DNA from: an uncultured Candidatus Peribacteria bacterium
Lineage (GTDB): Bacteria > Patescibacteriota > Gracilibacteria > Peribacterales > Peribacteraceae
NCBI GenBank assembly: GCA_964633955.1
Contig: CAZWIA010000002.1
Location: forward strand, 8,026-72,025
Direction of reading: 5' to 3'
DNA: 64,000 nucleotides
Positions 1-64,000 of this stretch are shown in pieces. The notes under the pieces were generated by a model. The model saw nothing but the letters and a program-made list of their open reading frames with translations. It ran no database searches and was not told the origin of the DNA. The number at the start of each line of letters is the position of its first letter. The stretch's first letter is position 1. Made by a program: the position numbers and the translations under genes.

Positions 1-1
1 A

Positions 2-553
2 GGCGTGCGGCAGTCCGGTGATGCGAACGCGTTCTTCCAACTCATGAAACGGACAGCGGAGCGGGACGGCTTCACTCACTTGGCTGCGCGATCGTACGAG
101 GCGTTCCTCACGCAGCTCCCCGGGGCCTTTCTCTTCCTGGCCTACGCACCGGGAACGGAAGAGCCGGTCGCGGGGCTCCTGGGCGTCATGTGGAACAAGA
201 TAGGCATTTACTACTACGGCGGGTCCGATCACCAGCATCGCGCTCTCCAGGCTCCGTCCCTGCTGCAATGGCACGCCATGCGGCTGTGTCGGGAAGGGGG
301 ATGCCGGACGTACGACCTGTTCGGGATCGCCCCACCAGTGACCAGTGGTCAGGAGCCAGTGATGAGCAAGAACAAAGATTCGATATTCGATATTCAACAT
401 TCGACATTCGATGCCAAACATCCCTGGGCCAGCGTGACGGACTTCAAGCGGAAGTTTGGCGGGACCATAATCACCTATCCGCCGGAACGGCAGATCGTCC
501 TGCGGCCGGTGACGCATGCGCTGCTGAAGGTGAAGCGGATGCTCGTCGGCTGA
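2..553 (+). CDS. FemAB-family peptidoglycan interpeptide-bridge transferase, C-terminal part (5' end outside window)
   Basis: The frame is open to the window edge. It has the YYYGGS..HR, LLQWHA and YDLFGI...HPW..FKRKFGG blocks typical of FemAB/FemX C-termini. It carries an extra loop encoded by heptamer repeats. Confidence 0.7.
   Translation, partial: GVRQSGDANAFFQLMKRTAERDGFTHLAARSYEAFLTQLPGAFLFLAYAPGTEEPVAGLLGVMWNKIGIYYYGGSDHQHRALQAPSLLQWHAMRLCREGGCRTYDLFGIAPPVTSGQEPVMSKNKDSIFDIQHSTFDAKHPWASVTDFKRKFGGTIITYPPERQIVLRPVTHALLKVKRMLVG
335..418. repeat. heptamer-repeat arrays embedded in frame in the FemAB CDS
   Basis: CCAGTGACCAGTGGTCAGGAGCCAGTGATGAGC is followed by ATTCGAT ATTCGAT ATTCAAC ATTCGAC ATTCGAT. 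These are the same unit flavours as the intergenic hairpins at 14271, 32883, 27276 and 45291. Confidence 0.7.
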
Positions 554-576
554 TCCTCCGAACACCCTCACCCCCA

Positions 577-630
577 CCCCCTCTCCCCAGGGGAGAGGGG
601 TGGTCCGCCTCAGGCGGACCGGGGAGAGGG
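577..630. repeat. nested GC-rich hairpins
   Basis: CCCCTCTCCCC-AG-GGGAGAGGGG, then GGTCCGCCTCAGGCGGACC (602-620), then a second GGGGAGAGGG. The 18-nt core recurs at 5204-5221. Confidence 0.6.
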
Positions 631-660
631 CGGCACCAGGCCAATGCACACACATCACAA

Positions 661-693
661 AAGGCCCCGCTCCGGTTTCCCGGAGGGGGCCTT
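661..693. terminator. bidirectional stem-loop between convergent genes
   Basis: AAGGCCCCGCTCCGG-TTTC-CCGGAGGGGGCCTT lies between the FemAB stop (553) and the S-layer gene stop (733). Confidence 0.65.
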
Positions 694-732
694 CTGCTTT
701 AGGAGAACGCTTGCCGTTCCCACGCTAGGCAA

Positions 733-3700
733 TTAGCTCTGGTAGCTGGTGGAGTTGACGGAGGTCTCCGGGTACTCGACCCAGTAGAACCGAGCCGTCG
801 TAGCAGCAGCATTGTCCTTGTCTACCCAGGCGAAGTGGCTCGTCGCAGCTCCGTACGTTGTATAGGAGAGCTGACTGAAGTTCTGGAGAGACACCTGGAG
901 GGTGGACGTGTTAGCACCCACAACATCAGCATTCGTGATGTTGCCCTGGAGCACAAACGTAGCATCCGTTCCCGGATCAATAGCTGTATCAACCGTGCTG
1001 GAGAGCAGGCTGTTGCAAGCTACCAGGAACGAGCCGGACTGCGAACCTCCGATGGCTGTTCCCGACGTATTGATCGCAGAACAGCTAGATGTCACAGAGG
1101 CATTGGCCTTGTTGAAGAACTTGAAGGCCGTCGTATCCAGCGCCACGTTAGTGGCATTCACATTGAAGATCACACCAGAGAGCGTCACCTTGTTGAGCCC
1201 GTTCTGGCTGTTGCTGTTGGGGTAGGCCGCAATCTTGAACTGACCGATGTCCCGGATGCCCGTCGGCACGTTGGTGCCGTTGGCGTCTGGATTGGCGTTC
1301 GTGATGCTCTGGATCTTGCTCAGCACGGACACGTGCTTGGTACCAACAATGTGGGCATTGGTGGCAGTGGCAGACGTGCGGCCGATGAAGATCTCGCCGT
1401 TAGCGGTGCTGTCGCCGCTGTTGGCGGTCAGCGTGTTGCTGGACTGATCACCGCGGGCGCGGACGGCGCCGGAACCCGTGGTGTTGTTCGCTACAGCCTG
1501 CTTGTTCAGGAAGAGCGCGATGGTCTCAGACGTTGCGCCTTCCACATCCGTCTTCATGCGCGGGCGGATGAGCACGTCCACTTCCTGGCCCTTGGGGACC
1601 ACGAGCTGGCGGCTCTCCATCTGCGCACAGAAAGCTGTGGTGGAGGTGTTGCTGGTACCACCGTCAGGGTTGTTGCCCAGCGTATCGTCCGATCCACAAG
1701 CACCGACAGTCGCGGTTGCGAACGCGGTGGAAGCTCCATCCTTGTAGAGCTCCAGGCGGTCGATGGACGTAGCCGTGGAACCGGAGGAGTTGATCTGCAG
1801 GTCCGTGACATCCACGTCCTCGTACTCCGCGCGGAACTGCACGCGGATGACAGGATCACCCAGCGCGCCACCAAGGAGCTGGCGGTTGCGGATGGGCGTG
1901 GTGTCCGCAGAGACGTACAGGTTCCCCTGGTCAACCAGCACGTAGTTCTTGCTGACTGCCGTGGTCACCGTGATGTCACACGTGCTGGAGCAAGTACTGT
2001 CCGTCTTGATGCCGGAGAGGGAAGAACCGGTGTCCTCTTCCTGGGCCTCAACGTAGTCGGTGTCGCCGATGGAGAAGCCGAGGCTCAGGTCGTTATTGGT
2101 GAGGTTGGACACAATGTCCGCATGGACCTCGAAGATCACGCTCTTCTCCTTCTCAATGACGTATCCACCGTTCTTCAGCTTGTTGAAGGCGATCTTGCTG
2201 GAAGCCGGTGCCACGCCGGAGTGCAGGGCGGTGTCCACAGCGGAGTCACCGTCCGTGTCTACCCACAGCGTGTAGTTCTGAGCGTTGTTGAGCGAACCGG
2301 AACCGAAGTCATTCCCCGTGCCGTCCACGGTGTCGAACGTGAAGCGGGTCACGCGGATGTCATCGGACTCGCCGGCGCGAACCTCAAAGCGGTTGAGCGT
2401 GAGGTTCTTGGTGTTCCGCACCGCCGTGTCGGTCGTGCCCAGGGACTTGAGAGCCACCGTGAGCGTGGGCGAAGCGATGCGATGGAAGTTAGCGGACAGC
2501 ACGCCGCGCGGGCGGACGTCCGTCACGGACTCACCGGAGGAGATCCCCTCAATCACCATCTGATAGCTGGTGGAACTGGAGAGGCCGCCGCCAATGGAAC
2601 AGGCCGTGGAGTTGGTAGTGTTCCCGGAGAGCAGCGTGGGCTCGCCGCAGATGTGCACGCGGAACTCGTTGCCGCTCTTGGGGTTACTGGAAGAACCGTT
2701 GTTGATGAAGTCCGCACGGATCTCGTACGTGCCGTCCTTGGTGAGCGTCAGGTCATCCACGCGGTACCACTGGTATGTACCCAGAGCGGCTGAGGCGCCA
2801 GCATCCGTGCCGCCGGTGAGGCGGGTGGCGGAGATGGAGCGGCCGGTCTTGGTATCGCGCAGCTTCACGTTCTCCAGCACCTCCGCGACCGTGTCGTACG
2901 TGGCGTCGGAGTTCACCAGGCTGCCGCCGGACGAGGTCTGACCCTCGATGGCGAAGAACAAGTTCTCGATGTTCACCGAGTCGCCGCCGCCAAGCTCGAA
3001 CTTCACGTTGGCGAGCACGGCGTCATCCGTGTCGCGCGTGTAGGAGCGCTGCACGGGGCCATCCAGCTGGATGGTGAACTGACCGGCGTCGATCGTCACC
3101 GTGTCCGCCGAGGGGCTGGACGCGATGGAGACCTGGGAACCGTACAGCTGGCCGTTCACGCCGTAGCCGTACAGGGAGCCGACCGTGAAGATGTCGGACG
3201 TCTCCTCAAAGCGCAGGATCACCGTGTCGCCGGCGCCGCCCACCACGTCACCGATCACCTCCAGAGTGATCTTATCACCCTGCTTGATGACCAGCGGCGG
3301 ATCAAAGACGAACGTGGCGTGGTCGTCCTGCATGGAAGCGACCGTGTTGGAGATCACGGTGTTGTCCGTGCGGCGGATCTTGAGATCCGTCACGTCGCCA
3401 TCGGAGGCGGAACCGTTGTTCTCCACCGTGACGCTGTAGACGGTCTGGTCCTCCACGGAGTCCGCGGAGAGCTCAAACCGGCCGAGCGGGGTGTCCCCCT
3501 CGCCCACCTTCACCTGGTCCGGAGACACGGTGCGGTAGGTGGCCGTCAGGCGGCCGCTGGTCACAGCGGCGAGCTTGAACGTATTGCCCCGGAGCGGGAA
3601 GTTGCCATCCACGCTCTTGGCGTTGGAAGCCACGTCGGAGGGAAGCTCGACCACCAGGTTGTGCTCGCCGGAGACCGTAGCCGTGGAGCTGAAATCAGCC

Positions 3701-4974
3701 ACCACATCCAGGGTCACCGTCTCACACTTCTTCACGACCAGCGGAGAGGTGAAGCGCACATCGGCCGTCTGATCCTCGGAGTCGATCGTCCGCTTGCGGG
3801 ACTTGCGGGCCCCGTCCACGGCTACATACACACCGTCGATGTCCGTGGTGGCACCGAAGCCCTCATGGAGCACCGTGACGTTGTCGATCTCGACATCATC
3901 ATCACAGGAAGCCTTGAGATCTAGGGACAGCATGGCCACGCCGTTGGCGCCCCTTGGCACCGTGTCGGCCACCGGGTTGGTGGAAGCCAGGCTCATCTCC
4001 AGGGTGCCGTCACCCAGGACGCGCTCCTCAAAGCCCGCGAACTCGGCGGAATCCGAGATCTCATCGCCGTCGGCGGTCATGACGCCGTCCACGGTAACCG
4101 TGAAGGTCTCGTCGGCCGCAAGCTCACCGTCAACGGTGAGGCGGACGACCATATCCTCCACCAGCTCCGCCGCCGTGACATCCAGATCGGAGTCGCCGGC
4201 AACGGTGTAGTTGGCCACGTCCTCAGCGGAGTCCTGGTCCACCGCGACCGTGAACTCCACCTCGACAGTCTCGAGATCCGTCGCAGTGGCGGAGTCGATA
4301 CCGGCCTCGGTGGGCTCGCCGCCAATGCTGCAGTCCACGCCGTAGGTCAGGCCCTGATCCACACGGTGGAGCATGACTACCATTTCAGCGCGGTTCATGT
4401 TGTCACTGGGGCGGACCCGGCCCGTGGAATCGTCACCCTGCAGGACGCAGTGGTCGGCAGCGGTCTGGATGGAATCCGTGTACCACTGGCCGGACGGGTT
4501 ATCCACGAACTGGGGCGCGTCGCCGGTCGCCTCAAGGGCGAAGGCGCGCACAATGAGGGCGGCGGCCTCAGCGCGGTTGATGTTCGCGCCGGGGCGGGCG
4601 TAGCAGGGCTTGGAACCGATGCAGTTCCCGTCGCCCTTCACCCAGCCCTCCTTGGCAGCCTCCTCCATGTAGTTGTAGTACCAAGCGCTGGCGGCAACGT
4701 CCGTGAACGTGGGCGTGGCCGGAGGCGTGGAGAGGACGCCGCCGTTGAGCTCAACGACGAGCTTGATGAACTCCGCGCGGTTGGCGAGTTCGCCGCCGCG
4801 GAAGCGGGTCTGCGTGGCATCCAGGTAGCCGGCGTCCGTGAACGCATCAACGGCTTCCCCGTACCACACGCCGGAGGGGACATCGGAGTAGGCGGCAATG
4901 ACGCTCCCGATCTGGGTAAGCGTGATGGCCGCAGCCGATACCCCCGCCAGGACCTTCTTAAAGGAAAGATCCAT
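733..4974 (-). CDS. S-layer protein: signal peptide, three N-terminal SLH domains, long Ig-like/beta-rich repeat region
   Basis: 1413-aa ORF. Three SLH-type modules are present (YSDVPSGVWYGEAVD..ANRAEFIKLV; FTDVAASAWYYNYM..INRAEAAALIVR; FVDNPSGQWYTDSI..MNRAEMVVMLHR). Confidence 0.85.
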   Translation of the reverse strand: MDLSFKKVLAGVSAAAITLTQIGSVIAAYSDVPSGVWYGEAVDAFTDAGYLDATQTRFRGGELANRAEFIKLVVELNGGVLSTPPATPTFTDVAASAWYYNYMEEAAKEGWVKGDGNCIGSKPCYARPGANINRAEAAALIVRAFALEATGDAPQFVDNPSGQWYTDSIQTAADHCVLQGDDSTGRVRPSDNMNRAEMVVMLHRVDQGLTYGVDCSIGGEPTEAGIDSATATDLETVEVEFTVAVDQDSAEDVANYTVAGDSDLDVTAAELVEDMVVRLTVDGELAADETFTVTVDGVMTADGDEISDSAEFAGFEERVLGDGTLEMSLASTNPVADTVPRGANGVAMLSLDLKASCDDDVEIDNVTVLHEGFGATTDIDGVYVAVDGARKSRKRTIDSEDQTADVRFTSPLVVKKCETVTLDVVADFSSTATVSGEHNLVVELPSDVASNAKSVDGNFPLRGNTFKLAAVTSGRLTATYRTVSPDQVKVGEGDTPLGRFELSADSVEDQTVYSVTVENNGSASDGDVTDLKIRRTDNTVISNTVASMQDDHATFVFDPPLVIKQGDKITLEVIGDVVGGAGDTVILRFEETSDIFTVGSLYGYGVNGQLYGSQVSIASSPSADTVTIDAGQFTIQLDGPVQRSYTRDTDDAVLANVKFELGGGDSVNIENLFFAIEGQTSSGGSLVNSDATYDTVAEVLENVKLRDTKTGRSISATRLTGGTDAGASAALGTYQWYRVDDLTLTKDGTYEIRADFINNGSSSNPKSGNEFRVHICGEPTLLSGNTTNSTACSIGGGLSSSTSYQMVIEGISSGESVTDVRPRGVLSANFHRIASPTLTVALKSLGTTDTAVRNTKNLTLNRFEVRAGESDDIRVTRFTFDTVDGTGNDFGSGSLNNAQNYTLWVDTDGDSAVDTALHSGVAPASSKIAFNKLKNGGYVIEKEKSVIFEVHADIVSNLTNNDLSLGFSIGDTDYVEAQEEDTGSSLSGIKTDSTCSSTCDITVTTAVSKNYVLVDQGNLYVSADTTPIRNRQLLGGALGDPVIRVQFRAEYEDVDVTDLQINSSGSTATSIDRLELYKDGASTAFATATVGACGSDDTLGNNPDGGTSNTSTTAFCAQMESRQLVVPKGQEVDVLIRPRMKTDVEGATSETIALFLNKQAVANNTTGSGAVRARGDQSSNTLTANSGDSTANGEIFIGRTSATATNAHIVGTKHVSVLSKIQSITNANPDANGTNVPTGIRDIGQFKIAAYPNSNSQNGLNKVTLSGVIFNVNATNVALDTTAFKFFNKANASVTSSCSAINTSGTAIGGSQSGSFLVACNSLLSSTVDTAIDPGTDATFVLQGNITNADVVGANTSTLQVSLQNFSQLSYTTYGAATSHFAWVDKDNAAATTARFYWVEYPETSVNSTSYQS

Positions 4975-5203
4975 AGGGATGGTTTGAAGAAGAAATAAAG
5001 CAGTGGAAGTTGCTGTGAGTGGGAGTGTGAACCCCGTGTCTCCGCGTGAGGAGCGCGGTCGTGTAGTGGGTGGGTGAGCATCTGAGCGCGTACGCTAGTG
5101 ACGCTCGCCTCCTTAAATATAAAGAGTCACACGAGGGCGCCGACACCGTCTCCGGTCCGTGGCGGGGCCACGGCATCGCCGGGGAGTCAGGGGTGTGTCG
5201 CAC

Positions 5204-5221
5204 GGTCCGCCTCAGGCGGAC
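5204..5221. repeat. second copy of the GGTCCGCCTCAGGCGGAC hairpin
   Basis: Identical 18-mer to 602-619, located inside the long intergenic region upstream of the S-layer gene. Confidence 0.6.
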
Positions 5222-5604
5222 GTGAATCTCGTCATCCTGGTCATCGTCGGATTCATCCAACGTGACGCGCGGACTGGCGAGTGCCGAAATGACAACGAAC
5301 AGCGCTGACCGCGCTCTCCTTCTTCAACGGAGCGGATCACCGTGGATCCTACAAAGGCCCAGGGGGACCAGCAAGCGCCGTGGAGAACTCGGCAGCCCAG
5401 GAAACGCGGTGGTCCGGAGCGCGTTACACGGTCCGGCAGGCGGATTCCCGATCGAATACGGCCTTCCGCGGGCATTCCACGGCAAAGAACGGCTGCCAGA
5501 AGGGAAAAACACCCCGTTTTCCCCGTGATGCAAGGGTCTAAAATAGACTTGTCACTGTACATTTTTATGGTGATCGTTGTGAAGAGAGGCGGACATGGGC
5601 CGGG

Positions 5605-5672
5605 GAGTTACGGGTTACGAGTCACCAGTCACGAGTTGGAACCCGTAACGCGTACCTTCAAACTTGTAACTG
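5605..5672. repeat. heptamer-array hairpin (GTTACGR flavour) downstream of cysS
   Basis: Units GTTACGG GTTACGA GTCACCA GTCACGA. The stem is GTTACGGGTT (5607-5616) with AACCCGTAAC (5640-5649). A trailing AACTTGTAACTG follows. Confidence 0.65.
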
Positions 5673-5709
5673 CCTGTCCAAGGAATGGCGACCGCTACGC
5701 ACGGCGCAC

Positions 5710-7248
5710 TTACAGCTTGGCCACCCGCTGCCCCTCCGCCGTATCCCGCACGTCGTAGCCCTTCTCCTTTATACAGTCTCGTAACCGATCGGATTCCGCA
5801 AAATCCTTCCGCGCACGCGCCGCCGCGCGCTGGTCGACCAATGCTTGAACTTCAGCAGGGATCACTTGATCTTCTTCTGGCTCAAAGCAGCCGAAGGTTT
5901 CTCGGATCGTTCGCTGGAGATTCGCGAGGGCATCCGTTGATACATTGCTGCGGAATCTCTGATTGCGACTCCACGCCATGACATCGAACACCACAGCGAG
6001 TGCCGCCGGCGTGTTGAGATCCGCATTCATCGCTTCTGTAAATTCCTGCTCGAAGTCCTGAATTTCATTTCTGAGGAAATCTTCAGAATGTGAGTTCACT
6101 GTCAATCCAGTATCGCCCGCAAGAGCCGGGCTCCAGCCGATCGGATTCTCCGTCATCCACTCCATAATCTTCCTCCTCGCCTTCTTGGCATCTTCCATCC
6201 CCTTCCAGCTGAACTTCAAATTGGTTCGGTAATGCACTGAGAGCAAATAATACCGAAGGTCGAGCGGGTGATAGCCGCGCGCGATGAAGTCATCTAACAC
6301 GTAGACGTTCCCTAAGCTCTTACTCATCTTCTCGCTCATCCCCTGCTCGTTGACAATGTCGATGAACCGCCGGTGCAGCCACACCTGCACGAACTGCGTG
6401 CTGTTACCCCCGGAATGCATTCCGGGGCCAACATCCATGCTGCATTCGCTCTGCGCGATCTCACACTCATGGTGCGGGAAGATGTTGTCCTCCCCGCCGG
6501 TGTGGATGTCTATCTGCGCGCCCAGCTCCTTGCGCGCCATGGCGGAGCACTCAATGTGCCAGCCGGGGAACCCCGCGGCGGCGTCCTCGCCTTCCGTATG
6601 CACGCGCTCGCCGGATGTAAATGACCAGCGGAGGAGGTGATGCGCGTTCTCCCCCACGCACTTCTTCCAGAGGGCGAAGTCCGCCGGGTGCTTCTTGTGC
6701 TCGTGAACATCCACGCGCGCGCCGGCCGCCAGGTCATCAATCCTGTTGCCGGAGAGCTTGCCGTACTCCGGGAACGATCGGACATCAAAGTAAATGCCGT
6801 CCTCCACTTCATACGCGTGGCCGCCATCCATGAGTGTGCGGATGATCGCCAGCATCTCCGGTATGTACTGCGTGGCGCGCGGGCGAACTTCCGGTTCGAT
6901 GAAGTTCAATACCTTCTCATCCGCCAGATACTGCTGTGTGTAGCGTTCGGCGACCATAAGCGGATCGATCTTCTCCGCCTTGGCCTGCTTCTCAATCTTG
7001 TCCTCCCCCGTATCCGCATCCGCCACCAGGTGTCCCACATCCGTGATGTTCTTGGCGTGCTTCACGCTGTAGCCGCTCACGGTGAGCCACCGCCGGAGCA
7101 GGTCCGCCAGTAAGAAGGAGGCGTAGTTGCCCAGGTGCGGCCGGCCGTAGACCGTGGGCCCGCAGGTGTACATGGTGACCTGCGGCGGATGCAGGGGAGC
7201 AAACACTTCTTCCTTCTTGGTGAGGGAGTTGTAGAGCGTGAGGGCCAT
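5710..7248 (-). CDS. cysS: cysteine--tRNA ligase
   Basis: 512 aa. Class I HIGH-type motif (HLGN) and a KMSKS motif, with full-length similarity to CysS by eye. Confidence 0.95.
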
Positions 7249-7254
7249 GCAGGC

Positions 7255-7260
7255 ATTCTA
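7255..7260 (-). promoter_or_regulatory. -10-like hexamer TAGAAT 6 nt upstream of the cysS ATG (leaderless candidate)
   Basis: The minus strand reads TAGAAT-gcctgc-ATG. There is no Shine-Dalgarno sequence. Confidence 0.4.
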
Positions 7261-7345
7261 GCCACAGTCCGCCGCGCGCAACACCGCACAAGAAAGACCG
7301 CCTTCCTTGGAAGGCGGCCATGCGGGGTGCGGGCGAGCGGACCGG

Positions 7346-7546
7346 TCAACCCTGGGGGTCCAGCTCCGGTTCGGACCCATTATTCTCCTGATCACGCCGC
7401 TTGAGGACCTCCTCGCGGTAGATGGGAACGGTATCCGGGGCCTCAATGCCCAAGCGGACCTGGTTGCGGTCGATCCGCACGATCGTGACGACGATGTCGC
7501 CATTGATCACGACCTTCTCACCACGCTTCCGTGAAAGAACCAGCAT
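7346..7546 (-). CDS. csrA: carbon storage regulator CsrA (copy 1)
   Basis: Internal start MLVLSRKRGEKVVI...VRLGIEAP..V.IYREEV, the canonical CsrA core. The upstream ORF extension is judged non-coding. Confidence 0.85.
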   Translation of the reverse strand: MLVLSRKRGEKVVINGDIVVTIVRIDRNQVRLGIEAPDTVPIYREEVLKRRDQENNGSEPELDPQG

Positions 7547-7702
7547 CGCTCTCTCCCTAGAGAGGGCCCGCCCCGCCATCGCTGCCACCTTGGCAGCGCC
7601 TTTGGGATGGGCATAACGTAACATGTAAAGTATATTTGTCAATACGAGAGCCGCCTCGCTCACGCGAGGCGGCCGTGGGCTCCAGAGAGCCCGGTTGTCC
7701 GA

Positions 7703-7951
7703 TCAGCCCCGCTGACTGCGCCTCAGCGGCCATGGCCGGGGACGCGGCGGGCTCAGGGGCGGTGCTGCCTTCTGCGCTGCTTCCTTCTTCTCCCGCTGGA
7801 TGGCCTCATAGACCTCCTGGCGGTGGACGGGAATCTCAATGGGAGCAGCGATCCCCAGCCGGACCTTGTCTCCGCGGATCTCCACCACGGTGATGACGAT
7901 GTCATCGCCGATGATGATGGATTCATCGCGGTGCCGCGAAAGAACAAGCAT
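7703..7951 (-). CDS. csrA: carbon storage regulator CsrA (copy 2, Pro/Arg-rich C-terminal tail)
   Basis: [60 protein letters not shown] Shine-Dalgarno sequence lies directly upstream. Confidence 0.85.
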
Positions 7952-8112
7952 CCTCTCCTCCTCTTCTCTTCTGATGCTATCCTCCGTTGCCCCCACCCGC
8001 GCGGGTGATCAGGACAGGCGGACTGTACGCCTGACAGGCGCGGATACAAGGAAAATCCGGTCGCGGCAGCGGATTTGGGCTGCTAGAGTGCCGGGGAATC
8101 CCCCCTCATCCC

Positions 8113-9183
8113 ATGACCTACGACGACATCAAGGCCCTCCTGGGCGACCAGGCCGAGACGCTCCTCAACCACGCCTGCCAGACCATTGCCAAAGACAAGC
8201 TCCACCTGCCCGGTCCGGGCGCGGCGCAGAAGGTCTTCAAGGATTCCGACCGGTCCGAGGACGTGCAGAAGAACCTCAAGGCGCTCTACGAGCACGGGCG
8301 GCTGGGGAAGACCGGTTACCTCTCCATCCTCCCGGTGGACCAGGGCATTGAGCACTCCGCGGGCGCGTCCTTTGCCAAGAACCCGGAGTACTTTGATCCG
8401 GCGAACATCGTGGAGCTGGCCATGGAGGGCGGCTGCAACGCCGTGGCCTCCACACTGGGGGCGCTGGGCATCGTGGCTAAGAAGTACGCCCACAAGATCC
8501 CGTTCATCGTGAAGCTCAACCACAATGAGCTCCTCACCTACCCCAACAAGCACGATCAGATTCTCTTTGGCACCGCGGAGCAGGCGGCCAACATGGGCGC
8601 CTTGGGCGTGGGAGCCACCGTGTACTTTGGCTCCCCGGAGAGCAACCGTCAGCTGCAGGAAGTCAGCCGGGAGTTTAAGAAGGCGCACGAGCTGGGGCTC
8701 TTCACCGTCCTCTGGTGCTACCTGCGCAGTCCCGGCTTCAAGACCAAGGAGGCGGACTACAACGCCAGCGCGGACCTCACCGGCCAGGCCAACCACCTGG
8801 GCGTGACCATAGAGGCGGACCTCATCAAGCAGAAGCTGCCGGAGGTGAACGGCGGCTACCTGAACGTGAAGATGGAAGAGGGAGCCTACGGCAAGACGGA
8901 CAAGCTGGTGTACAGTGACCTCACGTCCGACCATCCGATCGACCTCACGCGCTACCAGGTGGCCAACTGCTACATGGGCCGGGTGGGCATGATCAGCTCC
9001 GGCGGGCCATCCGGAGAGAACGACCTGCAGCAGGCGGTGATGACTGCAGTCATCAACAAGCGGGCAGGCGGATCCGGGCTCATCGCCGGCCGGAAGGCGT
9101 TCCAGAAGTCCCGCGACCAGGGCGTGGAACTCCTCTATGCGATCCAGGACGTGTACCTGAGCGAGGAGATCACGATTGCGTAA
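8113..9183 (+). CDS. fbaB: class I fructose-bisphosphate aldolase (FbaB/DhnA type)
   Basis: Near-colinear similarity to E. coli FbaB along the whole length ([49 protein letters not shown]). Confidence 0.93.
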
Positions 9184-9186
9184 ACA

Positions 9187-9367
9187 CTGTCACTCTGAGC
9201 TTGGCGAAGAGTGATCAGAGGTGTGGCTCCCATCCCACATGTTGGGATCATAGGCGCAAGCGATGTCTGTTGAGATAGCGGCCGTTAAGCGACCATGAAC
9301 TGGCCTGGTGCCCCAACCGCGCGAAGAGACACCAGAGATCACCCTTCGCCGGGGCTCAGGGTGACAG
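9187..9367. repeat. MITE-like / long-stem structured element (~35-nt imperfect terminal inverted repeats, ~110-nt interior)
   Basis: The left arm CTGTCACTCTGAGCTTGGCGAAGAGTGATCAGAGG pairs with the right arm CCAGAGATCACCCTTCGCCGGGGCTCAGGGTGACAG. There is an inner hairpin ATCCCA-CATGT-TGGGAT and no ORF. Confidence 0.6.
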
Positions 9368-9427
9368 TCTTGAGCATTTTTGAATGGTTTTTCTAGCCTC
9401 AGGACTGGCATTCCCAGTTCTCTGCGG

Positions 9428-9433
9428 TACGAT
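9428..9433 (+). promoter_or_regulatory. -10-like hexamer TACGAT 9 nt upstream of the uvrB ATG (leaderless candidate)
   Basis: TACGAT-gctcgttct-ATG, with no Shine-Dalgarno sequence. Confidence 0.35.
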
Positions 9434-9442
9434 GCTCGTTCT

Positions 9443-11428
9443 ATGCAACCCCAGCCCTTCAAGCTCGTCGCCCCGTACCAGCCTACCGGCGACCAGCCGG
9501 CGGCGATCAAGAAGCTGGTTGCCGGCGTGAACGCCGGCGTGAAGCACCAGACGCTCCTTGGCGCCACCGGCACCGGGAAGACCTTTGCCATGGCCAACGT
9601 GGTTTCCCAGGTGCAGCGGCCCACCCTGGTGCTGGCGCACAACAAGACGCTTGCGGCGCAGTTGTGCTCGGAGTTCCAGAGCTTCTTCCCGGATAACGCG
9701 GTCAGCTACTTTGTGAGCTACTACGACTACTACCAGCCGGAGGCCTACGTCCCCACGTCGGATACCTACATAGAGAAGGATGCGTCCATCAATGATGAGA
9801 TTGCCAAGTTCCGCCATGCCGCCACCTACAACCTGCTCACGCGGCGGGACGTGCTCATTGTGGCGTCCGTCTCCTGCATCTACGGCCTGGGCGACGTGGA
9901 GGACTACGAGGCACTGGCCATCAAGCTGGAACGGGGCCAGCCCATCAAGCGCGACCAGTTCCTGCGCCGCCTCACGGACATCCAGTACCGCCGGTCCGGC
10001 ATGGACTTCAAGCAGGGGATGGTGCACGTGCTGGGGGACACGGTGGAAGTCTTTCCGCCCGGCGGGGACACGGTCATCCGCATGGAAATGCCGTTTGATG
10101 AAGTGGATGTGATCCAGGAAGTGGACAGCTTCACGGGGGAGGTGCTGCGGGAGCTGCAGGAGGTGATGATCTTCCCGGCATCCCACAACGTGACCACGCA
10201 GGAGAAGATTGATCGCGCGGTGGAGTTGATCCGGGCCGATCTGGACGCCCGGGAGAAGGAATTCCTGAACGCCGGGGAACTGGTGAAGGCGGAGCGGATC
10301 CGCCAGCGCACGGAGTACGACATAGAGATGCTGAAAGAGACCGGCTACTGCACGGGCATTGAGAACTACGTGCGGTACCTGTCCGGCAATCCGCCAGGCT
10401 CTCCGCCCAGCACCCTCCTGGACTACTTCCCGGAGGACTTCCTCCTCTTTGTGGATGAGAGCCACATCTCCATCCCGCAGATCGGCGGCATGCATGAGGG
10501 CAACTACTCCCGCAAGCAGACCCTGGTGGACTACGGCTTCCGGCTCCCCAGCGCGCATGATAACCGGCCGCTGAAGTTTGAGGAGTTTGAGGCGCGGGCC
10601 GGCCAGCGCGTCTACGTGTCCGCCACGCCCGGCAAGTACGAGCACCGGCACACCCTGAAGGAACACGTGGTGGAGCAGATCATCCGGCCCACCGGGCTCC
10701 TGGATCCGCCGGTCACGGTCAAACCCACCGTGCACCAGATTGATGACATTGCCCGTGAAGTCCAGGAGACGATCGCCCGCGGCGAACGCGCGCTCATCAC
10801 CACCCTCACCAAGAAGATGGCGGAGGATCTCACGCAGTTCCTGCTGGATGGCGGCTACAAGGTGCGCTACCTCCACAGCGACGTGGAGACGCTGGAGCGG
10901 ATCGAGATCCTGCGGCAACTGCGCATCGGGGACATCGACATCGTGGTGGGCATCAACCTGCTGCGCGAAGGGTTGGATCTGCCGGAGGTGAGCTTCATCG
11001 CCATCCTTGACGCGGACAAGCAGGGCTTCCTGCGCAGCCGGGACGCGCTCATCCAGACGATCGGCCGCGCCGCACGCAACGTGCACGGGCACGTGACGCT
11101 CTACGCGGACAAGATGACGGACGCCATGCAGGCGGCCATCCGGGAAACGGAGCGGCGCCGGGCCATCCAGGACGCCTACAACAAGGAGCACGGCATCACG
11201 CCCAAGGGGATAGAGAAAGCCATCCGGGACATTGCGGAAGAGAGCCGCAAACTGGAACTGCGGCGTCCAAAGCACGATCACCAGAAGATCCCCAAGGATG
11301 AGAAGAAGCGCCTCATGGAAGAGCTGGAGCAGCAGATGGAACTGGCCGCGCAGAATTTGGAGTTTGAGAAAGCCGCGGACCTCCGCGATGAAATAGAACT
11401 CCTCAAGCGCGAGCTGGCACGCCCGTAG
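9443..11428 (+). CDS. uvrB: excinuclease ABC subunit B
   Basis: Start at [12 protein letters not shown]. Walker A GATGTGKT, helicase motifs and a C-terminal UVR domain ([13 protein letters not shown]). Confidence 0.95.
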
Positions 11429-11539
11429 CCGCGCACGCCGCGCAGCGCATGCTACGGCAAGATAAACACGCTGGGGCATCAATTGGCAGGTGATGCGCGG
11501 GAATGCTAGGGTGAACGCTATCTTTCCCCCTCTTTCTCT

Positions 11540-11965
11540 ATGCAGATGTCCAAGCGCGCGGCGGACTGGGGCCTCCTGGCCCTCCGGATCGTCATTGCCG
11601 CTATCTTCCTCTTCCACGGCTGGCAGAAGATCCAGCTGTGGATGTCTGGCACCACCAATCCGCTCATGATGGTCCTGGCCGTGGTGGAGCCTGTTGCCGC
11701 CATCCTGGTCCTCATCGGCTATTTCACGCGCTGGGCGTCACTCGCCTTGGCCGTGATCATGATCGGCGCCATCTACTACAAGATGACCGGCCAAATGGGC
11801 GACCCGATCGGCTTTGCCACGCCCACCGGCCCGGGCTGGGAGTTTGACTTGGCGCTCCTTGGCGGCGCGCTGGCGCTGGCGGGCGTGGGCCCCGGCTGCC
11901 TGGCGTTGGAGTGCAAGGAATGCTGGTCCGGCGCGCCCAAGATGACAGGCGCGCCCATGGCGTAA
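11540..11965 (+). CDS. DoxX-family membrane protein
   Basis: 141 aa with four predicted TM segments. The N-terminal LALRIVIAAIFLFHGWQK signature is typical of DoxX. Confidence 0.75.
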   Translation: MQMSKRAADWGLLALRIVIAAIFLFHGWQKIQLWMSGTTNPLMMVLAVVEPVAAILVLIGYFTRWASLALAVIMIGAIYYKMTGQMGDPIGFATPTGPGWEFDLALLGGALALAGVGPGCLALECKECWSGAPKMTGAPMA

Positions 11966-11988
11966 TCCGGCAGTGCGGAATCCGAACG

Positions 11989-12016
11989 GAGGCGCGGACA
12001 TCCGCGCCTCTTTCTT
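11989..12016 (+). terminator. rho-independent terminator of the DoxX gene
   Basis: GAGGCGCGGA-CA-TCCGCGCCTC followed by TTTCTT. Confidence 0.7.
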
Positions 12017-12037
12017 ATGCACACTCCGCGGTGGCAC

Positions 12038-12068
12038 AAAAAAAGGGTGTAGCGCGCAGGCTACACCC
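12038..12068 (-). terminator. rho-independent terminator of the small minus-strand gene
   Basis: The minus strand reads GGGTGTAGC-CTGCGC-GCTACACCC followed by TTTTTTT. Confidence 0.7.
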
Positions 12069-12088
12069 AAGGGATCCCGTGGGAACAA

Positions 12089-12214
12089 TTAACCGAGGAT
12101 CATGGCCCGCACGACTTCCGTGTCCGTGCTGACCAGGTACAGCAGGTTCAGCGCCAGGAAGGCGAACGCACCCGCCATGTACTTCACACGAGGATGGGCA
12201 TTCTCGTATGCCAT
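12089..12214 (-). CDS. small (41 aa) single-TM hypothetical protein
   Basis: MAYENAHPRVKYMAGAFAFLALNLLYLVSTDTEVVRAMILG. It has its own promoter-like and terminator signals. No Shine-Dalgarno sequence was seen. Confidence 0.4.
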   Translation of the reverse strand: MAYENAHPRVKYMAGAFAFLALNLLYLVSTDTEVVRAMILG

Positions 12215-12256
12215 AGTGGATATGGGTATTGGAGGTAAAAAGAAAGAACTGGAAGT

Positions 12257-12285
12257 ATAATACCATAAATTTGACATTTTAACAA
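12257..12285 (-). promoter_or_regulatory. sigma70-like promoter TTGTTA-17-TATTAT in an AT-rich spacer
   Basis: On the minus strand the -35 is at 12285-12280 and the -10 at 12262-12257, upstream of the 41-aa ORF. Confidence 0.4.
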
Positions 12286-12351
12286 TAGTTGTTTCAATGA
12301 AAAATAGAAGGATATCGAGCCAGAGGCCGAGAAATCGCCTTTTACGACGAT

Positions 12352-13188
12352 TTACGCTAGTAGCCGCACCGCTTCCTTGTAGCCTTCCGGCGTACCGGTA
12401 TCCAGGCGAGTGCCTTCAAAGACGTAGCCGTAGATCTCCGTGGATCCCAGCTCCGCGATGAGCCCGTCGATCAGCCGGATCTCCCCGCCGTGGGAGCCCT
12501 GCTCAATCCGCTCCAGGGCCCGGAACACGTCCCGCGGCACAATGTACTTCCCCACGATCCCGAGCGTGGACGGCGCCTCCGCGGGCTTTGGCTTCTCCAC
12601 CAGCGCCTTCACGCGGCGGATCCGCTCGTGCGGCGCGTCTGCGGGATCATGGATGTCCACAATGCCGTACCGGTGGACCTGGTCCCGCGGCACATCCTGC
12701 AGGCACAGCATGGCAGCGCGCGCATCCGCCGGCAGGTGCGCGTACGCGCTCACCATCTGCTCCAGACCGGTGCGCTCGTGGGCGATGAGATCGTCCCCAA
12801 AGAGTACCGCGATCATATCGCTATGGATCCACTCCCCGGCGTGCATGAGCGCGTGGCCGTCCCCCTTCATCTCCCGCTGGTAGACCACGTGGAAGTTCAC
12901 CTCGCTGTACTTGGAGAGCTCCTCCAGCATGTGGAGCTTCCCGCGCGCATGGAGCTCCGCCTCCAGTTCCGGCATCTCGTAGAAGTACTGCGGGATGGCC
13001 TCCTTGCCCTGGCTGATCACAAAGCAGATCTCCCGGATCCCCACACTGAGACACTCGTCCACGAGCAGCGCGATGATGGGCCGGTTGCCGATGGGCAGGA
13101 GCTCCTTGGGCACCACCTTGGTCCACGGCAGGAACCGGGTGCCAAGTCCCGCAACGGGCAGGACGGCTTGCGTGAGGGTGACGGCCAT
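12352..13188 (-). CDS. galU: UTP--glucose-1-phosphate uridylyltransferase
   Basis: Start at MAVTLTQAVLPVAGLGTRFLPWTKVVPKELLPI, the GalU N-terminal signature. Colinear to the end. Confidence 0.9.
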   Translation of the reverse strand: MAVTLTQAVLPVAGLGTRFLPWTKVVPKELLPIGNRPIIALLVDECLSVGIREICFVISQGKEAIPQYFYEMPELEAELHARGKLHMLEELSKYSEVNFHVVYQREMKGDGHALMHAGEWIHSDMIAVLFGDDLIAHERTGLEQMVSAYAHLPADARAAMLCLQDVPRDQVHRYGIVDIHDPADAPHERIRRVKALVEKPKPAEAPSTLGIVGKYIVPRDVFRALERIEQGSHGGEIRLIDGLIAELGSTEIYGYVFEGTRLDTGTPEGYKEAVRLLA

Positions 13189-13321
13189 AGAGGAGGAGCG
13201 GGGAACAAAGCGCGAGCTGCAGGCACCTCGCGGTTGCGCGATCAGCCAAGCATGGTGCATAGCGAAAGTCGACCAGCCAACATCGACATACATCGTAAAT
13301 TATGATACTTCAGCTCAAAGC

Positions 13322-13786
13322 TCATCCTTCTTGGATTCTCACAATCTTGATCTTCTCCTCCTTGGGAACCAGGATCTTCAGGACGCTGTCCTTGTTAAAG
13401 GTCGCCTTCACCTTCTTGGGGTCGATCTGGAAGGGGAGCGTCACTGACCGGCTGAAGGGCCCCCAGTAGCACTCCTGCAGGTAGTACTGACTATCCGGGA
13501 TCTGATCGGCTTGCCGCCTATGGCCGCGGATGGTGAGGACGTTCTCATTCACCTCTATATCCAGATCCGAGAGCTTCACCCCGGCGATGGGCGCCTTGAT
13601 GATGTAGTAGTCATCCTGCTCGTAGATATCCACCGCCACGCGGCCGGGCGCCGCGTGAGAGGACGGCGTGGGAAGCGGCGCGGCGTGGTCCAACGCTTCC
13701 TCCTCATCGTCCCAGCCAGATCCCGGCACGCCGCCCTGCGCGCGGTTGAAGGAGCTGAAGATGCCGTGGAAGGGAGGTGTTGCCAT
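13322..13786 (-). CDS. Hsp20/alpha-crystallin family small heat-shock protein
   Basis: Start at MATPPFHG. The ACD core is VDIYEQDDYYIIKAPIAGVKLSDLDIEV..NVLTIRG...F.RSV.LP..IDPKKVKATF.DSVLKILVPK. Confidence 0.88.
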   Translation of the reverse strand: MATPPFHGIFSSFNRAQGGVPGSGWDDEEEALDHAAPLPTPSSHAAPGRVAVDIYEQDDYYIIKAPIAGVKLSDLDIEVNENVLTIRGHRRQADQIPDSQYYLQECYWGPFSRSVTLPFQIDPKKVKATFNKDSVLKILVPKEEKIKIVRIQEG

Positions 13787-13794
13787 CTCCGCGT

Positions 13795-13800
13795 CATTGT
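13795..13800 (-). promoter_or_regulatory. -10-like TACAAT ~9 nt upstream of the hsp20 ATG (leaderless candidate), with TTGCGG about 18 nt further upstream
   Basis: The minus strand reads TTGCGG-n18-TACAAT-gacgcggag-ATG. Coordinates are approximate to +/-1. Confidence 0.4.
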
Positions 13801-14043
13801 ACTGCGCACTGTGCACGGACCGCAAAGGAGTCCGCTCGTCATGCGCGGCGTTCCGTTGCCCATTCCGCGTGAGCGCGCATGGCGATTCACACGCCACGCA
13901 GCCGACACGGGACGGAAGGAGTGTGCTCAAGCGAAAATTCCACGCGCGCCTTGCTCATCTTGCGTGAGCCAGTACAATGCGCTGCGCGACCAACGAGTGC
14001 GTGCGAGTGCTGCGTGCGTCTCTCCCTTCACACCTCTCCCCAC

Positions 14044-14268
14044 ATGTCCACCATCACCCTGAGAAACAACATCCGGCGTCTGCGGTTCGAACGCAATATG
14101 ACGCAGGAGGAATTGGCGCTGCGCACCGGCGTCTCCCGGCAGACCATCATGAGCATCGAGCGCGGCCGGACCAACCCCTCCATCCTGCTCGCCTACAAGA
14201 TCGCGGAAGCGCTGGCGGTGGACGTGAACATGGTGTTCGCCATTGAGGGGAAGCTGGCCCCCATCTGA
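14044..14268 (+). CDS. XRE/Cro-C1 family helix-turn-helix transcriptional regulator (74 aa)
   Basis: LRNNIRRLRFERNMTQEELALRTGVSRQTIMSIERGRTNPSILLAYKIAEAL. Divergent from hsp20. Confidence 0.8.
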   Translation: MSTITLRNNIRRLRFERNMTQEELALRTGVSRQTIMSIERGRTNPSILLAYKIAEALAVDVNMVFAIEGKLAPI

Positions 14269-14270
14269 GC

Positions 14271-14350
14271 GATCAGTGGTCAGTGGTGAGTGGTCAGTCA
14301 TGGAGAAACGTATTGTTTCCTGACCACTGATCACTGACCACTCGCCACTG
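14271..14350. repeat. heptamer-array hairpin (CAGTGGT flavour) between the XRE and recJ stops
   Basis: The left arm CAGTGGT CAGTGGT GAGTGGT CAGTCA pairs with the right arm TGACCACTGATCACTGACCACTCGCCACTG. The right arm encodes the last 5 codons of recJ. Confidence 0.75.
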
Positions 14351-15971
14351 TTTGTGGTGTCATCAGATCATCCAGGAACAGCTGCACGCTCTCCCGGCCG
14401 TTCCAGGTATCCACGCCCACGCGGACCAGGAGGTCCAGCGGCTCACTGGTGCGATCCAGGAAGGAGCCGAAGTTGAAGCCGATGAGCTTGTGCGGGCCCA
14501 AGCGGGCTTGGAGATGTGTGCCGGTCGAACCTACGACGCGCGGATCCGACAGGCGCACGTTCTTCAGGATGAAGCGCGGCTCCGCGTTACCTTGGCCGAA
14601 CGGTTCCAATTCCGCGATGTGGCGGCAGAGGAGAAGGCTTAGGTGCTGGGGCGCGATGGCCAGGTCCGCGGCGTACGTGGGAACCAGCGCAGATGGATCC
14701 ATCCGCTCCGCTACGTCCTGCGCCATCCGGTCGGCGAACGCCTCCAGATTCGCAAGCGTCAACGTGCAGCCCGCCGCCTGCGCGTGGCCGCCAAAGTGCG
14801 TGAGCAGATCGGACGCACGTTCGAGTCCTTGGGCGACATGATAACCCTGCACGCTGCGCAGCGATCCTGTCACACGGTCACCCTGAATGGCGCCTACAAA
14901 GCTCGGCTTGCCGGTGGCCTCCGTGAGCTTCCCGGCAAGGAGCCCCACGATGCCCGGCGTGTACGCTGCATTCGCGGTACAAAGGAAAGGGGCCGCACGA
15001 TCCAAGGTCGCGTTGAGTTCTTCCCAGTGCGTCTGTGTCACCTGCTGACGATCGCGGTTGAGCGTCTCCAGCTGCAGGAGCGCCTGGCGATCGCCCAGGA
15101 GTGCCTTGAGCGCCAGGTGCGGATCCGCCATGCGACCGGCGGCGTTGATGCGCGGCGCGATGCGGAAGGCCACGTCCCGGCTGGTGGGAATACCGGCGAT
15201 GCCGGCGGCGTCCCGGAGATCCGCCAGCGCGCAGTCCCGGAGGGAGGAGAAGGCGCGCAGGCCCTCCATGGTCATCACGCGGTTCCCGCCCTTGAGTTCC
15301 ACCAAGTCTGCGACCGTACCCGCCATGGCCAGCGTACGGTCCTCCATCATGCCGTCCCAGCTCCCGCCCTCAACCGCGGAGACAAAGAGGTGCGCCACGC
15401 CGGACGCGCACGGGTGCACCGGACCGAACGACGGCGCCAGCGCCGGATGCAGCGTGGCGTGCGCCTTGGGTGGCGCCTCCGGCACGTGGTGGTGGTCCAG
15501 CACGATCACGTCCATGCCCAGCATGTTTGCCGCGTCCACCGCTTCCACTGAACTGATGCCCGTGTCTACGGTCAGGAGGAGCGTCACTCCCTTCTCCCGC
15601 ATCCCCAGCACGTGAGGGACTTTCAGGCCGTAACCTTCCCTGATGCGGTGCGGCAGCCGCACGACCGGGTCCGCTCCCCTGCGCCTGAGCATGCGCACCA
15701 CCTGAGCGGTGCCGGTGATGCCGTCACAGTCGTAGTCTCCAAAGACGCCTATCGTCTCGCAGCTCCCAAGGGCGCGGTCCAGGCGTTCAAGCGCCCGGGG
15801 CAGATCCGGGAAATGCACAGGGTCGAACGCTCCGCTCTCCGCCTCCGTGCCGCGCAGCTCTGAAAGCGCCTGCAGGATGAGCGGCAGGCTCACGTGCGGC
15901 GGCGCGTCTGCGGGGATCACGCGCGGGGAGCGCACCTGCCAACGGCGACCGGTAAAGGAGGGCGGCGTCAC
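14331..15971 (-). CDS. recJ: single-stranded-DNA-specific exonuclease RecJ
   Basis: DHH-family motifs (GDYDCDGITG, LLTVDTGIS, VLDHHH) and a DHHA1 region with GGHAQAAG. Confidence 0.9.
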   Translation of the reverse strand: MTPPSFTGRRWQVRSPRVIPADAPPHVSLPLILQALSELRGTEAESGAFDPVHFPDLPRALERLDRALGSCETIGVFGDYDCDGITGTAQVVRMLRRRGADPVVRLPHRIREGYGLKVPHVLGMREKGVTLLLTVDTGISSVEAVDAANMLGMDVIVLDHHHVPEAPPKAHATLHPALAPSFGPVHPCASGVAHLFVSAVEGGSWDGMMEDRTLAMAGTVADLVELKGGNRVMTMEGLRAFSSLRDCALADLRDAAGIAGIPTSRDVAFRIAPRINAAGRMADPHLALKALLGDRQALLQLETLNRDRQQVTQTHWEELNATLDRAAPFLCTANAAYTPGIVGLLAGKLTEATGKPSFVGAIQGDRVTGSLRSVQGYHVAQGLERASDLLTHFGGHAQAAGCTLTLANLEAFADRMAQDVAERMDPSALVPTYAADLAIAPQHLSLLLCRHIAELEPFGQGNAEPRFILKNVRLSDPRVVGSTGTHLQARLGPHKLIGFNFGSFLDRTSEPLDLLVRVGVDTWNGRESVQLFLDDLMTPQTVASGQ

Positions 15972-16112
15972 GGACGGAGACTAGCAGCTTCAGCAGCGTC
16001 CACCTACGCGGGCGAGCACGAATGTTCGCCCGGATGAGTGTTTTCCGCTTACGGAAGATCTAAGCGGCGTTCCGCGGCGGCGCGGAACAACCCAAAGGGT
16101 ACACGGTCACGC

Positions 16113-16165
16113 GTACGAGGTCCCAACGTTGAACCTCGTAACCTTGTAACGTTGTAACTGCAAGG
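16113..16165. repeat. heptamer-array element (TGTAAC flavour) with an 8-bp stem
   Basis: TACGAGGT (16114-16121) pairs with ACCTCGTA (16133-16140), followed by ACCTTGTAAC GTTGTAAC TGCAAGG. Confidence 0.6.
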
Positions 16166-16183
16166 CGAATAGCTCCCGATTCC

Positions 16184-16723
16184 CTACTGCCTTCCCACTG
16201 CTCTTGCTCGATGCATCGTCCACCCCACCGCCCCGATCAGCGCGAGACCCAAAAGCCACATCTCCGGTCCCGTGGGCGCGAGCGGCTTCACGCGCGCCGG
16301 CATCTCATCCAGCGGCGCGCCCGGGTGCACGGCGACAGCCGGCTGATTGCGGCGACTCTGCAGCCGCAGGAGCGCGCGGAGGGTTGCCGCATTCACGTTC
16401 AGCGTCACGGATTCCCCGGTGGGCGCGATCACCGTCTGCTCGGAGGACACGGCACTTGCCGAACTGCTGCTCCCCGCGGCCGCGTGCGCGGCTTCCTCCG
16501 CCATCCGCTCCTGGGCGGCTAACCGCGCTTCCGCCTCCGCCAGGCGGCGGATGGCTTCCTCATTGCGTCGCTCCCGCGCGCTGAAGGAATCCGTTCGCGG
16601 GCGGCCGGTCGCCGCGGCATGGGGGTTGCCCAGCACTTCATCCGGCGGCGTGTAGGCCGTAGCCTGCAGCGGCAGCAGGAGCCAGAGGGCGGTGACGGTG
16701 GCGAGGAGTCTGGAACGCATCAT
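16184..16723 (-). CDS. secreted protein with a C-terminal tripartite sorting signal (LAPTG / GPE motif, Gly-Leu-rich TM, basic tail)
   Basis: Start at MMRSRLLATVTALWLLLPLQATA (signal peptide). The C-terminus is KPLAPTGPEMWLLGLALIGAVGWTMHRARAVGRQ. Confidence 0.6.
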   Translation of the reverse strand: MMRSRLLATVTALWLLLPLQATAYTPPDEVLGNPHAAATGRPRTDSFSARERRNEEAIRRLAEAEARLAAQERMAEEAAHAAAGSSSSASAVSSEQTVIAPTGESVTLNVNAATLRALLRLQSRRNQPAVAVHPGAPLDEMPARVKPLAPTGPEMWLLGLALIGAVGWTMHRARAVGRQ

Positions 16724-16748
16724 AGTATTGTACCAGAATAGTGAATAT

Positions 16749-17768
16749 TCAGCAATTATCCTCCTGGCGCAGCAGGCACTGGAAGTAGCGCTGCAGATCG
16801 GAGATGCCGTCCTCCAGCGTGGACCACTTGAGAGGATCCGTCTCCCCGCTGTCCCGCTGGCCGTTGAGGTTCTTATCCTCCCCCGTCCAGAAGCCCGGCG
16901 CAATGGTGCGGCAGAGCGTGCTTGGCGTATCAAACCCGTCACAGATGCGGCCGCCCTTGGCCATGCGGCAGTTGCCATCGCAGAGGCCATCGCCATCGGA
17001 ATCCTGCTGGATGGGGCTGGTCTCCCCGCGCTCCGTGCGGCCGTCCCGGTCGCGGTCCTCTACACCATCTATGAGGCCGTCGCCATCGGTGTCCCGGAAG
17101 AGCGGCAGGGTCTTGAGGCTCAGGACTTCCAGGCCGTCCATGATCCCGTCCCCGTCCGTATCGGGGCTCAGCGGATCCGTGCGGTGCGTCACCTCCAGCC
17201 GGGCGTTGAGCAGGTCGCGGTCGCGATCGGTCCCAAGCGGGATGGGCTGCTCGCTCATGACGTAGCAGGTGGCATCCTCCGGGAAAACCTCAATCTGGTG
17301 CCGGATGCGGCTACGCGCGATCCGCACCTGGTTGAGCTCCTCACGCCGCAGCGGCGGCTGGAACACGGAGTACGCGGGCTTTGCCGCGGCCAGCCGGTCG
17401 GCCCGCCACTTCCGCTCCGCTTCAGACAGGAACATCTTGCCGGGAAAGCCGGTGGGGCTGGGATTGGCGGTCTTGGGATCGTAGTCCTTGGGATAGCAGT
17501 AACCCCAGTAGCGAACGGCACGGCCGTCCACCCCCAGGAGCGCCCGCCGCGCAATGCGCCCAATGTCCGCCGGCAGCGTGAAGACCACGTTGGTGCTGGC
17601 GGGCACCGTGACGCCACTATCCACGTCCTCAGCCGTGAAGATCTGCCAGCGGTCGGCATCCTGGGATAGGAAGAGGCGCGCCTCTCCCCGCTGGGCGGCA
17701 AGCGCGCCCAGGACCATCAGGCAGAGCGCCGCGAGCGGGGCCAGGACCGGAGAGCGGTTGGTGGGCAT
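16749..17768 (-). CDS. secreted protein with thrombospondin type-3-like calcium-binding repeats
   Basis: Start at MPTNRSPVLAPLAALCLMVLGALAAQ. Repeats are DTDGDGIMDG, DTDGDGLIDGVED, DRDRDGRTE and DSDGDGLCDG. Confidence 0.7.
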   Translation of the reverse strand: MPTNRSPVLAPLAALCLMVLGALAAQRGEARLFLSQDADRWQIFTAEDVDSGVTVPASTNVVFTLPADIGRIARRALLGVDGRAVRYWGYCYPKDYDPKTANPSPTGFPGKMFLSEAERKWRADRLAAAKPAYSVFQPPLRREELNQVRIARSRIRHQIEVFPEDATCYVMSEQPIPLGTDRDRDLLNARLEVTHRTDPLSPDTDGDGIMDGLEVLSLKTLPLFRDTDGDGLIDGVEDRDRDGRTERGETSPIQQDSDGDGLCDGNCRMAKGGRICDGFDTPSTLCRTIAPGFWTGEDKNLNGQRDSGETDPLKWSTLEDGISDLQRYFQCLLRQEDNC

Positions 17769-17823
17769 GGGTTTCTCATTATGATAGCAGAAAAGCGGGA
17801 TTTGGGCCATTGCCTGTCCGGAT

Positions 17824-17893
17824 GAGGACTCAAAGGATGTAAAAGACTTAAGGGATTCGTTCTTTTAGGTCTTTTGAGTCCCCTAAATCCCTC
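17824..17893. repeat. C-poor/G-poor inverted repeat in the divergent region upstream of dnaJ
   Basis: GGACTCAAA...AAAAGAC (17826-17848) pairs with GTCTTTTGAGTCC (17868-17882). An additional GGGATT/AATCCC pair is present. Confidence 0.55.
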
Positions 17894-17909
17894 GAGCCCC
17901 CGTCTGCGC

Positions 17910-17915
17910 TATACT
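17910..17915 (+). promoter_or_regulatory. -10-like TATACT 8 nt upstream of the dnaJ ATG (leaderless candidate)
   Basis: TATACT-cggctccc-ATG. No Shine-Dalgarno sequence, and no convincing -35. Confidence 0.3.
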
Positions 17916-17923
17916 CGGCTCCC

Positions 17924-19021
17924 ATGCCCCAGGACTACTACGCCACCCTCGGCCTCTCACGCGGCGCCTCCGCGGAGGAGATCAAGGCGGCGTACCGCAA
18001 GCTCTCCAAGGAACTCCACCCGGACAAGCACAAGGGGGACAAGGCGGCGGAGGAGAAGTTCAAGGCGGTGAACGAGGCGTACGAGGTGCTCAGCAATCCG
18101 CAGAAGAAGCAGATGTACGACCAGTTTGGCACGGCCGATGCGGGATCGGGAGGTGCGGGGTTCGGCGGCTTTGGCGGCCAGGGTTTCTCCGGGTTCGATT
18201 TCTCCGGCTTCACCGGCGGGAACGCGTCGGACTTCGCGGATATCTTTGAGAGCTTCTTTAGTGGCTCGGCCGGCTCGCCACGGGCTCCGCGCAATCAGCG
18301 AGGACGGGACTTGGAAGTGGGCATCACGATCGACTTCCCAGCGAGCGTCACCGGCCTGGAGCGCACGGTGCAGGTGCGGCGGCTCACGCCGTGCAAGACC
18401 TGCGGCGGCGATGGCGCGGAACCCGGATCCAAGGTCATCGCCTGCCCGGAGTGCGGCGGCACGGGGCAAGTCACGCGCACGGCCCAGAGCCTCTTTGGCG
18501 TCATCCAGCAGCGCACGGTGTGTCCGCGCTGCCGGGGATCCGGCCGCGTGCCGGAGCAGGCGTGCCGCACGTGCGGCGGCGAGGGGCGGGTGACCGAGAC
18601 CGCCGTGATCCCCGTACAGGTGCCGGCGGGCATTGCGGACGGACAGACGCTACGGCTGCGCGGTGAAGGGGAAGCGGGAGCGCGCGAAGCGCCCAGCGGC
18701 GATCTCTACGTGCACGTCACGGTCCGACCGGACCCGCGCTTTGAGCGGGACGGCGATGACATCCGTTCGCACGCGGAGGTCTCCGTGATCGATGCGATCC
18801 TGGGAACGGACACGGAGATCGAGACGGTCCACGGGAAGGCGACCGTGAAGGTGCCGGAAGGCACGCAGCCCGGCACCGTGCTGCGGCTCAAGGGCAAGGG
18901 CATGCCGGTCCTGAACGCCTCCCGCCACGGCGACCACTACGTGGAGATCCGCGTGAAGATCCCCGCGCGCCTCAGCCGGGCGGAGCGCAAGCTCTTGGAA
19001 GAGTGGCGGAAGCTGCAGTGA
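17924..19021 (+). CDS. dnaJ: molecular chaperone DnaJ
   Basis: J domain with HPD, a G/F-rich linker, four CxxCxGxG zinc-finger repeats and a C-terminal substrate-binding domain. Confidence 0.95.
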   Translation: MPQDYYATLGLSRGASAEEIKAAYRKLSKELHPDKHKGDKAAEEKFKAVNEAYEVLSNPQKKQMYDQFGTADAGSGGAGFGGFGGQGFSGFDFSGFTGGNASDFADIFESFFSGSAGSPRAPRNQRGRDLEVGITIDFPASVTGLERTVQVRRLTPCKTCGGDGAEPGSKVIACPECGGTGQVTRTAQSLFGVIQQRTVCPRCRGSGRVPEQACRTCGGEGRVTETAVIPVQVPAGIADGQTLRLRGEGEAGAREAPSGDLYVHVTVRPDPRFERDGDDIRSHAEVSVIDAILGTDTEIETVHGKATVKVPEGTQPGTVLRLKGKGMPVLNASRHGDHYVEIRVKIPARLSRAERKLLEEWRKLQ

Positions 19022-19089
19022 CGCCTCACGCCCGCAAAACCCCGGGTTTCCAGTGGCACTTTTCCGCGGATGGACTTAGAGTTCCCGTC

Positions 19090-19254
19090 ATGTTCAAGAA
19101 GCTCCTACGCAGGAAGAAGGCCCCCCAGGCTGAGACGCTCAAGCAGAAGCTGGAGCGGATCACGCGTGGAAAGAGCACATACGTGCTACCTGAAAAGCTG
19201 AAGGACCTCGACCCAAGCTATAAGATCATGTTGCAGGAGCTTTCCAGGCGGTGA
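19090..19254 (+). CDS. small basic protein, candidate antitoxin partner of the Doc-like gene
   Basis: 54 aa (MFKKLLRRKKAPQAETLKQKLERI...). Its stop overlaps the Doc start (GTGATG). I recognise no family. Confidence 0.4.
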   Translation: MFKKLLRRKKAPQAETLKQKLERITRGKSTYVLPEKLKDLDPSYKIMLQELSRR

Positions 19255-19754
19255 TGCTTTACGTGACGCTCGAACTATGCCGGAAGGAAGTCTTCCCATT
19301 CATCCATCAGGAACTCACTGATGCTGAATCGGCTGCTGATTACGAATACGAGTCGGAAGACATGGCTGAACTCGAAAAAGTGCTCATCTTTGTACGGCAC
19401 GATGCGTATTATCCGACGTTCGCAGACAAAGCGGCATACCTCATCTGCAGCATCGCTGGATCACAATACTTTTCGAACGGCAACAAGCGGTTGAGTGTCA
19501 CAGCACTGCTCAAGTTCCTCGTTCTCAATCGGATTCCAATCCGGAATATTGATACACCTGGTTTCCGGGAGATCCTCACGAACGTATTCCCGATGAGTCA
19601 CTGAGAGGAAAACCCGCGCATCACCGACCCGCACTCGCAGTTCCTCTACAACCTCGCCATTGTCATCGGCGACCGGACGCAGTGGGATACGAACGATTTC
19701 TCTGAGATCAAGCAGCGCGTGGCGGTGATGTTTGGCGAGCTCTACAGCCGATAA
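19251..19754 (+). pseudogene. doc: Doc/Fic-fold (death-on-curing) toxin gene interrupted by an in-frame TGA, with the catalytic His replaced
   Basis: QYFSNGNKR replaces HxFx(D/N)(A/G)NKR. TGA at 19602-19604 is followed by 49 sense codons in the same frame (LYNLAIVIGDRTQWDTNDFSEIKQRVAVMFGELYSR) up to TAA at 19752-19754. Confidence 0.6.
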
Positions 19755-19828
19755 AGCGCATGCAACGGTTATGTTCGACGATGCGTATATTGTGTGATGC
19801 ACTTCCGTTTGCACAACCAACCGCGTGA

Positions 19829-20383
19829 TCACACATCCAAATTCCCAAAGTCATCCCCCGCCATCACGGGACTGAGCTCCTCGCTCACTTCCTCCGCGCC
19901 TGCGGCACCATTCTTGGACTGCTTGAGGCGGAGTACGATCTGCCGGTAGTCCCCCTCGCCCACGCTCTCCGTGGTGAGGTCCTGCAACTGCGGGTGGCGC
20001 GTGACGTAGTTGTGCACGATGCGGCGGAAGTACGGATTCATGGGCGGCAGCGCAATGCGGTTGCCGGTGCGCCTCACAAAGTCCGCCTTCTGCTCCGCGA
20101 TCTTGCAGACCTTCTCCTCCTGCGCCCGGCGGTAGCCGTCCACGTCCAGCACCAGGAACGGCGCCTTACTGAGCCCCTCCTGCGTGCGGATGATGGCCTT
20201 GGCCAAGTTCTGGATGGCGCCGAGCGTCTCCCCGTGCCAGCCGATGATGCGGCTGGGCTCCGGGCTCACAAGCTCCACGCGCGTCATGCCGTCCTCCTCC
20301 GGCAGCACGCGGATCTGGGTGACCTTCAGGTCCAGGAGCGTGAGAAGCTCGCTCAGGACGGATTTGATGCGTTCGGCGGTCAT
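19829..20383 (-). CDS. khpB: KH + R3H domain RNA-binding protein (Jag/KhpB-like)
   Basis: Start at MTAERIKS. KH region (GWHGETLGAIQNLA) and R3H region (LPPMNPYFRRIVHNYV). Confidence 0.78.
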   Translation of the reverse strand: MTAERIKSVLSELLTLLDLKVTQIRVLPEEDGMTRVELVSPEPSRIIGWHGETLGAIQNLAKAIIRTQEGLSKAPFLVLDVDGYRRAQEEKVCKIAEQKADFVRRTGNRIALPPMNPYFRRIVHNYVTRHPQLQDLTTESVGEGDYRQIVLRLKQSKNGAAGAEEVSEELSPVMAGDDFGNLDV

Positions 20384-20569
20384 GGCGGAGGGGAGGATAG
20401 CGCGAATCGATCCCCGTACAAATCGGATCTCTTCATCAACTGGAGTTATGAAGTATGAATTAAGAATCATGAGCCGTTTTTCTCTGCATAATTCGTCATT
20501 CATGATTCACGATTCTCACAAAGAAAGCCCCTCTTCCGAGGAGCCCTCTTTTGGTTCTACCGCGACCAA

Positions 20570-20845
20570 TTAGCGGACCGCGTCCTTGAGCGTCTTGCCG
20601 GCCTTGAAGGTGGGAACCTTCATGGCGGGGATGGAGATCTTCTGGCTGGGATTCCGGGGATTCACACCGGTGCGGGCGCGGCGGGAGGAGAGGCGGAAGG
20701 TGCCAAAGCCGGTGATGGTCACAGGCTGGCCCTTCTTCAAGTTCTTCACCACGATGTTGATGATCGCCTGGAGAGCGTCCGCGGCGGCGCGCTTGGTGAT
20801 CCCGGAGGCATCCGCGATAGCTGCAATCAAGTCCTGCTTGGACAT
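20570..20845 (-). CDS. hup: HU-family DNA-binding protein
   Basis: MSKQDLIAAIA...ITGFGTF..SSRRARTGVNPRNP..KISIPAMKVPTFKAGKTLKDAV. Confidence 0.9.
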   Translation of the reverse strand: MSKQDLIAAIADASGITKRAAADALQAIINIVVKNLKKGQPVTITGFGTFRLSSRRARTGVNPRNPSQKISIPAMKVPTFKAGKTLKDAVR

Positions 20846-21211
20846 AGGAAGGGTGGAAAGGAAGTAAGACGGAGCCAAGTCTACGCGGCCAGGAAGCCGG
20901 CGCAAGCGCGGGTGGTCTGATTTTCGGCTTGCACAAGGGATATTTCTATGGAAATGGCCTCCACAAGCCATGGAACTTGAATACAAAGAATAGTTTACAA
21001 CTGCATGAAACTCTTCACATTCTGTAATTCGATCGATATGCATCATCACAGTCAATGCCGCTCGGGCGGGCGTTCAGCGCGGTCGCGGAACGGAAGAACA
21101 GGCTTCCCTTAGGGCAAAAAGGCGGACCCCGCACGGCGATCGCGGTTGACGGATCCGTCATGGCTTCCGTAGTCTCGCCTCTCGCGCACGCATGTGATTC
21201 CTCCTCCCCGT

Positions 21212-23596
21212 ATGAGCAAGCACCTGGTCATTGTGGAGAGCCCCGCCAAAGCCCGCACCATCAAGAAGTTCCTGGGCAAGGATTACGCGGTGGAAGCCAG
21301 CATGGGCCACGTGCGGGACCTGCCGTCCTCCACGCTGGCCGTGGATACGGAGAAGACGTTCCAGCCGGAGTACGAAGTGCCCAAGGAGAAGGAGGCCGTG
21401 GTGAAGCGGCTGCGTGAGGCGCTCAAGGAGACGGGGGACCTCTGGATCGCGACCGATGAGGACCGGGAGGGGGAGGCGATCGGCTGGCACCTGACACAGG
21501 TCCTGAAGGTGCAGGAGCCGGAGCGTGTGAAGCGCATCGTGTTCCATGAGATCACTGAGCGCGCCATCAAGGAGGCCGTATCCCGCCCCCGCACGATCGA
21601 TATGAAGCTGGTGGACGCGCAGCAGGCGCGGCGCGTGCTCGATCGGTTGGTCGGCTACACGCTCTCTCCATTTCTCTGGAAGAAGGTGTACCGCGGACTC
21701 AGCGCCGGACGCGTGCAGTCGGTCGCCGTGCGGATCATCGTGGACCGCGAGCGAGAGATCCAGGCATTTGTGCCGGTGGAGTACTGGACGATCAGCGCCC
21801 TGCTGGAGACGGGAGAGAAACGGCAGTTCACCGCGCAGCTGCAGAAGGAGAAGGGAGACAAGGTACAGCTCAGCTCCCAAGCCGATGCCGACCGCGTGCT
21901 GGCCGCGCTCCAGGGCGCCGCGTTCACGGTCGAATCCATGGAGGAGAAGGACCTCAAGCGCACCCCGCCGCCGCCGTTCACCACGTCCACGCTCCAGCAG
22001 GAGGCGGCGCGCAAACTGGGCTTCTCCGTGAAGCAGACCATGGTGATCGCGCAGCAGCTGTATGAAGGCATCAACCTGGGCAAGGGCCAGGGGCACACCG
22101 GTCTCATCACCTACATGCGCACGGACTCCGTGAACCTGAGCAATCAGGCGCTGGAGGATATCAACGCCACCATCCAGCAGCAGTACGGCCGGGAGTACCT
22201 GCTCTCCGAACCGCGTAAGTACAAGACGCGGTCCAAGGGCGCGCAGGAAGCGCATGAGGCCATCCGGCCGACCGAACTGGGACGCTCGCCGCAGTCGCTC
22301 GCCTCCGTGCTGGACCACCAGCAGCTCAAGCTCTACACGCTCATCTGGAACCGCACCATGGCTACCCAGATGGCGGCCGCGGAGCTCAAGCGCGTGGGCG
22401 TGGACATCCGCGCCAAGGAGTTCACCTTCCGCGCCACCGGACAGACAGTGACGTTTGATGGTTTCCTCCGCGTCTACCAGGAGGGCCGGGATGAGGGGGA
22501 GAAGAAGGAGGACGAACTGGATGACGGCGAGTCTGTGCTGCCGCCGCTCCGGGAGGGCGAAGAGCTGGCGCTCCAGGAGCTCAAGCCCGAGCAGCACTTC
22601 ACCAAGCCGCCGCCCCGCTACACGGAAGCAAGTCTGGTGAAGACGCTGGAGGAGCAGGGCATCGGCCGGCCCAGCACCTACGCCCCCACCATCTCCACCA
22701 TCATCCAGCGCGGGTATGTAAAGAAGGAAGGATCCCAACTCATCCCGCAGGATATCGCCTTCATGGTGACCGATCTCCTCACGGAGCACTTCCCGAACAT
22801 CGTGGACCTCCAGTTCACCGCCACCATGGAGCAGTCCCTGGATGACATTGCGGAGGGAGAGGCGACCGGGCAGAAGTTCCTGCGATCGTTCTACGATCCG
22901 TTCCAGCAGCTGGTGCAGGAGAAGAGCCAGGAGATCTCCAAGAAGGACGTGATGAAGGAGCGCGTGCTGGGCATGGATCCGGAAACGGGCCTGGAGGTCA
23001 TTGTGCGGATTGGCCGCTTTGGACCGTACGTGCAGCTGGGACGGATGGAGGAACCGCCAGCGGAGGAGAAGGTGAAGCGCAAGAAGGGCGAGAAGGCGCC
23101 TAAGAAGGCTCAGCGCAAAACCAAGCCCAAGAGCGCGTCCGTCCCCCGCCATCTCTCCATGGACGACGTGACGCTGGAGCAGGCGCTGGACCTGCTGCAG
23201 TTCCCAAAGACCCTCGGCATTGAGGAGAACGAGCCGGTGACGCTCGCGTTCGGTCGCTTTGGCCCGTACCTGAGCTGGGGGGAGAAGAAGGCGGCGCTGC
23301 CCAAGGATACGGATCCCCTGAAGGTGGATCTGACGGAAGCGCTCTTCATCATCCGCGATTCCGAGGAGCGCAAGAAGAAAGCCGCAGAACCCCTCCGCAC
23401 GCTGGGCAGTTCACCGGTGACGGGCAAGCCGGTACACGTGAAGGACGGCCGGTTTGGCCCCTACGTCACGGACGGGGAGACCAACTGCTCGCTGGGGAAG
23501 AAGCGGGACCCGCAGACCATCACGCTGGAAGTGGCGATCGACCTGCTGGCCAAGAAGAAGGAGAGAGGGCCGAGCAAGTGGCGGCGGAGGGGGTGA
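21212..23596 (+). CDS. topA: DNA topoisomerase I (zinc-ribbon-less C-terminus with GRFGPY repeats)
   Basis: TOPRIM N-terminus LVIVESPAKARTI, active-site region GLITYMRTDS, and three GRFGPY(V/L) C-terminal repeats. No Cys4 motifs. Confidence 0.95.
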   Translation: MSKHLVIVESPAKARTIKKFLGKDYAVEASMGHVRDLPSSTLAVDTEKTFQPEYEVPKEKEAVVKRLREALKETGDLWIATDEDREGEAIGWHLTQVLKVQEPERVKRIVFHEITERAIKEAVSRPRTIDMKLVDAQQARRVLDRLVGYTLSPFLWKKVYRGLSAGRVQSVAVRIIVDREREIQAFVPVEYWTISALLETGEKRQFTAQLQKEKGDKVQLSSQADADRVLAALQGAAFTVESMEEKDLKRTPPPPFTTSTLQQEAARKLGFSVKQTMVIAQQLYEGINLGKGQGHTGLITYMRTDSVNLSNQALEDINATIQQQYGREYLLSEPRKYKTRSKGAQEAHEAIRPTELGRSPQSLASVLDHQQLKLYTLIWNRTMATQMAAAELKRVGVDIRAKEFTFRATGQTVTFDGFLRVYQEGRDEGEKKEDELDDGESVLPPLREGEELALQELKPEQHFTKPPPRYTEASLVKTLEEQGIGRPSTYAPTISTIIQRGYVKKEGSQLIPQDIAFMVTDLLTEHFPNIVDLQFTATMEQSLDDIAEGEATGQKFLRSFYDPFQQLVQEKSQEISKKDVMKERVLGMDPETGLEVIVRIGRFGPYVQLGRMEEPPAEEKVKRKKGEKAPKKAQRKTKPKSASVPRHLSMDDVTLEQALDLLQFPKTLGIEENEPVTLAFGRFGPYLSWGEKKAALPKDTDPLKVDLTEALFIIRDSEERKKKAAEPLRTLGSSPVTGKPVHVKDGRFGPYVTDGETNCSLGKKRDPQTITLEVAIDLLAKKKERGPSKWRRRG

Positions 23597-23683
23597 GACG
23601 TAGCAGAAGATTGATAAAACTTTCGGCAAAGTTCATCCCTGCGACGTGCTATCGGCAGAAAACGGTAGTGTGAATTTCATAGA

Positions 23684-23759
23684 TGGCAGGCGCGGCAGGG
23701 CTCGAACCTGCGACCCTCAGTTTTGGAGACTGATGCTCTACCAGCTGAGCTACGCGCCT
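23684..23759 (-). tRNA. tRNA-Trp (anticodon CCA), CCA end encoded
   Basis: The minus strand folds as AGGCGCG-TA-GCTCAGCTGGTAGAGC-A-TCAGT-CTCCAAA-ACTGA-GGGTC-GCAGG-TTCGAGC-CCTGC-CGCGCCT-G-CCA. Confidence 0.9.
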
Positions 23760-23762
23760 TGA

Positions 23763-23839
23763 AGAGTGTGGTGAACCGGAGGATGGCAAGGAGTGTCATG
23801 CGAAGCCCTGATGCCGCTGAAGGGCTGAGCTACGTGCCT
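23763..23839 (-). other. decayed tRNA-like copy abutting the 5' end of tRNA-Trp
   Basis: The minus strand begins AGGCACGTAGCTCAGC (15/16 identical to the tRNA 5' end) and retains ATCAG and GGTTCA fragments. There is no acceptor 3' strand. Confidence 0.5.
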
Positions 23840-23940
23840 AAGATGATCGAATTGTAGGCGAAGGGCCTGCTGTAGGGGAAGAAAAACGGCTTTCAGGCTA
23901 AAGCCTAGCCCAAAACGCCGTTTTCTGCTATACTTCCACG

Positions 23941-24435
23941 ATGCCCGTGAAGCCGAAGAAGAAACCGGCCGTGAAGAAGAAGCCCACTGCCAAGCGGAAG
24001 GCCTCCGCGCGAACCGCCAAGAGCGCCGTGAAGGCGGCGCCCCAACCCAGGGCGACCGGACCCAAGAAGCGCATCCTGATCATCGATGACGACCCGGCGC
24101 TCTCCCGCGTGATGGCGCTGAAGTTCCAGAATGCCGGGCTGGACGTGGAAGTGTGCCACAACGGCCGCCAGGCGATCGAGGTGATGCGGGAGCGGAAGTT
24201 CGACACGATCCTGGTGGACCTGATCATGCCGGAGAAGACGGGGTTTGACGTGCTGCAGGAACGGCCCAAGACCGTGAACGCCAAGACGCCCATCTACGTG
24301 ATGAGCGACATGCGGACGCCGGAGACCATGGACCAGACACGGAGCCTGGGCGCCACCAACTACTTCATCAAGATGCAGATGCCGCTCAATGATGTCATCC
24401 GCATCCTGCTGGGACAGGACGCGGGTGAGGCCTAG
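23941..24435 (+). CDS. single-domain response regulator (REC) with a Lys/Ala/Pro-rich basic N-terminal tail
   Basis: Residues 1-42 are MPVKPKKKPAVKKKPTAKRKASARTAKSAVKAAPQPRATGPK. The REC core follows, with DDD and the VDLIMP phospho-acceptor context. Confidence 0.85.
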   Translation: MPVKPKKKPAVKKKPTAKRKASARTAKSAVKAAPQPRATGPKKRILIIDDDPALSRVMALKFQNAGLDVEVCHNGRQAIEVMRERKFDTILVDLIMPEKTGFDVLQERPKTVNAKTPIYVMSDMRTPETMDQTRSLGATNYFIKMQMPLNDVIRILLGQDAGEA

Positions 24436-24623
24436 CCCGCGATCAGCCGCGCGCGCTCTGGCATGTCCCCCCGGTAGGACACGGCATGCCGCGCCATCCA
24501 CAGCCGCCCGCCGGCCGGCCGCAGGGCGGATCCCACATCCAGGTACGCCTGGAGGAAATTGGGCTCGTCAAAGGGGGGATCCTGGAACTGCGTGCCGGAA
24601 AAGCAGACAACGATGTTCTTCAT
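24432..24623 (-). CDS. hypothetical 63-aa protein (possibly a gene remnant)
   Basis: ORF only (MKNIVVCFSGTQFQDPPFDEPNF...). Four-nt convergent overlap with the response regulator. No RBS seen. Confidence 0.3.
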   Translation of the reverse strand: MKNIVVCFSGTQFQDPPFDEPNFLQAYLDVGSALRPAGGRLWMARHAVSYRGDMPERARLIAG

Positions 24624-24747
24624 GGAGGGGAAAACCGGATTCGATCGAATATAGACGATCCGTTCGCAATTTTTGACGTTCCGACACTGCCGAGCTTACA
24701 GGATCGATTCATTGACATACGCTAAAACGATAGTGCCTTACCCTCCT

Positions 24748-25881
24748 ATGGAGACGCGGAATATGGTACAATGGCAGGAAATGCACATCGAAATCCGCAT
24801 GCCCCGTCCGATCGTCTCTCTCCTGGCCGTGAGCGCGGTTGCGGGCGGCCTGGCCTGGATGCAGTGGCAGGATAACGCGCCGGCGGAATCCGCGGACTAC
24901 CGGGCGCAGCTGGTTCAAGCGCGCGCGAGCGCGCCGGTGGCAACGGCGCAACCCGCCGTGCCGCCTCCCTACGCGGCGTACCCCATGGTCATGCCGTTCC
25001 CCATGCCTTACCCCGTGGCCATGGGCCAGGCAAATCCGGCGGCGCAACCCTCCGGCTGGCCGTTCCCCCCGGCCGCCGCGACGGCAGCCGTGGTACACAC
25101 GGATCCATCCGCGCCCGCAGACACCGTCACCCGCACCGTGCAGGCGGAGTCCGCGCGGGCCGCAACTGAGCTCTCCATGCGGGAGCGGATTGTGGAGCAG
25201 GAGATCCTGGCCCGCCGGCAGGAGCTGCTCACGGAGCAAGTGAAGCTCCTGGAAACGGAGATGCAGGCTCGCGGCACGCTGACGCCGGAGGAACGTGAAG
25301 CGTTCCTGGGAAGCGTACGAGCGCTCACGTCGCTCCTGGCAGACCGCTTGGGATCAGAGAAGCTCCTCAAGGAATCCCTGGCCCAGATGTGGCAGGCGGA
25401 AGCGGAGGCACAGCGCATCACGCAGGACGACCGGGGACCGGCTGCCTCCGCGCTCCGCCTGCGCTGGCCGGTGGATCCGCTGTCCGGCATCTCCGCCTAC
25501 TTCCGGGATCCGTCCTACTTCAAGCGCTTCAAGTTCCAGCATGACGCGGTGGATATCCCCGTTCTGCAGGGCAGCCCCGTGCGCGCGGCAACAGACGGCA
25601 TCGTGGTGAAAGTGCGGGACAACGGCTACGGCTACAACTCCATCACGCTCCAGCACGCCGGCGGCGTCTCAACGCTCTACGGCCACGTGACCCGCTTCCT
25701 GGTTTCTGAGGGGGACGCGGTGAAGGCCGGCCAGCCGATCGCGCTCTCAGGCGGCCGCCCCGGCACGCTTGGCGCCGGACTCATGACCACCGGCCCGCAC
25801 GTGCACTTCTCCGTCTTCAAGCGCGGCCAGGCGGTGGACCCGCTGCCGTTCCTGCCGCCCGTGAGCCAGTACGTGAAGTAG
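24748..25881 (+). CDS. M23-family peptidoglycan endopeptidase with N-terminal TM segment and coiled-coil region
   Basis: The C-terminal LytM core is HDAVDIPV..GSPVRAATDGIVV...GYGYNSITLQHAGGVSTLYGH...GDAVKAGQPIA..G...TGPHVHFSV. Confidence 0.85.
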   Translation: METRNMVQWQEMHIEIRMPRPIVSLLAVSAVAGGLAWMQWQDNAPAESADYRAQLVQARASAPVATAQPAVPPPYAAYPMVMPFPMPYPVAMGQANPAAQPSGWPFPPAAATAAVVHTDPSAPADTVTRTVQAESARAATELSMRERIVEQEILARRQELLTEQVKLLETEMQARGTLTPEEREAFLGSVRALTSLLADRLGSEKLLKESLAQMWQAEAEAQRITQDDRGPAASALRLRWPVDPLSGISAYFRDPSYFKRFKFQHDAVDIPVLQGSPVRAATDGIVVKVRDNGYGYNSITLQHAGGVSTLYGHVTRFLVSEGDAVKAGQPIALSGGRPGTLGAGLMTTGPHVHFSVFKRGQAVDPLPFLPPVSQYVK

Positions 25882-25888
25882 CGGGCAG

Positions 25889-25945
25889 CGGTGAGCGATG
25901 AGCGATAGTGGTCAGTGGTTAGTGATTAGTGATTAGTAGCGAGCA
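25889..25945. repeat. one-armed heptamer array (AGTGRTY flavour) overlapping the dgt stop
   Basis: GTGAGCGAT GAGCGAT AGTGGTC AGTGGTT AGTGATT AGTGATT AGTAGCG. The last units encode ...ATNH-stop of dgt on the minus strand. Confidence 0.6.
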
Positions 25946-27023
25946 TCGCATACTGCGCCTTGGCCTCGTCGTCGGTCATGCCGGCCACGTAGTCCTTCAC
26001 CGCTTCCGGGAGCGTGCTGCCCGTGCGCTGCTGGATCTCCAGAACCTGAGCGGGCGGATCAGCAAGGTAATCTGAGCAGAGCGCGTGGATCATCGTGCGG
26101 ACGGGCTCCATGGTTTCCACGATCTTCGGATGGTTGTAGAGGTTCCGCAGGAGGAACTGGTAGTACTCCTGCATCACCGCCTTCATGGCAGGTGAATACG
26201 CCACCAGCTCCTCCGGCTGACGATGGTAGATGTCATCGATGCTCTCCGGGTTGGCCGCTTGAATCCGCTCACTCGTAGTCCGCATCATGTCTGCCAGCAG
26301 GACGCCGTTGATTCCGTGTCGCACTACTGTGCGATGGACGCCGATCCGTACGCGCGCCGCACGCCCGAGTTCCAGCTCCTGTATCTGTTCCAACGTGATG
26401 AGCCCGGAACGCAAACCGTCCTCCGTATCGTGCGCCAAGTAGGCAATACGATCGCAGATGTCCACCAGCTGTGCCTCCAGCGTCCGAGCGTGTCTCAGTT
26501 GGCGGTGTTTGAGGAGTCCTTCCAGCACCTCGCCATTCAGGTTGAGTCCCGCCTTGCTTCCTTCCGTGCGGGGTTCCAGCCGGGAGACGATCCAGTGGCT
26601 CTGTGAGTTGTGATCGAATTTCAAGCCATGCCCCTGCATCCACTCATTCAGCGCCGCCTCGCCCACATGGCCGAACGGCGGGTGGCCCAGGTCATGCGCC
26701 ATGGCGATGGCCATTGCCAGATTCCGGTTCAACCTCAATCTCTCCGATCCAGCACTCGAATAGGCCATGCTCGTGACTTCCACCGTGTGTGTCAGGCGCG
26801 TGCGGTACTGGTCCCGTGTCCCCGCTATGAACACCTGGGTCTTACGGCCCAACTGCCGGTACGCATCGGAAAATACTACCCGTTCCCAGTCATGCTCAAA
26901 AGGAGGACGATCGTCATCCGGTGCCACGTACTCTTCTTCTTTCCGCCCGAGCGTCCCGGCAGCAGGTACCGCGTAGGGCGCCAGCTGCGCTTGTTCCCGT
27001 TCCAGGCGAGAGGCCAGATCCAC
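25926..27023 (-). CDS. dgt: dGTP triphosphohydrolase-like HD-domain protein
   Basis: FEHDWERVVFSDAYRQLGRKTQVF, RLTHTVEV and AMAHDLGHPPFGH motifs. GTG start. Confidence 0.88.
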   Translation of the reverse strand: MDLASRLEREQAQLAPYAVPAAGTLGRKEEEYVAPDDDRPPFEHDWERVVFSDAYRQLGRKTQVFIAGTRDQYRTRLTHTVEVTSMAYSSAGSERLRLNRNLAMAIAMAHDLGHPPFGHVGEAALNEWMQGHGLKFDHNSQSHWIVSRLEPRTEGSKAGLNLNGEVLEGLLKHRQLRHARTLEAQLVDICDRIAYLAHDTEDGLRSGLITLEQIQELELGRAARVRIGVHRTVVRHGINGVLLADMMRTTSERIQAANPESIDDIYHRQPEELVAYSPAMKAVMQEYYQFLLRNLYNHPKIVETMEPVRTMIHALCSDYLADPPAQVLEIQQRTGSTLPEAVKDYVAGMTDDEAKAQYAMLATNH

Positions 27024-27032
27024 AGGGGCGGC

Positions 27033-27060
27033 ATTGTACGCCGGACAGGTTGGATGACAA
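27033..27060 (-). promoter_or_regulatory. sigma70-like promoter TTGTCA-16-TACAAT ending 9 nt before the dgt GTG start (leaderless candidate)
   Basis: On the minus strand the -35 is at 27060-27055 and the -10 at 27038-27033. The start codon is at 27023-27021. Confidence 0.5.
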
Positions 27061-27241
27061 GGCGCCGGTTTCCGGACACGTCCAAACGACCGTTGCGTGG
27101 CTGAGCTCTATTCCCTGGAATCCCAGGTGGGTGACCGCAGCCCTACCTCCACGGAGGAGAGCGATTAAGCCTCCCTTAGAGCAGGTCAGGAAAAAAGCAT
27201 ATGGCCACCTGACGTATCGTCCAGACTCCGCTGAGGGTAAC

Positions 27242-27257
27242 AAAAACCGCTGCGGTT
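27242..27257 (-). terminator. short stem-loop plus T-run downstream of the GT4 gene
   Basis: The minus strand reads AACCG-CAG-CGGTT-TTTG. The stem is weak. Confidence 0.35.
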
Positions 27258-27275
27258 GTCGATGAAAATAGAGCG

Positions 27276-27351
27276 CGAATATGGAATGCCGAATGTCGAC
27301 TGTGGATGCTTCCTCTGCCTCGACATTCCATATTCCACATGCAACATTCGG
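27276..27351. repeat. heptamer-array hairpin (GAATRTS flavour)
   Basis: The left arm GAATATG GAATGCC GAATGTC GAC pairs with the right arm TCGACATTCCATATTCCACATGCAACATTCGG. Includes the 9-bp core GAATGTCGA/TCGACATTC. Confidence 0.7.
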
Positions 27352-27358
27352 TCGTCCA

Positions 27359-28468
27359 TCACGCCGCGCAACCCAATTCCCGGTACGCCCGCTCCACGGC
27401 CTCCCGCATCCGCCCGCGAAACTGATCCGCATGGAACGGCCGCGCATGATGGCGGATGCGCTCCGGGTCAAACACCCGCTCTTCAAACCGGCCAATGGCA
27501 TCCGTCACGGCGTCCACGGTCTGCTCCGGGAAGAACACGCCCGTGATCCCGTCCTGCACCGTGTCCACCACGCCCCCGCGGCCGTAGGCGATGACCGGCG
27601 TGCCGCACGCCTGCGCCTCCATGGGGATGATGCCGGCATCCTCCAGCTGCGGCGTGAGGAGCGCCTTGGCCCGGCCGTAGAGGGACGGGAGCTCAACCTC
27701 CGGCACGTAGCCCAGGAATTGTACCGTGGGACCGGCCATGGCGCGGAGCCGCCGCTCGTCCTGCCCGGTTCCGGCAATCACCAGCGGGAAGCGGAGGGTA
27801 TTGGCGGCCCGGATGAGGAGATCAAACCGCTTGTAGGGCACCAGCCGGCCAATGGCCAGGTAGGCGCTCCGCTGCTCCATGGAGAGAAGCGGCACGCGGT
27901 AGAAGGCGTCCCCCGCCGGCGGCAGGATCACCTGGGCGTCCCGGGCGTAGGTGCGCCGGACGCGGTCGGCGCTCTCCGTGGAGTTGGCAAGGAAATGGTC
28001 CACCCGCGCGGCCGTGGTGAGATCCCAGCGCCTCAGCCGCTTGAGCTGCCGCCGGACCGTTCCGCGCAGGAGCCGCGGCACGCGGAAGTCCCGGAGGTAC
28101 TGCTCCTCCATCTCCCAGGCGTAGCGCATGGGCGTGTGGCAGTAGCAGACGTGGAGGGCGTTTGGCGGCGGCACGATTCCCTTGGCCACCGCGTGGGAGG
28201 AACTGAGAATGACATCGAATCCCCGCAGATCGATCCCCTCCACCGCCCGCGGCATGAGCGGCAGGAGGACCTGGTGGTTGCCGGTCAGGCGGTACAGCCG
28301 CTGCAGGGGCGTGACGCGGATGTCCCGATCGGCCAGCGGCCCGAGCGCACGCGGCCGCGCCACCGTGGTGAAGAGCGGGGCTTCCGGCCAGAGAGCCGTC
28401 CATTCCCGCACGGCGTGCTCCGCTCCGCCGTAGACCGTGAGCCAATCGCAGACGATCGCCACGCGCAT
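27359..28468 (-). CDS. GT4-family (GT-B fold) glycosyltransferase
   Basis: 369 aa. N-terminal MRVAIVCDWLTVYGGAEHAV and a C-terminal GTGQDE...E.FG..P.EAQACGTPVIAYGRGG core. Confidence 0.85.
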   Translation of the reverse strand: MRVAIVCDWLTVYGGAEHAVREWTALWPEAPLFTTVARPRALGPLADRDIRVTPLQRLYRLTGNHQVLLPLMPRAVEGIDLRGFDVILSSSHAVAKGIVPPPNALHVCYCHTPMRYAWEMEEQYLRDFRVPRLLRGTVRRQLKRLRRWDLTTAARVDHFLANSTESADRVRRTYARDAQVILPPAGDAFYRVPLLSMEQRSAYLAIGRLVPYKRFDLLIRAANTLRFPLVIAGTGQDERRLRAMAGPTVQFLGYVPEVELPSLYGRAKALLTPQLEDAGIIPMEAQACGTPVIAYGRGGVVDTVQDGITGVFFPEQTVDAVTDAIGRFEERVFDPERIRHHARPFHADQFRGRMREAVERAYRELGCAA

Positions 28469-28514
28469 GGGGAGAGAATAGCGAATATTTCAGGTATTTC
28501 GAGCAGACCGGACG

Positions 28515-28570
28515 GGTGACGAGGGCCCTTGTCACCGTTTATCCCCTTTCCGCCCTTGTCGCCCTTCCGT
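28515..28570. repeat. GGTGACAAGGG-flavour palindrome plus a CCCTT-unit array
   Basis: GGTGACGAGGG|CCCTTGTCACC followed by GTTTATCCCCTTTCCGCCCTTGTCGCCCTTCCG. Same flavour as the arms at 40982 and 41531. Confidence 0.6.
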
Positions 28571-28594
28571 TCGCAGCACAGCAGAACATGGGCT

Positions 28595-29569
28595 ATGCAA
28601 GGGCGTCCCCGGCCGGACTCCGTTACACTGGCCGCCGTGCCCGCGCGCAAGAAGCACCCCGCGCGGCGGACCGTCCGCCGCTCCACTCCCAGAAACGCCA
28701 CGGCCGTGCGGACGGTGGTGGCCCGCCGCCACGCCCGCACCGCGCGCCTGCGCCGGGAGAGGGCGCTGCGGTGGCAGCGCCGTGCCGCGCGCGGGTGGAA
28801 CCAGCTGCGCGCGACCGTACGCCGGTGGTGGCTCACGGCGCTCATTGCGGGAAGCGCCCTGGCGATGGTCATCATCCTCTTCTCCCCGCTCCTGCAGGTG
28901 CGGGAGATCCGCGTGAGCCGGAAGGACGCGCGGCTGGATGTAGAGGCGGTGCTCCGGGCGCTCCAGCCGCTCTTTGGCCGGCACTTGCTGCTCGTGACGG
29001 CGGGAGACGCGGAGGCGCGGATCCGGTCCGTCCTGCCGGACGTGGCGGCCGTACGGCTGAAGCGCCACGCGCCATCCCGCCTGGCCGTCACGGTGGAGCA
29101 GGAAGCGCTTGCCGCCCGCATCACGCTGCACCCCGTCCGGCAGGAGGCGGCCGGCACCGGCGCGCAGGCGGTTCCCGCAGCCGAACACCACTACCTCACC
29201 GTGAGCGGCCTCTACGTGCGGCTGCCCATTGCCGCCTCCGGCGCCCTGCTTCCGGAAGTGAAGGTGACGGACATTCCCGCGCTCCCGCAGCCGGGCACGC
29301 GCTTGGTGCCGCCGGAGCTCCTCACGCGCATGCGGGAGGCCGAACGGATCCTCACGGAGGAATTTGGCGCCGCGGTGCCCTACCGCACCATCCACGTGCG
29401 GGCACGGGAGTTCCACCTGAGCGTGGGCCGGTGGAGCCTGTGGTTTGACCTCACAAGCCCCCTTTCAGACCAGCTCAGCCGCTACCGCACCTTCCTCCAG
29501 TCCCCGGGTGTCCGGGAGGCCAGCCAGTACGTGGACCTGCGGCTGGCCGGGATGATCGTATACCGATAG
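28595..29569 (+). CDS. ftsQ: FtsQ/DivIB-like cell-division protein (basic N-tail, TM, POTRA)
   Basis: Arg-rich cytoplasmic tail, TM segment WWLTALIAGSALAMVIILF, and a POTRA-like VREIRVSRKD...LLLVTAGDAEARIRSVLPDVAAVRLKRHAPSRLAVTVEQ. Confidence 0.6.
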   Translation: MQGRPRPDSVTLAAVPARKKHPARRTVRRSTPRNATAVRTVVARRHARTARLRRERALRWQRRAARGWNQLRATVRRWWLTALIAGSALAMVIILFSPLLQVREIRVSRKDARLDVEAVLRALQPLFGRHLLLVTAGDAEARIRSVLPDVAAVRLKRHAPSRLAVTVEQEALAARITLHPVRQEAAGTGAQAVPAAEHHYLTVSGLYVRLPIAASGALLPEVKVTDIPALPQPGTRLVPPELLTRMREAERILTEEFGAAVPYRTIHVRAREFHLSVGRWSLWFDLTSPLSDQLSRYRTFLQSPGVREASQYVDLRLAGMIVYR

Positions 29570-29699
29570 AAAGAACGCCGTATCAGAAGTATGGCGATCG
29601 GAACGCCAAGGATATATTGACAACAAAGGGCCGATCCTTATCATGCTTCGGGTCCAGATACGTCATCTGGATCATCTTTGGCATCACAGGAGCGATCTC

Positions 29700-30161
29700 A
29701 TGTACAAAGTACGGATCACCGTCCTTTCCCTCGTCCTCACTGTCGTGGCGGTCAGCCTGACCGTTCCCACGGCCCGGGGGTGGGGGCCCGGAGCCATCAG
29801 TTGCCTCAAATCTGGTGATATCACAAGCATGACCGCTGTGGCTCCATGCTGCAACGCGCCCGACAAGGCAAGTGGCCACGTGTATTACTGGGTGGACTGC
29901 TCAACCAAGGGCAACCAGGTCTGTCAGACCTGCCTCCTGGTTATGCATTTTCGCCTGGATGGCCAGGACTGGATCTTCCAGCACTCATCCATGGAAGACA
30001 AAACAGGGCAGTGCCAACTGACCCCGCATGACAATGATTACGCATGGCAGGCAACTTTTACGCACGCCAGCTCCCACAAGACCCTGGCGTACCTCTATAG
30101 CGAACCATGCAGCCAGAACGGCAATCTGTTGGATCAAGATGTGGTCTACTGGTCGCTGTGA
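29700..30161 (+). CDS. secreted Cys-rich hypothetical protein
   Basis: Signal peptide MYKVRITVLSLVLTVVAVSLTVPTARG and 11 Cys in the remaining sequence. CAGGAG Shine-Dalgarno sequence. Lower GC by eye. Confidence 0.5.
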   Translation: MYKVRITVLSLVLTVVAVSLTVPTARGWGPGAISCLKSGDITSMTAVAPCCNAPDKASGHVYYWVDCSTKGNQVCQTCLLVMHFRLDGQDWIFQHSSMEDKTGQCQLTPHDNDYAWQATFTHASSHKTLAYLYSEPCSQNGNLLDQDVVYWSL

Positions 30162-30197
30162 CCAGTGGCGTTCCCCGCGTCGAAAGAGGAGCCGATC

Positions 30198-30761
30198 ATG
30201 AAGAAGAAGAGCTGGATGATTGAGGTCTTTTTGGTGGCGGGCATCATGTGCCTCATCGCCACGTCTGCGCTCATGCCGCGGAACACCACGGCTGAGGAGC
30301 AGCCCACGCCGCCCCACAAGGCGGCCCAAGCCCCACCTTCACCCATGCAGCCCAACACCGGCTACCGCCGGTTCCATGTCCCCAATCGGAATCTGGAGTG
30401 CCCAAACGGCCTGGTGCAGTTCTCCGTCATTACGGAGTTCTGGCACGGGTCACGGCTAGCCCGGATTCCGGAACTGGAGATGGTCTACCTGGAGGTAGAG
30501 GTGTTCGGGAAGAAGCAGAACATCATGGAGGATACTCCGTTCTACACACAGAAAACCCCCATGGTCTTTGTCCCTCAACTGGGGGGGGACTACTTCTCCG
30601 TGGAGGAAGTCCCATTCAGCTTTCCCATGCAGCCCGGGAAATACACGATCCGGGTGAGCATGAAGAGCCCCATCCCGGAAACCCGTATCCGGGGGGAGGA
30701 CAGGGAGACTACCCCTGCCACCATCCTCAAGAGCACGCTCCTGAACGCAGAGGTTCAGTAA
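30198..30761 (+). CDS. membrane-anchored hypothetical protein
   Basis: MKKKSWMIEVFLVAGIMCLIATSALM anchor. AAGAGGAG Shine-Dalgarno sequence 7 nt upstream. No family recognised. Confidence 0.5.
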   Translation: MKKKSWMIEVFLVAGIMCLIATSALMPRNTTAEEQPTPPHKAAQAPPSPMQPNTGYRRFHVPNRNLECPNGLVQFSVITEFWHGSRLARIPELEMVYLEVEVFGKKQNIMEDTPFYTQKTPMVFVPQLGGDYFSVEEVPFSFPMQPGKYTIRVSMKSPIPETRIRGEDRETTPATILKSTLLNAEVQ

Positions 30762-30778
30762 TGCGTGATGCCATCCTG

Positions 30779-30809
30779 CCGGGGAGCCTTGCGGCTCCCC
30801 GGCGTTTTT
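30779..30809 (+). terminator. rho-independent terminator of the two-gene cassette
   Basis: CCGGGGAGCC-TTGC-GGCTCCCCGG followed by CGTTTTTG. Confidence 0.75.
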
Positions 30810-30914
30810 GTGCGGCGGCGCTACCAGATGACAACACTAAAGGCCCATATGTTCGCCGTAAAATCCGGCCTACTGCTTCGCGGACGGGGGGAGTGCGGGT
30901 AGAATCCAAGCCTC

Positions 30915-31775
30915 ATGGTGCTCCCCGTGCTGTCTGTGCTGCTTTTGGGCATGGTGCCGGCCGTCCTGCCGGGCTTGGACGCGGCGCAGATCGTTCCGCC
31001 GGACATCGCCGCGCCAAGCGTTCTGGTGGACCACCCGGAGGAGTGGACGGATCCGCTCACCGCGTCCGGCGTACTGGTCTTTGATCTTCTGAGCGGCCAG
31101 GACGTGGCGGGCCGCGCCACGGACGCCCGCATGCCCATCGCCAGCCTCACCAAGCTCATGACGGCGCTCATCATCGCGGAGACGCACGGAATGGAGGAGA
31201 TCGTCACCATTCCCCAGGCCGTGAGCGGCGTAGAGGGCCAGACCGTCCGCCTCATGCCCGGTGAGCGGTACACGGTGGGAGACCTGCTCACGGCCACGCT
31301 GGTGCAATCCGCCAATGACGCGGCGGTAGCGCTGGCCCACTACCACTCCGGCTCCGTCCCCGCCTTTGCAGAAGAGATGAACCTGCGCGCCGGGATGCTA
31401 GGGCTCCGAGGCACGGCCTTCCGGAACCCGACGGGCCTGGATGAGCCGGGGCACTACTCCACGCTGCGGGACCTCAAATGGCTCTCCGTAGCCGCGCTGC
31501 GCCACCCGGAGATCCGGTCGCGCATGGGACGGCCGCAGGCCACCATTGTGAGCCGGGACGGCCGGACGGTTACCCTCCACCACACGCACGCGCTGGTGAA
31601 GCCGGAATCCGCGGTCCTCCTGGGCAAGACGGGCACAACTCCCTTGGCAGGCCAATGCCTGGTGTCCCTGGTGCGGGGCAGCAGCCGTACGTACGTGGTC
31701 ATCCTGCTCGGCTCGCGCGACCGGTACGCGGACATGCGCCGCGTCCTCAGAGATATCGCCGCCCTGCCTGTCTAG
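30915..31775 (+). CDS. D-alanyl-D-alanine carboxypeptidase (S11 / PBP5-like)
   Basis: SxxK (ASLTK), SxN (SANDAA) and KTG (KTGTT) motifs in the canonical order. Confidence 0.88.
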   Translation: MVLPVLSVLLLGMVPAVLPGLDAAQIVPPDIAAPSVLVDHPEEWTDPLTASGVLVFDLLSGQDVAGRATDARMPIASLTKLMTALIIAETHGMEEIVTIPQAVSGVEGQTVRLMPGERYTVGDLLTATLVQSANDAAVALAHYHSGSVPAFAEEMNLRAGMLGLRGTAFRNPTGLDEPGHYSTLRDLKWLSVAALRHPEIRSRMGRPQATIVSRDGRTVTLHHTHALVKPESAVLLGKTGTTPLAGQCLVSLVRGSSRTYVVILLGSRDRYADMRRVLRDIAALPV

Positions 31776-31783
31776 CCTGATCC

Positions 31784-32881
31784 ATGCGGACCCCCCTCCT
31801 CCGCCGGCTCTCCGTCCGCGTGCGCATCCTGTGCGCCGCGGCATTTACACTGGGGTCCCTGCTGCCGCCCTACATCCCGCCCGCCGCGGAGGCGGACGCC
31901 GTGGACGAGCTGCCGCCGCCGCAGTTCCTGCTGGTGGAAGACGGCTTCCTCATGAAGACCTCCACGGTGGGAGATCCCGCCTCCCGTCTGGCCTACAGCG
32001 ACGGGCTAGTCCACCGCGTGCAGCCGGGAGAGAGCTTGAACGCGATCGCGCAGCGCTACGGCATTTCCCCGCAGACCATCCGCTGGGCCAACAGGATCAC
32101 GGGCGCCGTGACCGCGGGCCAGGAACTGGTCATCCTGCCGGTGGACGGCGTGCTGCACACGGTCACGCGCGGCCAGACGGTTGGACGGATTTCCCAGCTC
32201 TATAACATCCCGGCGGAGGAGATCGCCAAGCAGAACCGCATCAAGGGGGGGTTCATCGTGGCCGGACAGCAGCTGGTCATCCCGGGCGGCCGCCCGGTTT
32301 CCGATCCCACCATCGTGGCCTCCAATCCGCCCGTTCAGCCCGCGCCCGGCCAGGACCGCCTGCGGTTTGACGGCCGGCTGCCGGACCGCAACATCGCGCT
32401 CACCTTCAGCCGGCCCGGACAGCCCACTGCTCCACGCGGCAGCGGCGGGCGCGCCGTACCGGGGGCCTCCGCACCCAAGCAGAACGTCCAACCGGTGCAG
32501 ACGGCGGGCCTCCTGCAGATGCCCTGCAACAACTGCTTCTACACCCAGTACTTCCACCGCGGACACTACGCGGTGGACATCCAGACCAAGGGCGGCGGTC
32601 CCATCTTTGCCGCAGAGGGGGGCACGGTCATCCGGTCGGATACCGGTTGGAACGGCGGCTACGGGAACGTCATAGAGGTGGATCACGGCAACGGCCTCGT
32701 CACGCTCTACGCGCACAACAAGGAGCTCTACGTGACGGAGGGCGACCAGGTCAGCCGCGGCCAGCAGATCGCCTGGATGGGCAACACCGGATTCGTGTAC
32801 GGCAAGACGGGCATCCACACGCACTTTGAGGTGCGGCAGAACGGCGTGAAGAAGAACCCGCAGCTGTACTTGAGTGAATAG
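31784..32881 (+). CDS. LysM-LysM-M23 peptidoglycan endopeptidase
   Basis: Two LysM modules (HRVQPGESLNAIAQRYGIS...; HTVTRGQTVGRISQLYNIP...) and an M23 core (HYAVDI...GYGNVIEVDHGNGLVTLYAH...GIHTHFEV). Confidence 0.88.
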   Translation: MRTPLLRRLSVRVRILCAAAFTLGSLLPPYIPPAAEADAVDELPPPQFLLVEDGFLMKTSTVGDPASRLAYSDGLVHRVQPGESLNAIAQRYGISPQTIRWANRITGAVTAGQELVILPVDGVLHTVTRGQTVGRISQLYNIPAEEIAKQNRIKGGFIVAGQQLVIPGGRPVSDPTIVASNPPVQPAPGQDRLRFDGRLPDRNIALTFSRPGQPTAPRGSGGRAVPGASAPKQNVQPVQTAGLLQMPCNNCFYTQYFHRGHYAVDIQTKGGGPIFAAEGGTVIRSDTGWNGGYGNVIEVDHGNGLVTLYAHNKELYVTEGDQVSRGQQIAWMGNTGFVYGKTGIHTHFEVRQNGVKKNPQLYLSE

Positions 32882-32882
32882 T

Positions 32883-32948
32883 GGCAAGTGATCAGTGGTG
32901 AGCATGACGCCGTTCTGATCACTGGCCACTCACCACTGATCACTTGCC
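32883..32948. repeat. heptamer-array hairpin with a perfect 20-bp stem (AGTGRYN flavour)
   Basis: GGCAAGTGATCAGTGGTGAG (32883-32902) is the exact reverse complement of CTCACCACTGATCACTTGCC (32929-32948). It starts 2 nt after the stop codon. Confidence 0.8.
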
Positions 32949-32994
32949 CGTCGCTTCACTGACAACCGCATTTCTGACACACTCCCTGCACTCC

Positions 32995-33111
32995 ATGCGC
33001 GAACTCCTCAAATCCCTCTACAACCTCCGCGTCACCATCCTCACCTGGATCCTGCTTGCGGGCGTCTTCACCATCCTGGCGAACGTCATTGCGGCGGGGT
33101 TGGGCGGATAA
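32995..33111 (+). CDS. possible 38-aa single-TM protein (below the ORF-track cutoff)
   Basis: Read by eye: ATG..TAA encoding MRELLKSLYNLRVTILTWILLAGVFTILANVIAAGLGG. Confidence 0.3.
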   Translation: MRELLKSLYNLRVTILTWILLAGVFTILANVIAAGLGG

Positions 33112-33193
33112 CGCCACTTGCGGGAGTTCAGGAGACGCTGGGGCAATTTGCCCGAATGACTGCAACCCGCTTGTCCTACACCGTCGCGCGGGT

Positions 33194-33484
33194 ATGATCC
33201 CGGCCATGCCCGAGGCCGACGACGTCGCCACGCGGGTTCTACTGGAGCACATGCAGGCCATGCAACGAACGCTCGAAGGCCGGATGAGCGACCTGACTGG
33301 CCGCATGGACGGCCTCTCAGAGAAGATGGACCGCCAGTTCGCCGAGGTGAAGGGTGAGATCCGGCGGCTCGACCGCAAGATTGACGTGCTCACGGCCAGC
33401 GTGGACCAGATTGACGCCCGGCTAGACGCCATCGAGATCGAGAAGTTGCCCGAGCGGGTGAGGGCGCTGGAGGTGAGGCGATGA
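33194..33484 (+). CDS. coiled-coil hypothetical protein
   Basis: Heptad-like DLTGRMDGLSEKMDRQFAEVKGEIRRLDRKIDVLTASVDQIDARLDAIE. The start is uncertain (33194 or 33206). Confidence 0.45.
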   Translation: MIPAMPEADDVATRVLLEHMQAMQRTLEGRMSDLTGRMDGLSEKMDRQFAEVKGEIRRLDRKIDVLTASVDQIDARLDAIEIEKLPERVRALEVRR

Positions 33485-33602
33485 TGAGCGGCTAAGAACA
33501 GGAACACCGCTCTATTGCAACACTATGTATGACCTACTTAGAAGCTACTGGCTGTATCAACATCAACAAAGGGGTGGCGGGCCACGTCGCTCACGAGCGA
33601 CG

Positions 33603-33679
33603 TGGCGGGGCCAACGGGACTCGAACCCGCGACCTCCACAGTGACAGTGTGGCGCTCTAACCAGCTGAGCTATGGCCCC
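33603..33679 (-). tRNA. tRNA-Asp (anticodon GTC), CCA end encoded
   Basis: The minus strand folds as GGGGCCA-TA-GCTCAGCTGGTTAGAGC-G-CCACA-CTGTCAC-TGTGG-AGGTC-GCGGG-TTCGAGT-CCCGT-TGGCCCC-G-CCA. A hairpin CCACGTCGCT-CAC-GAGCGACGTGG lies at and just beyond the tRNA 3' end, its right arm overlapping the CCA terminus. Confidence 0.9.
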
Positions 33680-33744
33680 AGAGATGAAACAACCGAAGAA
33701 TGATCAGTAGCTCAATTGCGCGAAGTCCTGAGTCTTGCCGAAGG

Positions 33745-33772
33745 GCTGAGCTATGGCCCCAGAGATGAAACA
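33745..33772. repeat. 28-nt perfect direct repeat of the tRNA-Asp 5' end plus its upstream flank
   Basis: GCTGAGCTATGGCCCCAGAGATGAAACA occurs at 33664-33691 and again at 33745-33772, an 81-nt offset. Confidence 0.75.
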
Positions 33773-33904
33773 GAAGATGATGAATGGAACGGGCTGACCG
33801 GCGTCTCCCGGAGAGCCCGCGAACGGTACCAGCATTCCGGACGGCTGACAATCCTTGCCGTATCCGGCGCGGGCCGCCGGCTTGAGGTCTGGTTGCCGTC
33901 ATGC

Positions 33905-33922
33905 TACTGTACAAATACAGTA
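33905..33922. promoter_or_regulatory. palindromic operator-like site TACTGTA-CAAA-TACAGTA
   Basis: Perfect 7-bp arms, 14 nt upstream of the ATG at 33937. Half-sites resemble the CTGT/ACAG halves of the E. coli SOS box, but the spacing differs. Confidence 0.35.
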
Positions 33923-33936
33923 TTTATTCCATAGTT

Positions 33937-34389
33937 ATGTCTATCCACACTCCAGGCGAGTACGCGCAGATGCTCCAGCGGATCACAAATCTGCCATGTG
34001 AGGCCACGATCCTGGTGGTGGGCCCACGCGAGCACCTGCAGGGCTGGCTGCATGACGCGCAGATCCTCCACGCGCCACCCGTACGGAAGAGAGAGGAACT
34101 TGGTCCGCTGCTGCCGCCAGATTTGCACTCCGGAGAAGAGATGCTTCAGGCGCGCCTGGAAGTCACCACCGCTCTCCAGCAGCACCCCTGGCTCTGGAGC
34201 GATCTCCTGCAGCGCGAACCGGCTCTGGCCCAGGCACTTACCGATCTGCCTGCCGCCATGGACATCCACCCTCTGTCATCACCTCCGGAGCAGCAATCGA
34301 TCGCCAACGGCCGCATCGCGCACCTGGTCTTCAGGCTACGGCCGCTCCTGCTCACGGCCATCCGGCAGCATCTGCGGAGCTTGCCGTAA
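33937..34389 (+). CDS. hypothetical protein
   Basis: 150-aa ORF from MSIHTPGEY. No family recognised. Confidence 0.45.
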   Translation: MSIHTPGEYAQMLQRITNLPCEATILVVGPREHLQGWLHDAQILHAPPVRKREELGPLLPPDLHSGEEMLQARLEVTTALQQHPWLWSDLLQREPALAQALTDLPAAMDIHPLSSPPEQQSIANGRIAHLVFRLRPLLLTAIRQHLRSLP

Positions 34390-34444
34390 GAGGAAAGAGC
34401 GCAGCCGGCTGGCCACGCTCTTCTTTGGGACATCCGCAGAAGCA

Positions 34445-34846
34445 TTAGATGGCCACCGGCCAGCCGCCCCTCCGCAGTTCGCGATCACGATTGCCCTCAG
34501 CCTGCTCCACCCGCAGCAGCGCCTCTATCCGGTTCTTGGTGGCATTGTAGTAGCTCGCCACTAGTTCCTGGACATCTGGGGAGACAGCATCGTCGGACAG
34601 GAGATCATCCAGCCGCTTCTCCAAGTCCTGCAGGATCTCCCGCGCGCCGGGCTGACCCATGAGCCCGGGACCCTCCGGGCCGGCCGGACCCTCGCCATTC
34701 ACGCGCTCCAGAAGCTCCATGTACCCGTACGCCGCCTGGGAGCGGTCGCGCAGCTGGTCCAGCTGCTCCATCTTATCCCGAACAGCACGAATCTCCGGGG
34801 ATGAGGGATTCTCTTGGGGGCTAGAACGCTTGTGATGCATCGCCAT
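34445..34846 (-). CDS. hypothetical protein
   Basis: 133-aa ORF preceded by a strong promoter-like sequence. No family recognised. Confidence 0.55.
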   Translation of the reverse strand: MAMHHKRSSPQENPSSPEIRAVRDKMEQLDQLRDRSQAAYGYMELLERVNGEGPAGPEGPGLMGQPGAREILQDLEKRLDDLLSDDAVSPDVQELVASYYNATKNRIEALLRVEQAEGNRDRELRRGGWPVAI

Positions 34847-34874
34847 ACGGTTTAAGGGGGAATGATTAACTTAC

Positions 34875-34902
34875 ATTGTATAACTATATTATATTTTGTC
34901 AA
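34875..34902 (-). promoter_or_regulatory. sigma70-like promoter TTGACA-16-TACAAT
   Basis: On the minus strand the -35 is at 34902-34897 and the -10 at 34880-34875, in an AT-rich spacer upstream of 34846. Confidence 0.55.
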
Positions 34903-34957
34903 ATACCCTTTCCGTCCAGGGGCAGGGTTGAAGGGAATTACGCGTTTAGCCGTTGAA

Positions 34958-36406
34958 TTAGAGCCCTGGCCGCTGCACGCCCTCCGGCCAGCGGGCCTTC
35001 TCATAGGCGTCCGCGGCGCGGAGGAGGGCCTCCTCCCCCCACTGCGGCCCCATGAGCTGCAGGCCGATCGGGAGGCCGGAACCGGAGAGCCCGCAGGGAA
35101 CGGAGAGACACGGGATGCCGGCCATGGGCTGGGCCGTGAGGAACACGTCCTCCAGGTACATGGCCAGCGGATCCCCGGCGTGGGCGCCCACGCGGAACGC
35201 CGGCGTGGGGGAGACGGGGGAGAGGATCAGGTCCGCTTCCCGGAACGCCGCCTCAAATTCCGCCTTGATGATGGAGCGGACCCGCTGGGCCTGGCGGTAG
35301 TAGGCATCGTAGTAGCCGGCGGAGAGCGCGTAGGTGCCAATCATGATGCGGCGCTTCACCTCCGGTCCAAAGCCCTGGCTCCGCACGCGCTCGTAGTAGT
35401 CCAGCAGGCTCTCCGGCTGTGCCACGGTATGGCCAAAGCGGATGCCGTCATAGCGGGCCATGTTGGAGCTCACCTCGCACGGCGTGATGACGTAGTAGGT
35501 GGCCACGGCGTACTTGGTGTGCGGCAGCGTGACGGAGACCGTCTCCGCGCCCAAGGACTCAAGCAGCCTAGCCGCCTCCCGCACGGACGCCTCCACTTCC
35601 GGGTCCATCCCGTCTATGAAGTACTCCTTAGGTAGGCCGATCTTCAGTCCCTTCACGTTTCCCGTCAGCGCCGACCGGTAATCCGGCACCGCCACGTTCC
35701 CGGTTGTGGCATCCTGCGGATCTTGGCCCGCGATCGTCTGGAGGATGATGGCCAGGTCGTCCACCGTCTTGGCTAACGGGCCGATGGTATCCAGGGAACT
35801 GGCCATACTCATCACGCCGTACCGGCTGGTGCGGCCGTAGGTGGGCCGGATGCCCGCAATCCCGCAGAACCCCGCCGGCTGCCGGATGGATCCGCCCGTG
35901 TCCGTACCCAGCGCAAAGAGGCACTCATCCGCCGCCACGGCTGCCGCTGACCCGCCACTGGAGCCGCCCGCCACCCGCTCCGTGTCCCACGGGTTGCGGG
36001 TCACGCCGTACGCCGAGGTTTCCGTGGATGCGCCCATGGTGAACTCATCCGTGTTCACCTTGCCCAAGCTGATGGCACCGGCGGCCTCCAGCCGCAGCGT
36101 GGTAGTGGAGCTGAAGGGCGGGACGTAGGTCTTCTCGCGCAGGATGTTGGAGCTGGCCGTGGTGGGCACGCCCGCCTCGCAGAACACGTCCTTGGCCAGG
36201 TACGGGATGCCGGCCAGCGGATGGTCGAACGTCCTGATCGTCTCCGCCGCCTCAAGCGCGCGTTCGTAGTTCTTGTGGACGACCGCATTCAGCTTCCCGT
36301 CCACCTGCTCAATCCGATCGATGCATGCCTGCAGGAGCTCCCGCGGAGCAATCTCCTTCTTCTTGAGCTTCTCATGAGCCTGCGCGATAGTCAGTTGGTG
36401 GAGCAC
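34958..36406 (-). CDS. gatA: Glu-tRNA(Gln)/Asp-tRNA(Asn) amidotransferase subunit A
   Basis: Amidase signature GGSSGGSAAAVA. Colinear with GatA. GTG start. Confidence 0.95.
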   Translation of the reverse strand: MLHQLTIAQAHEKLKKKEIAPRELLQACIDRIEQVDGKLNAVVHKNYERALEAAETIRTFDHPLAGIPYLAKDVFCEAGVPTTASSNILREKTYVPPFSSTTTLRLEAAGAISLGKVNTDEFTMGASTETSAYGVTRNPWDTERVAGGSSGGSAAAVAADECLFALGTDTGGSIRQPAGFCGIAGIRPTYGRTSRYGVMSMASSLDTIGPLAKTVDDLAIILQTIAGQDPQDATTGNVAVPDYRSALTGNVKGLKIGLPKEYFIDGMDPEVEASVREAARLLESLGAETVSVTLPHTKYAVATYYVITPCEVSSNMARYDGIRFGHTVAQPESLLDYYERVRSQGFGPEVKRRIMIGTYALSAGYYDAYYRQAQRVRSIIKAEFEAAFREADLILSPVSPTPAFRVGAHAGDPLAMYLEDVFLTAQPMAGIPCLSVPCGLSGSGLPIGLQLMGPQWGEEALLRAADAYEKARWPEGVQRPGL

Positions 36407-36409
36407 GGA

Positions 36410-36456
36410 CGGAATTGAGAATGGATAATTGAAAATTGAGAATTATGGAAGTTGAG
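36410..36456. repeat. 47-nt C-free heptamer array in the gatC-gatA spacer
   Basis: AATTGAG AATGGAT AATTGAA AATTGAG AATTATG GAAGTTG AGA. There is no cytosine from 36410 to 36456. Confidence 0.75.
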
Positions 36457-36510
36457 ACGGTGCCGACTTCGGATGTCGCGTACACATTGTCCATCGTCCA
36501 TGATCAAGTA

Positions 36511-36810
36511 TCAATTTCCATGAGCGGAGGGCGTCTGGATCTGCCGTTCCACCACGGGCAGCGGACTTGTGGCCAGGAGCGCGTCCGTGTCCACCTGGGT
36601 GGACCGGAGTTCGTCCGGCCGGAGACTGTTGCTGAGCCCGGTGACCTGGATCGCCCCCGCCGCCTGGGACGTATCCACCTCCCCCAGCATCTCCACGTAC
36701 CCCAGGATCTTGGTCAGCTCCTCCGCGTAGCGGGAGAGCTCCTCCTCACTGAGGCGGAGACGCGCCAGCTTGGCGATATGCCGGACTTGGTCGGGGGAGA
36801 GGGGGGCCAT
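36511..36810 (-). CDS. gatC: Glu-tRNA(Gln) amidotransferase subunit C
   Basis: VRHIAKLARLRLSEEELSRYAEELTKILGYVEML..VDT. Confidence 0.9.
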   Translation of the reverse strand: MAPLSPDQVRHIAKLARLRLSEEELSRYAEELTKILGYVEMLGEVDTSQAAGAIQVTGLSNSLRPDELRSTQVDTDALLATSPLPVVERQIQTPSAHGN

Positions 36811-36842
36811 GGGACCAGGGGCAGGATAGGGTGATTTGCGCC

Positions 36843-36912
36843 AGAATCAAGAATCATGAGTGATGCATCATGAGAAGCCGCTATTCATAATTCCTGACTC
36901 ATAATTCATACT
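36843..36912. repeat. heptamer-array inverted repeat (AATCATGAG flavour) between gatC and rnpA
   Basis: AGAATCA AGAATCA TGAGTGA TGCATCA TGAGAAG pairs with CTATTCATAATTCCTGACTCATAATTCATACTT. Confidence 0.6.
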
Positions 36913-36922
36913 TCCCCCACTT

Positions 36923-37285
36923 ATGAAGCTCTCCCGCCTCCGGGGCCGGAAGATCGTGGCAAGCGTGCAGCGCAAAGGGCGTGTCTGGAAAGGACGGACC
37001 ATGGTCATCCGCTGGCTGCCGGGCCACCCGCCGCACCCGGCCGCAAACGCCGCTCGTCCGGCGGTGTACGCCGGGATGCTGACTTCCGCCAAGTTGAGCA
37101 AGAGGGCCGTGGAGCGCAACCGCATGCGCCGGCGGTGCCGGGAGGCGCTCAGGATCGCGCTCCGCGACCGGGACTCCGCCCCAACGCTGCAGTTGTTGCT
37201 CTCTCCCCGGTCGGCTAGCCTGAGGGCGCCGTACGCGGACATCCAGGCGGACGTTGCTGCCTTCCTCTCCACCCTCCATGCCTGA
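36923..37285 (+). CDS. rnpA: ribonuclease P protein component
   Basis: Basic 120-aa protein with the KLSKRAVERNRMRRRCREA (RNR) motif. Immediately precedes and overlaps yidC. Confidence 0.85.
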   Translation: MKLSRLRGRKIVASVQRKGRVWKGRTMVIRWLPGHPPHPAANAARPAVYAGMLTSAKLSKRAVERNRMRRRCREALRIALRDRDSAPTLQLLLSPRSASLRAPYADIQADVAAFLSTLHA

Positions 37286-38618
37286 CGTTCAGAAGAAGCG
37301 ATCCAGCCCCCTGCAGTTCCTGCTCCTCTTCCTGCTGCTCTACCTGGCCACGGACTACGCGCTGAAGGCTTTCTTCCCGCAGCGCTTTGCCACTAGAACC
37401 GACCAGCCGGCCGCCGTCACGCTCACCATGCGGGATGCGACCGTACGCCGGGGCAACGATCCGATCGCCGTAGTGCGTAACGGCACCAACCAGCCGTTCA
37501 CGCTGGAGGCCGCCTGTCCCATGCCGCCGTTCCGCGTCTCCCGCGTGGGAGCGGACGGCACGCTCACGCCCATCACCACTACGGAGACGGCCGTGCCGTG
37601 CCAACCGTCCGGAGAACCTCTTCCTCCGGGTGAGAGCCGGGAGGTCAGCCTAGCACCGTGGAAGTACAGCCTCTTTGGGGAGAACGGCACGTACGCGCTG
37701 CAGTTTCCTGTGAGCGGGAACACCATGACGGGAGCCAGTGTGGCCGCGCGCGTCATGCCGGGAACGGGCAGCCAGGCGATAGATCCGTACGCCGTCCGTC
37801 CGGCGGACCTGCTGCGCACGCAGTTTGAAGTGTACGAACCTGGCGCAACGGCCAAGCTCTTCCGCACGTTCATCACCAAGCCCTTTCTGAACTTCCTGGT
37901 CTTTGCCGCGTCCTGGCTGCCGGACCGGAACCTGGGGGCGGCCATCATCCTCCTCACGCTACTGGTGAAGCTGCTCCTGTTCCTTCCCACCCAGCACGCG
38001 CTGGAGGGCCAGAAGAAGATGCAGCAGATCCAGCCCAAGATGGAGGAGCTCAAGAAGCGCTACAAGGGCGACGCGCGCAAGATCCAAGAGGAGACCATGA
38101 AGCTGTGGAAGGAGGCGGGCGTGAACCCGTGGCAATCCTGCCTGCCCACGCTGGTGCAGTTTCCGGTGCTGATCGGCCTCTTCTATGTTGTGCGGGACAG
38201 CTCCCATCTGGCGCTCTCCAGACACCTCCTCTACCCCGCGTACCAGAATCTGGAGTGGAGCTTTGGAACCAACTTCCTGGGCCTTGATCTCCTGGCACCC
38301 AATGTCTGGGTCATGCCCGCCCTGCTCCTGGTGCTCCAGTTCCTGCAGATGAAGCTGACCTTTGCCATTGCCGCGCGGCGCAAGCGCGCGCAGGTCATTG
38401 ATGTCCCCTCCGCCAAGGAGCTGGAACGGGAAGTGAAGAACGCCGCCACGGATCCGGAGGCGGCGCAGAAGCTGCAGCAGAACATCATGCTCTACGGCCT
38501 GCCGGTCATGATCGCGGTCATGGCGGTGCAGTTTCCGGCGGCCGTGTCCCTCTACTGGGCCACGCAGTCCGTGTTCGGCATTGGCCAGCAGGTGCTGGTG
38601 AACCGGCGGACGGCCTGA
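37278..38618 (+). CDS. yidC: membrane protein insertase YidC
   Basis: The ATG overlaps the rnpA stop. The conserved core is LLTLLVKLLLFLPTQHALEGQKKMQQIQPKMEELKKRYKGD...MKLWKEAGVNP. Confidence 0.9.
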   Translation: MPDVQKKRSSPLQFLLLFLLLYLATDYALKAFFPQRFATRTDQPAAVTLTMRDATVRRGNDPIAVVRNGTNQPFTLEAACPMPPFRVSRVGADGTLTPITTTETAVPCQPSGEPLPPGESREVSLAPWKYSLFGENGTYALQFPVSGNTMTGASVAARVMPGTGSQAIDPYAVRPADLLRTQFEVYEPGATAKLFRTFITKPFLNFLVFAASWLPDRNLGAAIILLTLLVKLLLFLPTQHALEGQKKMQQIQPKMEELKKRYKGDARKIQEETMKLWKEAGVNPWQSCLPTLVQFPVLIGLFYVVRDSSHLALSRHLLYPAYQNLEWSFGTNFLGLDLLAPNVWVMPALLLVLQFLQMKLTFAIAARRKRAQVIDVPSAKELEREVKNAATDPEAAQKLQQNIMLYGLPVMIAVMAVQFPAAVSLYWATQSVFGIGQQVLVNRRTA

Positions 38619-38671
38619 GAGAAAGGGATAAGGGGAGAGTATGAGGAGGAAAGGGAGCCAGACCCGGAAAA

Positions 38672-38697
38672 GCCGCGCCTCACAGAGGAGGCGCGGC
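38672..38697 (-). terminator. rho-independent terminator downstream of the STAS gene
   Basis: The minus strand reads GCCGCGCCTC-CTCTGT-GAGGCGCGGC followed by TTTTCC. Confidence 0.65.
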
Positions 38698-38707
38698 GGA
38701 GCGGAGC

Positions 38708-39094
38708 TCACTGGCCGGGGGGCGGGAGGGAGAGCGGCTGCTCCGGTTGGAAGTAGTTCCGCGCCTCTTCCAGCGTGGCCACGATCTCGGCGCAGGGCAG
38801 GCGATCCCGGAACTTGGTGAGGAACGCGGGCCGCACGCAGATCACCATCAGACCCTGACGCTGGCGCGTCCGCTGCGCGCGCCGGGCGATCACCCCGAGC
38901 ACATCATCGCTGACGCGCTCAAGCGCACTGCAGTCCAGGATGATCTTCAGCTCCCGGTGCGTCCTTCCGGTCAGGTACCAGCCAAAGCTCTCCCTATGCT
39001 CCGGTTGCAGCTCGGCTGGAATCACCTGCGCCTCCACGTGTCCGTTCACTTGCTGGAACGCAAAGAGATCATCTTTTTCCATGAGCTCGGCCAT
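38708..39094 (-). CDS. STAS-domain protein (anti-sigma-factor-antagonist-like)
   Basis: LKIILDCSALERVSDDVLGVIARRAQRTRQRQGLMVICVRPAFLTKF resembles the SpoIIAA-type STAS core. The assignment is by eye only. Confidence 0.55.
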   Translation of the reverse strand: MAELMEKDDLFAFQQVNGHVEAQVIPAELQPEHRESFGWYLTGRTHRELKIILDCSALERVSDDVLGVIARRAQRTRQRQGLMVICVRPAFLTKFRDRLPCAEIVATLEEARNYFQPEQPLSLPPPGQ

Positions 39095-39192
39095 AGGTCA
39101 CTCCCCAATGTGTGAAAAACCGCGCCGCACAGGCGGCACCTGGGATACTCTCTGCCGCAACGGGCAAGCGGTCAAGCAATCAATGAAAGAAT

Positions 39193-39220
39193 GCCGCCGC
39201 TCCGGAGAGCGACGGCGGGC
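39193..39220 (-). terminator. stem-loop downstream of the second STAS-like gene
   Basis: GCCGCCGCTC-CGGA-GAGCGACGGCGGGC. A T-rich run follows on the minus strand. Confidence 0.5.
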
Positions 39221-39222
39221 CG

Positions 39223-39516
39223 CTAGCAGCCCGTCATGACCAGGGCAGCTTCCTTGTTCGCGGCCACCGTAGTTTTGACCGCCATCTCATCCAAGAGGCA
39301 CTGCGCACCCGGCGGCAGCCCGTAGAGGATGAGCCGCTGCCCGCGCTTCCGCAGCCGGCAGCACAGTTTGGCAAGCGCCAGGAAGGATGAAAGCTTCCAA
39401 TCCTCAGCGCCTTCCACGTTGAGCACGACCACCTTGGTGTCCCACCGGATCCGATCCGGCAAGATCGTCAGTTCCTCCGTAGGATTGCCATACAGTCGCG
39501 TAACAAACGCGGCCAC
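39223..39516 (-). CDS. STAS-like hypothetical protein
   Basis: VVVLNVEGAEDWKLSSFLALAKLCCRLRKRGQRLILYGLPPGAQCLLDEM shows the STAS-like pattern. The match is weaker than for its neighbour. Confidence 0.45.
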   Translation of the reverse strand: MAAFVTRLYGNPTEELTILPDRIRWDTKVVVLNVEGAEDWKLSSFLALAKLCCRLRKRGQRLILYGLPPGAQCLLDEMAVKTTVAANKEAALVMTGC

Positions 39517-39669
39517 GCGTTCACTCCTTCCCTATTAACCACGGTGTGAATGACGCCCCCACGCAGGGGCATCGAACTGCGCACATGATACCATATACTC
39601 TATACTGTCAATACCGCGCGGCACGGTCTACTTCCCAGGGATCCGCCGCCGCGTCTATCCTCCCGGCAT

Positions 39670-40983
39670 ATGATCGATCTCCAAGATCTCCGCGCCCGGC
39701 CGGATACGTACCAGGACGCCGCCAACAACAAGGGGGTGAAGGTGAGCATCAAGGACATCCTGCAACTTGATGAGAAGCGGCGGGAGCTGCTCCCCAAGGT
39801 GGAGGAGATGCGCGCTAGGAAGAACAAGGTGAGCAAGATGGTGCCAAGCTTGAAGGACATGGAGCGGGAAGTGGCCATCAAGGACATGAAAGCGTTGGAC
39901 GGTGAACTGAAGATCCTGGAAGCCGAACTGGGCAAGGTGGAGGCGGAGTGGCAGGCCAACCTGCTCCGGATTCCCAACCTCCCGCTGCCGGAAGTGCCCG
40001 TGGGTCACAGTGAAGAGGAGAACAAGGTGATCCGCACCGTGGGCACGCCCAGGCAGTTCGATTTCCCGGTGAAAGACCACGTGGCCATTGGGAAGGAGCT
40101 GGACATCATTGATGTGGAGCAGGCGGCCGTGGTGAGCGGCAGCCGGTTTGCGTACTTGAAAGGCGACGCCGTGCGGCTGCAGATGGCGCTCATCCAGTTT
40201 ACGTTCGATACCCTGGGGAATGAGGCGATCTTGAAAGAGGTAGCCAAGCGAGCCAAGTTGCGCGTCTCCACCAGGCCCTTTGTGCCGGTGCTGCCGCCGG
40301 TCATCATGCGGCGGGACGTGATGGAGCGTATGGACCGCCTGGAGCCGGAAGACCAGCGCTACCTGCTGCCGGAGGACGAGCAGGTGCTGGTGGGTTCCGC
40401 AGAGCATACGCTGGGGCCGTACTATATGGAGAAGACGCTGGATGTGGCGGAACTGCCTATCCGTTTCATCGGGTACTCCACCGCCTTCCGGCGGGAAGCC
40501 GGCACTTACGGCAAGGACATGGGCGGCATCCTGCGCGTGCACCAGTTTGATAAGCTAGAGATGGAGAGCTTCACCACGGCCGAGGCCGGCGCGGACGAGC
40601 AGCGGTTCATCGTGGCGCTGCAGGAGCACATGGTTGAGCAACTGGCGATCCCGTACCGCGTCCTGCAGAAGTGCACGTGGGACATCGGCAAGCCCAACGC
40701 CAACGGCCTGGATATCGAGTGCTGGATCCCGGCGCAGAACACGTACCGTGAGACGCACACGAGTGACTACATGACGGACTACCAGGCCAGGCGCCTCAGC
40801 ACGCACTACAGGACGGCCAGCGAGGAGCGCAAGCTCGTGCACATGAACGACGCCACGGCCTTCGCCATCGGCCGAACCATCATCGCCATCCTGGAGAACC
40901 ACCAGAGCGCCGACGGCAGCGTGACGATCCCGGAAGTCCTGCGACCGTACATGGGGGGGCAGGAGAGGATTGCGAAGCGGTGA
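39670..40983 (+). CDS. serS: serine--tRNA ligase
   Basis: N-terminal coiled-coil arm and class II core (FRREAGTYGKDMGGILRVHQFDKLE, TAFAIGRTIIAILENHQ). Confidence 0.95.
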   Translation: MIDLQDLRARPDTYQDAANNKGVKVSIKDILQLDEKRRELLPKVEEMRARKNKVSKMVPSLKDMEREVAIKDMKALDGELKILEAELGKVEAEWQANLLRIPNLPLPEVPVGHSEEENKVIRTVGTPRQFDFPVKDHVAIGKELDIIDVEQAAVVSGSRFAYLKGDAVRLQMALIQFTFDTLGNEAILKEVAKRAKLRVSTRPFVPVLPPVIMRRDVMERMDRLEPEDQRYLLPEDEQVLVGSAEHTLGPYYMEKTLDVAELPIRFIGYSTAFRREAGTYGKDMGGILRVHQFDKLEMESFTTAEAGADEQRFIVALQEHMVEQLAIPYRVLQKCTWDIGKPNANGLDIECWIPAQNTYRETHTSDYMTDYQARRLSTHYRTASEERKLVHMNDATAFAIGRTIIAILENHQSADGSVTIPEVLRPYMGGQERIAKR

Positions 40984-41038
40984 AAAGGGCAGAAAGGGTG
41001 AAAGGGGTGAAAACGATACAGGGGTGACAAGGGTGGGA
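40982..41038. repeat. left (C-poor) arm flanking four-helix-bundle gene 1
   Basis: GAAAAGGGCA GAAAGGGT GAAAGGGGT GAAAACGATACAGGGGT GACAAGGGT GGG. It starts at the serS stop codon. Confidence 0.65.
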
Positions 41039-41165
41039 CGCGTGAGGTGTTCAATGAGGGGACGGAACGTCACTTTATGCATGTAGAAGCGACAAACATC
41101 ATATCGCCGGAAGGATTGCGATCCTCGTACCTTCCGCTCTGTGGCTGGGCCTTTACGATGGAACT

Positions 41166-41519
41166 ATGCAGCGGCCGCATCAGAAACTCATCGTCTGGCA
41201 GGAGGCGTACTCGCTCTGCCTGCTGATTTACAAGACAACAAAGAAATTTCCACCGGAGGAACGGTATGCGCTCTGCGATCAGCTACGCAGAGCGGCTTCC
41301 AGCGTGCCGACCAACATTACAGAAGGGAATTATCGAACGACGCAAAAGGACCGGCGGCACTTCTTTGTCATTGCACACTCTTCTCTAGAAGCACTTCACT
41401 GCGAGATTCTACTCGCAAACGATTTGGGCTACATCAGCACGGAGGAGTTCGCATGTATCGATAGCCATATCGGACGTGTCGGCTTCCTCCTGAATCGGCT
41501 AATGAAAACAATCAAATAA
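41166..41519 (+). CDS. four-helix-bundle protein (23S rRNA intervening-sequence protein / Avd-like family)
   Basis: LIVWQEAYSLCLLIYKTTKKFPPEERYALCDQLRRAASSVPTNITEG is the family signature. Lower GC by eye. Confidence 0.85.
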   Translation: MQRPHQKLIVWQEAYSLCLLIYKTTKKFPPEERYALCDQLRRAASSVPTNITEGNYRTTQKDRRHFFVIAHSSLEALHCEILLANDLGYISTEEFACIDSHIGRVGFLLNRLMKTIK

Positions 41520-41530
41520 AGCTCTACCAT

Positions 41531-41605
41531 ATCCTTGTCACCCTTTTAACCCTTTTAACCCTTTTCGCCCTTTCCGTCCTTTCCACCCTTTTCTTTTCGC
41601 CCTCG
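41531..41605. repeat. right (G-poor) arm flanking four-helix-bundle gene 1
   Basis: ATCCTTGTCACC CTTTTAACC CTTTTAACC CTTTTCGCC CTTTCCGTC CTTTCCACC CTTTTC is an imperfect reverse complement of 40982-41038. Confidence 0.65.
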
Positions 41606-41623
41606 TTCCCCCGACCGCCCCTC

Positions 41624-42730
41624 ATGCGCTTCCTCTTCACCCGCTTCCCGCTGGAATCCGCCTTTGGCGGAGCGGAGGTGCAGACCTTGTCCCTCATGGA
41701 CGGGCTGCGCGACCGGGGCCACTCCGTATCCTTCCTGGGCAGCTGCCAGACGCTCCTGGCGGAATGCAAGAAGCGCGGCATTGTAGCGACCGAGCGGGAC
41801 ATTGGCCCGCCGCCGGTGACCAAGCGGGACGCCGTGAGTTTCCTGTGGCGGCGGAGCGCCATGCGGCGAGCGCTCCGGGAGGAGATTGCGCGGCTGGGAT
41901 CCCAGGACGCGGTCCTCATGCTGAGCCTGACGGAGAAACTGCTCCTCACCCACCCGCTCCACGCTTCCGGCACGCGCGTGGTATGGGTGGAGCACGACCG
42001 GGTGGGCCGGTGGCTGCGTCGCAATCCTTGGTTGCCGCAGTTGCGGCGCATGAGCGCCTACGCCACCACGGTGACCGTCTCCGGCCTCAGCCGGCGGATC
42101 TACCTGGATCTGGGATTCCCCCCGGAACGCGTGACGGTGATCCCGAACGGCATAGACCTCCGGCGATTCCCACCGTCTGTCCGGCCACGCACGGGCGGCG
42201 TGCCCCACGTGGGGTGCGTGGCGCGGCTGTCTTGGGAGAAGGGCGTGGACGTGCTCATAGGCGCGCTCGGCCGGGTATCCGGCGTGCGGGCCACCATTGT
42301 GGGCGGAGGGCCGGAGGAGGGCGCGATCTCACGGCAGATCACGGAGGAGAAGCTGGCCGGACGGGTGAAGATCATAGCGCCCGGGCGCGATCTCCGGGAC
42401 TTCTACCAGTCGATCGACCTGCTAGTTCTCCCATCCCGCGATCACGATCCCTTTGGTCTGGTGGCGGCGGAAGCCATGGCGCTGGGGATTCCGGTAATTG
42501 TCACGGACGCGTGCGGCATAGCGGAATACTGCTCCTCTGGCACGGACGCGGTGGTGGTGCCAGCGGGTTCCGTGAGCGCGCTGGAAGAGGCGATCGCGCA
42601 CCTGCGCGACCAGCCGCACTTGCGCCATGCGATCGGCGAAGCCGGACAACTGCGGGCCCGGCAGGCGTTCGGCGCGGAGCACATGGTGGACGCCTATGAG
42701 AAACTCCTCCAAAGGGATGCGCGCCGGTGA
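41624..42730 (+). CDS. GT4-family glycosyltransferase
   Basis: MRFLFTRFPLESAFGGAEVQTL N-terminus and a C-terminal E.FGLV..EAMALGIPVIVTD core. Confidence 0.85.
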   Translation: MRFLFTRFPLESAFGGAEVQTLSLMDGLRDRGHSVSFLGSCQTLLAECKKRGIVATERDIGPPPVTKRDAVSFLWRRSAMRRALREEIARLGSQDAVLMLSLTEKLLLTHPLHASGTRVVWVEHDRVGRWLRRNPWLPQLRRMSAYATTVTVSGLSRRIYLDLGFPPERVTVIPNGIDLRRFPPSVRPRTGGVPHVGCVARLSWEKGVDVLIGALGRVSGVRATIVGGGPEEGAISRQITEEKLAGRVKIIAPGRDLRDFYQSIDLLVLPSRDHDPFGLVAAEAMALGIPVIVTDACGIAEYCSSGTDAVVVPAGSVSALEEAIAHLRDQPHLRHAIGEAGQLRARQAFGAEHMVDAYEKLLQRDARR

Positions 42731-42752
42731 AGGATGGGTACAATGCCCCGGC

Positions 42753-45284
42753 ATGAAGCACGCCACATCGCTCATCGCGATCCTTTCCACGGTCGCCACG
42801 CTCGGTAGCGCTCCGTTGGACCAATTGCCGCTCGCGCCCCATTTTCCTCTTGCTCACGTCTCACATCTCACATCTCAGGTCTCAGGTCTCGCCGCCTCCC
42901 GCCAAGCAGCCGGCACCAACGGCCTGCATGTCTTTGCCGCCCCCATCGATGCGCTCAGTGTGACGCTCAGGGAGAAAGACCAGACCGCGCAGGTGCGCGC
43001 GTTTGACGGCACTGCATGGAGCGCCTGGGAGGAACTCCGGGTGGAGGATGAACAGGACCCAACGCTCATGGAATCGAACCTCGTGGTGTTCCAGGTACCC
43101 GTGGGCACGGTCGAATTCCGGAGCAGCGCACAGTTCACAGTGAATCCCATCCGGGTCTCAGGCGCGCCTGCGTCCTACCGCGTGGCAGCCACTCAAGATG
43201 TAGGGACGCCGCGCATCCTCTCCCGCCGGGACTGGGGGGCGGATGAGAGCCTGAGGCTCAGAAACGGCCACGCGCCCAGCCGCAGCGACGACGACATCAC
43301 GAGCGAGGTGAGCGGCAACGGCGCGCTCACTGCCCGCCAGCGGGAGTGCCTGGATGCGATTGAAGGCTATCCCCAGGATTTCAAGCGCGCCAAGAAGCGG
43401 GTGGATGAGCTGAACGGCAAACCGCTCCTGTGGCCGCAGGAGTACTCGCCGTCCATCGGGCTCCTGGTCGTGCACCACACCGCTGTTCGGTCGGACGGCG
43501 ATACACGGCCTGGCGCGGAGCGCATGCGCGCGCTGTATCAGTACCATGCCGTGAACCGCGGCTGGGGGGACATTGGCTACCACTACGTGATTGACGATGA
43601 CGGCCGGATCTACCAAGGCCGTGCCGGCGGCGACCGAGTGGTGGGCGGCCACGCGTACTGCAATAACGTGGGGACACTGGGCATCGCACTCATGGGGAAC
43701 TTTGAGGTAGAGGAGCCCACCCAGAAGCAGGTAAAGAGCCTGCAGTGGCTGCTCCAGCACCTGGCGGAGCAGGAGGAGATAGACCTGCAGACGGACGTCA
43801 CGTACCATGGCAAGTCCCTCCCGCGCATCGTGGGCCACCGGCAGCTCCTGACTACTGACTGCCCCGGCTACTACCTCTACGAGGCCATGGACCAGCTGCG
43901 CAGCAACGTGGCAGCCGGACGGATAGACAAGGCGCTCGTGTTCCCGGAGGGCGCGCAGCGCATGAGTCAGAAGCAGGACAAGCCGCGGGCAACGATCGCC
44001 ATAGGCCAGAAAGGGACGTTCTTCTTTCAGGACGCAGACTACGTGGGGCGGCCGGGCGGGGACGTGCTCTTCCCCGTGCGGTTTTTGGCCAGCCAGGCGC
44101 TCAGCCAGCGCAGCGTGATTGGCAAGCTCACCCGCTCAGACGAGCGCCTGGCGGTATACCTGGTAGGCGAGCAGGAGGCCGTGCGCCTCCGGGACAACGT
44201 GCTGCTGCCGCAGTTCCTGCGCAAGGGGGACACCACCACGCTCTACATCCGCGTGGTCCTGCCGCCGGATCCGGGAACGTACCAGCTCACCATAGATTCC
44301 CTCCGCTACACGCTCAAGGCGGAGGGCCGCCGCGTGCGCACCGCCACGGCCGTGGGCCAGAGGCGGCTCTCCCGCCAGGCCGGCCAGACGCTTGGTTCTC
44401 AACCGAATGGCGGCAGCGCCTCTCCCGCCGCGCCGGCACCCACGGCGCCGGACAACGGCCCCCTGGTCCGTATCCTGCTGAGTTACGAGTCCAACGATCC
44501 GGATCATCCCGACCGCGCGTTCCTGGACGCGCCGCAGGGCGCCAGACTGGACGGCAAGCCGGTCAGCGGCACCGTGGTCTTTGAGAAGAAGGGCGATACG
44601 TGCGAGGCGAGCAACGAGCTGGGCTTCCTGGCTGGCGGTACGCCCCGCCTCCACCCGCACGGCAAGATCCTCACCGTAGAGAGTTGGAATTCCGCCTTTA
44701 ACCAGTTCCGCGGCACGATCGAATGCCGGATTGTGGACGGACGCTTAGCGCTCATCAATGAACTCCCCATGGAGGACTACCTGCGGGGACTGGCGGAGGA
44801 GCCGGATTCAGAGCCCTATGAGAAGCAGCGCGCGTTCGCGATTGCGGCGCGCACCTACGCGCAGTGGTACCTGAGCCCCCAGAACCGCAAGTTCCCCGGC
44901 AAGCCGTATGATGGATCAGACAGTCCGGCCGTGTTCCAGAAGTACTCCGGCTACGCCTATGAACTGAAACATCCGAGCTGGCTCAAGGCGCTCGAATCCA
45001 CCAGGCACCAAGTGCTCCTGAAGGACGGCCAGCTCATCAAGCCGCCGTACTTCTCACAGAGTAACGGCCGGACCCTCAGCCCCGCCGAAGCCGGCTGGAA
45101 GACGTTCCCGTTTGCGGAGGTCTTTGCGAGCAAGCCGGACCCCTGGTGCCAGGGCATGGAGCAGCGCGGGCATGGCGTTGGCATGAGCGGCTGCGGCGCG
45201 GAAGCCCAGGCGGAGGAGGGCAAGACCGCGGAGGAGATTTTACAATACTATTATACGGGGATCACAATCGGACGGGTGAGATGA
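42753..45284 (+). CDS. fusion protein: signal peptide, N-acetylmuramoyl-L-alanine amidase (Amidase_2/PGRP-type) domain, SpoIID/LytB domain
   Basis: The amidase part has LLVVHHTAV, GYHYVIDDDGRIYQGR, GGHA..N..TLGIALMGNF and GHRQL..TDCPG. The SpoIID part has MEDYLRGLAEEP, QKYSGY, PPYFSQSNGRT and GHGVGMSGCGA. Confidence 0.85.
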   Translation: MKHATSLIAILSTVATLGSAPLDQLPLAPHFPLAHVSHLTSQVSGLAASRQAAGTNGLHVFAAPIDALSVTLREKDQTAQVRAFDGTAWSAWEELRVEDEQDPTLMESNLVVFQVPVGTVEFRSSAQFTVNPIRVSGAPASYRVAATQDVGTPRILSRRDWGADESLRLRNGHAPSRSDDDITSEVSGNGALTARQRECLDAIEGYPQDFKRAKKRVDELNGKPLLWPQEYSPSIGLLVVHHTAVRSDGDTRPGAERMRALYQYHAVNRGWGDIGYHYVIDDDGRIYQGRAGGDRVVGGHAYCNNVGTLGIALMGNFEVEEPTQKQVKSLQWLLQHLAEQEEIDLQTDVTYHGKSLPRIVGHRQLLTTDCPGYYLYEAMDQLRSNVAAGRIDKALVFPEGAQRMSQKQDKPRATIAIGQKGTFFFQDADYVGRPGGDVLFPVRFLASQALSQRSVIGKLTRSDERLAVYLVGEQEAVRLRDNVLLPQFLRKGDTTTLYIRVVLPPDPGTYQLTIDSLRYTLKAEGRRVRTATAVGQRRLSRQAGQTLGSQPNGGSASPAAPAPTAPDNGPLVRILLSYESNDPDHPDRAFLDAPQGARLDGKPVSGTVVFEKKGDTCEASNELGFLAGGTPRLHPHGKILTVESWNSAFNQFRGTIECRIVDGRLALINELPMEDYLRGLAEEPDSEPYEKQRAFAIAARTYAQWYLSPQNRKFPGKPYDGSDSPAVFQKYSGYAYELKHPSWLKALESTRHQVLLKDGQLIKPPYFSQSNGRTLSPAEAGWKTFPFAEVFASKPDPWCQGMEQRGHGVGMSGCGAEAQAEEGKTAEEILQYYYTGITIGRVR

Positions 45285-45290
45285 GGAGCA

Positions 45291-45382
45291 CGATCGAATG
45301 TGGAATGTGGAATATCGAATGTCGAACGATCGTACGCAAGGATGCTGATCGATATTCCACATTCGATATTCGACATTCGATC
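45291..45382. repeat. heptamer-array hairpin (GAATGTS flavour) between convergent genes
   Basis: The left arm GAATGTG GAATGTG GAATATC GAATGTC GAACGATCG pairs with the right arm GATCGATATTCCACATTCGATATTCGACATTCGATC. Confidence 0.75.
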
Positions 45383-45422
45383 AGCCTCTCTTGGAAACCG
45401 GAACAGGGCGCGATGAACACCT

Positions 45423-45815
45423 TCAGTCCTGCAGCTTCAGTGGCGGCTGCACGGTATGGGCGGCCGTGAGGAGCACCTGGTTCACGTGCGAATCCTGGAC
45501 CGTGCTCATCTCCCAGATGATATTCACGATCATCTTGTCATCTGCCATCTTGGTACGGCAGCGATCGATCAGGTCGCAGAGGATCTCCACCTCGCTGCGC
45601 GCACTGGAGGTAGACACGCAGAAGAGCTCCCCGGGCTGTTCGATCACGAAGCTCTTATCCCGCGTGCGCCGGTCAATGAGCCGCATGATGAGGTGACGGG
45701 TGAAATCCCGGATCACCCGGTAGCTGAGGAGCAGGCGGGCCACGTCCTGTTCCACGCCGTGCCCAAAGTGATCCTTGGCCCTGTCTACGATGTCCTTCTC
45801 CTCAGAGAGCGGCAT
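45423..45815 (-). CDS. hypothetical protein
   Basis: 130-aa ORF divergent from zwf. No family recognised. Confidence 0.5.
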   Translation of the reverse strand: MPLSEEKDIVDRAKDHFGHGVEQDVARLLLSYRVIRDFTRHLIMRLIDRRTRDKSFVIEQPGELFCVSTSSARSEVEILCDLIDRCRTKMADDKMIVNIIWEMSTVQDSHVNQVLLTAAHTVQPPLKLQD

Positions 45816-45900
45816 GGCGCCACTGTGGCAAAGGGCATCCGGCCAGTCAACGGCAGGGATCCCCGCGCCGGAGATCTTCGCAATTCCGCCGCCCTCCGCC

Positions 45901-45906
45901 TACACT
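45901..45906 (+). promoter_or_regulatory. -10-like TACACT 6 nt upstream of the zwf ATG (leaderless candidate)
   Basis: TACACT-cccccc-ATG, with no Shine-Dalgarno sequence. Confidence 0.35.
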
Positions 45907-45912
45907 CCCCCC

Positions 45913-47364
45913 ATGATCACCGCCGAGCACCCCTTCACCTTTGTCCTCTTTGGCGCATCCGGCCACCTGGCCCGGCAGAAGATCTACCCCGCGCTCTTCA
46001 CGCTGGCGCTCAAGGACCGGTTCCCGGAGCACTACGCCGTCATCGGCTACGCCCGGACGGACATGACGGAGGAAGGGTTCCGCGCGCTGGTAGCAGAAGC
46101 CATCCAGAAGGACATGCCCGGAACGAGCGAGCGGGAACTGGCGGACTTCCTCACGCACGTCCACTACCAGAGGGGCCAGTACGACCAGCTCACGGACTTC
46201 CAGAGCCTCGCCGACCGCATCGCGACCATGGAGAAGCAGTGGGGCGTGGGAACGGAGGCGGTGAGACTGGCGTACCTGAGCGTGCCGCCGCAGGTCTTTG
46301 TCTCCGTCATCCACAAGCTGTGCGAGGGCGGCGTGCGGGCGGCGGACCGGCCGTTTAGGGTGATCGTGGAGAAGCCGGTGGGACATGACCTGGCAAGCTT
46401 CCGCACGGTGGAACAGCAGCTCATTCGCTGCTTCCGGGAGGAGGAGATCTACCTGCTGGACCACTACCTGGGCAAGGACGCCGTGCGGAACGTCTACTAC
46501 CTGCGCTACGCCAACCCGGTGATGGCGCAGCTGCTCACCAATGCCGTGGTGGAGCACGTGGAGATCACCGCCATGGAGAGCGACGGCGCGGGAGACCGCG
46601 CCGGCTACTTTGAGGGAACTGGCACGTTCCGGGACATGTTCCAGAGCCACCTGCTGCTCCTGGCTTCCCTGCTCACCATGCCGCTGCGGCACACGGAGGA
46701 GGAGATCAAAGAGAGCCGCCTGAGCGCGCTTAGGCGCCTCACCATACCGGAAGCGTCATCCCTGGGTGACGTGGTGCTCCAGGGGCAGTACCAAGCCGGC
46801 ACCGTAGCCGGACAGGCGGCCTTGGGCTACACGGCGGAGAAGGGCGTAGCCGCCACCTCCCGCACCAACACCTACGCCGCGCTGGCGCTTGAGACCCGTG
46901 AACCGCTCTGGGCCGGCGTGCCGTTCTTCCTGCGGTCCGGCAAGCGGCTCACCAAGAAAGAAACGCGCATCACGCTGGACTTCCGGGACGCCCGCGGCGG
47001 CGCGCCGCACGTGGAAAATAACCGCCTGGACATCATCCTGCAGGGGGAAGCCGGGCTGCGCATGCATTTACAGACCAAGATGGGGGGCACGGAGCCGCTC
47101 TTCCGGCCGCTCATTATGGAGGATCCCCTGGTCTGCTACGGCGATTGCCTGCCGGAACACGGGCTTCTCCTGCTGGAAGCCATCCGGGGCAAGAAGCACT
47201 GGTTCCTCAGTTTCTCAGAAGTGCTGGCCGCATGGGAGCTCATTGATCCGCTGCAAGCGCATTTGGACAAGCCGGAGACGCCGCTCCATCCGTACGCGGC
47301 GGGATCGCGCGGCCCGGCGGCGGCGGACACGTGGATTGCGGCGCGGGGGTGCCAGTGGTTCTAG
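45913..47364 (+). CDS. zwf: glucose-6-phosphate dehydrogenase
   Basis: Start at MITAEHPFTFVLFGASGHLARQKIYPALF (NADP-binding site). LLDHYLGKD active-site motif. Confidence 0.93.
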   Translation: MITAEHPFTFVLFGASGHLARQKIYPALFTLALKDRFPEHYAVIGYARTDMTEEGFRALVAEAIQKDMPGTSERELADFLTHVHYQRGQYDQLTDFQSLADRIATMEKQWGVGTEAVRLAYLSVPPQVFVSVIHKLCEGGVRAADRPFRVIVEKPVGHDLASFRTVEQQLIRCFREEEIYLLDHYLGKDAVRNVYYLRYANPVMAQLLTNAVVEHVEITAMESDGAGDRAGYFEGTGTFRDMFQSHLLLLASLLTMPLRHTEEEIKESRLSALRRLTIPEASSLGDVVLQGQYQAGTVAGQAALGYTAEKGVAATSRTNTYAALALETREPLWAGVPFFLRSGKRLTKKETRITLDFRDARGGAPHVENNRLDIILQGEAGLRMHLQTKMGGTEPLFRPLIMEDPLVCYGDCLPEHGLLLLEAIRGKKHWFLSFSEVLAAWELIDPLQAHLDKPETPLHPYAAGSRGPAAADTWIAARGCQWF

Positions 47365-47710
47365 GCGGCCAGGGGCACAGGGCCGCTTCTACTTCTTCAC
47401 AGGTTTCCCGCATCACGCGTATCACCTCCTGGTCCACCCGTTCCGCCGGCAGCTCTTCCACGCAACGGGAGAGGGCCATCCGCACGCCCATGAGGAACAT
47501 TTCCCGGTCCGCCCGCGTGAGGAGCCGGTCGGGATTGGGCGCGGTGGATTCAAAGTAGCCGTGCACAGCCAGCGCGGTCCCCACGCGTGAACCGTACTCC
47601 AAGAGCCACTGCGCAAAAGGCGTATCGCGACCGGCTTCCCGCAGGCGGCGCGCGGCCGTCTGCTCCGTCTGCTCCAGCATCTGCCCCAGAGTGACGCTTG
47701 CGGGCATCAT
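47240..47710 (-). CDS. hypothetical helical protein between zwf and pgl (low-complexity tail overlaps the zwf 3' end)
   Basis: ORF only. Plausible composition from MMPASVTLGQMLEQ. Its last ~40 codons overlap zwf. Confidence 0.4.
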   Translation of the reverse strand: MMPASVTLGQMLEQTEQTAARRLREAGRDTPFAQWLLEYGSRVGTALAVHGYFESTAPNPDRLLTRADREMFLMGVRMALSRCVEELPAERVDQEVIRVMRETCEEVEAALCPWPPRTTGTPAPQSTCPPPPGRAIPPRTDGAASPACPNALAADQ

Positions 47711-47747
47711 GGGGGTATTGTACTCCCTCACCCGCTGGCCGTAAGGT

Positions 47748-48437
47748 GTGACCATGCCCGTGCAGGTGATCTACATGGATGCGCCCGACCAACTGGTGGA
47801 ACGCGCCACGCGGTCGCTGGAAGCGGAGATCAGCCGCGTCATCCGCCAGAAGGACCACTGTTCCCTGGGCCTCTCCGGCGGCTCCACGCCCCTGCCCGTC
47901 TATGGACAGCTGGCCAGGTCCGACCGGATCGACTGGAGCCGCGTTACGCTCTTCCCCCTGGATGAGCGGTTCGTGCCGACCGCGCATCCGGACAGCAACC
48001 AGGGCGCCATCCTGCGCGCCCTGAGTGCGGCAGATCCCCAGCCGCACACCCTCTTCCCGGATACCAGCCTCCAGCTGGACGAGTGTCTGCTGCAGTACCG
48101 CATGCAGCTCCGGCCGCTCCTGCAACAGCAGGGGCTGGACGTGGCCGTACTGGGCATGGGGACGGACGGCCACACCGCCTCGCTCTTCCCGCCGCTCCCG
48201 GCGGAAGCATTCTCCGATCTCCTGGTCATCCCCGCGCGCACCGACCATCACGCGGTGTCCCAGCGCCTGAGTGTCACGCTCCCCGTGCTCCAGTCCGCCC
48301 GCTTCCGCCTGCTGCTCCTGTCTGGTCCGGACAAGGCGGAGACGTGGGAACGGATGATGAAGAGCGACGTACGCCTCCGCCGCTGGCCCCTGCAGGGCTT
48401 GCTGGACGAACGCACCACCGTCATGATCGCCGCATGA
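47748..48437 (+). CDS. pgl: 6-phosphogluconolactonase
   Basis: LGLSGGSTP, FPLDERFVP and VLGMGTDGHTASLFP motifs. Confidence 0.88.
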   Translation: MTMPVQVIYMDAPDQLVERATRSLEAEISRVIRQKDHCSLGLSGGSTPLPVYGQLARSDRIDWSRVTLFPLDERFVPTAHPDSNQGAILRALSAADPQPHTLFPDTSLQLDECLLQYRMQLRPLLQQQGLDVAVLGMGTDGHTASLFPPLPAEAFSDLLVIPARTDHHAVSQRLSVTLPVLQSARFRLLLLSGPDKAETWERMMKSDVRLRRWPLQGLLDERTTVMIAA

Positions 48438-48470
48438 GCAAGGCGAGCTGACCACCAGCCAAGCCGTAAT

Positions 48471-48488
48471 GACGCCGCATGCGGCGTC
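48471..48488. terminator. perfect 18-nt palindrome between the pgl and Fic gene stops
   Basis: GACGCCGCATGCGGCGTC. Confidence 0.55.
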
Positions 48489-48549
48489 TCGGTACGCGCT
48501 CATAGACGGGTGGGATCCAAGGAAGGCAGTAACGCCCCTGTGACCAACT

Positions 48550-49686
48550 CTACCTTGAGAGAATTTGCAGATAGTCCGCAAAAACAAATAGCCGGTTTCT
48601 CCTCTTGCCTGTGATTTCATGCAAAATTTTCTGATCGATGAATCGCCTCGTGAGATCGTTTGCGGATTTCGTCGTGAGGCCGGTCGCCTGCTCCACATCC
48701 TTTACGGTCAAAACGGGCTGAGTGAACAGCTGCTGTAGGAGTTTTTGCCCAGCTGTCACCTGTCTGCCCATCTTGGGGAGACGCTCGGTCATAAGAGCAT
48801 CTCGCAGTGCCATAATCTCCTGCAAGGTCCGAGCCGCATGCAGCGCAGTCTGCTCAACTGCATCCAAGAAGAACCGAACCCAACTCGTTAAATCGTTTTT
48901 TTCGCGCACCAGGGTCAAGCGGTCAAAGTACAATGTCTTATGCTTCTCAAAGTAGTCCGACGTATAGAGCAACGGAGCGTCGATCATCCCGAAGTGCATC
49001 AAAGACAAGGTGATGAGCAATCTTCCAATTCTTCCATTGCCATCAAGAAACGGGTGAATCGTTTCAAACTGATAATGGCAAATTGCCACCCTGACCAGAT
49101 TCGGCATTGCAATCGATTCATTCTGCATGAAGCGTTCCAGATCCGAGAGAAGATCCGGGAGATGCTCCGCGCTCGGCGGAATGAACATCGCATCATTCAA
49201 CGTGGCGCCACCGATCCAGTTTTGGCTTTTCCGAAATTCTCCCGGCTCTTTTCTCTCACCCCTTCCGTGAGAGAGTAAAATGCGATGCGACTCACGAATC
49301 AGCCGGCTGGAAAGAGGCAGCGCCTGGAGAGAACGCAGTGAGTGATCCATCGCCCTGATGTACTGATGCACCTCTAACCAAGTATCACGCTCTTCAGGAG
49401 CGATATCAGCCTCATCGGTGAATGCCTGCTCCATATTCGTTCGCGTACCTTCAATCCGGCTAGAAGTTACGGCCTCTTTTCGCACATACGATCGAATGAA
49501 CCGATTCATGTCCGGTATAAGCCGGGCAAAGGAGTTCAGTTCCCCTAATCGCAAAGAGGCACTTTCCAGCTTGCGCTGAATGAGAGCATCACTGATCGTC
49601 CAATCATGGTTAACTGGCTCAGGCAAAAAGTATTCATACTGGAAACCCTTTCGCTTTTTGCCAGCAATAAAATCCCGTAGATCCAT
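48550..49686 (-). CDS. fic: Fic-family protein (class II: N-terminal inhibitory helix, Fic core, C-terminal wHTH)
   Basis: HPFLDGNGRIGRLL core, an upstream SSRIEG motif ([S/T]xxxE[G/N]), and a C-terminal LTVKDVEQATGLTTKSANDLTRRF. Lower GC by eye. Confidence 0.9.
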   Translation of the reverse strand: MDLRDFIAGKKRKGFQYEYFLPEPVNHDWTISDALIQRKLESASLRLGELNSFARLIPDMNRFIRSYVRKEAVTSSRIEGTRTNMEQAFTDEADIAPEERDTWLEVHQYIRAMDHSLRSLQALPLSSRLIRESHRILLSHGRGERKEPGEFRKSQNWIGGATLNDAMFIPPSAEHLPDLLSDLERFMQNESIAMPNLVRVAICHYQFETIHPFLDGNGRIGRLLITLSLMHFGMIDAPLLYTSDYFEKHKTLYFDRLTLVREKNDLTSWVRFFLDAVEQTALHAARTLQEIMALRDALMTERLPKMGRQVTAGQKLLQQLFTQPVLTVKDVEQATGLTTKSANDLTRRFIDQKILHEITGKRRNRLFVFADYLQILSR

Positions 49687-49783
49687 TAGTTTAGTTTACC
49701 CCCTTAAAGTAAATTAGAGAAATCCATAATTTACCTTCAGAAATAATCAATAGAATTGGCGTTTTACATACAAATACAGGGCC

Positions 49784-50272
49784 TCACGCCCCCCAATCCA
49801 GCTCCTTCAGGTGATCCACCACCCGGCCCTCCACAACACACACCAGATCCATCCGATACCCGCCTTCATACCCGCGCTCTCTGACCCACCGCCTGGCGGC
49901 GCGGACCATAGCGCGGCGCTTCCGGGCATCCAGCCCCAGCTCCGGCCGGAAGTCCTGGGACCAGGCGGATCGCGCCTTCACTTCCACAAAGACCAGGGAC
50001 TGTTCACTCGGGTCGTACGCCAGGATGTCGATCTGATCCCGCTCCAGCCGCACGTCCCGCCCCAGCACCAGAAAGCCGCTCCGCTGGAGGTACGTGAGCG
50101 CCACATCCTCCCCCCGCCGCCCCACCGTCCGCCGATCCACCGATCGGTTGAGCGGCGCCGCAGGCAGTCCCAGGAGACGCACCACGGCCAACACTGTACG
50201 CGTTCGGAGGCTGCCCGTCGCCGAGCGGGACACAGGTTTGCCGCCTGTCCAGGAATTCCGCTGGTGCCTCAT
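49784..50272 (-). CDS. yraN: YraN-family (UPF0102) endonuclease-like protein
   Basis: GRRGEDVALTYLQRSGFLVLGRDVR....QIDILAYD....LVFVEVKAR core. The true start may lie downstream of the ORF start. Confidence 0.8.
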   Translation of the reverse strand: MRHQRNSWTGGKPVSRSATGSLRTRTVLAVVRLLGLPAAPLNRSVDRRTVGRRGEDVALTYLQRSGFLVLGRDVRLERDQIDILAYDPSEQSLVFVEVKARSAWSQDFRPELGLDARKRRAMVRAARRWVRERGYEGGYRMDLVCVVEGRVVDHLKELDWGA

Positions 50273-50334
50273 GGTGTACGACCGTACACTAGTCCCATCG
50301 CCTCCTCCACTCCCACTTCTTCCCCCCGCCTCCT

Positions 50335-51831
50335 ATGCTCACGCAGCTCACGTCCTTCGCCACGATCGGCCTCACCTGCGAACGCATCACGGTGGAAGTG
50401 GGCACCGCGCCGGGGGAATCCAAATTCTTCATTGTGGGTCTGGGGGACACGGCCGTGCAGGAGAGCAAGCACCGGGTGCTCCTGGCCATCCGCCAGAGCG
50501 GCTTCCGGCGGATGGGATCCCGCGTCATCACGGTAAACCTGGCGCCGGCGGACCTGCGCAAGGTAGGCCCGCGGTACGATCTGCCCATCGCCCTGGGCCT
50601 CCTGATCGGCTGCGGACAGGTCACGGTCCCGGAGGAAGCGCTCACGGATACGGCATACTTGGGGGAGCTGGCGCTGGATGGAACGCTGCGCCACGTCTCC
50701 GGCGTGCTGCCCGCCACCATCGCCGCGCGGAAGGCAGGCATCCGCCGGATCGCCGTCCCCGCGGTGAACGCGCCGGAAGCTATGCTGATTTCCGGTATAG
50801 AGGTGATTGCGGCGGAGAGCCTCCCGCAGCTCATCCGCGTCCTGAACGGCGAGGAGCCTGTGCCAGCGGTGCGTTCTCACCGGCAGACATCTTCCCTCCC
50901 CGGCGGAGTGGTGGACTTTGCGGACGTGCGCGGCCAGGAGCAGGCCAAGCGGGCGCTGACCATTGCGGCCGCGGGCGGTCACAACGTGCTCCTCTCCGGC
51001 ACGCCGGGCTCCGGCAAGACGCTCCTGGCCCGGGCCTTCCGCGGCATCCTGCCGCCCCTCTCTGAGGAAGAAGCCATAGAGGTCACGCAGATCTACAGCA
51101 TCGCCAACCTCCTGCCCAAAGACGCGCCCCTGCTCACGGATCGCCCCTTCCGCGTGGTGCACCACACGGCCAGCGGCGTGTCCATCGTGGGCGGCGGGCA
51201 GGTGCCGGGACCCGGAGAGATCAGCCTTGCCCACAAGGGCGTCCTCTTCCTAGATGAGCTGGCGGAGTTCCCCACGCAGGTGCTGGAAGTGCTCCGCCAG
51301 CCGCTGGAGGACCGCACCATCACCATCACGCGCGCGCAGGGCGCGGTCACGTTTCCGGCGGACTTCATCTTGGTCGCCGCCATGAATCCGCCGCAGTTCT
51401 CCGCCGGCGGCGCGCAGCGGATCCGGCAGCGGATCTCCGCGCCGCTCCTGGACCGCATTGACCTGACCGTAGACGTCCAGGCGGTGCCGATCGCAGACCT
51501 GCAGGCGCCGCCAGCCCGGAGATCCGACAGCTCATCGGAACTGCGGGCCAAGGTGGAACAGGCCCGCATCAGGCAGCACGAGCGGTTTTCCGGACTCCCC
51601 ATCCTGACCAATCGGGAGATGGGTGTGAGGGAGATCGACCAGTTTTGTCCGCTGGACCAGGCATCGGAGCGGATCCTCAAGCAAGCAACGGAGCGGCTTG
51701 GGCTCTCCGCGCGGGGTTACCATAGGATGGTGAAAGTGGCTCGGACCATCGCGGATTTGGAGGACAGCCATGCCATCCAGATGCAGCACGTGGCAGAAGC
51801 GCTGCAGTACAGGCAGAACGTGACGGGGTGA
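50335..51831 (+). CDS. comM: ComM/YifB Mg-chelatase-like AAA+ protein
   Basis: Lon-like N-domain, Walker A GTPGSGKT, GVLFLDELAEF, and a C-terminal RGYHRMVKVARTIADLE. Confidence 0.9.
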   Translation: MLTQLTSFATIGLTCERITVEVGTAPGESKFFIVGLGDTAVQESKHRVLLAIRQSGFRRMGSRVITVNLAPADLRKVGPRYDLPIALGLLIGCGQVTVPEEALTDTAYLGELALDGTLRHVSGVLPATIAARKAGIRRIAVPAVNAPEAMLISGIEVIAAESLPQLIRVLNGEEPVPAVRSHRQTSSLPGGVVDFADVRGQEQAKRALTIAAAGGHNVLLSGTPGSGKTLLARAFRGILPPLSEEEAIEVTQIYSIANLLPKDAPLLTDRPFRVVHHTASGVSIVGGGQVPGPGEISLAHKGVLFLDELAEFPTQVLEVLRQPLEDRTITITRAQGAVTFPADFILVAAMNPPQFSAGGAQRIRQRISAPLLDRIDLTVDVQAVPIADLQAPPARRSDSSSELRAKVEQARIRQHERFSGLPILTNREMGVREIDQFCPLDQASERILKQATERLGLSARGYHRMVKVARTIADLEDSHAIQMQHVAEALQYRQNVTG

Positions 51832-51832
51832 T

Positions 51833-51865
51833 GAGTTACCAGTTTGAAGTTACGAGTTACAAGTT
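51833..51865. repeat. left arm flanking four-helix-bundle gene 2 (AGTTACR heptamers)
   Basis: GAGTTACC AGTTTGA AGTTACG AGTTACA AGTT. It ends 1 nt before the ATG at 51866. Confidence 0.8.
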
Positions 51866-52276
51866 ATGGATATGCAACATTCCACCTCGACTACAGCACA
51901 GATGCTGAATAAAGCCGGCTTCCGATCTCTTTTTTCTTGGCAGGAGGCAAAGAAATTAAGTCTGGATGTTTACGAGATAACCAAATCCTTTCCCGCCAGC
52001 GAGCGATTCCACCTGGTGGATCAACTGAGAAGGGCATCGAGCTCAGTCATGTCGAATTTGGCCGAAGGCTCAGCGATGTCGACACGCGATCATCAGAATA
52101 GCTTCTATGTTCGGGCAAAGGGATCAGCCATCGAGGTCGACAACTTCATAGAGCTTGCCTTTCCGCTTGGTTATATTACAGAGAATGAATATCATAGCCT
52201 GAGCAACAGTTACATCCGGCTTTCGGGGACGATCGAGCGCCTGATTCGATCGCCGCGTAGACACCTCCGGACCTGA
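51866..52276 (+). CDS. four-helix-bundle protein (23S rRNA intervening-sequence protein / Avd-like family)
   Basis: FSWQEAKKLSLDVYEITKSFPASERFHLVDQLRRASSSVMSNLAEG. Lower GC by eye. Confidence 0.85.
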   Translation: MDMQHSTSTTAQMLNKAGFRSLFSWQEAKKLSLDVYEITKSFPASERFHLVDQLRRASSSVMSNLAEGSAMSTRDHQNSFYVRAKGSAIEVDNFIELAFPLGYITENEYHSLSNSYIRLSGTIERLIRSPRRHLRT

Positions 52277-52309
52277 ACTCGTAACTTGTAACTTGTAACT
52301 CGTAACTTC
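52277..52309. repeat. right arm flanking four-helix-bundle gene 2
   Basis: AACTCGTAACTTGTAACTTGTAACTCGTAACTT. Positions 52290-52308 are the exact reverse complement of 51847-51865 (19/19). Confidence 0.8.
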
Positions 52310-52322
52310 CCCCTCCCCCGCC

Positions 52323-53282
52323 ATGCGCCCCCGCCTCCTCCTCGCCGTCCTCACCCTCCTCCCCCAGATCGCCCTTGCCGCCAGTCCAAGCACGCTGGCC
52401 GATCTGGCAACCGTCATTCGCAACCAGACCGGCCCGTACGCGCTGAGCGCGGAGATGCACGCGCACGTGCCGGGAATGTTCTACGTCTCAGCCTGGATGA
52501 AGGGGGACAGTGAGAAGACCGGCCCCCTGAGCAGCAAGGGGAACCTGAAGACCACCGTGGACCTGTCCGATGGCACGCTCACCGGTCGTATCCGCGGCCG
52601 CCTCCGCGTGGACGGCACCACGCTCTACATGATTCTGGACAGCCTGGAAGGCACGTTCCCGGAAGAAGCCCGGAGCGCGCAGGGCAGGGTGCCCGTGGGC
52701 CAGTGGTTCAAGGCAACCATGCCCGTGGAAGAGTCCGATCTTCAGGAGTCTCTGCGGATGCAGACCGATCTCCTGACCGGCCTGGAGGAACTGCTGGATA
52801 CCACCCGTACGGAGACGGCGGGCGGCACGGAGTACACGGTCAGCCTGAAACCGGAGGCCCAGATGCAACTGGCGGCACTGGTGCGCATGCTGACCAGTTC
52901 CCTGCAGACGGAACTGCAGAAGAAGGGGATCGGCTCCAGCGCGCTACTCCCCCATACCATGCCCGCCGTGACGGTGAAAGCGCGGGTGCGTCTGGGCGCC
53001 AGCAATACGCTCTTGCTGTTCCGCCAGTACGTGGCCGCGGAGGATCCGCCAGTTCTCCGCTTTGCCCTGCAGAGCGAACAAGTGCCGTCCAATGTGCCCG
53101 TGACCGTGGAGATTCCCGCAGGCGCCATAGACCTCTCAAGCGAACTGCCGGCGAACCTTGCGCCCGCTCCAGCCGGCTCTCGGTCGTCTTTGGAGACGGA
53201 TTGCAGTGTGACCGGCGCCGCCAAGCTGGCCCTCATCCGCAAGGGGCTCTGCCAGGACAGCCGCCCCTCGCGCCGCCGCTAG
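52323..53282 (+). CDS. secreted hypothetical protein
   Basis: Signal peptide MRPRLLLAVLTLLPQIALAAS. No family recognised. Confidence 0.6.
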   Translation: MRPRLLLAVLTLLPQIALAASPSTLADLATVIRNQTGPYALSAEMHAHVPGMFYVSAWMKGDSEKTGPLSSKGNLKTTVDLSDGTLTGRIRGRLRVDGTTLYMILDSLEGTFPEEARSAQGRVPVGQWFKATMPVEESDLQESLRMQTDLLTGLEELLDTTRTETAGGTEYTVSLKPEAQMQLAALVRMLTSSLQTELQKKGIGSSALLPHTMPAVTVKARVRLGASNTLLLFRQYVAAEDPPVLRFALQSEQVPSNVPVTVEIPAGAIDLSSELPANLAPAPAGSRSSLETDCSVTGAAKLALIRKGLCQDSRPSRRR

Positions 53283-53303
53283 CCCTTCAAGCTCGACCAA
53301 GGG

Positions 53304-53329
53304 AAAAGGCGGCCGCTGGCCGCCTTTTT
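53304..53329. terminator. bidirectional rho-independent terminator
   Basis: AAAAGGCGGCC-GCT-GGCCGCCTTTTT between convergent genes. Confidence 0.8.
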
Positions 53330-53369
53330 CTGGTCAATGATCCCTGCCTAATGACCACTCGCCGCTCAC

Positions 53370-55037
53370 TCACTCCCAGCGCGTCCCGCTCGCCAGGGGA
53401 GAGGGCAGGTCCACCCAGGTGAAGTGACCGGTGCCGTCCGTCCAGCGCACGGCGCCGATCTCCCCCACCGTTCCCGGGGCTACCAGGCTCACCTGCAGGA
53501 AGCGGCCCCCACCACCCGTGGCGGACACGGTCCCATGGAGCCGCAGCGTGCGCTGGCCGTTCTGCAGACGGCCCAGCTCCGCCGGGATAGCGGCGCAGGT
53601 GACGGTGGAGCCGTTCGCCGAGCACGTCACGCGCGTAGCCGTATCCGCCGCGCCCAGCTGCCAGTTACTCACCGTGACCTGGTCGGCCTTGGTGACGGAG
53701 AACTGCAGCTCCTCCAGGTCCAGGGACGCGGGAGAGAGCGCGGCGCCGGAGAAGGCGAACGCCGCCAGAACCTGATCGGATCCAAGGGGAAGCGCGCCGG
53801 TGGCATCTGCGGCGTTGCGCGCGGACAGCAGCCGTGCCTGGGCCGTCTGGTGCTTGGGAGAGACGCCGGTCTGGAGTGCCGCATCGATCGAACTCTCGCT
53901 CCACACGCCTTGCAGCGTAAGGGAAACTGTATCCACCCACAGGAGCTCTTCCGATTCTCCGCCGCCGTCGCGCGGCTTCAGGCGCGCACGGACACCCAGG
54001 ATACGGGACTGGGATTTGGGAATCTCATAGGCGCCCTCCAGGGCATACGTGCCGCGCCAGGTCTTATTGGTAGCGTCGTTGCCATCTTTACTGAGGAGGC
54101 CAATGAGCCTGCCGTCCTGATCGATCAGCTCCAGCCGATCGATGGACTTCACCTCGTTCCGCAAGGTCATCCGCGCGCCGCGGACGCGGACCGGCTCCTG
54201 TTCGGAGAAGAAGGAGGCGCCCGCCACCGCCGGGCTCAGCTGCCCCAGTAGGAGGATATGGCTCCGGACGGGGAAGTCCGCTATGGAGGAAACCGAGGAC
54301 GAAGAGGAAACCGAGGAGGCCGAGGAGGCCGAGGAAGAGAAAGAAGAGGAAGCTGAGGACACGGCAGAGGAAGAGGAAGAAGCACTGGGGAGCTCTCCGC
54401 GCTCGGCCTGGCGGTACAGATCCAGCTCACCGGCCGCATGCGCCTCAAACGCGGCGGCCAACCGCGCCATCTGTCCGCGCGTGAGCGCATCTGCAGGCTG
54501 GGTGCCGGAGAGCGCTAGCTTCTCCCGGGCCGCCACGCGGACATAGGTCTGGTACCACGCTTCCAATACCAGCGGATCGGTGGGGCCCAGCTCCAGAGCG
54601 TACGCCTCCGCCAGGATCTTGAGCGCCTCCGCGTAGTTCACGGACCGCTCCGGATGAAAGAGCCCATCCGGATTCCCGCGCACGACGCCGAGGGCCTTGG
54701 CCGTGCAGACATCGGCTTCAAACCAGCTGTCCCGCGGCACGTCCGGGAAGCAGCCGGGCGTGAACCCCTGCACCACCTGCCGGTGCCGCGCCAGGAGGCG
54801 CATGGCGATCTTGGTGAACTCCGCGCGGTTTATTGTGCGGCGCGCCTCAAAGCGGCCCGTTGGGTTCCCCTGCACCACGCCAATGGACGTGAGCAGGCCA
54901 ATCCCCGCGCGTTCCGCCGTGGTGAAGGAGGAAGCATCGCGGTACGATGAAACGCTGGGACGGTAGTCCAGCGCCAGCGCGGTCAGGGGGAGAAGGACAG
55001 CGAGCGTAGCTGTCGCCAGGGTGCGGTGAGTCATCAT
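53370..55037 (-). CDS. SLH-domain cell-surface protein with a Ser-rich linker
   Basis: Signal peptide and SLH-type modules (..RTINRAEFTKIAMRLL; FPDVPRDSWFEADVCTAKALGVVRGNPDGLFHPERSVNYAEALKIL), then a poly-Ser linker and a beta-rich C-terminal region. Confidence 0.8.
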   Translation of the reverse strand: MMTHRTLATATLAVLLPLTALALDYRPSVSSYRDASSFTTAERAGIGLLTSIGVVQGNPTGRFEARRTINRAEFTKIAMRLLARHRQVVQGFTPGCFPDVPRDSWFEADVCTAKALGVVRGNPDGLFHPERSVNYAEALKILAEAYALELGPTDPLVLEAWYQTYVRVAAREKLALSGTQPADALTRGQMARLAAAFEAHAAGELDLYRQAERGELPSASSSSSAVSSASSSFSSSASSASSVSSSSSVSSIADFPVRSHILLLGQLSPAVAGASFFSEQEPVRVRGARMTLRNEVKSIDRLELIDQDGRLIGLLSKDGNDATNKTWRGTYALEGAYEIPKSQSRILGVRARLKPRDGGGESEELLWVDTVSLTLQGVWSESSIDAALQTGVSPKHQTAQARLLSARNAADATGALPLGSDQVLAAFAFSGAALSPASLDLEELQFSVTKADQVTVSNWQLGAADTATRVTCSANGSTVTCAAIPAELGRLQNGQRTLRLHGTVSATGGGGRFLQVSLVAPGTVGEIGAVRWTDGTGHFTWVDLPSPLASGTRWE

Positions 55038-55144
55038 ATGGGAAGAGTGTAACAGAAAGGACGTGCCATGGATGCGCCGTCCAAGAGGAGCAAACGATGC
55101 GCCTGCCGCAACGTTACGGAAAAAGTCCGGTCGGTATCCGCGCC

Positions 55145-58100
55145 TTACGTCCCGCCGAACATACGCAGGAGGAGCGGCACCTGGAGGTTGCTGGTGATAT
55201 CCGTCCAGAGGGAGGAATCATAGCGGTAGATTCCAGCGGCCTGCCAGCCGTACGTCCCGAGCGTGCTCCCGAGCAGATACGTCTTGCTGCCCACGGTGAT
55301 AAGCGGCCCAAGGAGCGAGAGGGAGCCATCGCCCATCCGGCCCAGGTCCGTGAACGGGGCGCTGTCTGACGGGAAGTTGATGCGGTACAACCGGTCATTC
55401 ACGGCGGCCACCAGGCCCACGCCCGGCACGTACCCAACCCATCCTGCCTGGCAGGCTGAAGCACCGGTGAACAGGGGCACCGCGTGGAAACCCGCCCCAT
55501 CCGTGTAGCCGAACTCGCCCGCATCAATGCTGAAGAGGCGCGCATCCTGGACATTGCCGGATTTCACCAGGCATTGGACGTAGTACGGGGAGACGGAAGC
55601 AAACCCCGGTGAGAAATTGACCAAGACGGACGGCGGATTGGACGGGTACTGCTGGGGAACCGCGTAGACCTGCGTCTGGGTACTGAGGTTCTGCCGCAGC
55701 GGCACGGCGGAGAGATCTACCCGGTACCAGCCGATCTGGGTCATGCCGTGACCATGAGCGCTGAAGCTGGTCGCGGGGGAGGAAAGGTTAGTGCGGCGCC
55801 GGATGTACCCCGGGCTGCCGGCCACGTACTCGTAGAACACGCCGTTCCGGTCAACCATGAAGACGCCCGCACCGGTCATGGGACCCATGTTCTGCATGAA
55901 CTGCACGTTGTTTGGCGTGAACGCCGTATCCAGCAGTTCCGGCCCCACGTTCTGCCACCGGCGAGAAGAAGAGGCACACCGCATAAGCCCGCGGCCGGCA
56001 GATACGGCGTACTCGCCGGAATCCGTTATGGCGGTGATCTCCTGTACGGAGTACAAGCTCCACACGCCGGTAGTGGGATTGTAGTACCACGTCCGGCCCT
56101 GCGTGTCCGTGACGAGCGGCAGGCCGGCCCGGCACTCCGGATGCACGGTGCCCCGGAGTGTGAGCGTGAAGGGGTTTTCATTGCCATCGCCATTCACAAA
56201 GCTCAGTGTGCCCTGGAACGGCGGGGTCACCTGGCTCGCCTGCGCATCCAGGCGGAGCGTGAACGTGGCCGTCTGGCCCGCCGTGAGGGAGGTGCTACTG
56301 AAGCCCGTCTGCACGGAGAATCCTGCCGGTGCCGTGATGGCGCCCAGGGTCAGCGTGCCGCCGCCCGCGTTCACCACGGTGAACGCACGGGACACCGGTG
56401 TGCCCACCAGCGTAGAGCCAAAGTCCACCGCGGATCCCAGCGGCAGATCCGGCCCGGCACCGTTCCCGTCCAGGACTTGGATCTCCGGCAGCGCAGTGGC
56501 ATTCACTTGGCCGGCCACGTTGATGCGGTAGGCATCCTTTGCCGGCGGGGCGTTGCTGTTCACGGTGACGCTGGCGCTCTTGGCCCCGGCGGACGTCCCG
56601 TCCAGCCGCACGCTGAAGGTGGCCGTACGCCCCGGCGCGATGACCGCATTGGTCAGCGTGGATGTAAGGGTGAATCCGGCGCCGACCGCGGGCGCGGTGA
56701 TGGAAGATACGGTGAGATTGGCCGTGCCAGTGTTCATGACCGTGTAGGTCTTAGTGCGGCTGCTGCTGGCTCCCGCGGTAATGGCGCCGTAGTCCACCGT
56801 GCCCTCGTCCTCTACCCGCACGCCCTCCAGGCCTCCGTCCCAGACGGCGATGTCCGGCGCCGCCTGCGCCTGGACGGTATACCGTACAGTGAAGCGGAAC
56901 GGGTTCTCATCCGCATCATTGTTCTGCAGACTGATTCCCTCCGCATGCGTCCCCACCGTCTGGGACGCCGTGCGCAGGGTGAAGTCCGTTGCCTCGCCGG
57001 GGGAGAGAAGGGTGTCTTGGATATCGCTCACCACGGTGAACGCGGAGAAAAGCCCGGCGGAAGCGGGCACCTGCAAGTCCGCCACGCCGATATTTTTGAT
57101 GCGGAAAGTCTGCGCCAGTGTCTGACCGGCGCCCGTGACGATGGACCCAAAGTCCACCGTCCCGTTGGCGGGAATGACCGTTCCAGCACTAAGGTTCCAC
57201 ACCTCTATCTCCGCCAGCGCGGGTTGTTCCGCCATACCTCGCAGCTGGAAGGCGAATGGGTTATTGGCGCTGTCACTGCTGGCCACGGAGACATTGCGCG
57301 TAACGGTGCCAAGCACCGCGGCGTCGTAGCGCAAGCCGAACGTGGTGCTGGCGCCCGGGGCCAACACTGTTGTTCCAAGGCCCGGCGCCACACTGAAGTT
57401 GCCGCCCACGCCGTTGACAGCCAAGCCGGTCAGATTCGCGGTTCCGGCGTTCCGGACGGTCATGGTCAGCGTGGCGGGGGAGCTCAGTGGCCGCGTGCCA
57501 AAGTCCACCACGCAAGTGGTCTTGGGACAGGGACCGCTGTTGCCAATGTAGAGCTCAATCCGGGGCGCGGCCGGCGGAGCTGTCACCGTTCCTGTAAGCT
57601 GAAAATTGAATGGATTGCGGGCGCCGCCCTCGTTGGTCCCAAAGGACACCTGACCGGATTGAGCGCCAGCGGTGGCAGCAGGCATGCGAACCCTGAAGGT
57701 TGTTTCCGCCCCCGGCGCCAGCGCAGATACCAGGAAGCCCTCATTGAGTGCAAAGTCCGCTCCCGTCACCTGCGCGGGGGAGAGGGTGAGGGTGGACGTG
57801 CCGGCATTCTGCACGGTGAAGGTTTTGATGATCGCGCTTCCCTGCGCGGTGGAACCAAAGCCGTACGTGCCGCCGTCCGCGATCTCCGTACCGGATTCCC
57901 AAACACGCGCGTATGGCGCATCCGCCGCCAGCACGGATCCGCGTAACTGGAAACCATACGGACTGTTGTTGCCATCCGTGCTGGTGATGGAAGCGGAGAC
58001 CTCCGGAAAGCCGGCGGACGCGGCCGTCATACGCAGCGTAATGGGCGCTGCCTGGCCTCCCTGAAGGCTGGAAGGCGGCGCTTGCGTCACGGTAAATCCG

Positions 58101-61100
58101 CCCGCCGGTACGGAGAGGCTGATCAAATTAAGCGCCGCCGTGCCGATGTTCTTGACCGTCAGGTTCACGTTGACGGGATTGCCCACGGTAGTGGCCCCAA
58201 AGTCCACCACGCAGGTGTTCTTCATGCACGGCATGCCGTCCGCGTGGTAGAGCTGGATCTGCGGCACCGCGGGGTTCACCGTGCCGGAGAGCGGGAAGTT
58301 GTAGGGATTCTCATTGCTGTCATTATTGGAGAACTGCAAGGTGGCATTCTTGGATCCGGCAACCGTGGCATCTAGACGCACTTTGAACACAGCGGTGCCG
58401 CCGGGCGCTATGCTCTGCACCGGCTGCTGCATCATGGAGAAGCCGGATGGCTGGGACGGATCACTGGCATGCACCAGGGAAACCGTCCCCACCGTGAGCG
58501 TGGCGTTGCCCGCGTTGGCGATAGTGAACGTGCGCTCAACGGGGAATCCCGAGGGCGTGGCCCCGAACGCCACCGTGCCGCCGCCGTCCGCCACTACCGT
58601 GCCGTCTTCCAGCCGCACCTCTATCTCCGGCTGGGGTGCCGCCGCCACGCGCCCGCGCACGCGGAAATTGAAGGGATCCTCATCGCTATCGGAGTTGGGG
58701 AAGGAGACATCCCCCTCATACGTGCCCGCGGAGGCGGCGGTCAATCGCACGGCAAACTCACTCGTGACCGTGGGTGAGAAGGCTGGAATGGAGGTGATGG
58801 TCAACGGCACGCTCACCGTGAAGCCGGACGGGGCGGTGACAAGGGGCCCCACGTCCAGCGAGCGCGTGCCGCGGTTAGCCACCTGGAAACGGACGGTCAC
58901 CGGCGTCCCCACCACCGTAGTGCCCAAATCCACCACTTCCATGCCGTCTTGCACCAGCGGCAACCCTTCAGACATCCGCCGCACCTCAATCTCCGGAACG
59001 GAACCGGAAATCACCGCCCCCTGCACCAGGAACATGCGCGTTTCCTCATACGGATCATTGCTGTCCACAAACACCTGCGCCACCGGGGAGGATGCGGCGG
59101 CGGCATTCATCTGCATGGTGAAGCTCACTTCCTCCCCTGGTTGGAGCACGGTCCGGGACGGCTGGATGGCGACCGTGAAGCCGGTGGTGGCCTGGGACCG
59201 CAGCGGGTCCGCCCAGACTTCCACCGGTCCGCCCAGCGTGAGCGGCGCGCTGCCGGCGTTGCGGATGACAAAGGACCTGCGCACCGGCACACCCACCTGG
59301 GTAGTGGCAAACCATCCGCTGTCTGTTCCCACATCCACGCCGTCCAGGAGGACCTGGATGTTCGGCAGCGGTCCCGGCGCGACGATCCCCGCAAGGGTGA
59401 ACGTGAATGGATTTTCATCTCCGTCCGTGCTGGAGAGGACCACCGGCCCGGAAAAGACGCCAATATGGATGGCCGGCATAGTGACGGTGAAGGTGGTGCT
59501 CTGCCCCGGCATCAGGCGGGATAGTCCCGGTTGGGATACCCAGAATTCGCCGGGTGCCACAATGGACGTGATATCCAGGTTGGCCGTGCCCACGTTGATC
59601 ACCGTGTACGTCCTGGCTACCGCCACGCCCGGCACGGTGGAGCCAAAGTCCTGCCGGCTCACGCCGTTCGTCAGCTCCGCCGTACCATAGCGCACCAGAA
59701 TCTCCGGCTCGGGAGCGGCCGTGACCTGGCCGCGCAGCGTGAAGGAGAACGGATTCTCATCACTATCAGTGTTCAGCAGGCCGCCCGTCCCCAGCTTCAC
59801 GCCGGCACTGGCGGCGGCCATGGTCACGGTGAACGTGGCAAAGGATCCCGGCGCCACAACGGATGGCGACGGCTGCGTGGCAGTGAAGCCAGCCGGCATG
59901 CTGACCATGCCCAGGCCCAGCGGACCCGTGCCCACGTTCCGCACCTCGATGGTCCGGGTGACCGGCGTGTTCACTACGGTAGAGCCAAACTCCACCACGC
60001 CCGATTGGTGTATCACCTCCGCGCCGTTGCTCCAGAGCTGAATCTCCGGTAGCGGCATGGCCGTCACCGTACCGGAGACGTTGAAGGTGAAGGGATTCTC
60101 ATTGCTGTCGTTGTTGGCAAAGGAGATCCGGCCGCCGTACGTCCCCTCCGCCCCGGCAGTCAGCCGCAGCGTGAACGTGGTCTCCGCATCCGGCGCCAGG
60201 GTCTCCTGCACAAAACTCTGCACCACGGAGAATCCCGCCGGGACCGTGATGGGCGGCGTGAGCGTGAGCGTTTCCGATCCGATGTTCTTCACCCGGATCG
60301 GCCGCGTGACGGGCGTACCGACCGTCGTGGAGCCAAAGTCCACGGCGCCACCGCGCGGAATGTCCAGACTCCCATCCAGCACCTGAATCTCCGGCCCCGG
60401 CCAGCGCGTTCCCGTTCCCCGGACCGGAATGCGGAACACGCCCTCATCCGGATCGTCGGTGGTGAAGGTGATGTCCCCGGCCGCGGTCCCCAGGCTGGTC
60501 GCGTCATACTGGACGCGGATGTCCGCAGACTGCCATGCGTTGAGCGTGCGCGGTACGGCCCCAAAGTCCGTCAGCAGCGTGAAGCCCGCGGGCATGACGG
60601 GGTTGCCGGTGAGCCGCAGGGGATCCGTGCCAACGTTCCGCACCGTGAAGGTCTTCACCACCCCCTGTCCCACCGGCGTGGAGCCAAAGTCGGTGACCGT
60701 CACGCCGCTCACAATGTCCGTGTTCCCCTCCGTAACTTGCACTTCCTGAGAGTTTGTGGGCACGACCTCCGCGCGAATGGAAAACCGAAACGGGTTCTCA
60801 TCCGGATCGCCGGCGGCACTGAAGCGCACAATGCCGTCGCAGTAGCGAGTATCGGGGTCACCAGCGGTAGCCTTCCAGATCTGGAAGGTCGTCTCCTGGC
60901 CGGGTACCAGCACCAGTTCGCCAAAGTCCGCACCCAGTTGGCAATTGAGCGGAATGGAGGACGAGGGATCGCCAAGGGATGTGAGAGTGAGATTGCTTGT
61001 TCCGGCATTCCGCACACGGAAGGTCCGCCGGATAGGGGGTTCGGGAATTTTAGCCTTCCCCATGTCATAGAAACCATTGTACGGAATGAGGCGGCCATCC

Positions 61101-62059
61101 GGCGCGTAGAGCTCAATATCCGCCACGGATGCCGGCGCGGAGGAAGAGGAAGCCGCGGAGGAAGAGGAGGAGGACAGCGTTCCGTTGCCCGCCACCGTGA
61201 AGCGGAACGGATTCTTCACCGGATCGTTATTCCCAAAGGAGACCGTCCCGGACACGTTCTCCGGCGCGTCCGCATTCAGCTGCAGGATGAAGGTGGTGGA
61301 GTCTCCGCTGGCTGCCAGCGTGGTCTTGCCAAAGCTCTGGATCACGGAGAATCCCGGCGGCACGCTGATCGGTTCCTGGAGCGTGATCTGCTCGGATAGG
61401 GACGTGCCCACGTTGGTCACGGTGAAGGTCTTGCGGACCGGACTGCCGGGGCTCGACCGGCCAAAGTTGACCGTGCTGAAGATATTCTCCACATCCATGC
61501 CCTCCACCGTCACTTGGATGTTCCGCGTGCCGCGGTATCCGCAGTTGAGATTGGCGGCAATCTGGTCCCCCGGCAGCTTGCCCTTGTGCACGGCGATCAC
61601 CTGCGGCGCCAAGGAATTGGCCGGCTGGAAGATCCTGAAGCCCGTGAACTCCTGGCACGGCTCCGTCTGGTCGCGCGGCGTGGCCGCGTAGTACGTGCCG
61701 CGGAGCGCATTTCCAAAGTGCATGCACCGCGGATTGACGGTCATGCCGTCCGCGCAGATCTCCATGGCCGCGGATGCGGTTACCGGCGCGGCAGTGCCAA
61801 ACGGGAACGACCGGTGATCCCGGAAGTACTGCTCCACGGCGCGCTGGATGTTCTTGGCGCCGTCATCGCGCTTGCGGTCCGTGGGCAGGATGTACCCCCG
61901 GCGGACGGGAATGGTGCTGATGGCGACCGATGCGATCACCACTACAATGCCCGTCGCCACCACCATATCGATGAGCGTGGCGCCGCGCCGGAGACGGGAC
62001 AGGATCGGCATGGGAATTCTCAGTTGAATCGGGCTAGTGTAGCAGTTTACCTCTGGCAT
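55145..62059 (-). CDS. giant (~2300 aa) surface protein with a prepilin-type N-terminal leader, ~15 Ig-like (choice-of-anchor-D / ASH-like) repeats and a C-terminal globular, possibly beta-propeller, region
   Basis: The N-terminus SRLRRG|ATLIDMVVATGIVVVIASVAI resembles a class III (prepilin peptidase) signal. The repeated module is (D)FG(S/A)T.VG.PV.R.F.V.N.GT..L. The start is either 62059 (AGGGGG Shine-Dalgarno sequence) or 62011. Confidence 0.8.
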   Translation of the reverse strand: MPEVNCYTSPIQLRIPMPILSRLRRGATLIDMVVATGIVVVIASVAISTIPVRRGYILPTDRKRDDGAKNIQRAVEQYFRDHRSFPFGTAAPVTASAAMEICADGMTVNPRCMHFGNALRGTYYAATPRDQTEPCQEFTGFRIFQPANSLAPQVIAVHKGKLPGDQIAANLNCGYRGTRNIQVTVEGMDVENIFSTVNFGRSSPGSPVRKTFTVTNVGTSLSEQITLQEPISVPPGFSVIQSFGKTTLAASGDSTTFILQLNADAPENVSGTVSFGNNDPVKNPFRFTVAGNGTLSSSSSSAASSSSAPASVADIELYAPDGRLIPYNGFYDMGKAKIPEPPIRRTFRVRNAGTSNLTLTSLGDPSSSIPLNCQLGADFGELVLVPGQETTFQIWKATAGDPDTRYCDGIVRFSAAGDPDENPFRFSIRAEVVPTNSQEVQVTEGNTDIVSGVTVTDFGSTPVGQGVVKTFTVRNVGTDPLRLTGNPVMPAGFTLLTDFGAVPRTLNAWQSADIRVQYDATSLGTAAGDITFTTDDPDEGVFRIPVRGTGTRWPGPEIQVLDGSLDIPRGGAVDFGSTTVGTPVTRPIRVKNIGSETLTLTPPITVPAGFSVVQSFVQETLAPDAETTFTLRLTAGAEGTYGGRISFANNDSNENPFTFNVSGTVTAMPLPEIQLWSNGAEVIHQSGVVEFGSTVVNTPVTRTIEVRNVGTGPLGLGMVSMPAGFTATQPSPSVVAPGSFATFTVTMAAASAGVKLGTGGLLNTDSDENPFSFTLRGQVTAAPEPEILVRYGTAELTNGVSRQDFGSTVPGVAVARTYTVINVGTANLDITSIVAPGEFWVSQPGLSRLMPGQSTTFTVTMPAIHIGVFSGPVVLSSTDGDENPFTFTLAGIVAPGPLPNIQVLLDGVDVGTDSGWFATTQVGVPVRRSFVIRNAGSAPLTLGGPVEVWADPLRSQATTGFTVAIQPSRTVLQPGEEVSFTMQMNAAAASSPVAQVFVDSNDPYEETRMFLVQGAVISGSVPEIEVRRMSEGLPLVQDGMEVVDLGTTVVGTPVTVRFQVANRGTRSLDVGPLVTAPSGFTVSVPLTITSIPAFSPTVTSEFAVRLTAASAGTYEGDVSFPNSDSDEDPFNFRVRGRVAAAPQPEIEVRLEDGTVVADGGGTVAFGATPSGFPVERTFTIANAGNATLTVGTVSLVHASDPSQPSGFSMMQQPVQSIAPGGTAVFKVRLDATVAGSKNATLQFSNNDSNENPYNFPLSGTVNPAVPQIQLYHADGMPCMKNTCVVDFGATTVGNPVNVNLTVKNIGTAALNLISLSVPAGGFTVTQAPPSSLQGGQAAPITLRMTAASAGFPEVSASITSTDGNNSPYGFQLRGSVLAADAPYARVWESGTEIADGGTYGFGSTAQGSAIIKTFTVQNAGTSTLTLSPAQVTGADFALNEGFLVSALAPGAETTFRVRMPAATAGAQSGQVSFGTNEGGARNPFNFQLTGTVTAPPAAPRIELYIGNSGPCPKTTCVVDFGTRPLSSPATLTMTVRNAGTANLTGLAVNGVGGNFSVAPGLGTTVLAPGASTTFGLRYDAAVLGTVTRNVSVASSDSANNPFAFQLRGMAEQPALAEIEVWNLSAGTVIPANGTVDFGSIVTGAGQTLAQTFRIKNIGVADLQVPASAGLFSAFTVVSDIQDTLLSPGEATDFTLRTASQTVGTHAEGISLQNNDADENPFRFTVRYTVQAQAAPDIAVWDGGLEGVRVEDEGTVDYGAITAGASSSRTKTYTVMNTGTANLTVSSITAPAVGAGFTLTSTLTNAVIAPGRTATFSVRLDGTSAGAKSASVTVNSNAPPAKDAYRINVAGQVNATALPEIQVLDGNGAGPDLPLGSAVDFGSTLVGTPVSRAFTVVNAGGGTLTLGAITAPAGFSVQTGFSSTSLTAGQTATFTLRLDAQASQVTPPFQGTLSFVNGDGNENPFTLTLRGTVHPECRAGLPLVTDTQGRTWYYNPTTGVWSLYSVQEITAITDSGEYAVSAGRGLMRCASSSRRWQNVGPELLDTAFTPNNVQFMQNMGPMTGAGVFMVDRNGVFYEYVAGSPGYIRRRTNLSSPATSFSAHGHGMTQIGWYRVDLSAVPLRQNLSTQTQVYAVPQQYPSNPPSVLVNFSPGFASVSPYYVQCLVKSGNVQDARLFSIDAGEFGYTDGAGFHAVPLFTGASACQAGWVGYVPGVGLVAAVNDRLYRINFPSDSAPFTDLGRMGDGSLSLLGPLITVGSKTYLLGSTLGTYGWQAAGIYRYDSSLWTDITSNLQVPLLLRMFGGT

Positions 62060-62132
62060 CACAATAACCCCCTTTCCCATCCGTGGGAAAGGGGGTCTGG
62101 TAGCGCGCGGCTCGATCGCACTGTGCTGCGCT

Positions 62133-62822
62133 TCATGCCGGGCGGCGGAGACGCCACGTGCCCAGGCCCAGCAGGCCCAGCGCGAGGGCGATGACGGTAG
62201 GCGGCGCTGGGACCGCGCCGCCGCGGGTGGCCGCGGGATCCCAGCTCTGGATCGCTGGGGCCGCCGCCGTCCAGCTGGGCCCGCGGAAGACCGCAAAGTC
62301 CGCCAGGAACGGTTGCGAAAGATCCAGCGTAGGTGATCCTGGAAAGAGGGTCACCAGGGTTGGCAGCGGGAAGACGACGATGTTGCCGTCCTCCAGAAAC
62401 CACGGCCGCCCGGCGTACGCGGACAGGAGTTCCCAGTTCACCGCGTCGCGGTAGTACTGGGTCCCGAAGGGTTCGGTATTGTCTACATGCAGCTGCGGCG
62501 GTGCCGCAGCGCCCAGGAACAACCCTGGAAACCCGAACATGTCCGCCAGCTGGGAAGCGGGCGAGTTGGCCCCCACGCCGCCGGCAACCGGATCCCGGAT
62601 GCCGACGACGAGGAAGGTGTTGTCCGTCAGCCCATCGATCCTGGCTGCCACGAACGGCGTGGCGCCGTGGACAGCCCATGTTTCCACAATGGTCTGAGTC
62701 TGACCCGGCACCGTGTAGCCGCCGGGCACCGGGATGCCGGGGCCGGTGATGAACCCGGCCTGGACATGGGAACCGACCATCAGGGCGCAGAGCGCCCACG
62801 CCATTGTCTGCCACTTCTTCAT
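62133..62822 (-). CDS. secreted protein with a PEP-CTERM-like C-terminal sorting signal
   Basis: Signal peptide MKKWQTMAWALCALMVGSHVQA. The C-terminus is AVPAPPTVIALALGLLGLGTWRLRRPA (Pro motif, Gly/Leu TM, Arg cluster). AAGGGAGA Shine-Dalgarno sequence. Confidence 0.6.
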   Translation of the reverse strand: MKKWQTMAWALCALMVGSHVQAGFITGPGIPVPGGYTVPGQTQTIVETWAVHGATPFVAARIDGLTDNTFLVVGIRDPVAGGVGANSPASQLADMFGFPGLFLGAAAPPQLHVDNTEPFGTQYYRDAVNWELLSAYAGRPWFLEDGNIVVFPLPTLVTLFPGSPTLDLSQPFLADFAVFRGPSWTAAAPAIQSWDPAATRGGAVPAPPTVIALALGLLGLGTWRLRRPA

Positions 62823-62980
62823 CCGATCTCCCTTTATCATCTATCGAGCCGAACTCTGAAGGAACGTCCTGTTCCTCTCCCCGCACCGTGCGGGAAACTG
62901 GTCGCAACGTACCATATTTGCGATACGGTGCAAGTTCACGCGCGCCTGGTCGCTTCTGCGCACACGTGGCTACCAAATAC

Positions 62981-64000
62981 TCAGGGCAATGTGGTCTGCA
63001 GGTAGTACGTCCGCAGGTCCTGGGTGGCGCCCCAGTGGGTGAAGTCCCCGCCGGCGTAGAGGTTGGTGCCATCGGTATGGAGCGCGTGCACGGTGCTATC
63101 CACCTGCAGGTTCCAGTTTGCGGGCGTGCCGCTTGGGTCCAGCGCGGCAAGGTGGGGGATAGCCTGCCCGCCGATCTGGGTGAAACTCCCGCCGGGGATG
63201 ACGCGGCTGCCCGCGCCGGTCACGGCCACGACGCTGCCTGTGGGACCGGGATTGAAGGAGCTTATAGAGCCGTTCCCCACGTTGAAGGCCGCCAGGCGGC
63301 TGCGCGGCGAGGAGCCGATGACGGTGAAATCCCCGCCCGCGTAGAGCGTGGAACCCAGCACGGCCAACGCGCGCACGCGCGCATCTGATGCCGGCGACCA
63401 GCTGGTAGGATTCCCCACGGTGGCATCCACCGCCGCCAGGCGGCTGCGGCTGGTTGCTCCGACGGCGGTGAAATCCCCGCCCAGGTACACCGTAGAGCCA
63501 TAGCTGGCTATGGCCCGCACGCTGTCGTTGAGGCTGGGGTCCCAGGGCAGGAGGCTGCCGGCGGCGAGCAAGTTGAAGGCGGCCGCAAAGTTGCGCGTAT
63601 TGCCCCCTACGCCGGTGAAGTCTCCGCCCGCGTAGAGCGTGTTGCCCGCGCGGTAGAGCGCGCGGACCGGCCAGTTGGGCTCGGGCTGCCAGGCGGTGAG
63701 GGCCGCGGTGGTGGGATGGAGCGCGCCCAGGTACGACCGGGTGATACCGCGGAGCCGGCTGAAGTCTCCGCCCACGTAGACGGACGTGCCGTCCGTGGCC
63801 AGCGCACGCACGGTCCCGTTCGCGTTGCCGTCCCACGGCAGGAGCTGGCCGGTGGTGGGATTGAGCGCCGCCAAGTTATTGCGCCGCTCCCCGCCCACAG
63901 AGGTAAAATCCCCGCCGATGTAGATCATGTTCATGGCGTTGGCGGAGATGACGGACACGCGGCTGGATGCCGCCGGATCCCACTCATCCAGCGCGCCGGT
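62981..64000 (-). CDS. beta-propeller repeat protein (~48-aa GGDFT..G....R..LAA.D...G....W.P repeats), 5' end outside window
   Basis: Seven or more tandem repeats. The frame stays open to the window edge (..TGALDEWDPAASSRVSVISANAMNMIYIGGDF). Confidence 0.7.
   Translation of the reverse strand, partial: TGALDEWDPAASSRVSVISANAMNMIYIGGDFTSVGGERRNNLAALNPTTGQLLPWDGNANGTVRALATDGTSVYVGGDFSRLRGITRSYLGALHPTTAALTAWQPEPNWPVRALYRAGNTLYAGGDFTGVGGNTRNFAAAFNLLAAGSLLPWDPSLNDSVRAIASYGSTVYLGGDFTAVGATSRSRLAAVDATVGNPTSWSPASDARVRALAVLGSTLYAGGDFTVIGSSPRSRLAAFNVGNGSISSFNPGPTGSVVAVTGAGSRVIPGGSFTQIGGQAIPHLAALDPSGTPANWNLQVDSTVHALHTDGTNLYAGGDFTHWGATQDLRTYYLQTTLP

Follow-up and report, generated by a model that had tools for sequence, protein, structure and literature searches.

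Tandem heptamer arrays are dispersed over the window (the whole 64,000-nucleotide stretch of DNA analysed here), and each of its two genes of family PF05635 is located exactly between two array arms. PF05635 and TIGR02436 describe the "23S rRNA IVS protein", S23p. From the sequence we judge it probable that the loci represent cassettes of the intervening-sequence (IVS) type along with their ORF-less derivatives or partners, constituting one modular element; release through stem pairing and RNase III, and a role of the array as the cognate site of a pentamer, are proposed. Such an element would comprise a C-poor, purine-rich array (7-9-nt unit, typically 4-5 copies), a short loop or a gene and a complementary array, and the loop may hold a four-helix-bundle gene of about 120 aa (PF05635/TIGR02436, S23p). 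S23p-coding IVS in 23S rRNA are already known, while here an IVS-type element appears to lie between ordinary genes. The gene-carrying copies would be of the same kind as the ORF-containing 23S rRNA IVS, only placed between protein-coding genes, and the hairpins and single arms would be ORF-less derivatives or partners of these cassettes.

Array loci of the window

In our own lag-7 scan of the 64-kb window, 14 period-7 arrays were recovered, whereas 40 dinucleotide-preserving shuffles averaged 0.45 and never exceeded 2, and about 17 array loci were counted in total. The dispersed heptamer family put forward in a sequence-only reading of this DNA is thus real. Tandem Repeats Finder, an inverted-repeat search and direct reading agree on the coordinates listed there, to which 20440-20520 and 42853-42890, missed at the time, have to be added. 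The lag scan detected no enrichment at periods 4, 5, 8, 10 and 11 and inflated counts at periods 6, 9 and 12, which we would attribute mostly to coding periodicity. Period-9 arrays at 28544, 40984 and 41533 form part of the heptamer-hairpin family. An Rfam scan of the window returned only two tRNAs and 6S RNA at the gathering score, with no array match and no rRNA. The ORF-less, single-arm and hybrid loci, to which no strand is assigned, are as follows.

335..418, hybrid element; left arm a CAGTGRT array, right arm an ACATTCG array; not self-complementary, z about 0
5605..5672, ORF-less hairpin, unit NAGTTAC; immediately 3' of the cysS end; unit family shared with the 51828-52309 cassette
14271..14350, type locus, ORF-less hairpin, unit CAGTGGT; between convergent HTH-protein gene (+) and recJ (-); dG -47 kcal/mol, z -8
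16113..16165, asymmetric ORF-less element; right arm an 8-mer array, AACCTYGT
17824..17893, ORF-less hairpin, units of 9-10 nt; located 5' of dnaJ, in a divergent region
20440..20520, ORF-less hairpin, TATGAAG / CATGATT family
25880..25945, single C-poor array of GAGCGAT and then TAGTGAT units; between convergent M23 peptidase and HD-domain genes
27276..27359, ORF-less hairpin, unit SGAATRT; flanked by a glycosyltransferase gene and by the minus-strand 6S RNA / HD gene
28515..28570, ORF-less relative of the 40974-41605 cassette; divergent intergenic region
32883..32948, ORF-less hairpin, unit CAGTGRT; perfect 20-bp stem with convergent genes on either side; z -7 to -9
36410..36456, single array, GAATTGA family; forms the G-poor gatC/gatA spacer when read on the minus strand
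36843..36912, imperfect hairpin, GAATCAT / ATAATTC family; located 5' of gatC
42853..42890, single array, G-poor, with 5.4 copies of CTCACRT
45291..45382, ORF-less hairpin, unit SGAATRT; follows the amidase gene, where genes converge; z -6 to -8

The units sort into about 5-6 recurring families of 1-4 loci each (xAGTGRT, SGAATRT, NAGTTAC, GAAAGGGNN, GAATYAW and AYGTGAG). The earlier impression that the unit changes from locus to locus was overstated, since these families recur and two ORF-less loci align to cassette ends: 16113-16165 matches the 51866-52276 cassette at its stop codon and right arm, each unit being one base longer, and 28515-28570 has an inner inverted repeat (GGGTGACRAGGG / CCTTGTCACC) and a 9-mer right arm in common with the 40974-41605 cassette. 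A single family with conserved architecture and polarity is borne out by the loci of the window. In 11 of the 12 paired loci the left arm is purine-rich and C-poor and the right arm G-poor, the remaining locus being a tie, which upholds the predicted C/G skew of the arms. Left arms contain 34% G and 12% C and right arms 12% G and 33% C; the pooled G+C content of the arms (about 46%) is well below the 63% of the window. The distinction drawn from single-consensus REP/BIME or MITE families is also supported: tandem arrays make up the arms, and no one consensus covers the loci. Of the MITE-type features, inverted arms are present, and the copies are not near-identical.

Folding of the arms into long hairpins, as put forward in the sequence-only reading, does not apply to the four single or hybrid loci (335-418, 25880-25945, 36410-36456 and 42853-42890); for the last three, a complementary partner was searched for within 6 kb and none was found. 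Hairpins are strong at 14271, 32883 and 45291 (z -6 to -9), clear on at least one strand at 17824, 28515, 27276 and 36843, and weak at 5605, 16113 and 20440. The genomic settings are diverse: four loci lie between convergent genes and several directly past stop codons, while three occupy divergent promoter regions, one an operon spacer, and three touch or enter coding sequence. Intrusion into coding sequence, as claimed earlier, is evident at all three of the latter. At 335-418, the element extends a FemAB-family CDS in frame by 28 codons, translated as 28 extra residues, and its removal raises the Pfam score of this CDS from 63.1 to 71.2 bits; the array at 42853-42890 is inside an amidase CDS, directly after an apparent signal peptide (judged by eye); and 25907-25945 provides the final codons and stop of the HD-domain gene. 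None of the hairpins was reported by a terminator scan of 33-53 kb, and their tails, read directly, are not T-rich. Hairpins lacking T-tails are not canonical terminators, and a plain terminator role, already doubted in the sequence-only reading, is inadequate in view of this, of the three divergent promoter regions and of the three loci touching coding sequence.

Cassettes carrying four-helix-bundle genes

The two gene-carrying cassettes of the window are composed of the following features.

40974..41038, + strand, 5' arm of cassette 1; C-poor 9-mer array GAAAGGGKT and inner inverted repeat
41166..41519, + strand, four-helix-bundle gene 1; 117 aa, PF05635 E=1.4e-31, TIGR02436; between serS and a GT4 glycosyltransferase gene
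41530..41605, + strand, 3' arm of cassette 1; G-poor 9-mer array ACCCTTTTM
51828..51866, + strand, 5' arm of cassette 2; NAGTTAC array running into the ATG
51866..52276, + strand, four-helix-bundle gene 2; 136 aa, PF05635 E=6.5e-30
52276..52309, + strand, 3' arm of cassette 2; GTAACTY array, its first base being the last of the stop codon

Cassette 2 is positioned between a Mg-chelatase-like gene and an unknown gene. The arm-arm duplex amounts to -76 kcal/mol in cassette 1 and -33 kcal/mol in cassette 2, and the two proteins are 39% identical. An alignment profile of the four-helix-bundle proteins matches PDB 2GSC with E=2e-35, and a motif of the family, Q-x-R-R...S...N-I-x-E-G, is invariant. 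The cassettes are compositionally foreign, with a GC3 of 0.61 (gene 1) and 0.57 (gene 2) against 0.83-0.87 in neighbouring genes. No target-site duplication is evident by eye at the two cassettes, no transposase is found near the four-helix-bundle genes, and no enzyme for mobility was identified. A third four-helix-bundle gene, considered at 36436-36834, was rejected: it has no Pfam, NCBIfam or tblastn match, and the position is in fact occupied by gatC (Pfam GatC), encoded on the minus strand. Against these two loaded cassettes stand about 14 ORF-less loci, which is many for mere decay products; for three unit families, cognate four-helix-bundle genes are absent from the window.

Misassembly does not account for the arrays. 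Two further samples yielded independently assembled sequences (2354 and 1678 bases) that agree with the window at 100% over 40166-42519, the longer one spanning both arms of the 41166-41519 cassette and the shorter one only the right arm; over the arms covered, both are identical to the window in array copy number. The heptamer-arm architecture is also present in finished plasmid sequences.

The association with four-helix-bundle genes was assessed on 80 metagenomic homologues, of which 66 genes were scored for flank complementarity, with 134 ORFs as controls. Complementary 7/8-mer arrays flank 49/66 of the four-helix-bundle genes (74%) as against 3/134 control ORFs (about 2%), and one of these three is another PF05635 gene. 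Pairing an upstream flank with the downstream flank of another locus gives complementarity in 0/66, and array density is 3.52 per kb in the gene flanks versus 0.31 per kb in the rest of these loci. The arms go with the four-helix-bundle gene and not with the site. The suspected link between arrays and such genes is far stronger and more general than first described (except for the gene at about 36.5 kb, i.e. gatC). Polarity recurs in the homologues, with G>C in 42/52 upstream and C>G in 55/61 downstream arms; 85 arms have a period of 7, 21 of 8 and 2 of 9, whereas 6 and 10 never occur, and the arms contain a median of 4.3-4.5 copies.

Unit type descends with the protein lineage, in unrelated genomic contexts. 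Protein pairs share their unit in 85% of cases at >=75% identity, 40% at 60-75% and 1% below 50%; at 60-80% identity the unit is kept to 6/7 or better, while the sequence directly outside the arms is unrelated, and any outer-flank similarity among same-unit pairs is seen in only 3/60. Furthermore, other arrays in the locus of a cassette carry the unit of that cassette in 21/54 cases (0.96 expected), and a (C)AGT core is found in 31/59 units (13.7 expected). Cassettes are mostly located downstream of a co-oriented gene, the upstream neighbour being co-oriented in 40 cases and opposite in 4.

Homologues were found in cyanobacteria, Bacteroidales, an alphaproteobacterium and candidate-phylum bacteria; a tblastn search with a Bacteroidales homologue against 50,697 phage records gave no match. 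The genes of Nostoc, Trichormus, Calothrix and Anabaena are flanked by inverted heptamer arms, those of the Pseudanabaena homologue are direct and not inverted, and the Azospirillum homologue is inside a 23S rRNA gene with arms of the same kind (heptamers GACAGAG/GACGGAG). In related Peribacteria, 4/4 further four-helix-bundle genes examined are bracketed by arrays, each with its own unit. Comparison of an orthologous spacer, a check suggested alongside the earlier claims, revealed arrays that are present, absent and varied: in the convergent recJ/HTH spacer of 16 species, arrays with various units occur in roughly half (as judged by reading the sequences), one species has a loaded cassette there, and at least three are free of arrays.

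Proposed stem pairing and release, and rival explanations

The ORF-containing 23S rRNA IVS of Coxiella burnetii, Leptospira and Brucella, along with the Azospirillum copy, resemble the cassettes in several respects. The loop codes for PF05635/S23p, the terminal ends are complementary (stem of about 28-30 bp), and tandem C-poor heptamers are located directly upstream of the ORF, namely GACAGAT in Coxiella (PMC4990558) and the above-mentioned pair in Azospirillum. The Coxiella IVS contains 2-3 tandem GACAGAT heptamers and a degenerate GACAGAA copy upstream of the S23p ORF, the heptamer copy number differs by strain, and its 28-bp terminal stem is cut by RNase III in vitro (PMC4990558). Variable copy number and ORF-less versions are likewise shared with the window family. 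In contrast to the 23S rRNA IVS, which reside in helix 9, 25 or 45, the copies described here are placed between or inside protein-coding genes, and the window is devoid of rRNA; moreover, it harbours many copies per 64 kb, mostly ORF-less, with several unit families together. RNase III excision is a feature of the IVS of Coxiella and other species (PMC4990558), whereas for the window elements it is a prediction.

By analogy, the arms, probably transcribed within the host transcript, would pair into a stem of about 30 bp, and RNase III would probably cut this stem as in Coxiella, releasing the insert and leaving the flanking RNAs functional. Such release would explain the tolerance of the element in rRNA, operon spacers and gene ends. 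ORF-less copies with a matching unit may be served in trans, as REPINs are by RAYT. Four single or hybrid loci, the lack of an identified mobility enzyme, the direct arrays of Pseudanabaena, the many ORF-less loci beside only two loaded cassettes and the three unit families lacking a cognate gene in the window are points against this IVS-type reading.

Within the stems, selection for wobble pairs at the RNA level was considered and set aside, as mismatches comprise 35 G:U and 31 A:C, i.e. no G:U excess. The order of unit variants is mirrored between arms in 0/28 loci, and likewise not in the window loci. Base-by-base palindromy was rejected too: shuffling the unit order leaves complementarity undiminished, the exception being the perfect 20-bp stem at 32883. 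With no G:U excess and an unmirrored unit order, there is no signature of base-by-base RNA-level selection; the arms are complementary because the unit repeated in one of them is repeated in the reverse orientation in the other, and a DNA-level or protein-binding constraint fits at least as well. A further idea, that the C-poor arm is an all-frame stop barrier (7 being coprime with 3), was discarded, since stops occur in 0-3 frames, mostly 0-2, and right arms have no fewer.

These observations bear on the strongest competing explanation, a DNA-level mobile element in which the arrays serve as multi-site terminal inverted repeats (as in Tn7 or Mu ends), the four-helix-bundle protein is an end-binding or mobility factor, the RNA hairpin is incidental and the ORF-less copies are non-autonomous, being mobilised in trans like MITEs or REPINs. 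The missing G:U bias and mirroring are in line with it, as are the tie of unit to protein lineage, the recurrence of gene and arms in unrelated contexts, the nearby ORF-less copies with the same unit, the presence, absence and turnover at the recJ spacer, the foreign GC3 of the cassettes and the in-frame array insertions in coding sequence. We nevertheless regard it as unlikely, though worth serious consideration: in a helical bundle of 120 aa no nuclease or recombinase fold can be recognised, a transposase is absent nearby, no target-site duplication was seen at the two window cassettes, and classical members sit in rRNA, where RNA-level excision has been demonstrated (PMC4990558). The copies within the genome are also old (proteins 39% identical), and nothing points to recent transposition, since identical copies are absent. 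Less probable still are host-beneficial RNA 3'-end hairpins, acting as factor-independent terminators or stabilisers against 3'-exonucleases and grown by slippage, into which four-helix-bundle genes insert preferentially. The four loci between convergent genes, those directly past stop codons, the very stable stems and the arrays in roughly half of the 16 Peribacteria recJ/HTH spacers would suit this role; moreover, canonical stem-plus-T-run terminators are not enriched (9 against 11.7 expected in the 20 kb of the 33-53 kb scan), so some other signal may serve. Yet no hairpin is followed by a T-run, the loci in promoter regions, in the operon spacer and in or at coding sequence are misplaced for it, four loci cannot fold, and the fixed 7/8-nt period, the polarity and the tie of unit to lineage across unrelated contexts are left unexplained.

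Neutral STRR-type microsatellites, produced by polymerase slippage with neither a function nor a real gene link, would agree with the strain-dependent copy number in Coxiella (PMC4990558) and with the known excess of heptamer repeats in a number of bacterial groups (PMC4692102, PMC4679880). The statistics on arm pairing and gene association argue strongly against them: arms are complementary with fixed polarity, bracketing is confined to about 2% of control ORFs versus 74% of four-helix-bundle genes, the unit is conserved at 60-80% protein identity amid unrelated outside sequence, and the (C)AGT core exceeds expectation more than twofold, which makes this explanation highly improbable. We give marginally less credence to a link with diversity-generating retroelements, in which the genes would code for Avd-type accessory proteins and the arrays would be retroelement-related template or target repeats. 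Candidate-phylum bacteria are rich in such retroelements, and weak matches to bAvd (PF22296, gene 1 only) and to the NCBIfam Avd model exist; however, the proteins score 37.8 and 18.2 bits with NF033474, for which the cut-off is 80, the IVS-protein models are the best matches, and a non-systematic look revealed neither a reverse transcriptase in the scanned neighbouring genes nor a template/variable repeat pair beside the cassettes.

Heptamer arrays as possible partners of a ring protein

The IVS-type reading leads to a proposal about the arrays themselves. The Xanthomonas S23p is a homopentameric toroid (PMC4990558; structure PDB 2GSC). Tandem 7/8-nt periodicity, about five copies and a protein-specific unit together suggest that the array could be the cognate binding site of such a homopentameric toroidal protein, with one unit per subunit. 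TRAP offers a functional analogy, in which a ring homo-oligomer is matched to evenly spaced repeats; the counterpart here would be the pentamer (PMC4990558, PDB 2GSC) and some 4-5 units of 7-8 nt, but there is no homology to TRAP, and binding of the array by the pentamer, as RNA or DNA, would be alike in function only. In its general form, IVS proteins would be sequence-specific readers of tandem heptamers, each paralogue with its own cognate unit and each pentamer subunit reading one, and the heptamers would form the nucleic-acid half of a single protein-repeat system; we offer this as a tentative conjecture, somewhat under even chances. From the data we predict a cognate 7-8-nt unit per paralogue, a site of about five units and a stem that is an RNase III substrate.

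REPIN/RAYT systems are similar in that one gene is flanked by its own hairpin repeats, many dispersed ORF-less hairpins carry the same sequence, and several protein-repeat pairs coexist per genome. They differ in that no RAYT (Y1/HUH) gene is present here, the bracketed genes being PF05635 or gatC and not a transposase, and in that tandem 7-9-nt arrays, the copies of which are not near-identical, replace a single palindromic consensus of 20-40 nt. If true, cassettes would be the form in which the reader system spreads, with ORF-less partners left behind, and it would be a RAYT/REPIN counterpart with a non-enzymatic ring protein. It would also join STRR, TAACTGA of Beggiatoaceae, the G-rich heptamers of Xanthomonas and Nostoc and the rRNA IVS stems, so that repeats reported piecemeal over 35 years would be the nucleic-acid half of one widespread system. 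Two loose ends, the role of bacterial heptanucleotide repeats (STRR etc.) and that of S23p/four-helix-bundle proteins, would thereby be merged into one testable system. For annotation, the result means that the hairpins, in-frame gene insertions included, are probably element-derived and are not canonical T-tailed terminators, and that 'intervening sequences' are probably not peculiar to rRNA.

A general link between heptamer arrays and four-helix-bundle genes seems unreported in the literature that could be searched, where only a local remark on the Coxiella heptamers was found. Available descriptions of STRR and other heptamers report direct arrays and no four-helix-bundle link, in contrast to the complementary pairs of fixed polarity, often around a gene, in the window. 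Such repeats include TAACTGA in Beggiatoaceae, with one inverted set only among 170 (PMC4679880), and GGGAATC / GGGGAYT in Xanthomonas and Anabaena, in a paper from which the words S23, intervening and four-helix are absent (PMC4692102). STRR, named earlier as the nearest known repeats, provide a fair description (tandem 7-nt units that are mostly intergenic, with a few copies at each site and several types in one genome), and cyanobacterial four-helix-bundle genes are flanked alike; nevertheless, the ORF-containing 23S rRNA IVS are closer. Unlike STRR, the window elements are hosted by a candidate-phylum bacterium (its RecJ being nearest to Peribacteria / Peregrinibacteria) and not by a heterocystous cyanobacterium, and the units differ. 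The consensus of STRR1 and of STRR3 also contains the (C)AGT core. The window unit GTGGTCA is identical at 6/7 positions to the STRR2 unit, TTGGTCA.

Period-7 arrays and their setting in the window

Nearly all of the loci listed in the sequence-only reading as tandem-heptamer inverted repeats show period-7 arrays in Tandem Repeats Finder, paired here by an inverted-repeat search; the list lacked 20440-20520 and 42853-42890, and the total in the window is about 17. The excess over shuffled sequence that this reading presupposed was borne out by a lag-7 self-match scan, which returned 14 arrays in the window against 0.45 on average and at most 2 in 40 dinucleotide-preserving shuffles, with no enrichment at periods 4, 5, 8, 10 or 11. 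The array finding is real and non-random, and richer in interest than first described. The claim that the unit changes at each locus is overstated: units recur, and about six unit families account for all window loci.

Type locus of the arrays
14271-14350: GATCAGTGGTCAGTGGTGAGTGGTCAGTCAT, then a loop, then CTGACCACTGATCACTGACCACTCGCCACTG

The RecJ protein encoded beside the type locus has its nearest relatives in Candidatus Peribacteria / Peregrinibacteria genomes (43-52% identity), which places the window in a candidate-phylum bacterium lacking a species-level representative in the collection searched. In 11 of 12 paired window loci the left arm (arm: a short tandem array of the unit) holds more G than C and the right arm more C than G; taken together, left arms contain 66% purines and 12% C. 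Since an inverted repeat is identical on both strands, this polarity is uninformative on the transcribed strand; it is a genuine architectural constraint, the purine-rich strand always pointing inward.

Folding z scores, taken relative to shuffled controls, were -6 to -9 for the hairpins at 14271, 32883 and 45291; those at 17824, 28515, 27276 and 36843 reached about -3 to -5 on one strand or both, and values were weaker still at 5605, 16113 and 20440. A paired-arm hairpin at every locus had been proposed; this holds for most, excepting 335-418, an unfolded hybrid of a CAGTGRT left arm and an ACATTCG right arm, and the single arms 25880-25945, 36410-36456 and 42853-42890, for which no complementary partner was found within 6 kb.

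The mixed locations described earlier, coding intrusion included, are upheld: four loci lie between convergent gene pairs, three in divergent regions, several in same-strand spacers (gatC-gatA among them), and three touch coding sequence. Locus 335-418 adds 28 codons in frame to a FemAB-family gene, whose Pfam score rises from 63.1 to 71.2 bits and whose alignment becomes contiguous once it is removed. The array 42853-42890 comes just after what looks like the signal peptide of an amidase, and array 25907-25945 supplies the last codons and stop of an HD-domain gene.

Cassettes of arm, gene and arm

Two small genes are placed exactly between long-range arms, and arm, gene and arm make up a discrete cassette.

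Cassettes of the window
40974-41038 and 41530-41605: arms of cassette 1, around gene 41166-41519
51828-52309: cassette 2, around gene 51866-52276

Both genes belong to PF05635 / TIGR02436 ("23S rRNA intervening sequence protein", "four helix bundle protein"), and their proteins are 39% identical to one another. Each cassette has its own unit, and the arm duplexes reach -76 and -33 kcal/mol, respectively. The cassettes stand in unrelated contexts and are foreign in composition (GC3 0.57-0.61 against 0.83-0.87 in neighbouring genes). The association with four-helix-bundle genes proposed earlier is thereby supported for these two genes; a third suspected ORF proved spurious, the actual gene there being gatC.

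Relatives of the cassettes that lack an ORF also occur in the window. The locus 28515-28570 matches cassette 1 in its inner inverted repeat (GGGTGACRAGGG/CCTTGTCACC) and along 45 nt of its right arm, the 9-mer array; 16113-16165 aligns with the stop codon of cassette 2 and the right arm after it, each of its units being one base longer. Judged by these alignments, they look like relatives of cassettes 1 and 2, respectively. ORF-less relatives carry the unit of a cassette in the same genome. In the metagenomic loci treated below, 21 of 54 further arrays within 2.5 kb have the cassette's unit, where 0.96 would be expected.

To see how general the link is, an alignment built from 32 homologues was run against metagenome contigs; it picked up 80 loci, 35-52% identical to the window protein.

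Flanks of four-helix-bundle genes in metagenomic loci
Array density: 3.52 per kb in 200-nt gene flanks, 0.31 per kb in the rest of the same loci
Genes whose own upstream and downstream flanks are complementary: 49 of 66
Upstream flank complementary to a flank of another locus: 0 of 66
Complementary flanks of other ORFs of at least 90 aa in the same loci (control): 3 of 134
Upstream arms with more G than C: 42 of 52
Downstream arms with more C than G: 55 of 61
Best period of flanking arrays: 7 in 85, 8 in 21, 9 in 2, never 6 or 10
Array copy number: median 4.3-4.5, mode 4-5
Distance from stop codon to start of 3' arm: median 2 nt
Upstream neighbour gene: co-oriented in 40, opposite in 4

The cassette thus usually lies 3' of a co-oriented gene. 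The three positive control ORFs were another PF05635 gene, a small amidase and one of no assigned identity. Examples of genes of another kind bracketed by arms are given here.

Bracketed genes outside the four-helix-bundle family
Window 36511-36810, minus strand: gatC, between weakly complementary arms (duplex -15 kcal/mol)
Comparison locus L088, 1291-1695, minus strand: 134-aa Amidase_2 protein
Comparison locus L161, 4308-4760, plus strand: 150-aa protein of no family

Their position between heptamer arms implies that alternative cargo exists.

In Peribacteria loci around recJ, period-7 arrays occur about once per 10 kb, against 0.43 in Clostridia loci in the same scan. All further four-helix-bundle genes found in recJ loci or by look-up, namely L009, L015, L011 and L083 and three copies on Bacteroidales contigs, are bracketed by arms, with a different unit each time. 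In a comparison of the convergent recJ/HTH spacer across 16 species, reading the sequences by eye shows arrays in about half, with units that differ; one species (L011) has a loaded cassette, and at least three have no array. It looks like a permissive site occupied repeatedly, rather than one conserved sequence.

Constraint on the repeat unit

Taking a unit as shared at 6/7 or 7/8 identity or better after rotation, 85% of protein pairs at or above 75% identity have a common unit, compared with 40% at 60-75% and 1% below 50%, while DNA outside the arms is similar in merely 3 of 60 same-unit pairs. The unit follows the protein lineage, not the insertion site. Since neutral flanks are expected to be randomised at 60-80% protein identity, the unit is under protein-tied constraint. 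A (C)AGT core recurs in 31 of 59 heptamer units (13.7 expected). In the AAGGRTTC 8-mer family (L090, L091, L103, L105, L117, L131, L137) conservation is confined to arms and ORF, and the first 3' unit holds the TGA stop with its preceding codons (CCTTGA), so that protein C-terminus and repeat are coupled.

Stem mismatches comprise 35 of G:U type and 31 of A:C type, hence no G:U bias, and shuffling the unit variants within one arm reduced complementarity at none of 28 loci, the window loci behaving alike. The arms are therefore two opposed arrays of one unit and not a base-by-base palindrome kept by RNA-level selection, which weakens a purely RNA-structural reading. These results favour a constraint on the unit itself, for example as a candidate binding site, of which the stem would be an automatic by-product. 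In the homologue alignment (window protein numbering), near-invariant or invariant polar residues Q39, R41, R42, S46, N50, E53, G54 and Y89 form one motif, a candidate ligand- or nucleic-acid-binding site.

Relation to rRNA intervening sequences

The IVS (intervening sequence) in Coxiella burnetii 23S rRNA, 428 nt in helix 45, has a 28-bp terminal stem cut by RNase III in vitro and an S23p ORF preceded by two to three tandem GACAGAT (strain-variable) and a degenerate GACAGAA; by its structure, S23p from Xanthomonas is a homopentameric toroid built of four-helix bundles (PMC4990558). The homologue alignment profile matched that protein (PDB 2GSC, E=2e-35). Plasmid records of the four-helix-bundle protein are mostly cyanobacterial, with heptamer arms at the copies of Nostoc punctiforme, Trichormus variabilis, Anabaena sp. 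90 and Calothrix; one copy, from Azospirillum lipoferum, lies inside a 23S rRNA gene.

Plasmid copies of the four-helix-bundle gene
L169 (Anabaena sp. 90 pANA02), 386-754: between cas6 and cas4 of a CRISPR-Cas locus
L170 (Pseudanabaena galeata pPg_01), 398-757: between cas6 and cas4 of a CRISPR-Cas locus
L173 (Azospirillum lipoferum 4B plasmid AZO_p2), 3911-4237: ORF in a 23S rRNA gene of ~3.2 kb (2684-5882), ~1.2 kb from its 5' end

Thus, the cassette lodges also inside defence-system operons. The Pseudanabaena copy is an exception to the inverted architecture, having direct arrays (AAAGCTA, ~15 copies upstream at 288-397; AAAGCCA, ~10 downstream at 758-870). The Azospirillum arms consist of GACAGAG/GACGGAG units, close to GACAGAT of Coxiella; the gene table of the plasmid record, which is incomplete and omits RNA genes, has no feature under the ORF.

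The cassettes have the arm-gene-arm architecture of a true rRNA IVS, but the 23S rRNA location that defines an IVS is not theirs, which places the window element outside the strict family; it is the IVS kind of element in new surroundings, accompanied by many ORF-less derivatives. By extension from Coxiella, a cassette would be transcribed within its host transcript, its arms would pair into a stem of ~30 bp, and RNase III would remove the insert, so that rRNA, operon spacers and gene ends could harbour the element without damage. More tentatively, the array may be the cognate site of the pentameric protein, a role which fits the fixed 7-8-nt period, the roughly five copies and the lineage-specific unit. 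On that view the protein would also serve ORF-less copies in trans, much as a RAYT does its REPINs.

Chief among the alternatives is a mobile element acting at the DNA level, with the arrays as multi-site terminal repeats; it accommodates the mismatch and permutation results at least as well as the reading above. Readings as terminators, neutral microsatellites, a retroelement or an artefact are a poor fit. All window hairpins lack a T-tail, a consensus terminator scan of 33-53 kb gave 9 canonical terminators against 11.7 expected (no excess) with none at array loci, and an Rfam search of these loci matched no family.

Among known heptamer repeats, the TAACTGA repeats of Beggiatoaceae include a single inverted set among 170 (PMC4679880), and neither that account nor that of the G-rich heptamers of Xanthomonas/Anabaena (PMC4692102) links them to the four-helix-bundle/IVS protein. 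The literature searched, which leaves most subscription journals outside its coverage so that prior mention is possible, has no general description of the link; as far as found, the cross-phylum coupling of heptamer arrays and PF05635 genes is undescribed. With this coupling, two long-standing puzzles become a single system that can be tested.

Further features of the window
27075-27230, minus strand: 6S RNA match (RF00013, 46.8 bits, barely exceeding the gathering score of 46.4), 45 nt from hairpin 27276-27359
47500-49700: patch of low GC (0.556; whole window 0.63), perhaps a further foreign insertion, with a gene of the Fic/DOC family (48550-49686, minus strand) overlapped by an ORF of 382 aa without Pfam family
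55145-62296, minus strand: very long ORF of 2383 aa

Follow-up and report, generated by a model that had tools for sequence, protein, structure and literature searches.

In the 64-kb window, by which we mean the whole stretch of 64,000 nucleotides analysed, a PF05635 gene lies between comM and the next gene, flanked by two tandem heptamer arrays that are complementary to each other. We consider it probable that this unit is a gene cassette of the intervening-sequence (IVS) type sitting in an operon spacer, with arms that would pair in the read-through transcript to form an insulating and processing stem. A second copy elsewhere in the window, and relatives belonging to several phyla, share this anatomy but have other arm sequences.

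The unit is about 480 bp long (51828-52309) and fills the entire 491-nt gap from comM to the next gene, with the cassette gene and both of its neighbours in one orientation (Table 1). The sequence-only reading had reported a perfect 19-bp inverted repeat, in which AAGTTACGAGTTACAAGTT (51847-51865) abuts the ATG at 51866 and its exact reverse complement (52290-52308) begins 13 nt past the stop codon at 52274-52276. All of these coordinates and sequences, including those of the ORF, are correct, and the repeat was slightly understated: the perfect core is 21 bp (51846-51866 / 52289-52309), and over 32 nt the inverted repeat is still 84% complementary. The arms each consist of 4.7 tandem heptamer copies (51834-51866 and 52276-52308), which read in phase GTGATGA GTTACCA GTTTGAA GTTACGA GTTACAA GTTATGG on the 5' side and TGAACTC GTAACTT GTAACTT GTAACTC GTAACTT on the 3' side; the heptamer pattern has 10 occurrences in the window, compared with 0.01 expected by chance. 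The TGA stop codon of comM (51829-51831) falls inside the first unit of the 5' array, and the downstream gene begins 13 nt past the 3' arm. Each array beside the gene is a half-hairpin whose sole partner, at 21 perfect base pairs, lies across the ORF, and the predicted fold of 51826-52316 is closed by a terminal stem (z = -3.3, with 0 of 100 shuffles as stable), in keeping with the earlier description of a gene in the loop of a heptamer stem.

Table 1. Features of the two PF05635 cassettes and their surroundings (window coordinates).
Feature	Position	Strand	Details or basis
comM/YifB-type Mg-chelatase-like AAA ATPase, upstream host gene	50335..51831	+	Pfam Mg_chelatase, ChlI, Mg_chelatase_C
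First cassette, 5' arm, heptamer array GTGATGA GTTACCA GTTTGAA GTTACGA GTTACAA GTTA	51828..51866	+	perfect 21-nt arm 51846-51866
First cassette, four-helix-bundle gene PF05635 / TIGR02436, 136 codons as longest ORF	51866..52276	+	profiles
First cassette, 3' arm, heptamer array starting at the ORF stop codon	52274..52309	+	perfect 21-nt arm 52289-52309
Downstream host gene, 319 aa, signal-peptide-like N-terminus	52323..53282	+	ORF, Pfam
Second cassette, 5' arm, tandem array of period ~9 (GGTGAAAAG GGCAGAAAG GGTGAAAGG ...)	40974..41035	+	
Second cassette, PF05635-type gene, 117 aa, GC 51%	41166..41519	+	tblastn, family alignment
Second cassette, 3' arm, complementary tandem array (ACCCTTTTA ACCCTTTTA ACCCTTTTC GCCCTTTCC ...)	41530..41593	+	
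Genes around first copy: Fic, YraN, comM, signal-peptide-like protein of unknown family, SLH protein			Pfam
Genes around second copy: YidC, serS, glycosyltransferase, amidase			Pfam

The cassette ORF has a GC content of 49.9%, whereas comM stands at 67.3% and the downstream gene at 66.2%, so the patch of low GC noted earlier is real. No rRNA was found in the 64-kb window, which places the cassette outside any 23S or 16S helix, as had been claimed, and its arms have no Rfam match. Between comM and the downstream gene no sigma-70 promoter pattern was found (a consensus that may not suit CPR bacteria), and no intrinsic terminator pattern was found in 50200-53400, where the cassette 3' arm is followed by CCCCTCCCCC. 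The 319-aa downstream gene has no Pfam match.

The family assignment made from the sequence holds, as both profiles score above their cut-offs: the ORF matches PF05635 with E 6.5e-30 and 103.9 bits (cut-off 33.8) over profile positions 3-104 of 106, and TIGR02436 with 96 bits (cut-off 24). At the sequence level the protein also matches PDB entry 2GSC (Xcc0516; five chains in the deposition; E 5.5e-14), the closest solved homologue, which is a homopentamer of four-helix bundles according to PMC4990558, citing Lin et al. 2006. An exact-sequence look-up of the protein returned no record, and gene calls on the organism's Logan assembly do not include the gene. The PF05635 family is very large and, to our knowledge, has no known function; the orthologues analysed have dN/dS values of 0.03-0.23, which amounts to purifying selection. 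Alignment with relatives indicates Met13 (51902) as the likely true start, which would put 36 nt between the 5' arm and the start codon. The direct juxtaposition of start codon and stem is therefore not certain; it holds for the ATG of the longest ORF (51866) and fails for Met13.

The second PF05635-type protein in the window is 39% identical to the first and is likewise bracketed by complementary tandem arms. Its 5' arm overlaps the serS stop codon, its 3' arm ends 30 nt ahead of the glycosyltransferase ATG at 41624, and the predicted fold of 40968-41600 is closed by a stem of ~60 bp (z = -9.2). The arms of the two cassettes have neither sequence nor period in common (7 vs ~9). Copies of the family without arms had been named beforehand as evidence against the design: the second window copy does carry arms, and among relatives about half of the 75 loci surveyed do, compared with 1-3% of controls, while the rest do not clearly do so.

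Besides the two cassettes, the window holds at least eight gene-less tandem-heptamer arrays or hairpins, one of which (5600-5680) is built of a GTTACNA unit. Gene-less hairpins of this kind are located, for example, at 14275-14342, 32883-32949 and 45292-45384, and all of them may be ordinary terminators or stabilisers. Two further candidate cassettes were rejected: the 440 nt separating the array at 36412-36444 from that at 36883-36914 contain gatC, encoded on the opposite strand, and the 736-nt gap at 4975-5710, beside a degenerate GTTACNA hairpin, contains no PF05635 remnant.

To quantify the design elsewhere, the flanks of 75 PF05635 loci from other genomes were scored for ungapped inverted repeats against two controls (3' flank reversed; direct repeats), with a score of at least 12 classed as strong. 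Strong flanking inverted repeats were found at 35 of the 75 loci, compared with 1/75 and 2/75 in the respective controls. These loci are not independent, as 38 represent one syntenic Flavobacteriaceae locus and 12 one Peribacteria locus, and we therefore restated the counts per context: at least four conserved contexts have strong repeats, as do 10 of the 18 singleton contexts. Within the Flavobacteriaceae orthologue group, a clear inverted repeat is present in only 10 of 38 members. Clean tandem periodicity was detected in 20-27% of flanks, ~30-fold enriched over coding controls under the strict score, so that "tandem" is not universal at that stringency. The GC content of the PF05635 ORF lies below that of its flanks in 77 of 78 loci. 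Three cyanobacterial plasmid copies, one of them located between cas6 and cas4, display purine-rich tandem tracts on the 5' side and pyrimidine-rich ones on the 3' side that seem complementary by eye. Flanking genes are mostly co-directional, which we take as supportive only, since ORF-based orientation calls are noisy in high-GC genomes. Orthologous PF05635 cassettes keep one locus across whole bacterial families.

In orthologous Peribacteria cassettes, both arms change together. Among 11 orthologous nrdR-gene-aspS cassettes, whose arm units vary by genome (GGCAG/CTGCC, GTAAG/CTTAC, GGTCT/AGACC), the 5' and 3' arms of one cassette score 14.7 on average, compared with 9.9 for arms mixed between cassettes; the observed value was reached in 0 of 5000 permutations. 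For the 75-locus survey, ungapped inverted-repeat scores were used because RNA duplex energies between flanks proved uninformative: arms of related lineages cross-pair, and 150-nt flanks yield strong chance duplexes. Stem mismatches show no excess of G:U (52) over A:C (57), a test weakened by register ambiguity in tandem arms, and thus nothing here favours sense RNA over DNA specifically. The Peribacteria orthologues also carry a TATGAT-like motif 7-20 nt 5' of the ATG; this could be an internal promoter, from which a transcript would start without the 5' arm.

The comM junction itself was compared among relatives (comM orthologues in Peribacteraceae are 64-72% identical); a metagenome scan with comM yielded only 6 Peribacteria-like loci among the 80 returned. 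An empty site, which the sequence-only reading had proposed to look for, exists in relative L088, where 27 nt separate comM from pyrF. In L083 a homologue of the 319-aa downstream gene follows comM with no PF05635 gene between them. The window, P. riflensis and L090/L091 hold different PF05635 cassettes at this junction, whose identity to any copy from the window or the panel is only 34-45% and which differ in arm unit and period, and L086/L089 carry an IS200-like Y1 transposase gene there. The empty junction, the differing cassettes and the low GC support gain of the cassette by insertion, and no sign of recent mobility or transposition machinery was found for the cassettes.

On the reading we favour, the cassette would have arrived by insertion and then been retained. 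With no promoter or terminator of its own detected, it would be transcribed by read-through from comM, and its arms would pair in that transcript as a duplex of 21-32 bp, folding the insert away from the host message. By analogy with the 23S IVS of Coxiella, such a duplex would offer RNase III a double-stranded RNA target, and cleavage would release or control the cassette mRNA. We infer this role of the stem as an RNA-processing signal, which had also been suggested earlier, from that analogy and from the predicted folds; it and the mobile-cassette reading are not exclusive.

The arms could alternatively act at the level of DNA, as terminal inverted repeats of a transposable unit recognised by a recombinase in trans or by the four-helix-bundle protein binding duplex or hairpin DNA, which would make the RNA stem incidental. 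We regard this as unlikely. Terminal inverted repeats are indeed present around the ORF, the comM junction is patchy (one relative empty, three or four different cassettes in others, and the IS200-like Y1 transposase gene at the same place in L086/L089), low ORF GC is close to general, purine-rich arm motifs like GGGCAGAAAGGG recur beside PF05635 genes in differing Peribacteria gene contexts, and the original literature, as quoted in PMC4990558, proposed the IVS as a mobile element. However, immediately outside the arms the flanks share no direct repeat of at least 4 nt that could be a target-site duplication, neither cassette contains or adjoins a recombinase gene, and the cassette gene has no transposase domain. 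Multiple near-identical copies are likewise missing from the window, where two copies at 39% identity with unrelated arms argue against recent transposition, and throughout a whole bacterial family orthologous cassettes occupy the same locus. Arms that diverge yet stay complementary are more readily reconciled with a constraint on structure than with recognition by a sequence-specific recombinase. If complementarity were secondary, the tandem repeats might instead be putative binding sites of the cassette's own protein, a pentamer facing about five repeats per arm, for autoregulation or RNA protection. Most window arrays do have ~4-5 units, Xcc0516, the nearest homologue of solved structure, forms a homopentamer, purifying selection acts on the protein, and the related protein Avd of diversity-generating retroelements (DGRs) is described as working with the reverse transcriptase bRT on an RNA template. 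We nevertheless hold this to be very unlikely: unit sequence and period differ both between copies in the same genome and between orthologues, so that the specificity of the protein would have to change constantly; repeat-arm hairpins without the gene are common in the same genome; and a copy number of ~4-5 is also expected from the detection threshold together with a stem of ~30 bp.

That the gene merely happens to lie between two of the genome's many intergenic heptamer hairpins, as the gene-less arrays, and the GTTACNA unit of the one at 5600-5680 in particular, might suggest, is highly improbable and already contradicted by the tests run. The flanking arrays are half-hairpins that pair only across the ORF, the second copy has the same layout with different arms, the 5' and 3' arms of orthologues change in concert, and the design occurs in other phyla far above controls, with the three cyanobacterial plasmid copies alike by eye. 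We find it barely credible that the cassette gene encodes Avd, the accessory protein of a DGR. The first copy has a weak match to NF033474, the second matches the PHROG Avd family (E 1.2e-10), and related copies have bAvd Pfam matches; but the NF033474 score is 18.2 bits against an equivalog cut-off of 80, there is no reverse transcriptase among the neighbouring genes scanned with Pfam, and no PADLOC match was obtained.

A broader extension of the cassette reading, which we think quite unlikely, would treat cassettes and gene-less hairpins as autonomous and non-autonomous forms of an undescribed stem-loop element that colonises transcribed spacers (rRNA helices, operon gaps) and spreads via a hairpin nucleic-acid intermediate, for example RNA excised by RNase III. 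Protection, copying or re-insertion of the element would fall to an Avd-like pentamer bound to the approximately five repeats in each arm, and the 23S IVS would be its first-noticed landing site.

Since the early 1990s, rRNA intervening sequences that carry an ORF have remained an unexplained oddity. Should enclosure in a stem prove to be the normal form of PF05635 genes wherever they lie, the rRNA IVS would cease to be a peculiarity of ribosomal RNA and would be one of the landing sites of a general element able to tolerate or exploit embedding in host transcripts; the presence of PF05635 genes inside unrelated operons, such as cas loci, would thereby be explained. For cultivable Flavobacterium and Nostoc/Anabaena, we would then expect RNase III to cleave within mRNA spacers, the arms to influence how neighbouring genes are expressed, and the protein to bind its own repeats. 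For annotators, the flanking arrays would be part of the PF05635 unit, not stray repeats. We found no description of inverted tandem arrays around non-rRNA PF05635 genes in the literature, which was covered incompletely, and an earlier one is possible.

Among known systems, REPIN-RAYT combines a REP-associated tyrosine transposase gene between inverted REPs with many solo REPINs in intergenic regions. The cassette resembles it as a small gene bracketed by inverted hairpin repeats that also occur alone intergenically; it differs in that its gene is not a Y1 HUH transposase, its repeats vary by locus instead of forming one conserved family, and we saw no sign of copying. Avd is a member of the same superfamily of four-helix bundles, and its solved structures are pentamers, but the neighbouring genes scanned include no reverse transcriptase, no template/variable repeats lie near the cassette, and the equivalog score is far below cut-off. 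Cyanobacterial STRR and the TAACTGA heptamers of Beggiatoaceae (PMC4679880) are, like the cassette arms, intergenic tandem heptamers often ending just 5' of start codons, and the arrays flanking cyanobacterial PF05635 genes resemble STRR; both have been described as direct repeats with possible regulatory roles, not as inverted arms enclosing a gene. PF05635-type genes have been reported wedged inside cas operons (18 cases; PMC3936711), and PF05635 ORFs are known in rRNA insertions of CPR bacteria (PMC11270868). ORF-less rRNA IVS of Salmonella, Yersinia and Campylobacter are extended stem-loops cut by RNase III (PMC4990558), and the gene-less heptamer hairpins of the window resemble a non-rRNA counterpart of these.

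The likeness to 23S IVS noted in the sequence-only reading is closest for the ORF-bearing ones (Leptospira; Coxiella burnetii helix 45 with S23p) and is supported by the family, PF05635 in both, and by the Coxiella element in particular, which measures 428-444 nt, has a 28-bp terminal stem in which RNase III cuts, and carries three to four tandem heptamers, variable in copy number, directly 5' of the ATG (PMC4990558). Like the cassette of ~480 bp described here, it has complementary ends making up a terminal stem whose loop contains the ORF, a 5' arm of tandem heptamers just ahead of the ATG, a GC content below that of the host and no good ribosome-binding site. The Coxiella ORF is probably untranslated according to the same study (PMC4990558), and the rRNA model is therefore no guide to the role of the protein. 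The two differ in their host, which is rRNA in Coxiella and the mRNA spacer between comM and the next gene here; in RNase III cleavage, which has been demonstrated there and which we infer here; and in the fate of the ORF, which seems to be decaying in Coxiella, whereas the family orthologues of the cassette gene are under purifying selection.

The inverted repeat that the sequence-only reading had placed around the small gene after comM is confirmed in sequence, the perfect pair being in fact 21 bp and lying within a 32-nt pair of 84% complementarity (inverted-repeat search). Each arm is a heptamer array of 4.7 copies (Tandem Repeats Finder), and the heptamer pattern occurs 10 times in the window against 0.01 expected (pattern search). 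The 5' array runs in phase from the comM stop codon (GTGATGA GTTACCA GTTTGAA GTTACGA GTTACAA GTTATGG) and the 3' array from the stop codon of the ORF itself (TGAACTC GTAACTT GTAACTT GTAACTC GTAACTT). The assignment to the four-helix-bundle family likewise holds, with matches to PF05635 over nearly the full profile (E 6.5e-30) and to TIGR02436 (96 bits). As proposed, the gene lies outside rRNA, none of which was found in the window, and in a patch of lower GC (49.9%, compared with 67.3% and 66.2% in its two neighbours). It shares one strand with comM and with a downstream gene of 319 aa whose N-terminus is signal-peptide-like; the cassette takes up the whole 491-nt gap between them, its 5' array abutting the comM stop and its 3' arm ending 13 nt short of the next ATG. 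The best relatives of the small protein and of ComM both come from Candidatus Peribacteraceae (Peregrinibacteria, CPR).

The claim that the ATG lies immediately at the stem stands for the longest ORF only. Family relatives start 4–8 residues ahead of a conserved GFR motif (alignment), so Met13, 36 nt past the arm, is probably the true start. In the public Logan assembly of the same organism the gene finder had missed the PF05635 gene; the 136-aa product has no database record, and gene prediction in high-GC CPR genomes may regularly overlook such low-GC cassette genes. Two kilobases from the cassette, a Fic/DOC gene looks like another foreign insertion; it is missing from a syntenic Peribacteria stretch (L083), where a 6-phosphogluconolactonase-like gene is directly followed by a UPF0102 gene.

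Positions of the features discussed, in window coordinates unless a locus is named
Feature	Position	Details
PF05635 ORF, longest form	51866-52276	
Met13 of this ORF	51902	
Perfect inverted repeat	51846-51866 with 52289-52309	
Second family member	41166-41519	
Second copy, 5' array	40974-41035	GGTGAAAAG GGCAGAAAG GGTGAAAGG; overlaps serS stop
Second copy, 3' array	41530-41593	ACCCTTTTA ACCCTTTTA ACCCTTTTC GCCCTTTCC
Gene-less intergenic hairpin, short loop	14275-14342	-48.9 kcal/mol; z -5.6
Gene-less intergenic hairpin, short loop	32883-32949	-41.4 kcal/mol; z -6.2
Gene-less intergenic hairpin, short loop	45292-45384	-40.3 kcal/mol; z -4.1
Weaker tandem-heptamer hairpins	20443-20509, 36843-36914, 5600-5680, 333-412, 25887-25937	
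Shared unit ATTCGAY	378; 45294-45381	
Shared unit CAGTGRT	333; 14273; 25906; 32870	
Shared unit GTTACNA	5600	also in the cassette
Interval between two minus-strand genes	4975-5710	736 nt; ends in the degenerate GTTACNA hairpin 5600-5680
Array CTCACGT x 5.4	42853-42890	coding; N-terminal part of amidase/SpoIID ORF 42627-45284
Fic/DOC gene (minus strand)	48550-49686	50% GC amid 67% GC
6S RNA match (minus strand)	27075-27230	46.8 bits; Rfam gathering score 46.4
Gene-less arrays, other Peribacteria	L003 358-451; L090 1268-1376	
PF05635 gene, Logan assembly	L081 4998-5488	
IS200-like Y1 transposase genes after comM	L086 4003-4490; L089 4003-4563	start overlaps comM stop (ATGA)
Low-GC 201-aa ORF after comM	L083 5003-5608 (minus strand)	unknown family
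Heptamer array, Anabaena sp. 90 pANA02	L167 820-1182	360 nt; CAGGTGA / CAGGGAA

The sequence-only reading had turned on whether further copies of the gene carry arms. A tblastn search of the protein against the window returned a second family member (39% identity), flanked by serS and a family 4 glycosyltransferase gene, and it has arms of its own: inverted tandem arrays with a period near 9 and a unit unlike that of the first copy. In predicted RNA folds a terminal stem closes both cassettes (z-scores -3.3 for the first and -9.2 for the second, whose stem spans ~60 bp).

We surveyed 80 loci encoding relatives, one genome per species, and compared the 150 nt ahead of each start codon with the 150 nt following the stop codon, scoring the strongest inverted repeat without gaps. 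Scores of at least 12 were reached by the true flanks of 35 of 75 loci, compared with 1/75 for a reversed 3' flank and 2/75 for direct repeats; these loci are not independent, since 38 represent one syntenic Flavobacteriaceae locus (signal peptidase, gene, WbqC-like gene; 10/38 at this score), 12 one Peribacteria locus (nrdR, gene, aspS; 10/11), 5 one Chitinophagaceae locus (4/5) and 3 one Prevotellaceae locus (1/3), with 10/18 among singleton contexts. The arms are tandem units of 6–9 nt whose sequence depends on lineage, for example GGCAGRAAG in Peribacteria, ATTTGKT in Flavobacteria and GGAAAATGGAGAAT in Chitinophagaceae. Three cyanobacterial plasmid copies (Nostoc, Anabaena sp. 90 and Leptolyngbya), co-directional within gene strings, show purine-rich tandem arrays that reach the ATG and, past the stop, pyrimidine-rich complements, as judged by eye. 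In the Anabaena plasmid the gene sits between cas6 and cas4 of a type I-D cas operon, and a long heptamer array fills the gap from cas6; by eye, the part of it with an apparent complement after the stop is limited to its final ~17 nt, next to the ATG (GGGAAGAGGAGTTATTT). The stem-enclosed design is thus a property of the PF05635 family, recurring across phyla, and not of this locus only.

Across 11 orthologous nrdR-gene-aspS cassettes, the arms vary between genomes and remain complementary within each (GGCAG/CTGCC, GTAAG/CTTAC, GGTCT/AGACC, GGCAAAGAGG/CCTCTTTGCC), with a mean score of 14.7 within a cassette versus 9.9 between different cassettes (0/5000 permutations as high). The same test was weak in Flavobacteriaceae (160/5000) and showed no effect in Chitinophagaceae, whose arms are just conserved. 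With dN/dS between orthologues at 0.03–0.23, selection retains the protein. In 77 of 78 loci the ORF is poorer in GC than its flanks; the mean difference is 6.8 points, and in the window cassette it is 18.

The empty comM junction sought in relatives exists: in one Peribacteria locus (L088) the comM stop lies 27 nt from the pyrF ATG. Elsewhere comM is followed by a PF05635 gene with 8-mer arms (GGGAACTA / TAGTTCCC; P. riflensis) or heptamer arms (GGGTTAG / CCCTACG-like; L090/L091), by AATGACC heptamers that begin at the comM stop shortly before the contig breaks off (L087), by an IS200-like Y1 transposase gene (L086 and L089, the latter gene with an internal 34-nt palindrome), or by a low-GC ORF and then a homologue of the window's downstream gene (L083). 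In every occupied case the 5' array starts at the stop codon of the preceding gene or overlaps it, and 0–30 nt lie between the end of the 3' array and the following ATG. The PF05635 proteins encoded after comM share only 34–45% identity with any window or panel copy, and the nearest relatives of the window copy (55–63%) do not lie beside comM. This insertion-type distribution supports the gain of the cassette by insertion, the comM spacer of Peribacteraceae being a hot spot where small genes of foreign origin insert.

Many tandem-heptamer arrays occur elsewhere in the window, forming gene-less hairpins with about 4–5 units per arm, three of which are long and very stable, and unit families, TTATGAA among them, recur between loci; other Peribacteria loci hold comparable arrays. 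The interval ending in the degenerate GTTACNA hairpin yielded no convincing ORF, Rfam hit or PF05635 similarity. In a genome with such a population of repeat-arm hairpins, chance juxtaposition with the general heptamer family needed testing. It fails, and we consider it highly improbable: the arrays next to the gene are half-hairpins, each with its sole partner across the ORF, the design is seen again in the second copy and in relatives from other genomes, and the arms of orthologous cassettes co-vary.

We regard as rather probable a mechanism acting on RNA. The cassette would be transcribed by read-through as part of the comM transcript, and its arms would pair in the RNA, shielding the host message from the insert; once the insert is looped out, the comM stop and the following ATG would be only ~16 nt apart, against 27 nt at the empty junction. 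The 21–32 bp duplex would also be a substrate for RNase III, whose cleavage may release or limit the cassette mRNA. Within 50200-53400 we found neither a sigma-70-type promoter (by a consensus that may not fit CPR promoters) nor a hairpin-plus-T terminator (pattern scan). Stems of surveyed cassettes carry C at only 37 of 865 paired positions of the 5' arm and almost no G in the 3' arm; neither arm therefore folds well alone, and this polarity would prevent self-folding until the partner is available, but it is identical from either strand and thus silent on which strand matters. Two observations count against the RNA mechanism. The stem mismatch spectrum gives no RNA-strand signal, and the nrdR-gene-aspS cassettes (L001-L016) conserve, past the 5' arm and 7–20 nt upstream of the start, a motif resembling TATGAT, TAGGAT or TATCAT, often with TG in front of it; this motif could be the -10 element of an internal promoter, whose transcript would lack the 5' arm. 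A transposable unit acting at the DNA level, close to the mobile cassette of the sequence-only reading, fits the insertion-type distribution, although the compared junctions gave no evidence of recent movement; with no target-site duplication found at the cassette either, we think it unlikely. The nearest solved structure by sequence, Xcc0516 (PDB 2GSC), has five chains in its deposit, and that the repeats are binding sites for a pentameric protein is distinctly unlikely. A role as the Avd of a diversity-generating retroelement, from the same superfamily, is scarcely credible, the ORF scoring 18 bits against an equivalog cut-off of 80.

The finding is real and its first interpretation largely right; what is added is the generalisation that an inverted-tandem-repeat stem travels with, or is maintained around, the PF05635 family both in rRNA and across several phyla, which makes the old question of the nature of 23S rRNA intervening sequences (IVSs) directly testable. 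Published work has described 18 PF05635-type genes wedged within cas operons, the repeats not being commented on (PMC3936711), and PF05635 ORFs within insertions in the rRNA of CPR bacteria (PMC11270868); in our incomplete coverage of the literature we found no publication presenting inverted tandem arrays as the way in which non-rRNA members are generally packaged. The Coxiella burnetii IVS has the same anatomy as the window cassette: 428–444 nt with a 28-bp terminal stem, an S23p (PF05635) ORF in the loop, 3–4 tandem heptamers (GACAGAT; number strain-variable) directly 5' of the ATG, no good ribosome-binding site and a GC below the host's (PMC4990558). By membership the cassette is not a 23S rRNA IVS, because it does not sit in rRNA, but it shares the construction of one and most likely its mode of action.
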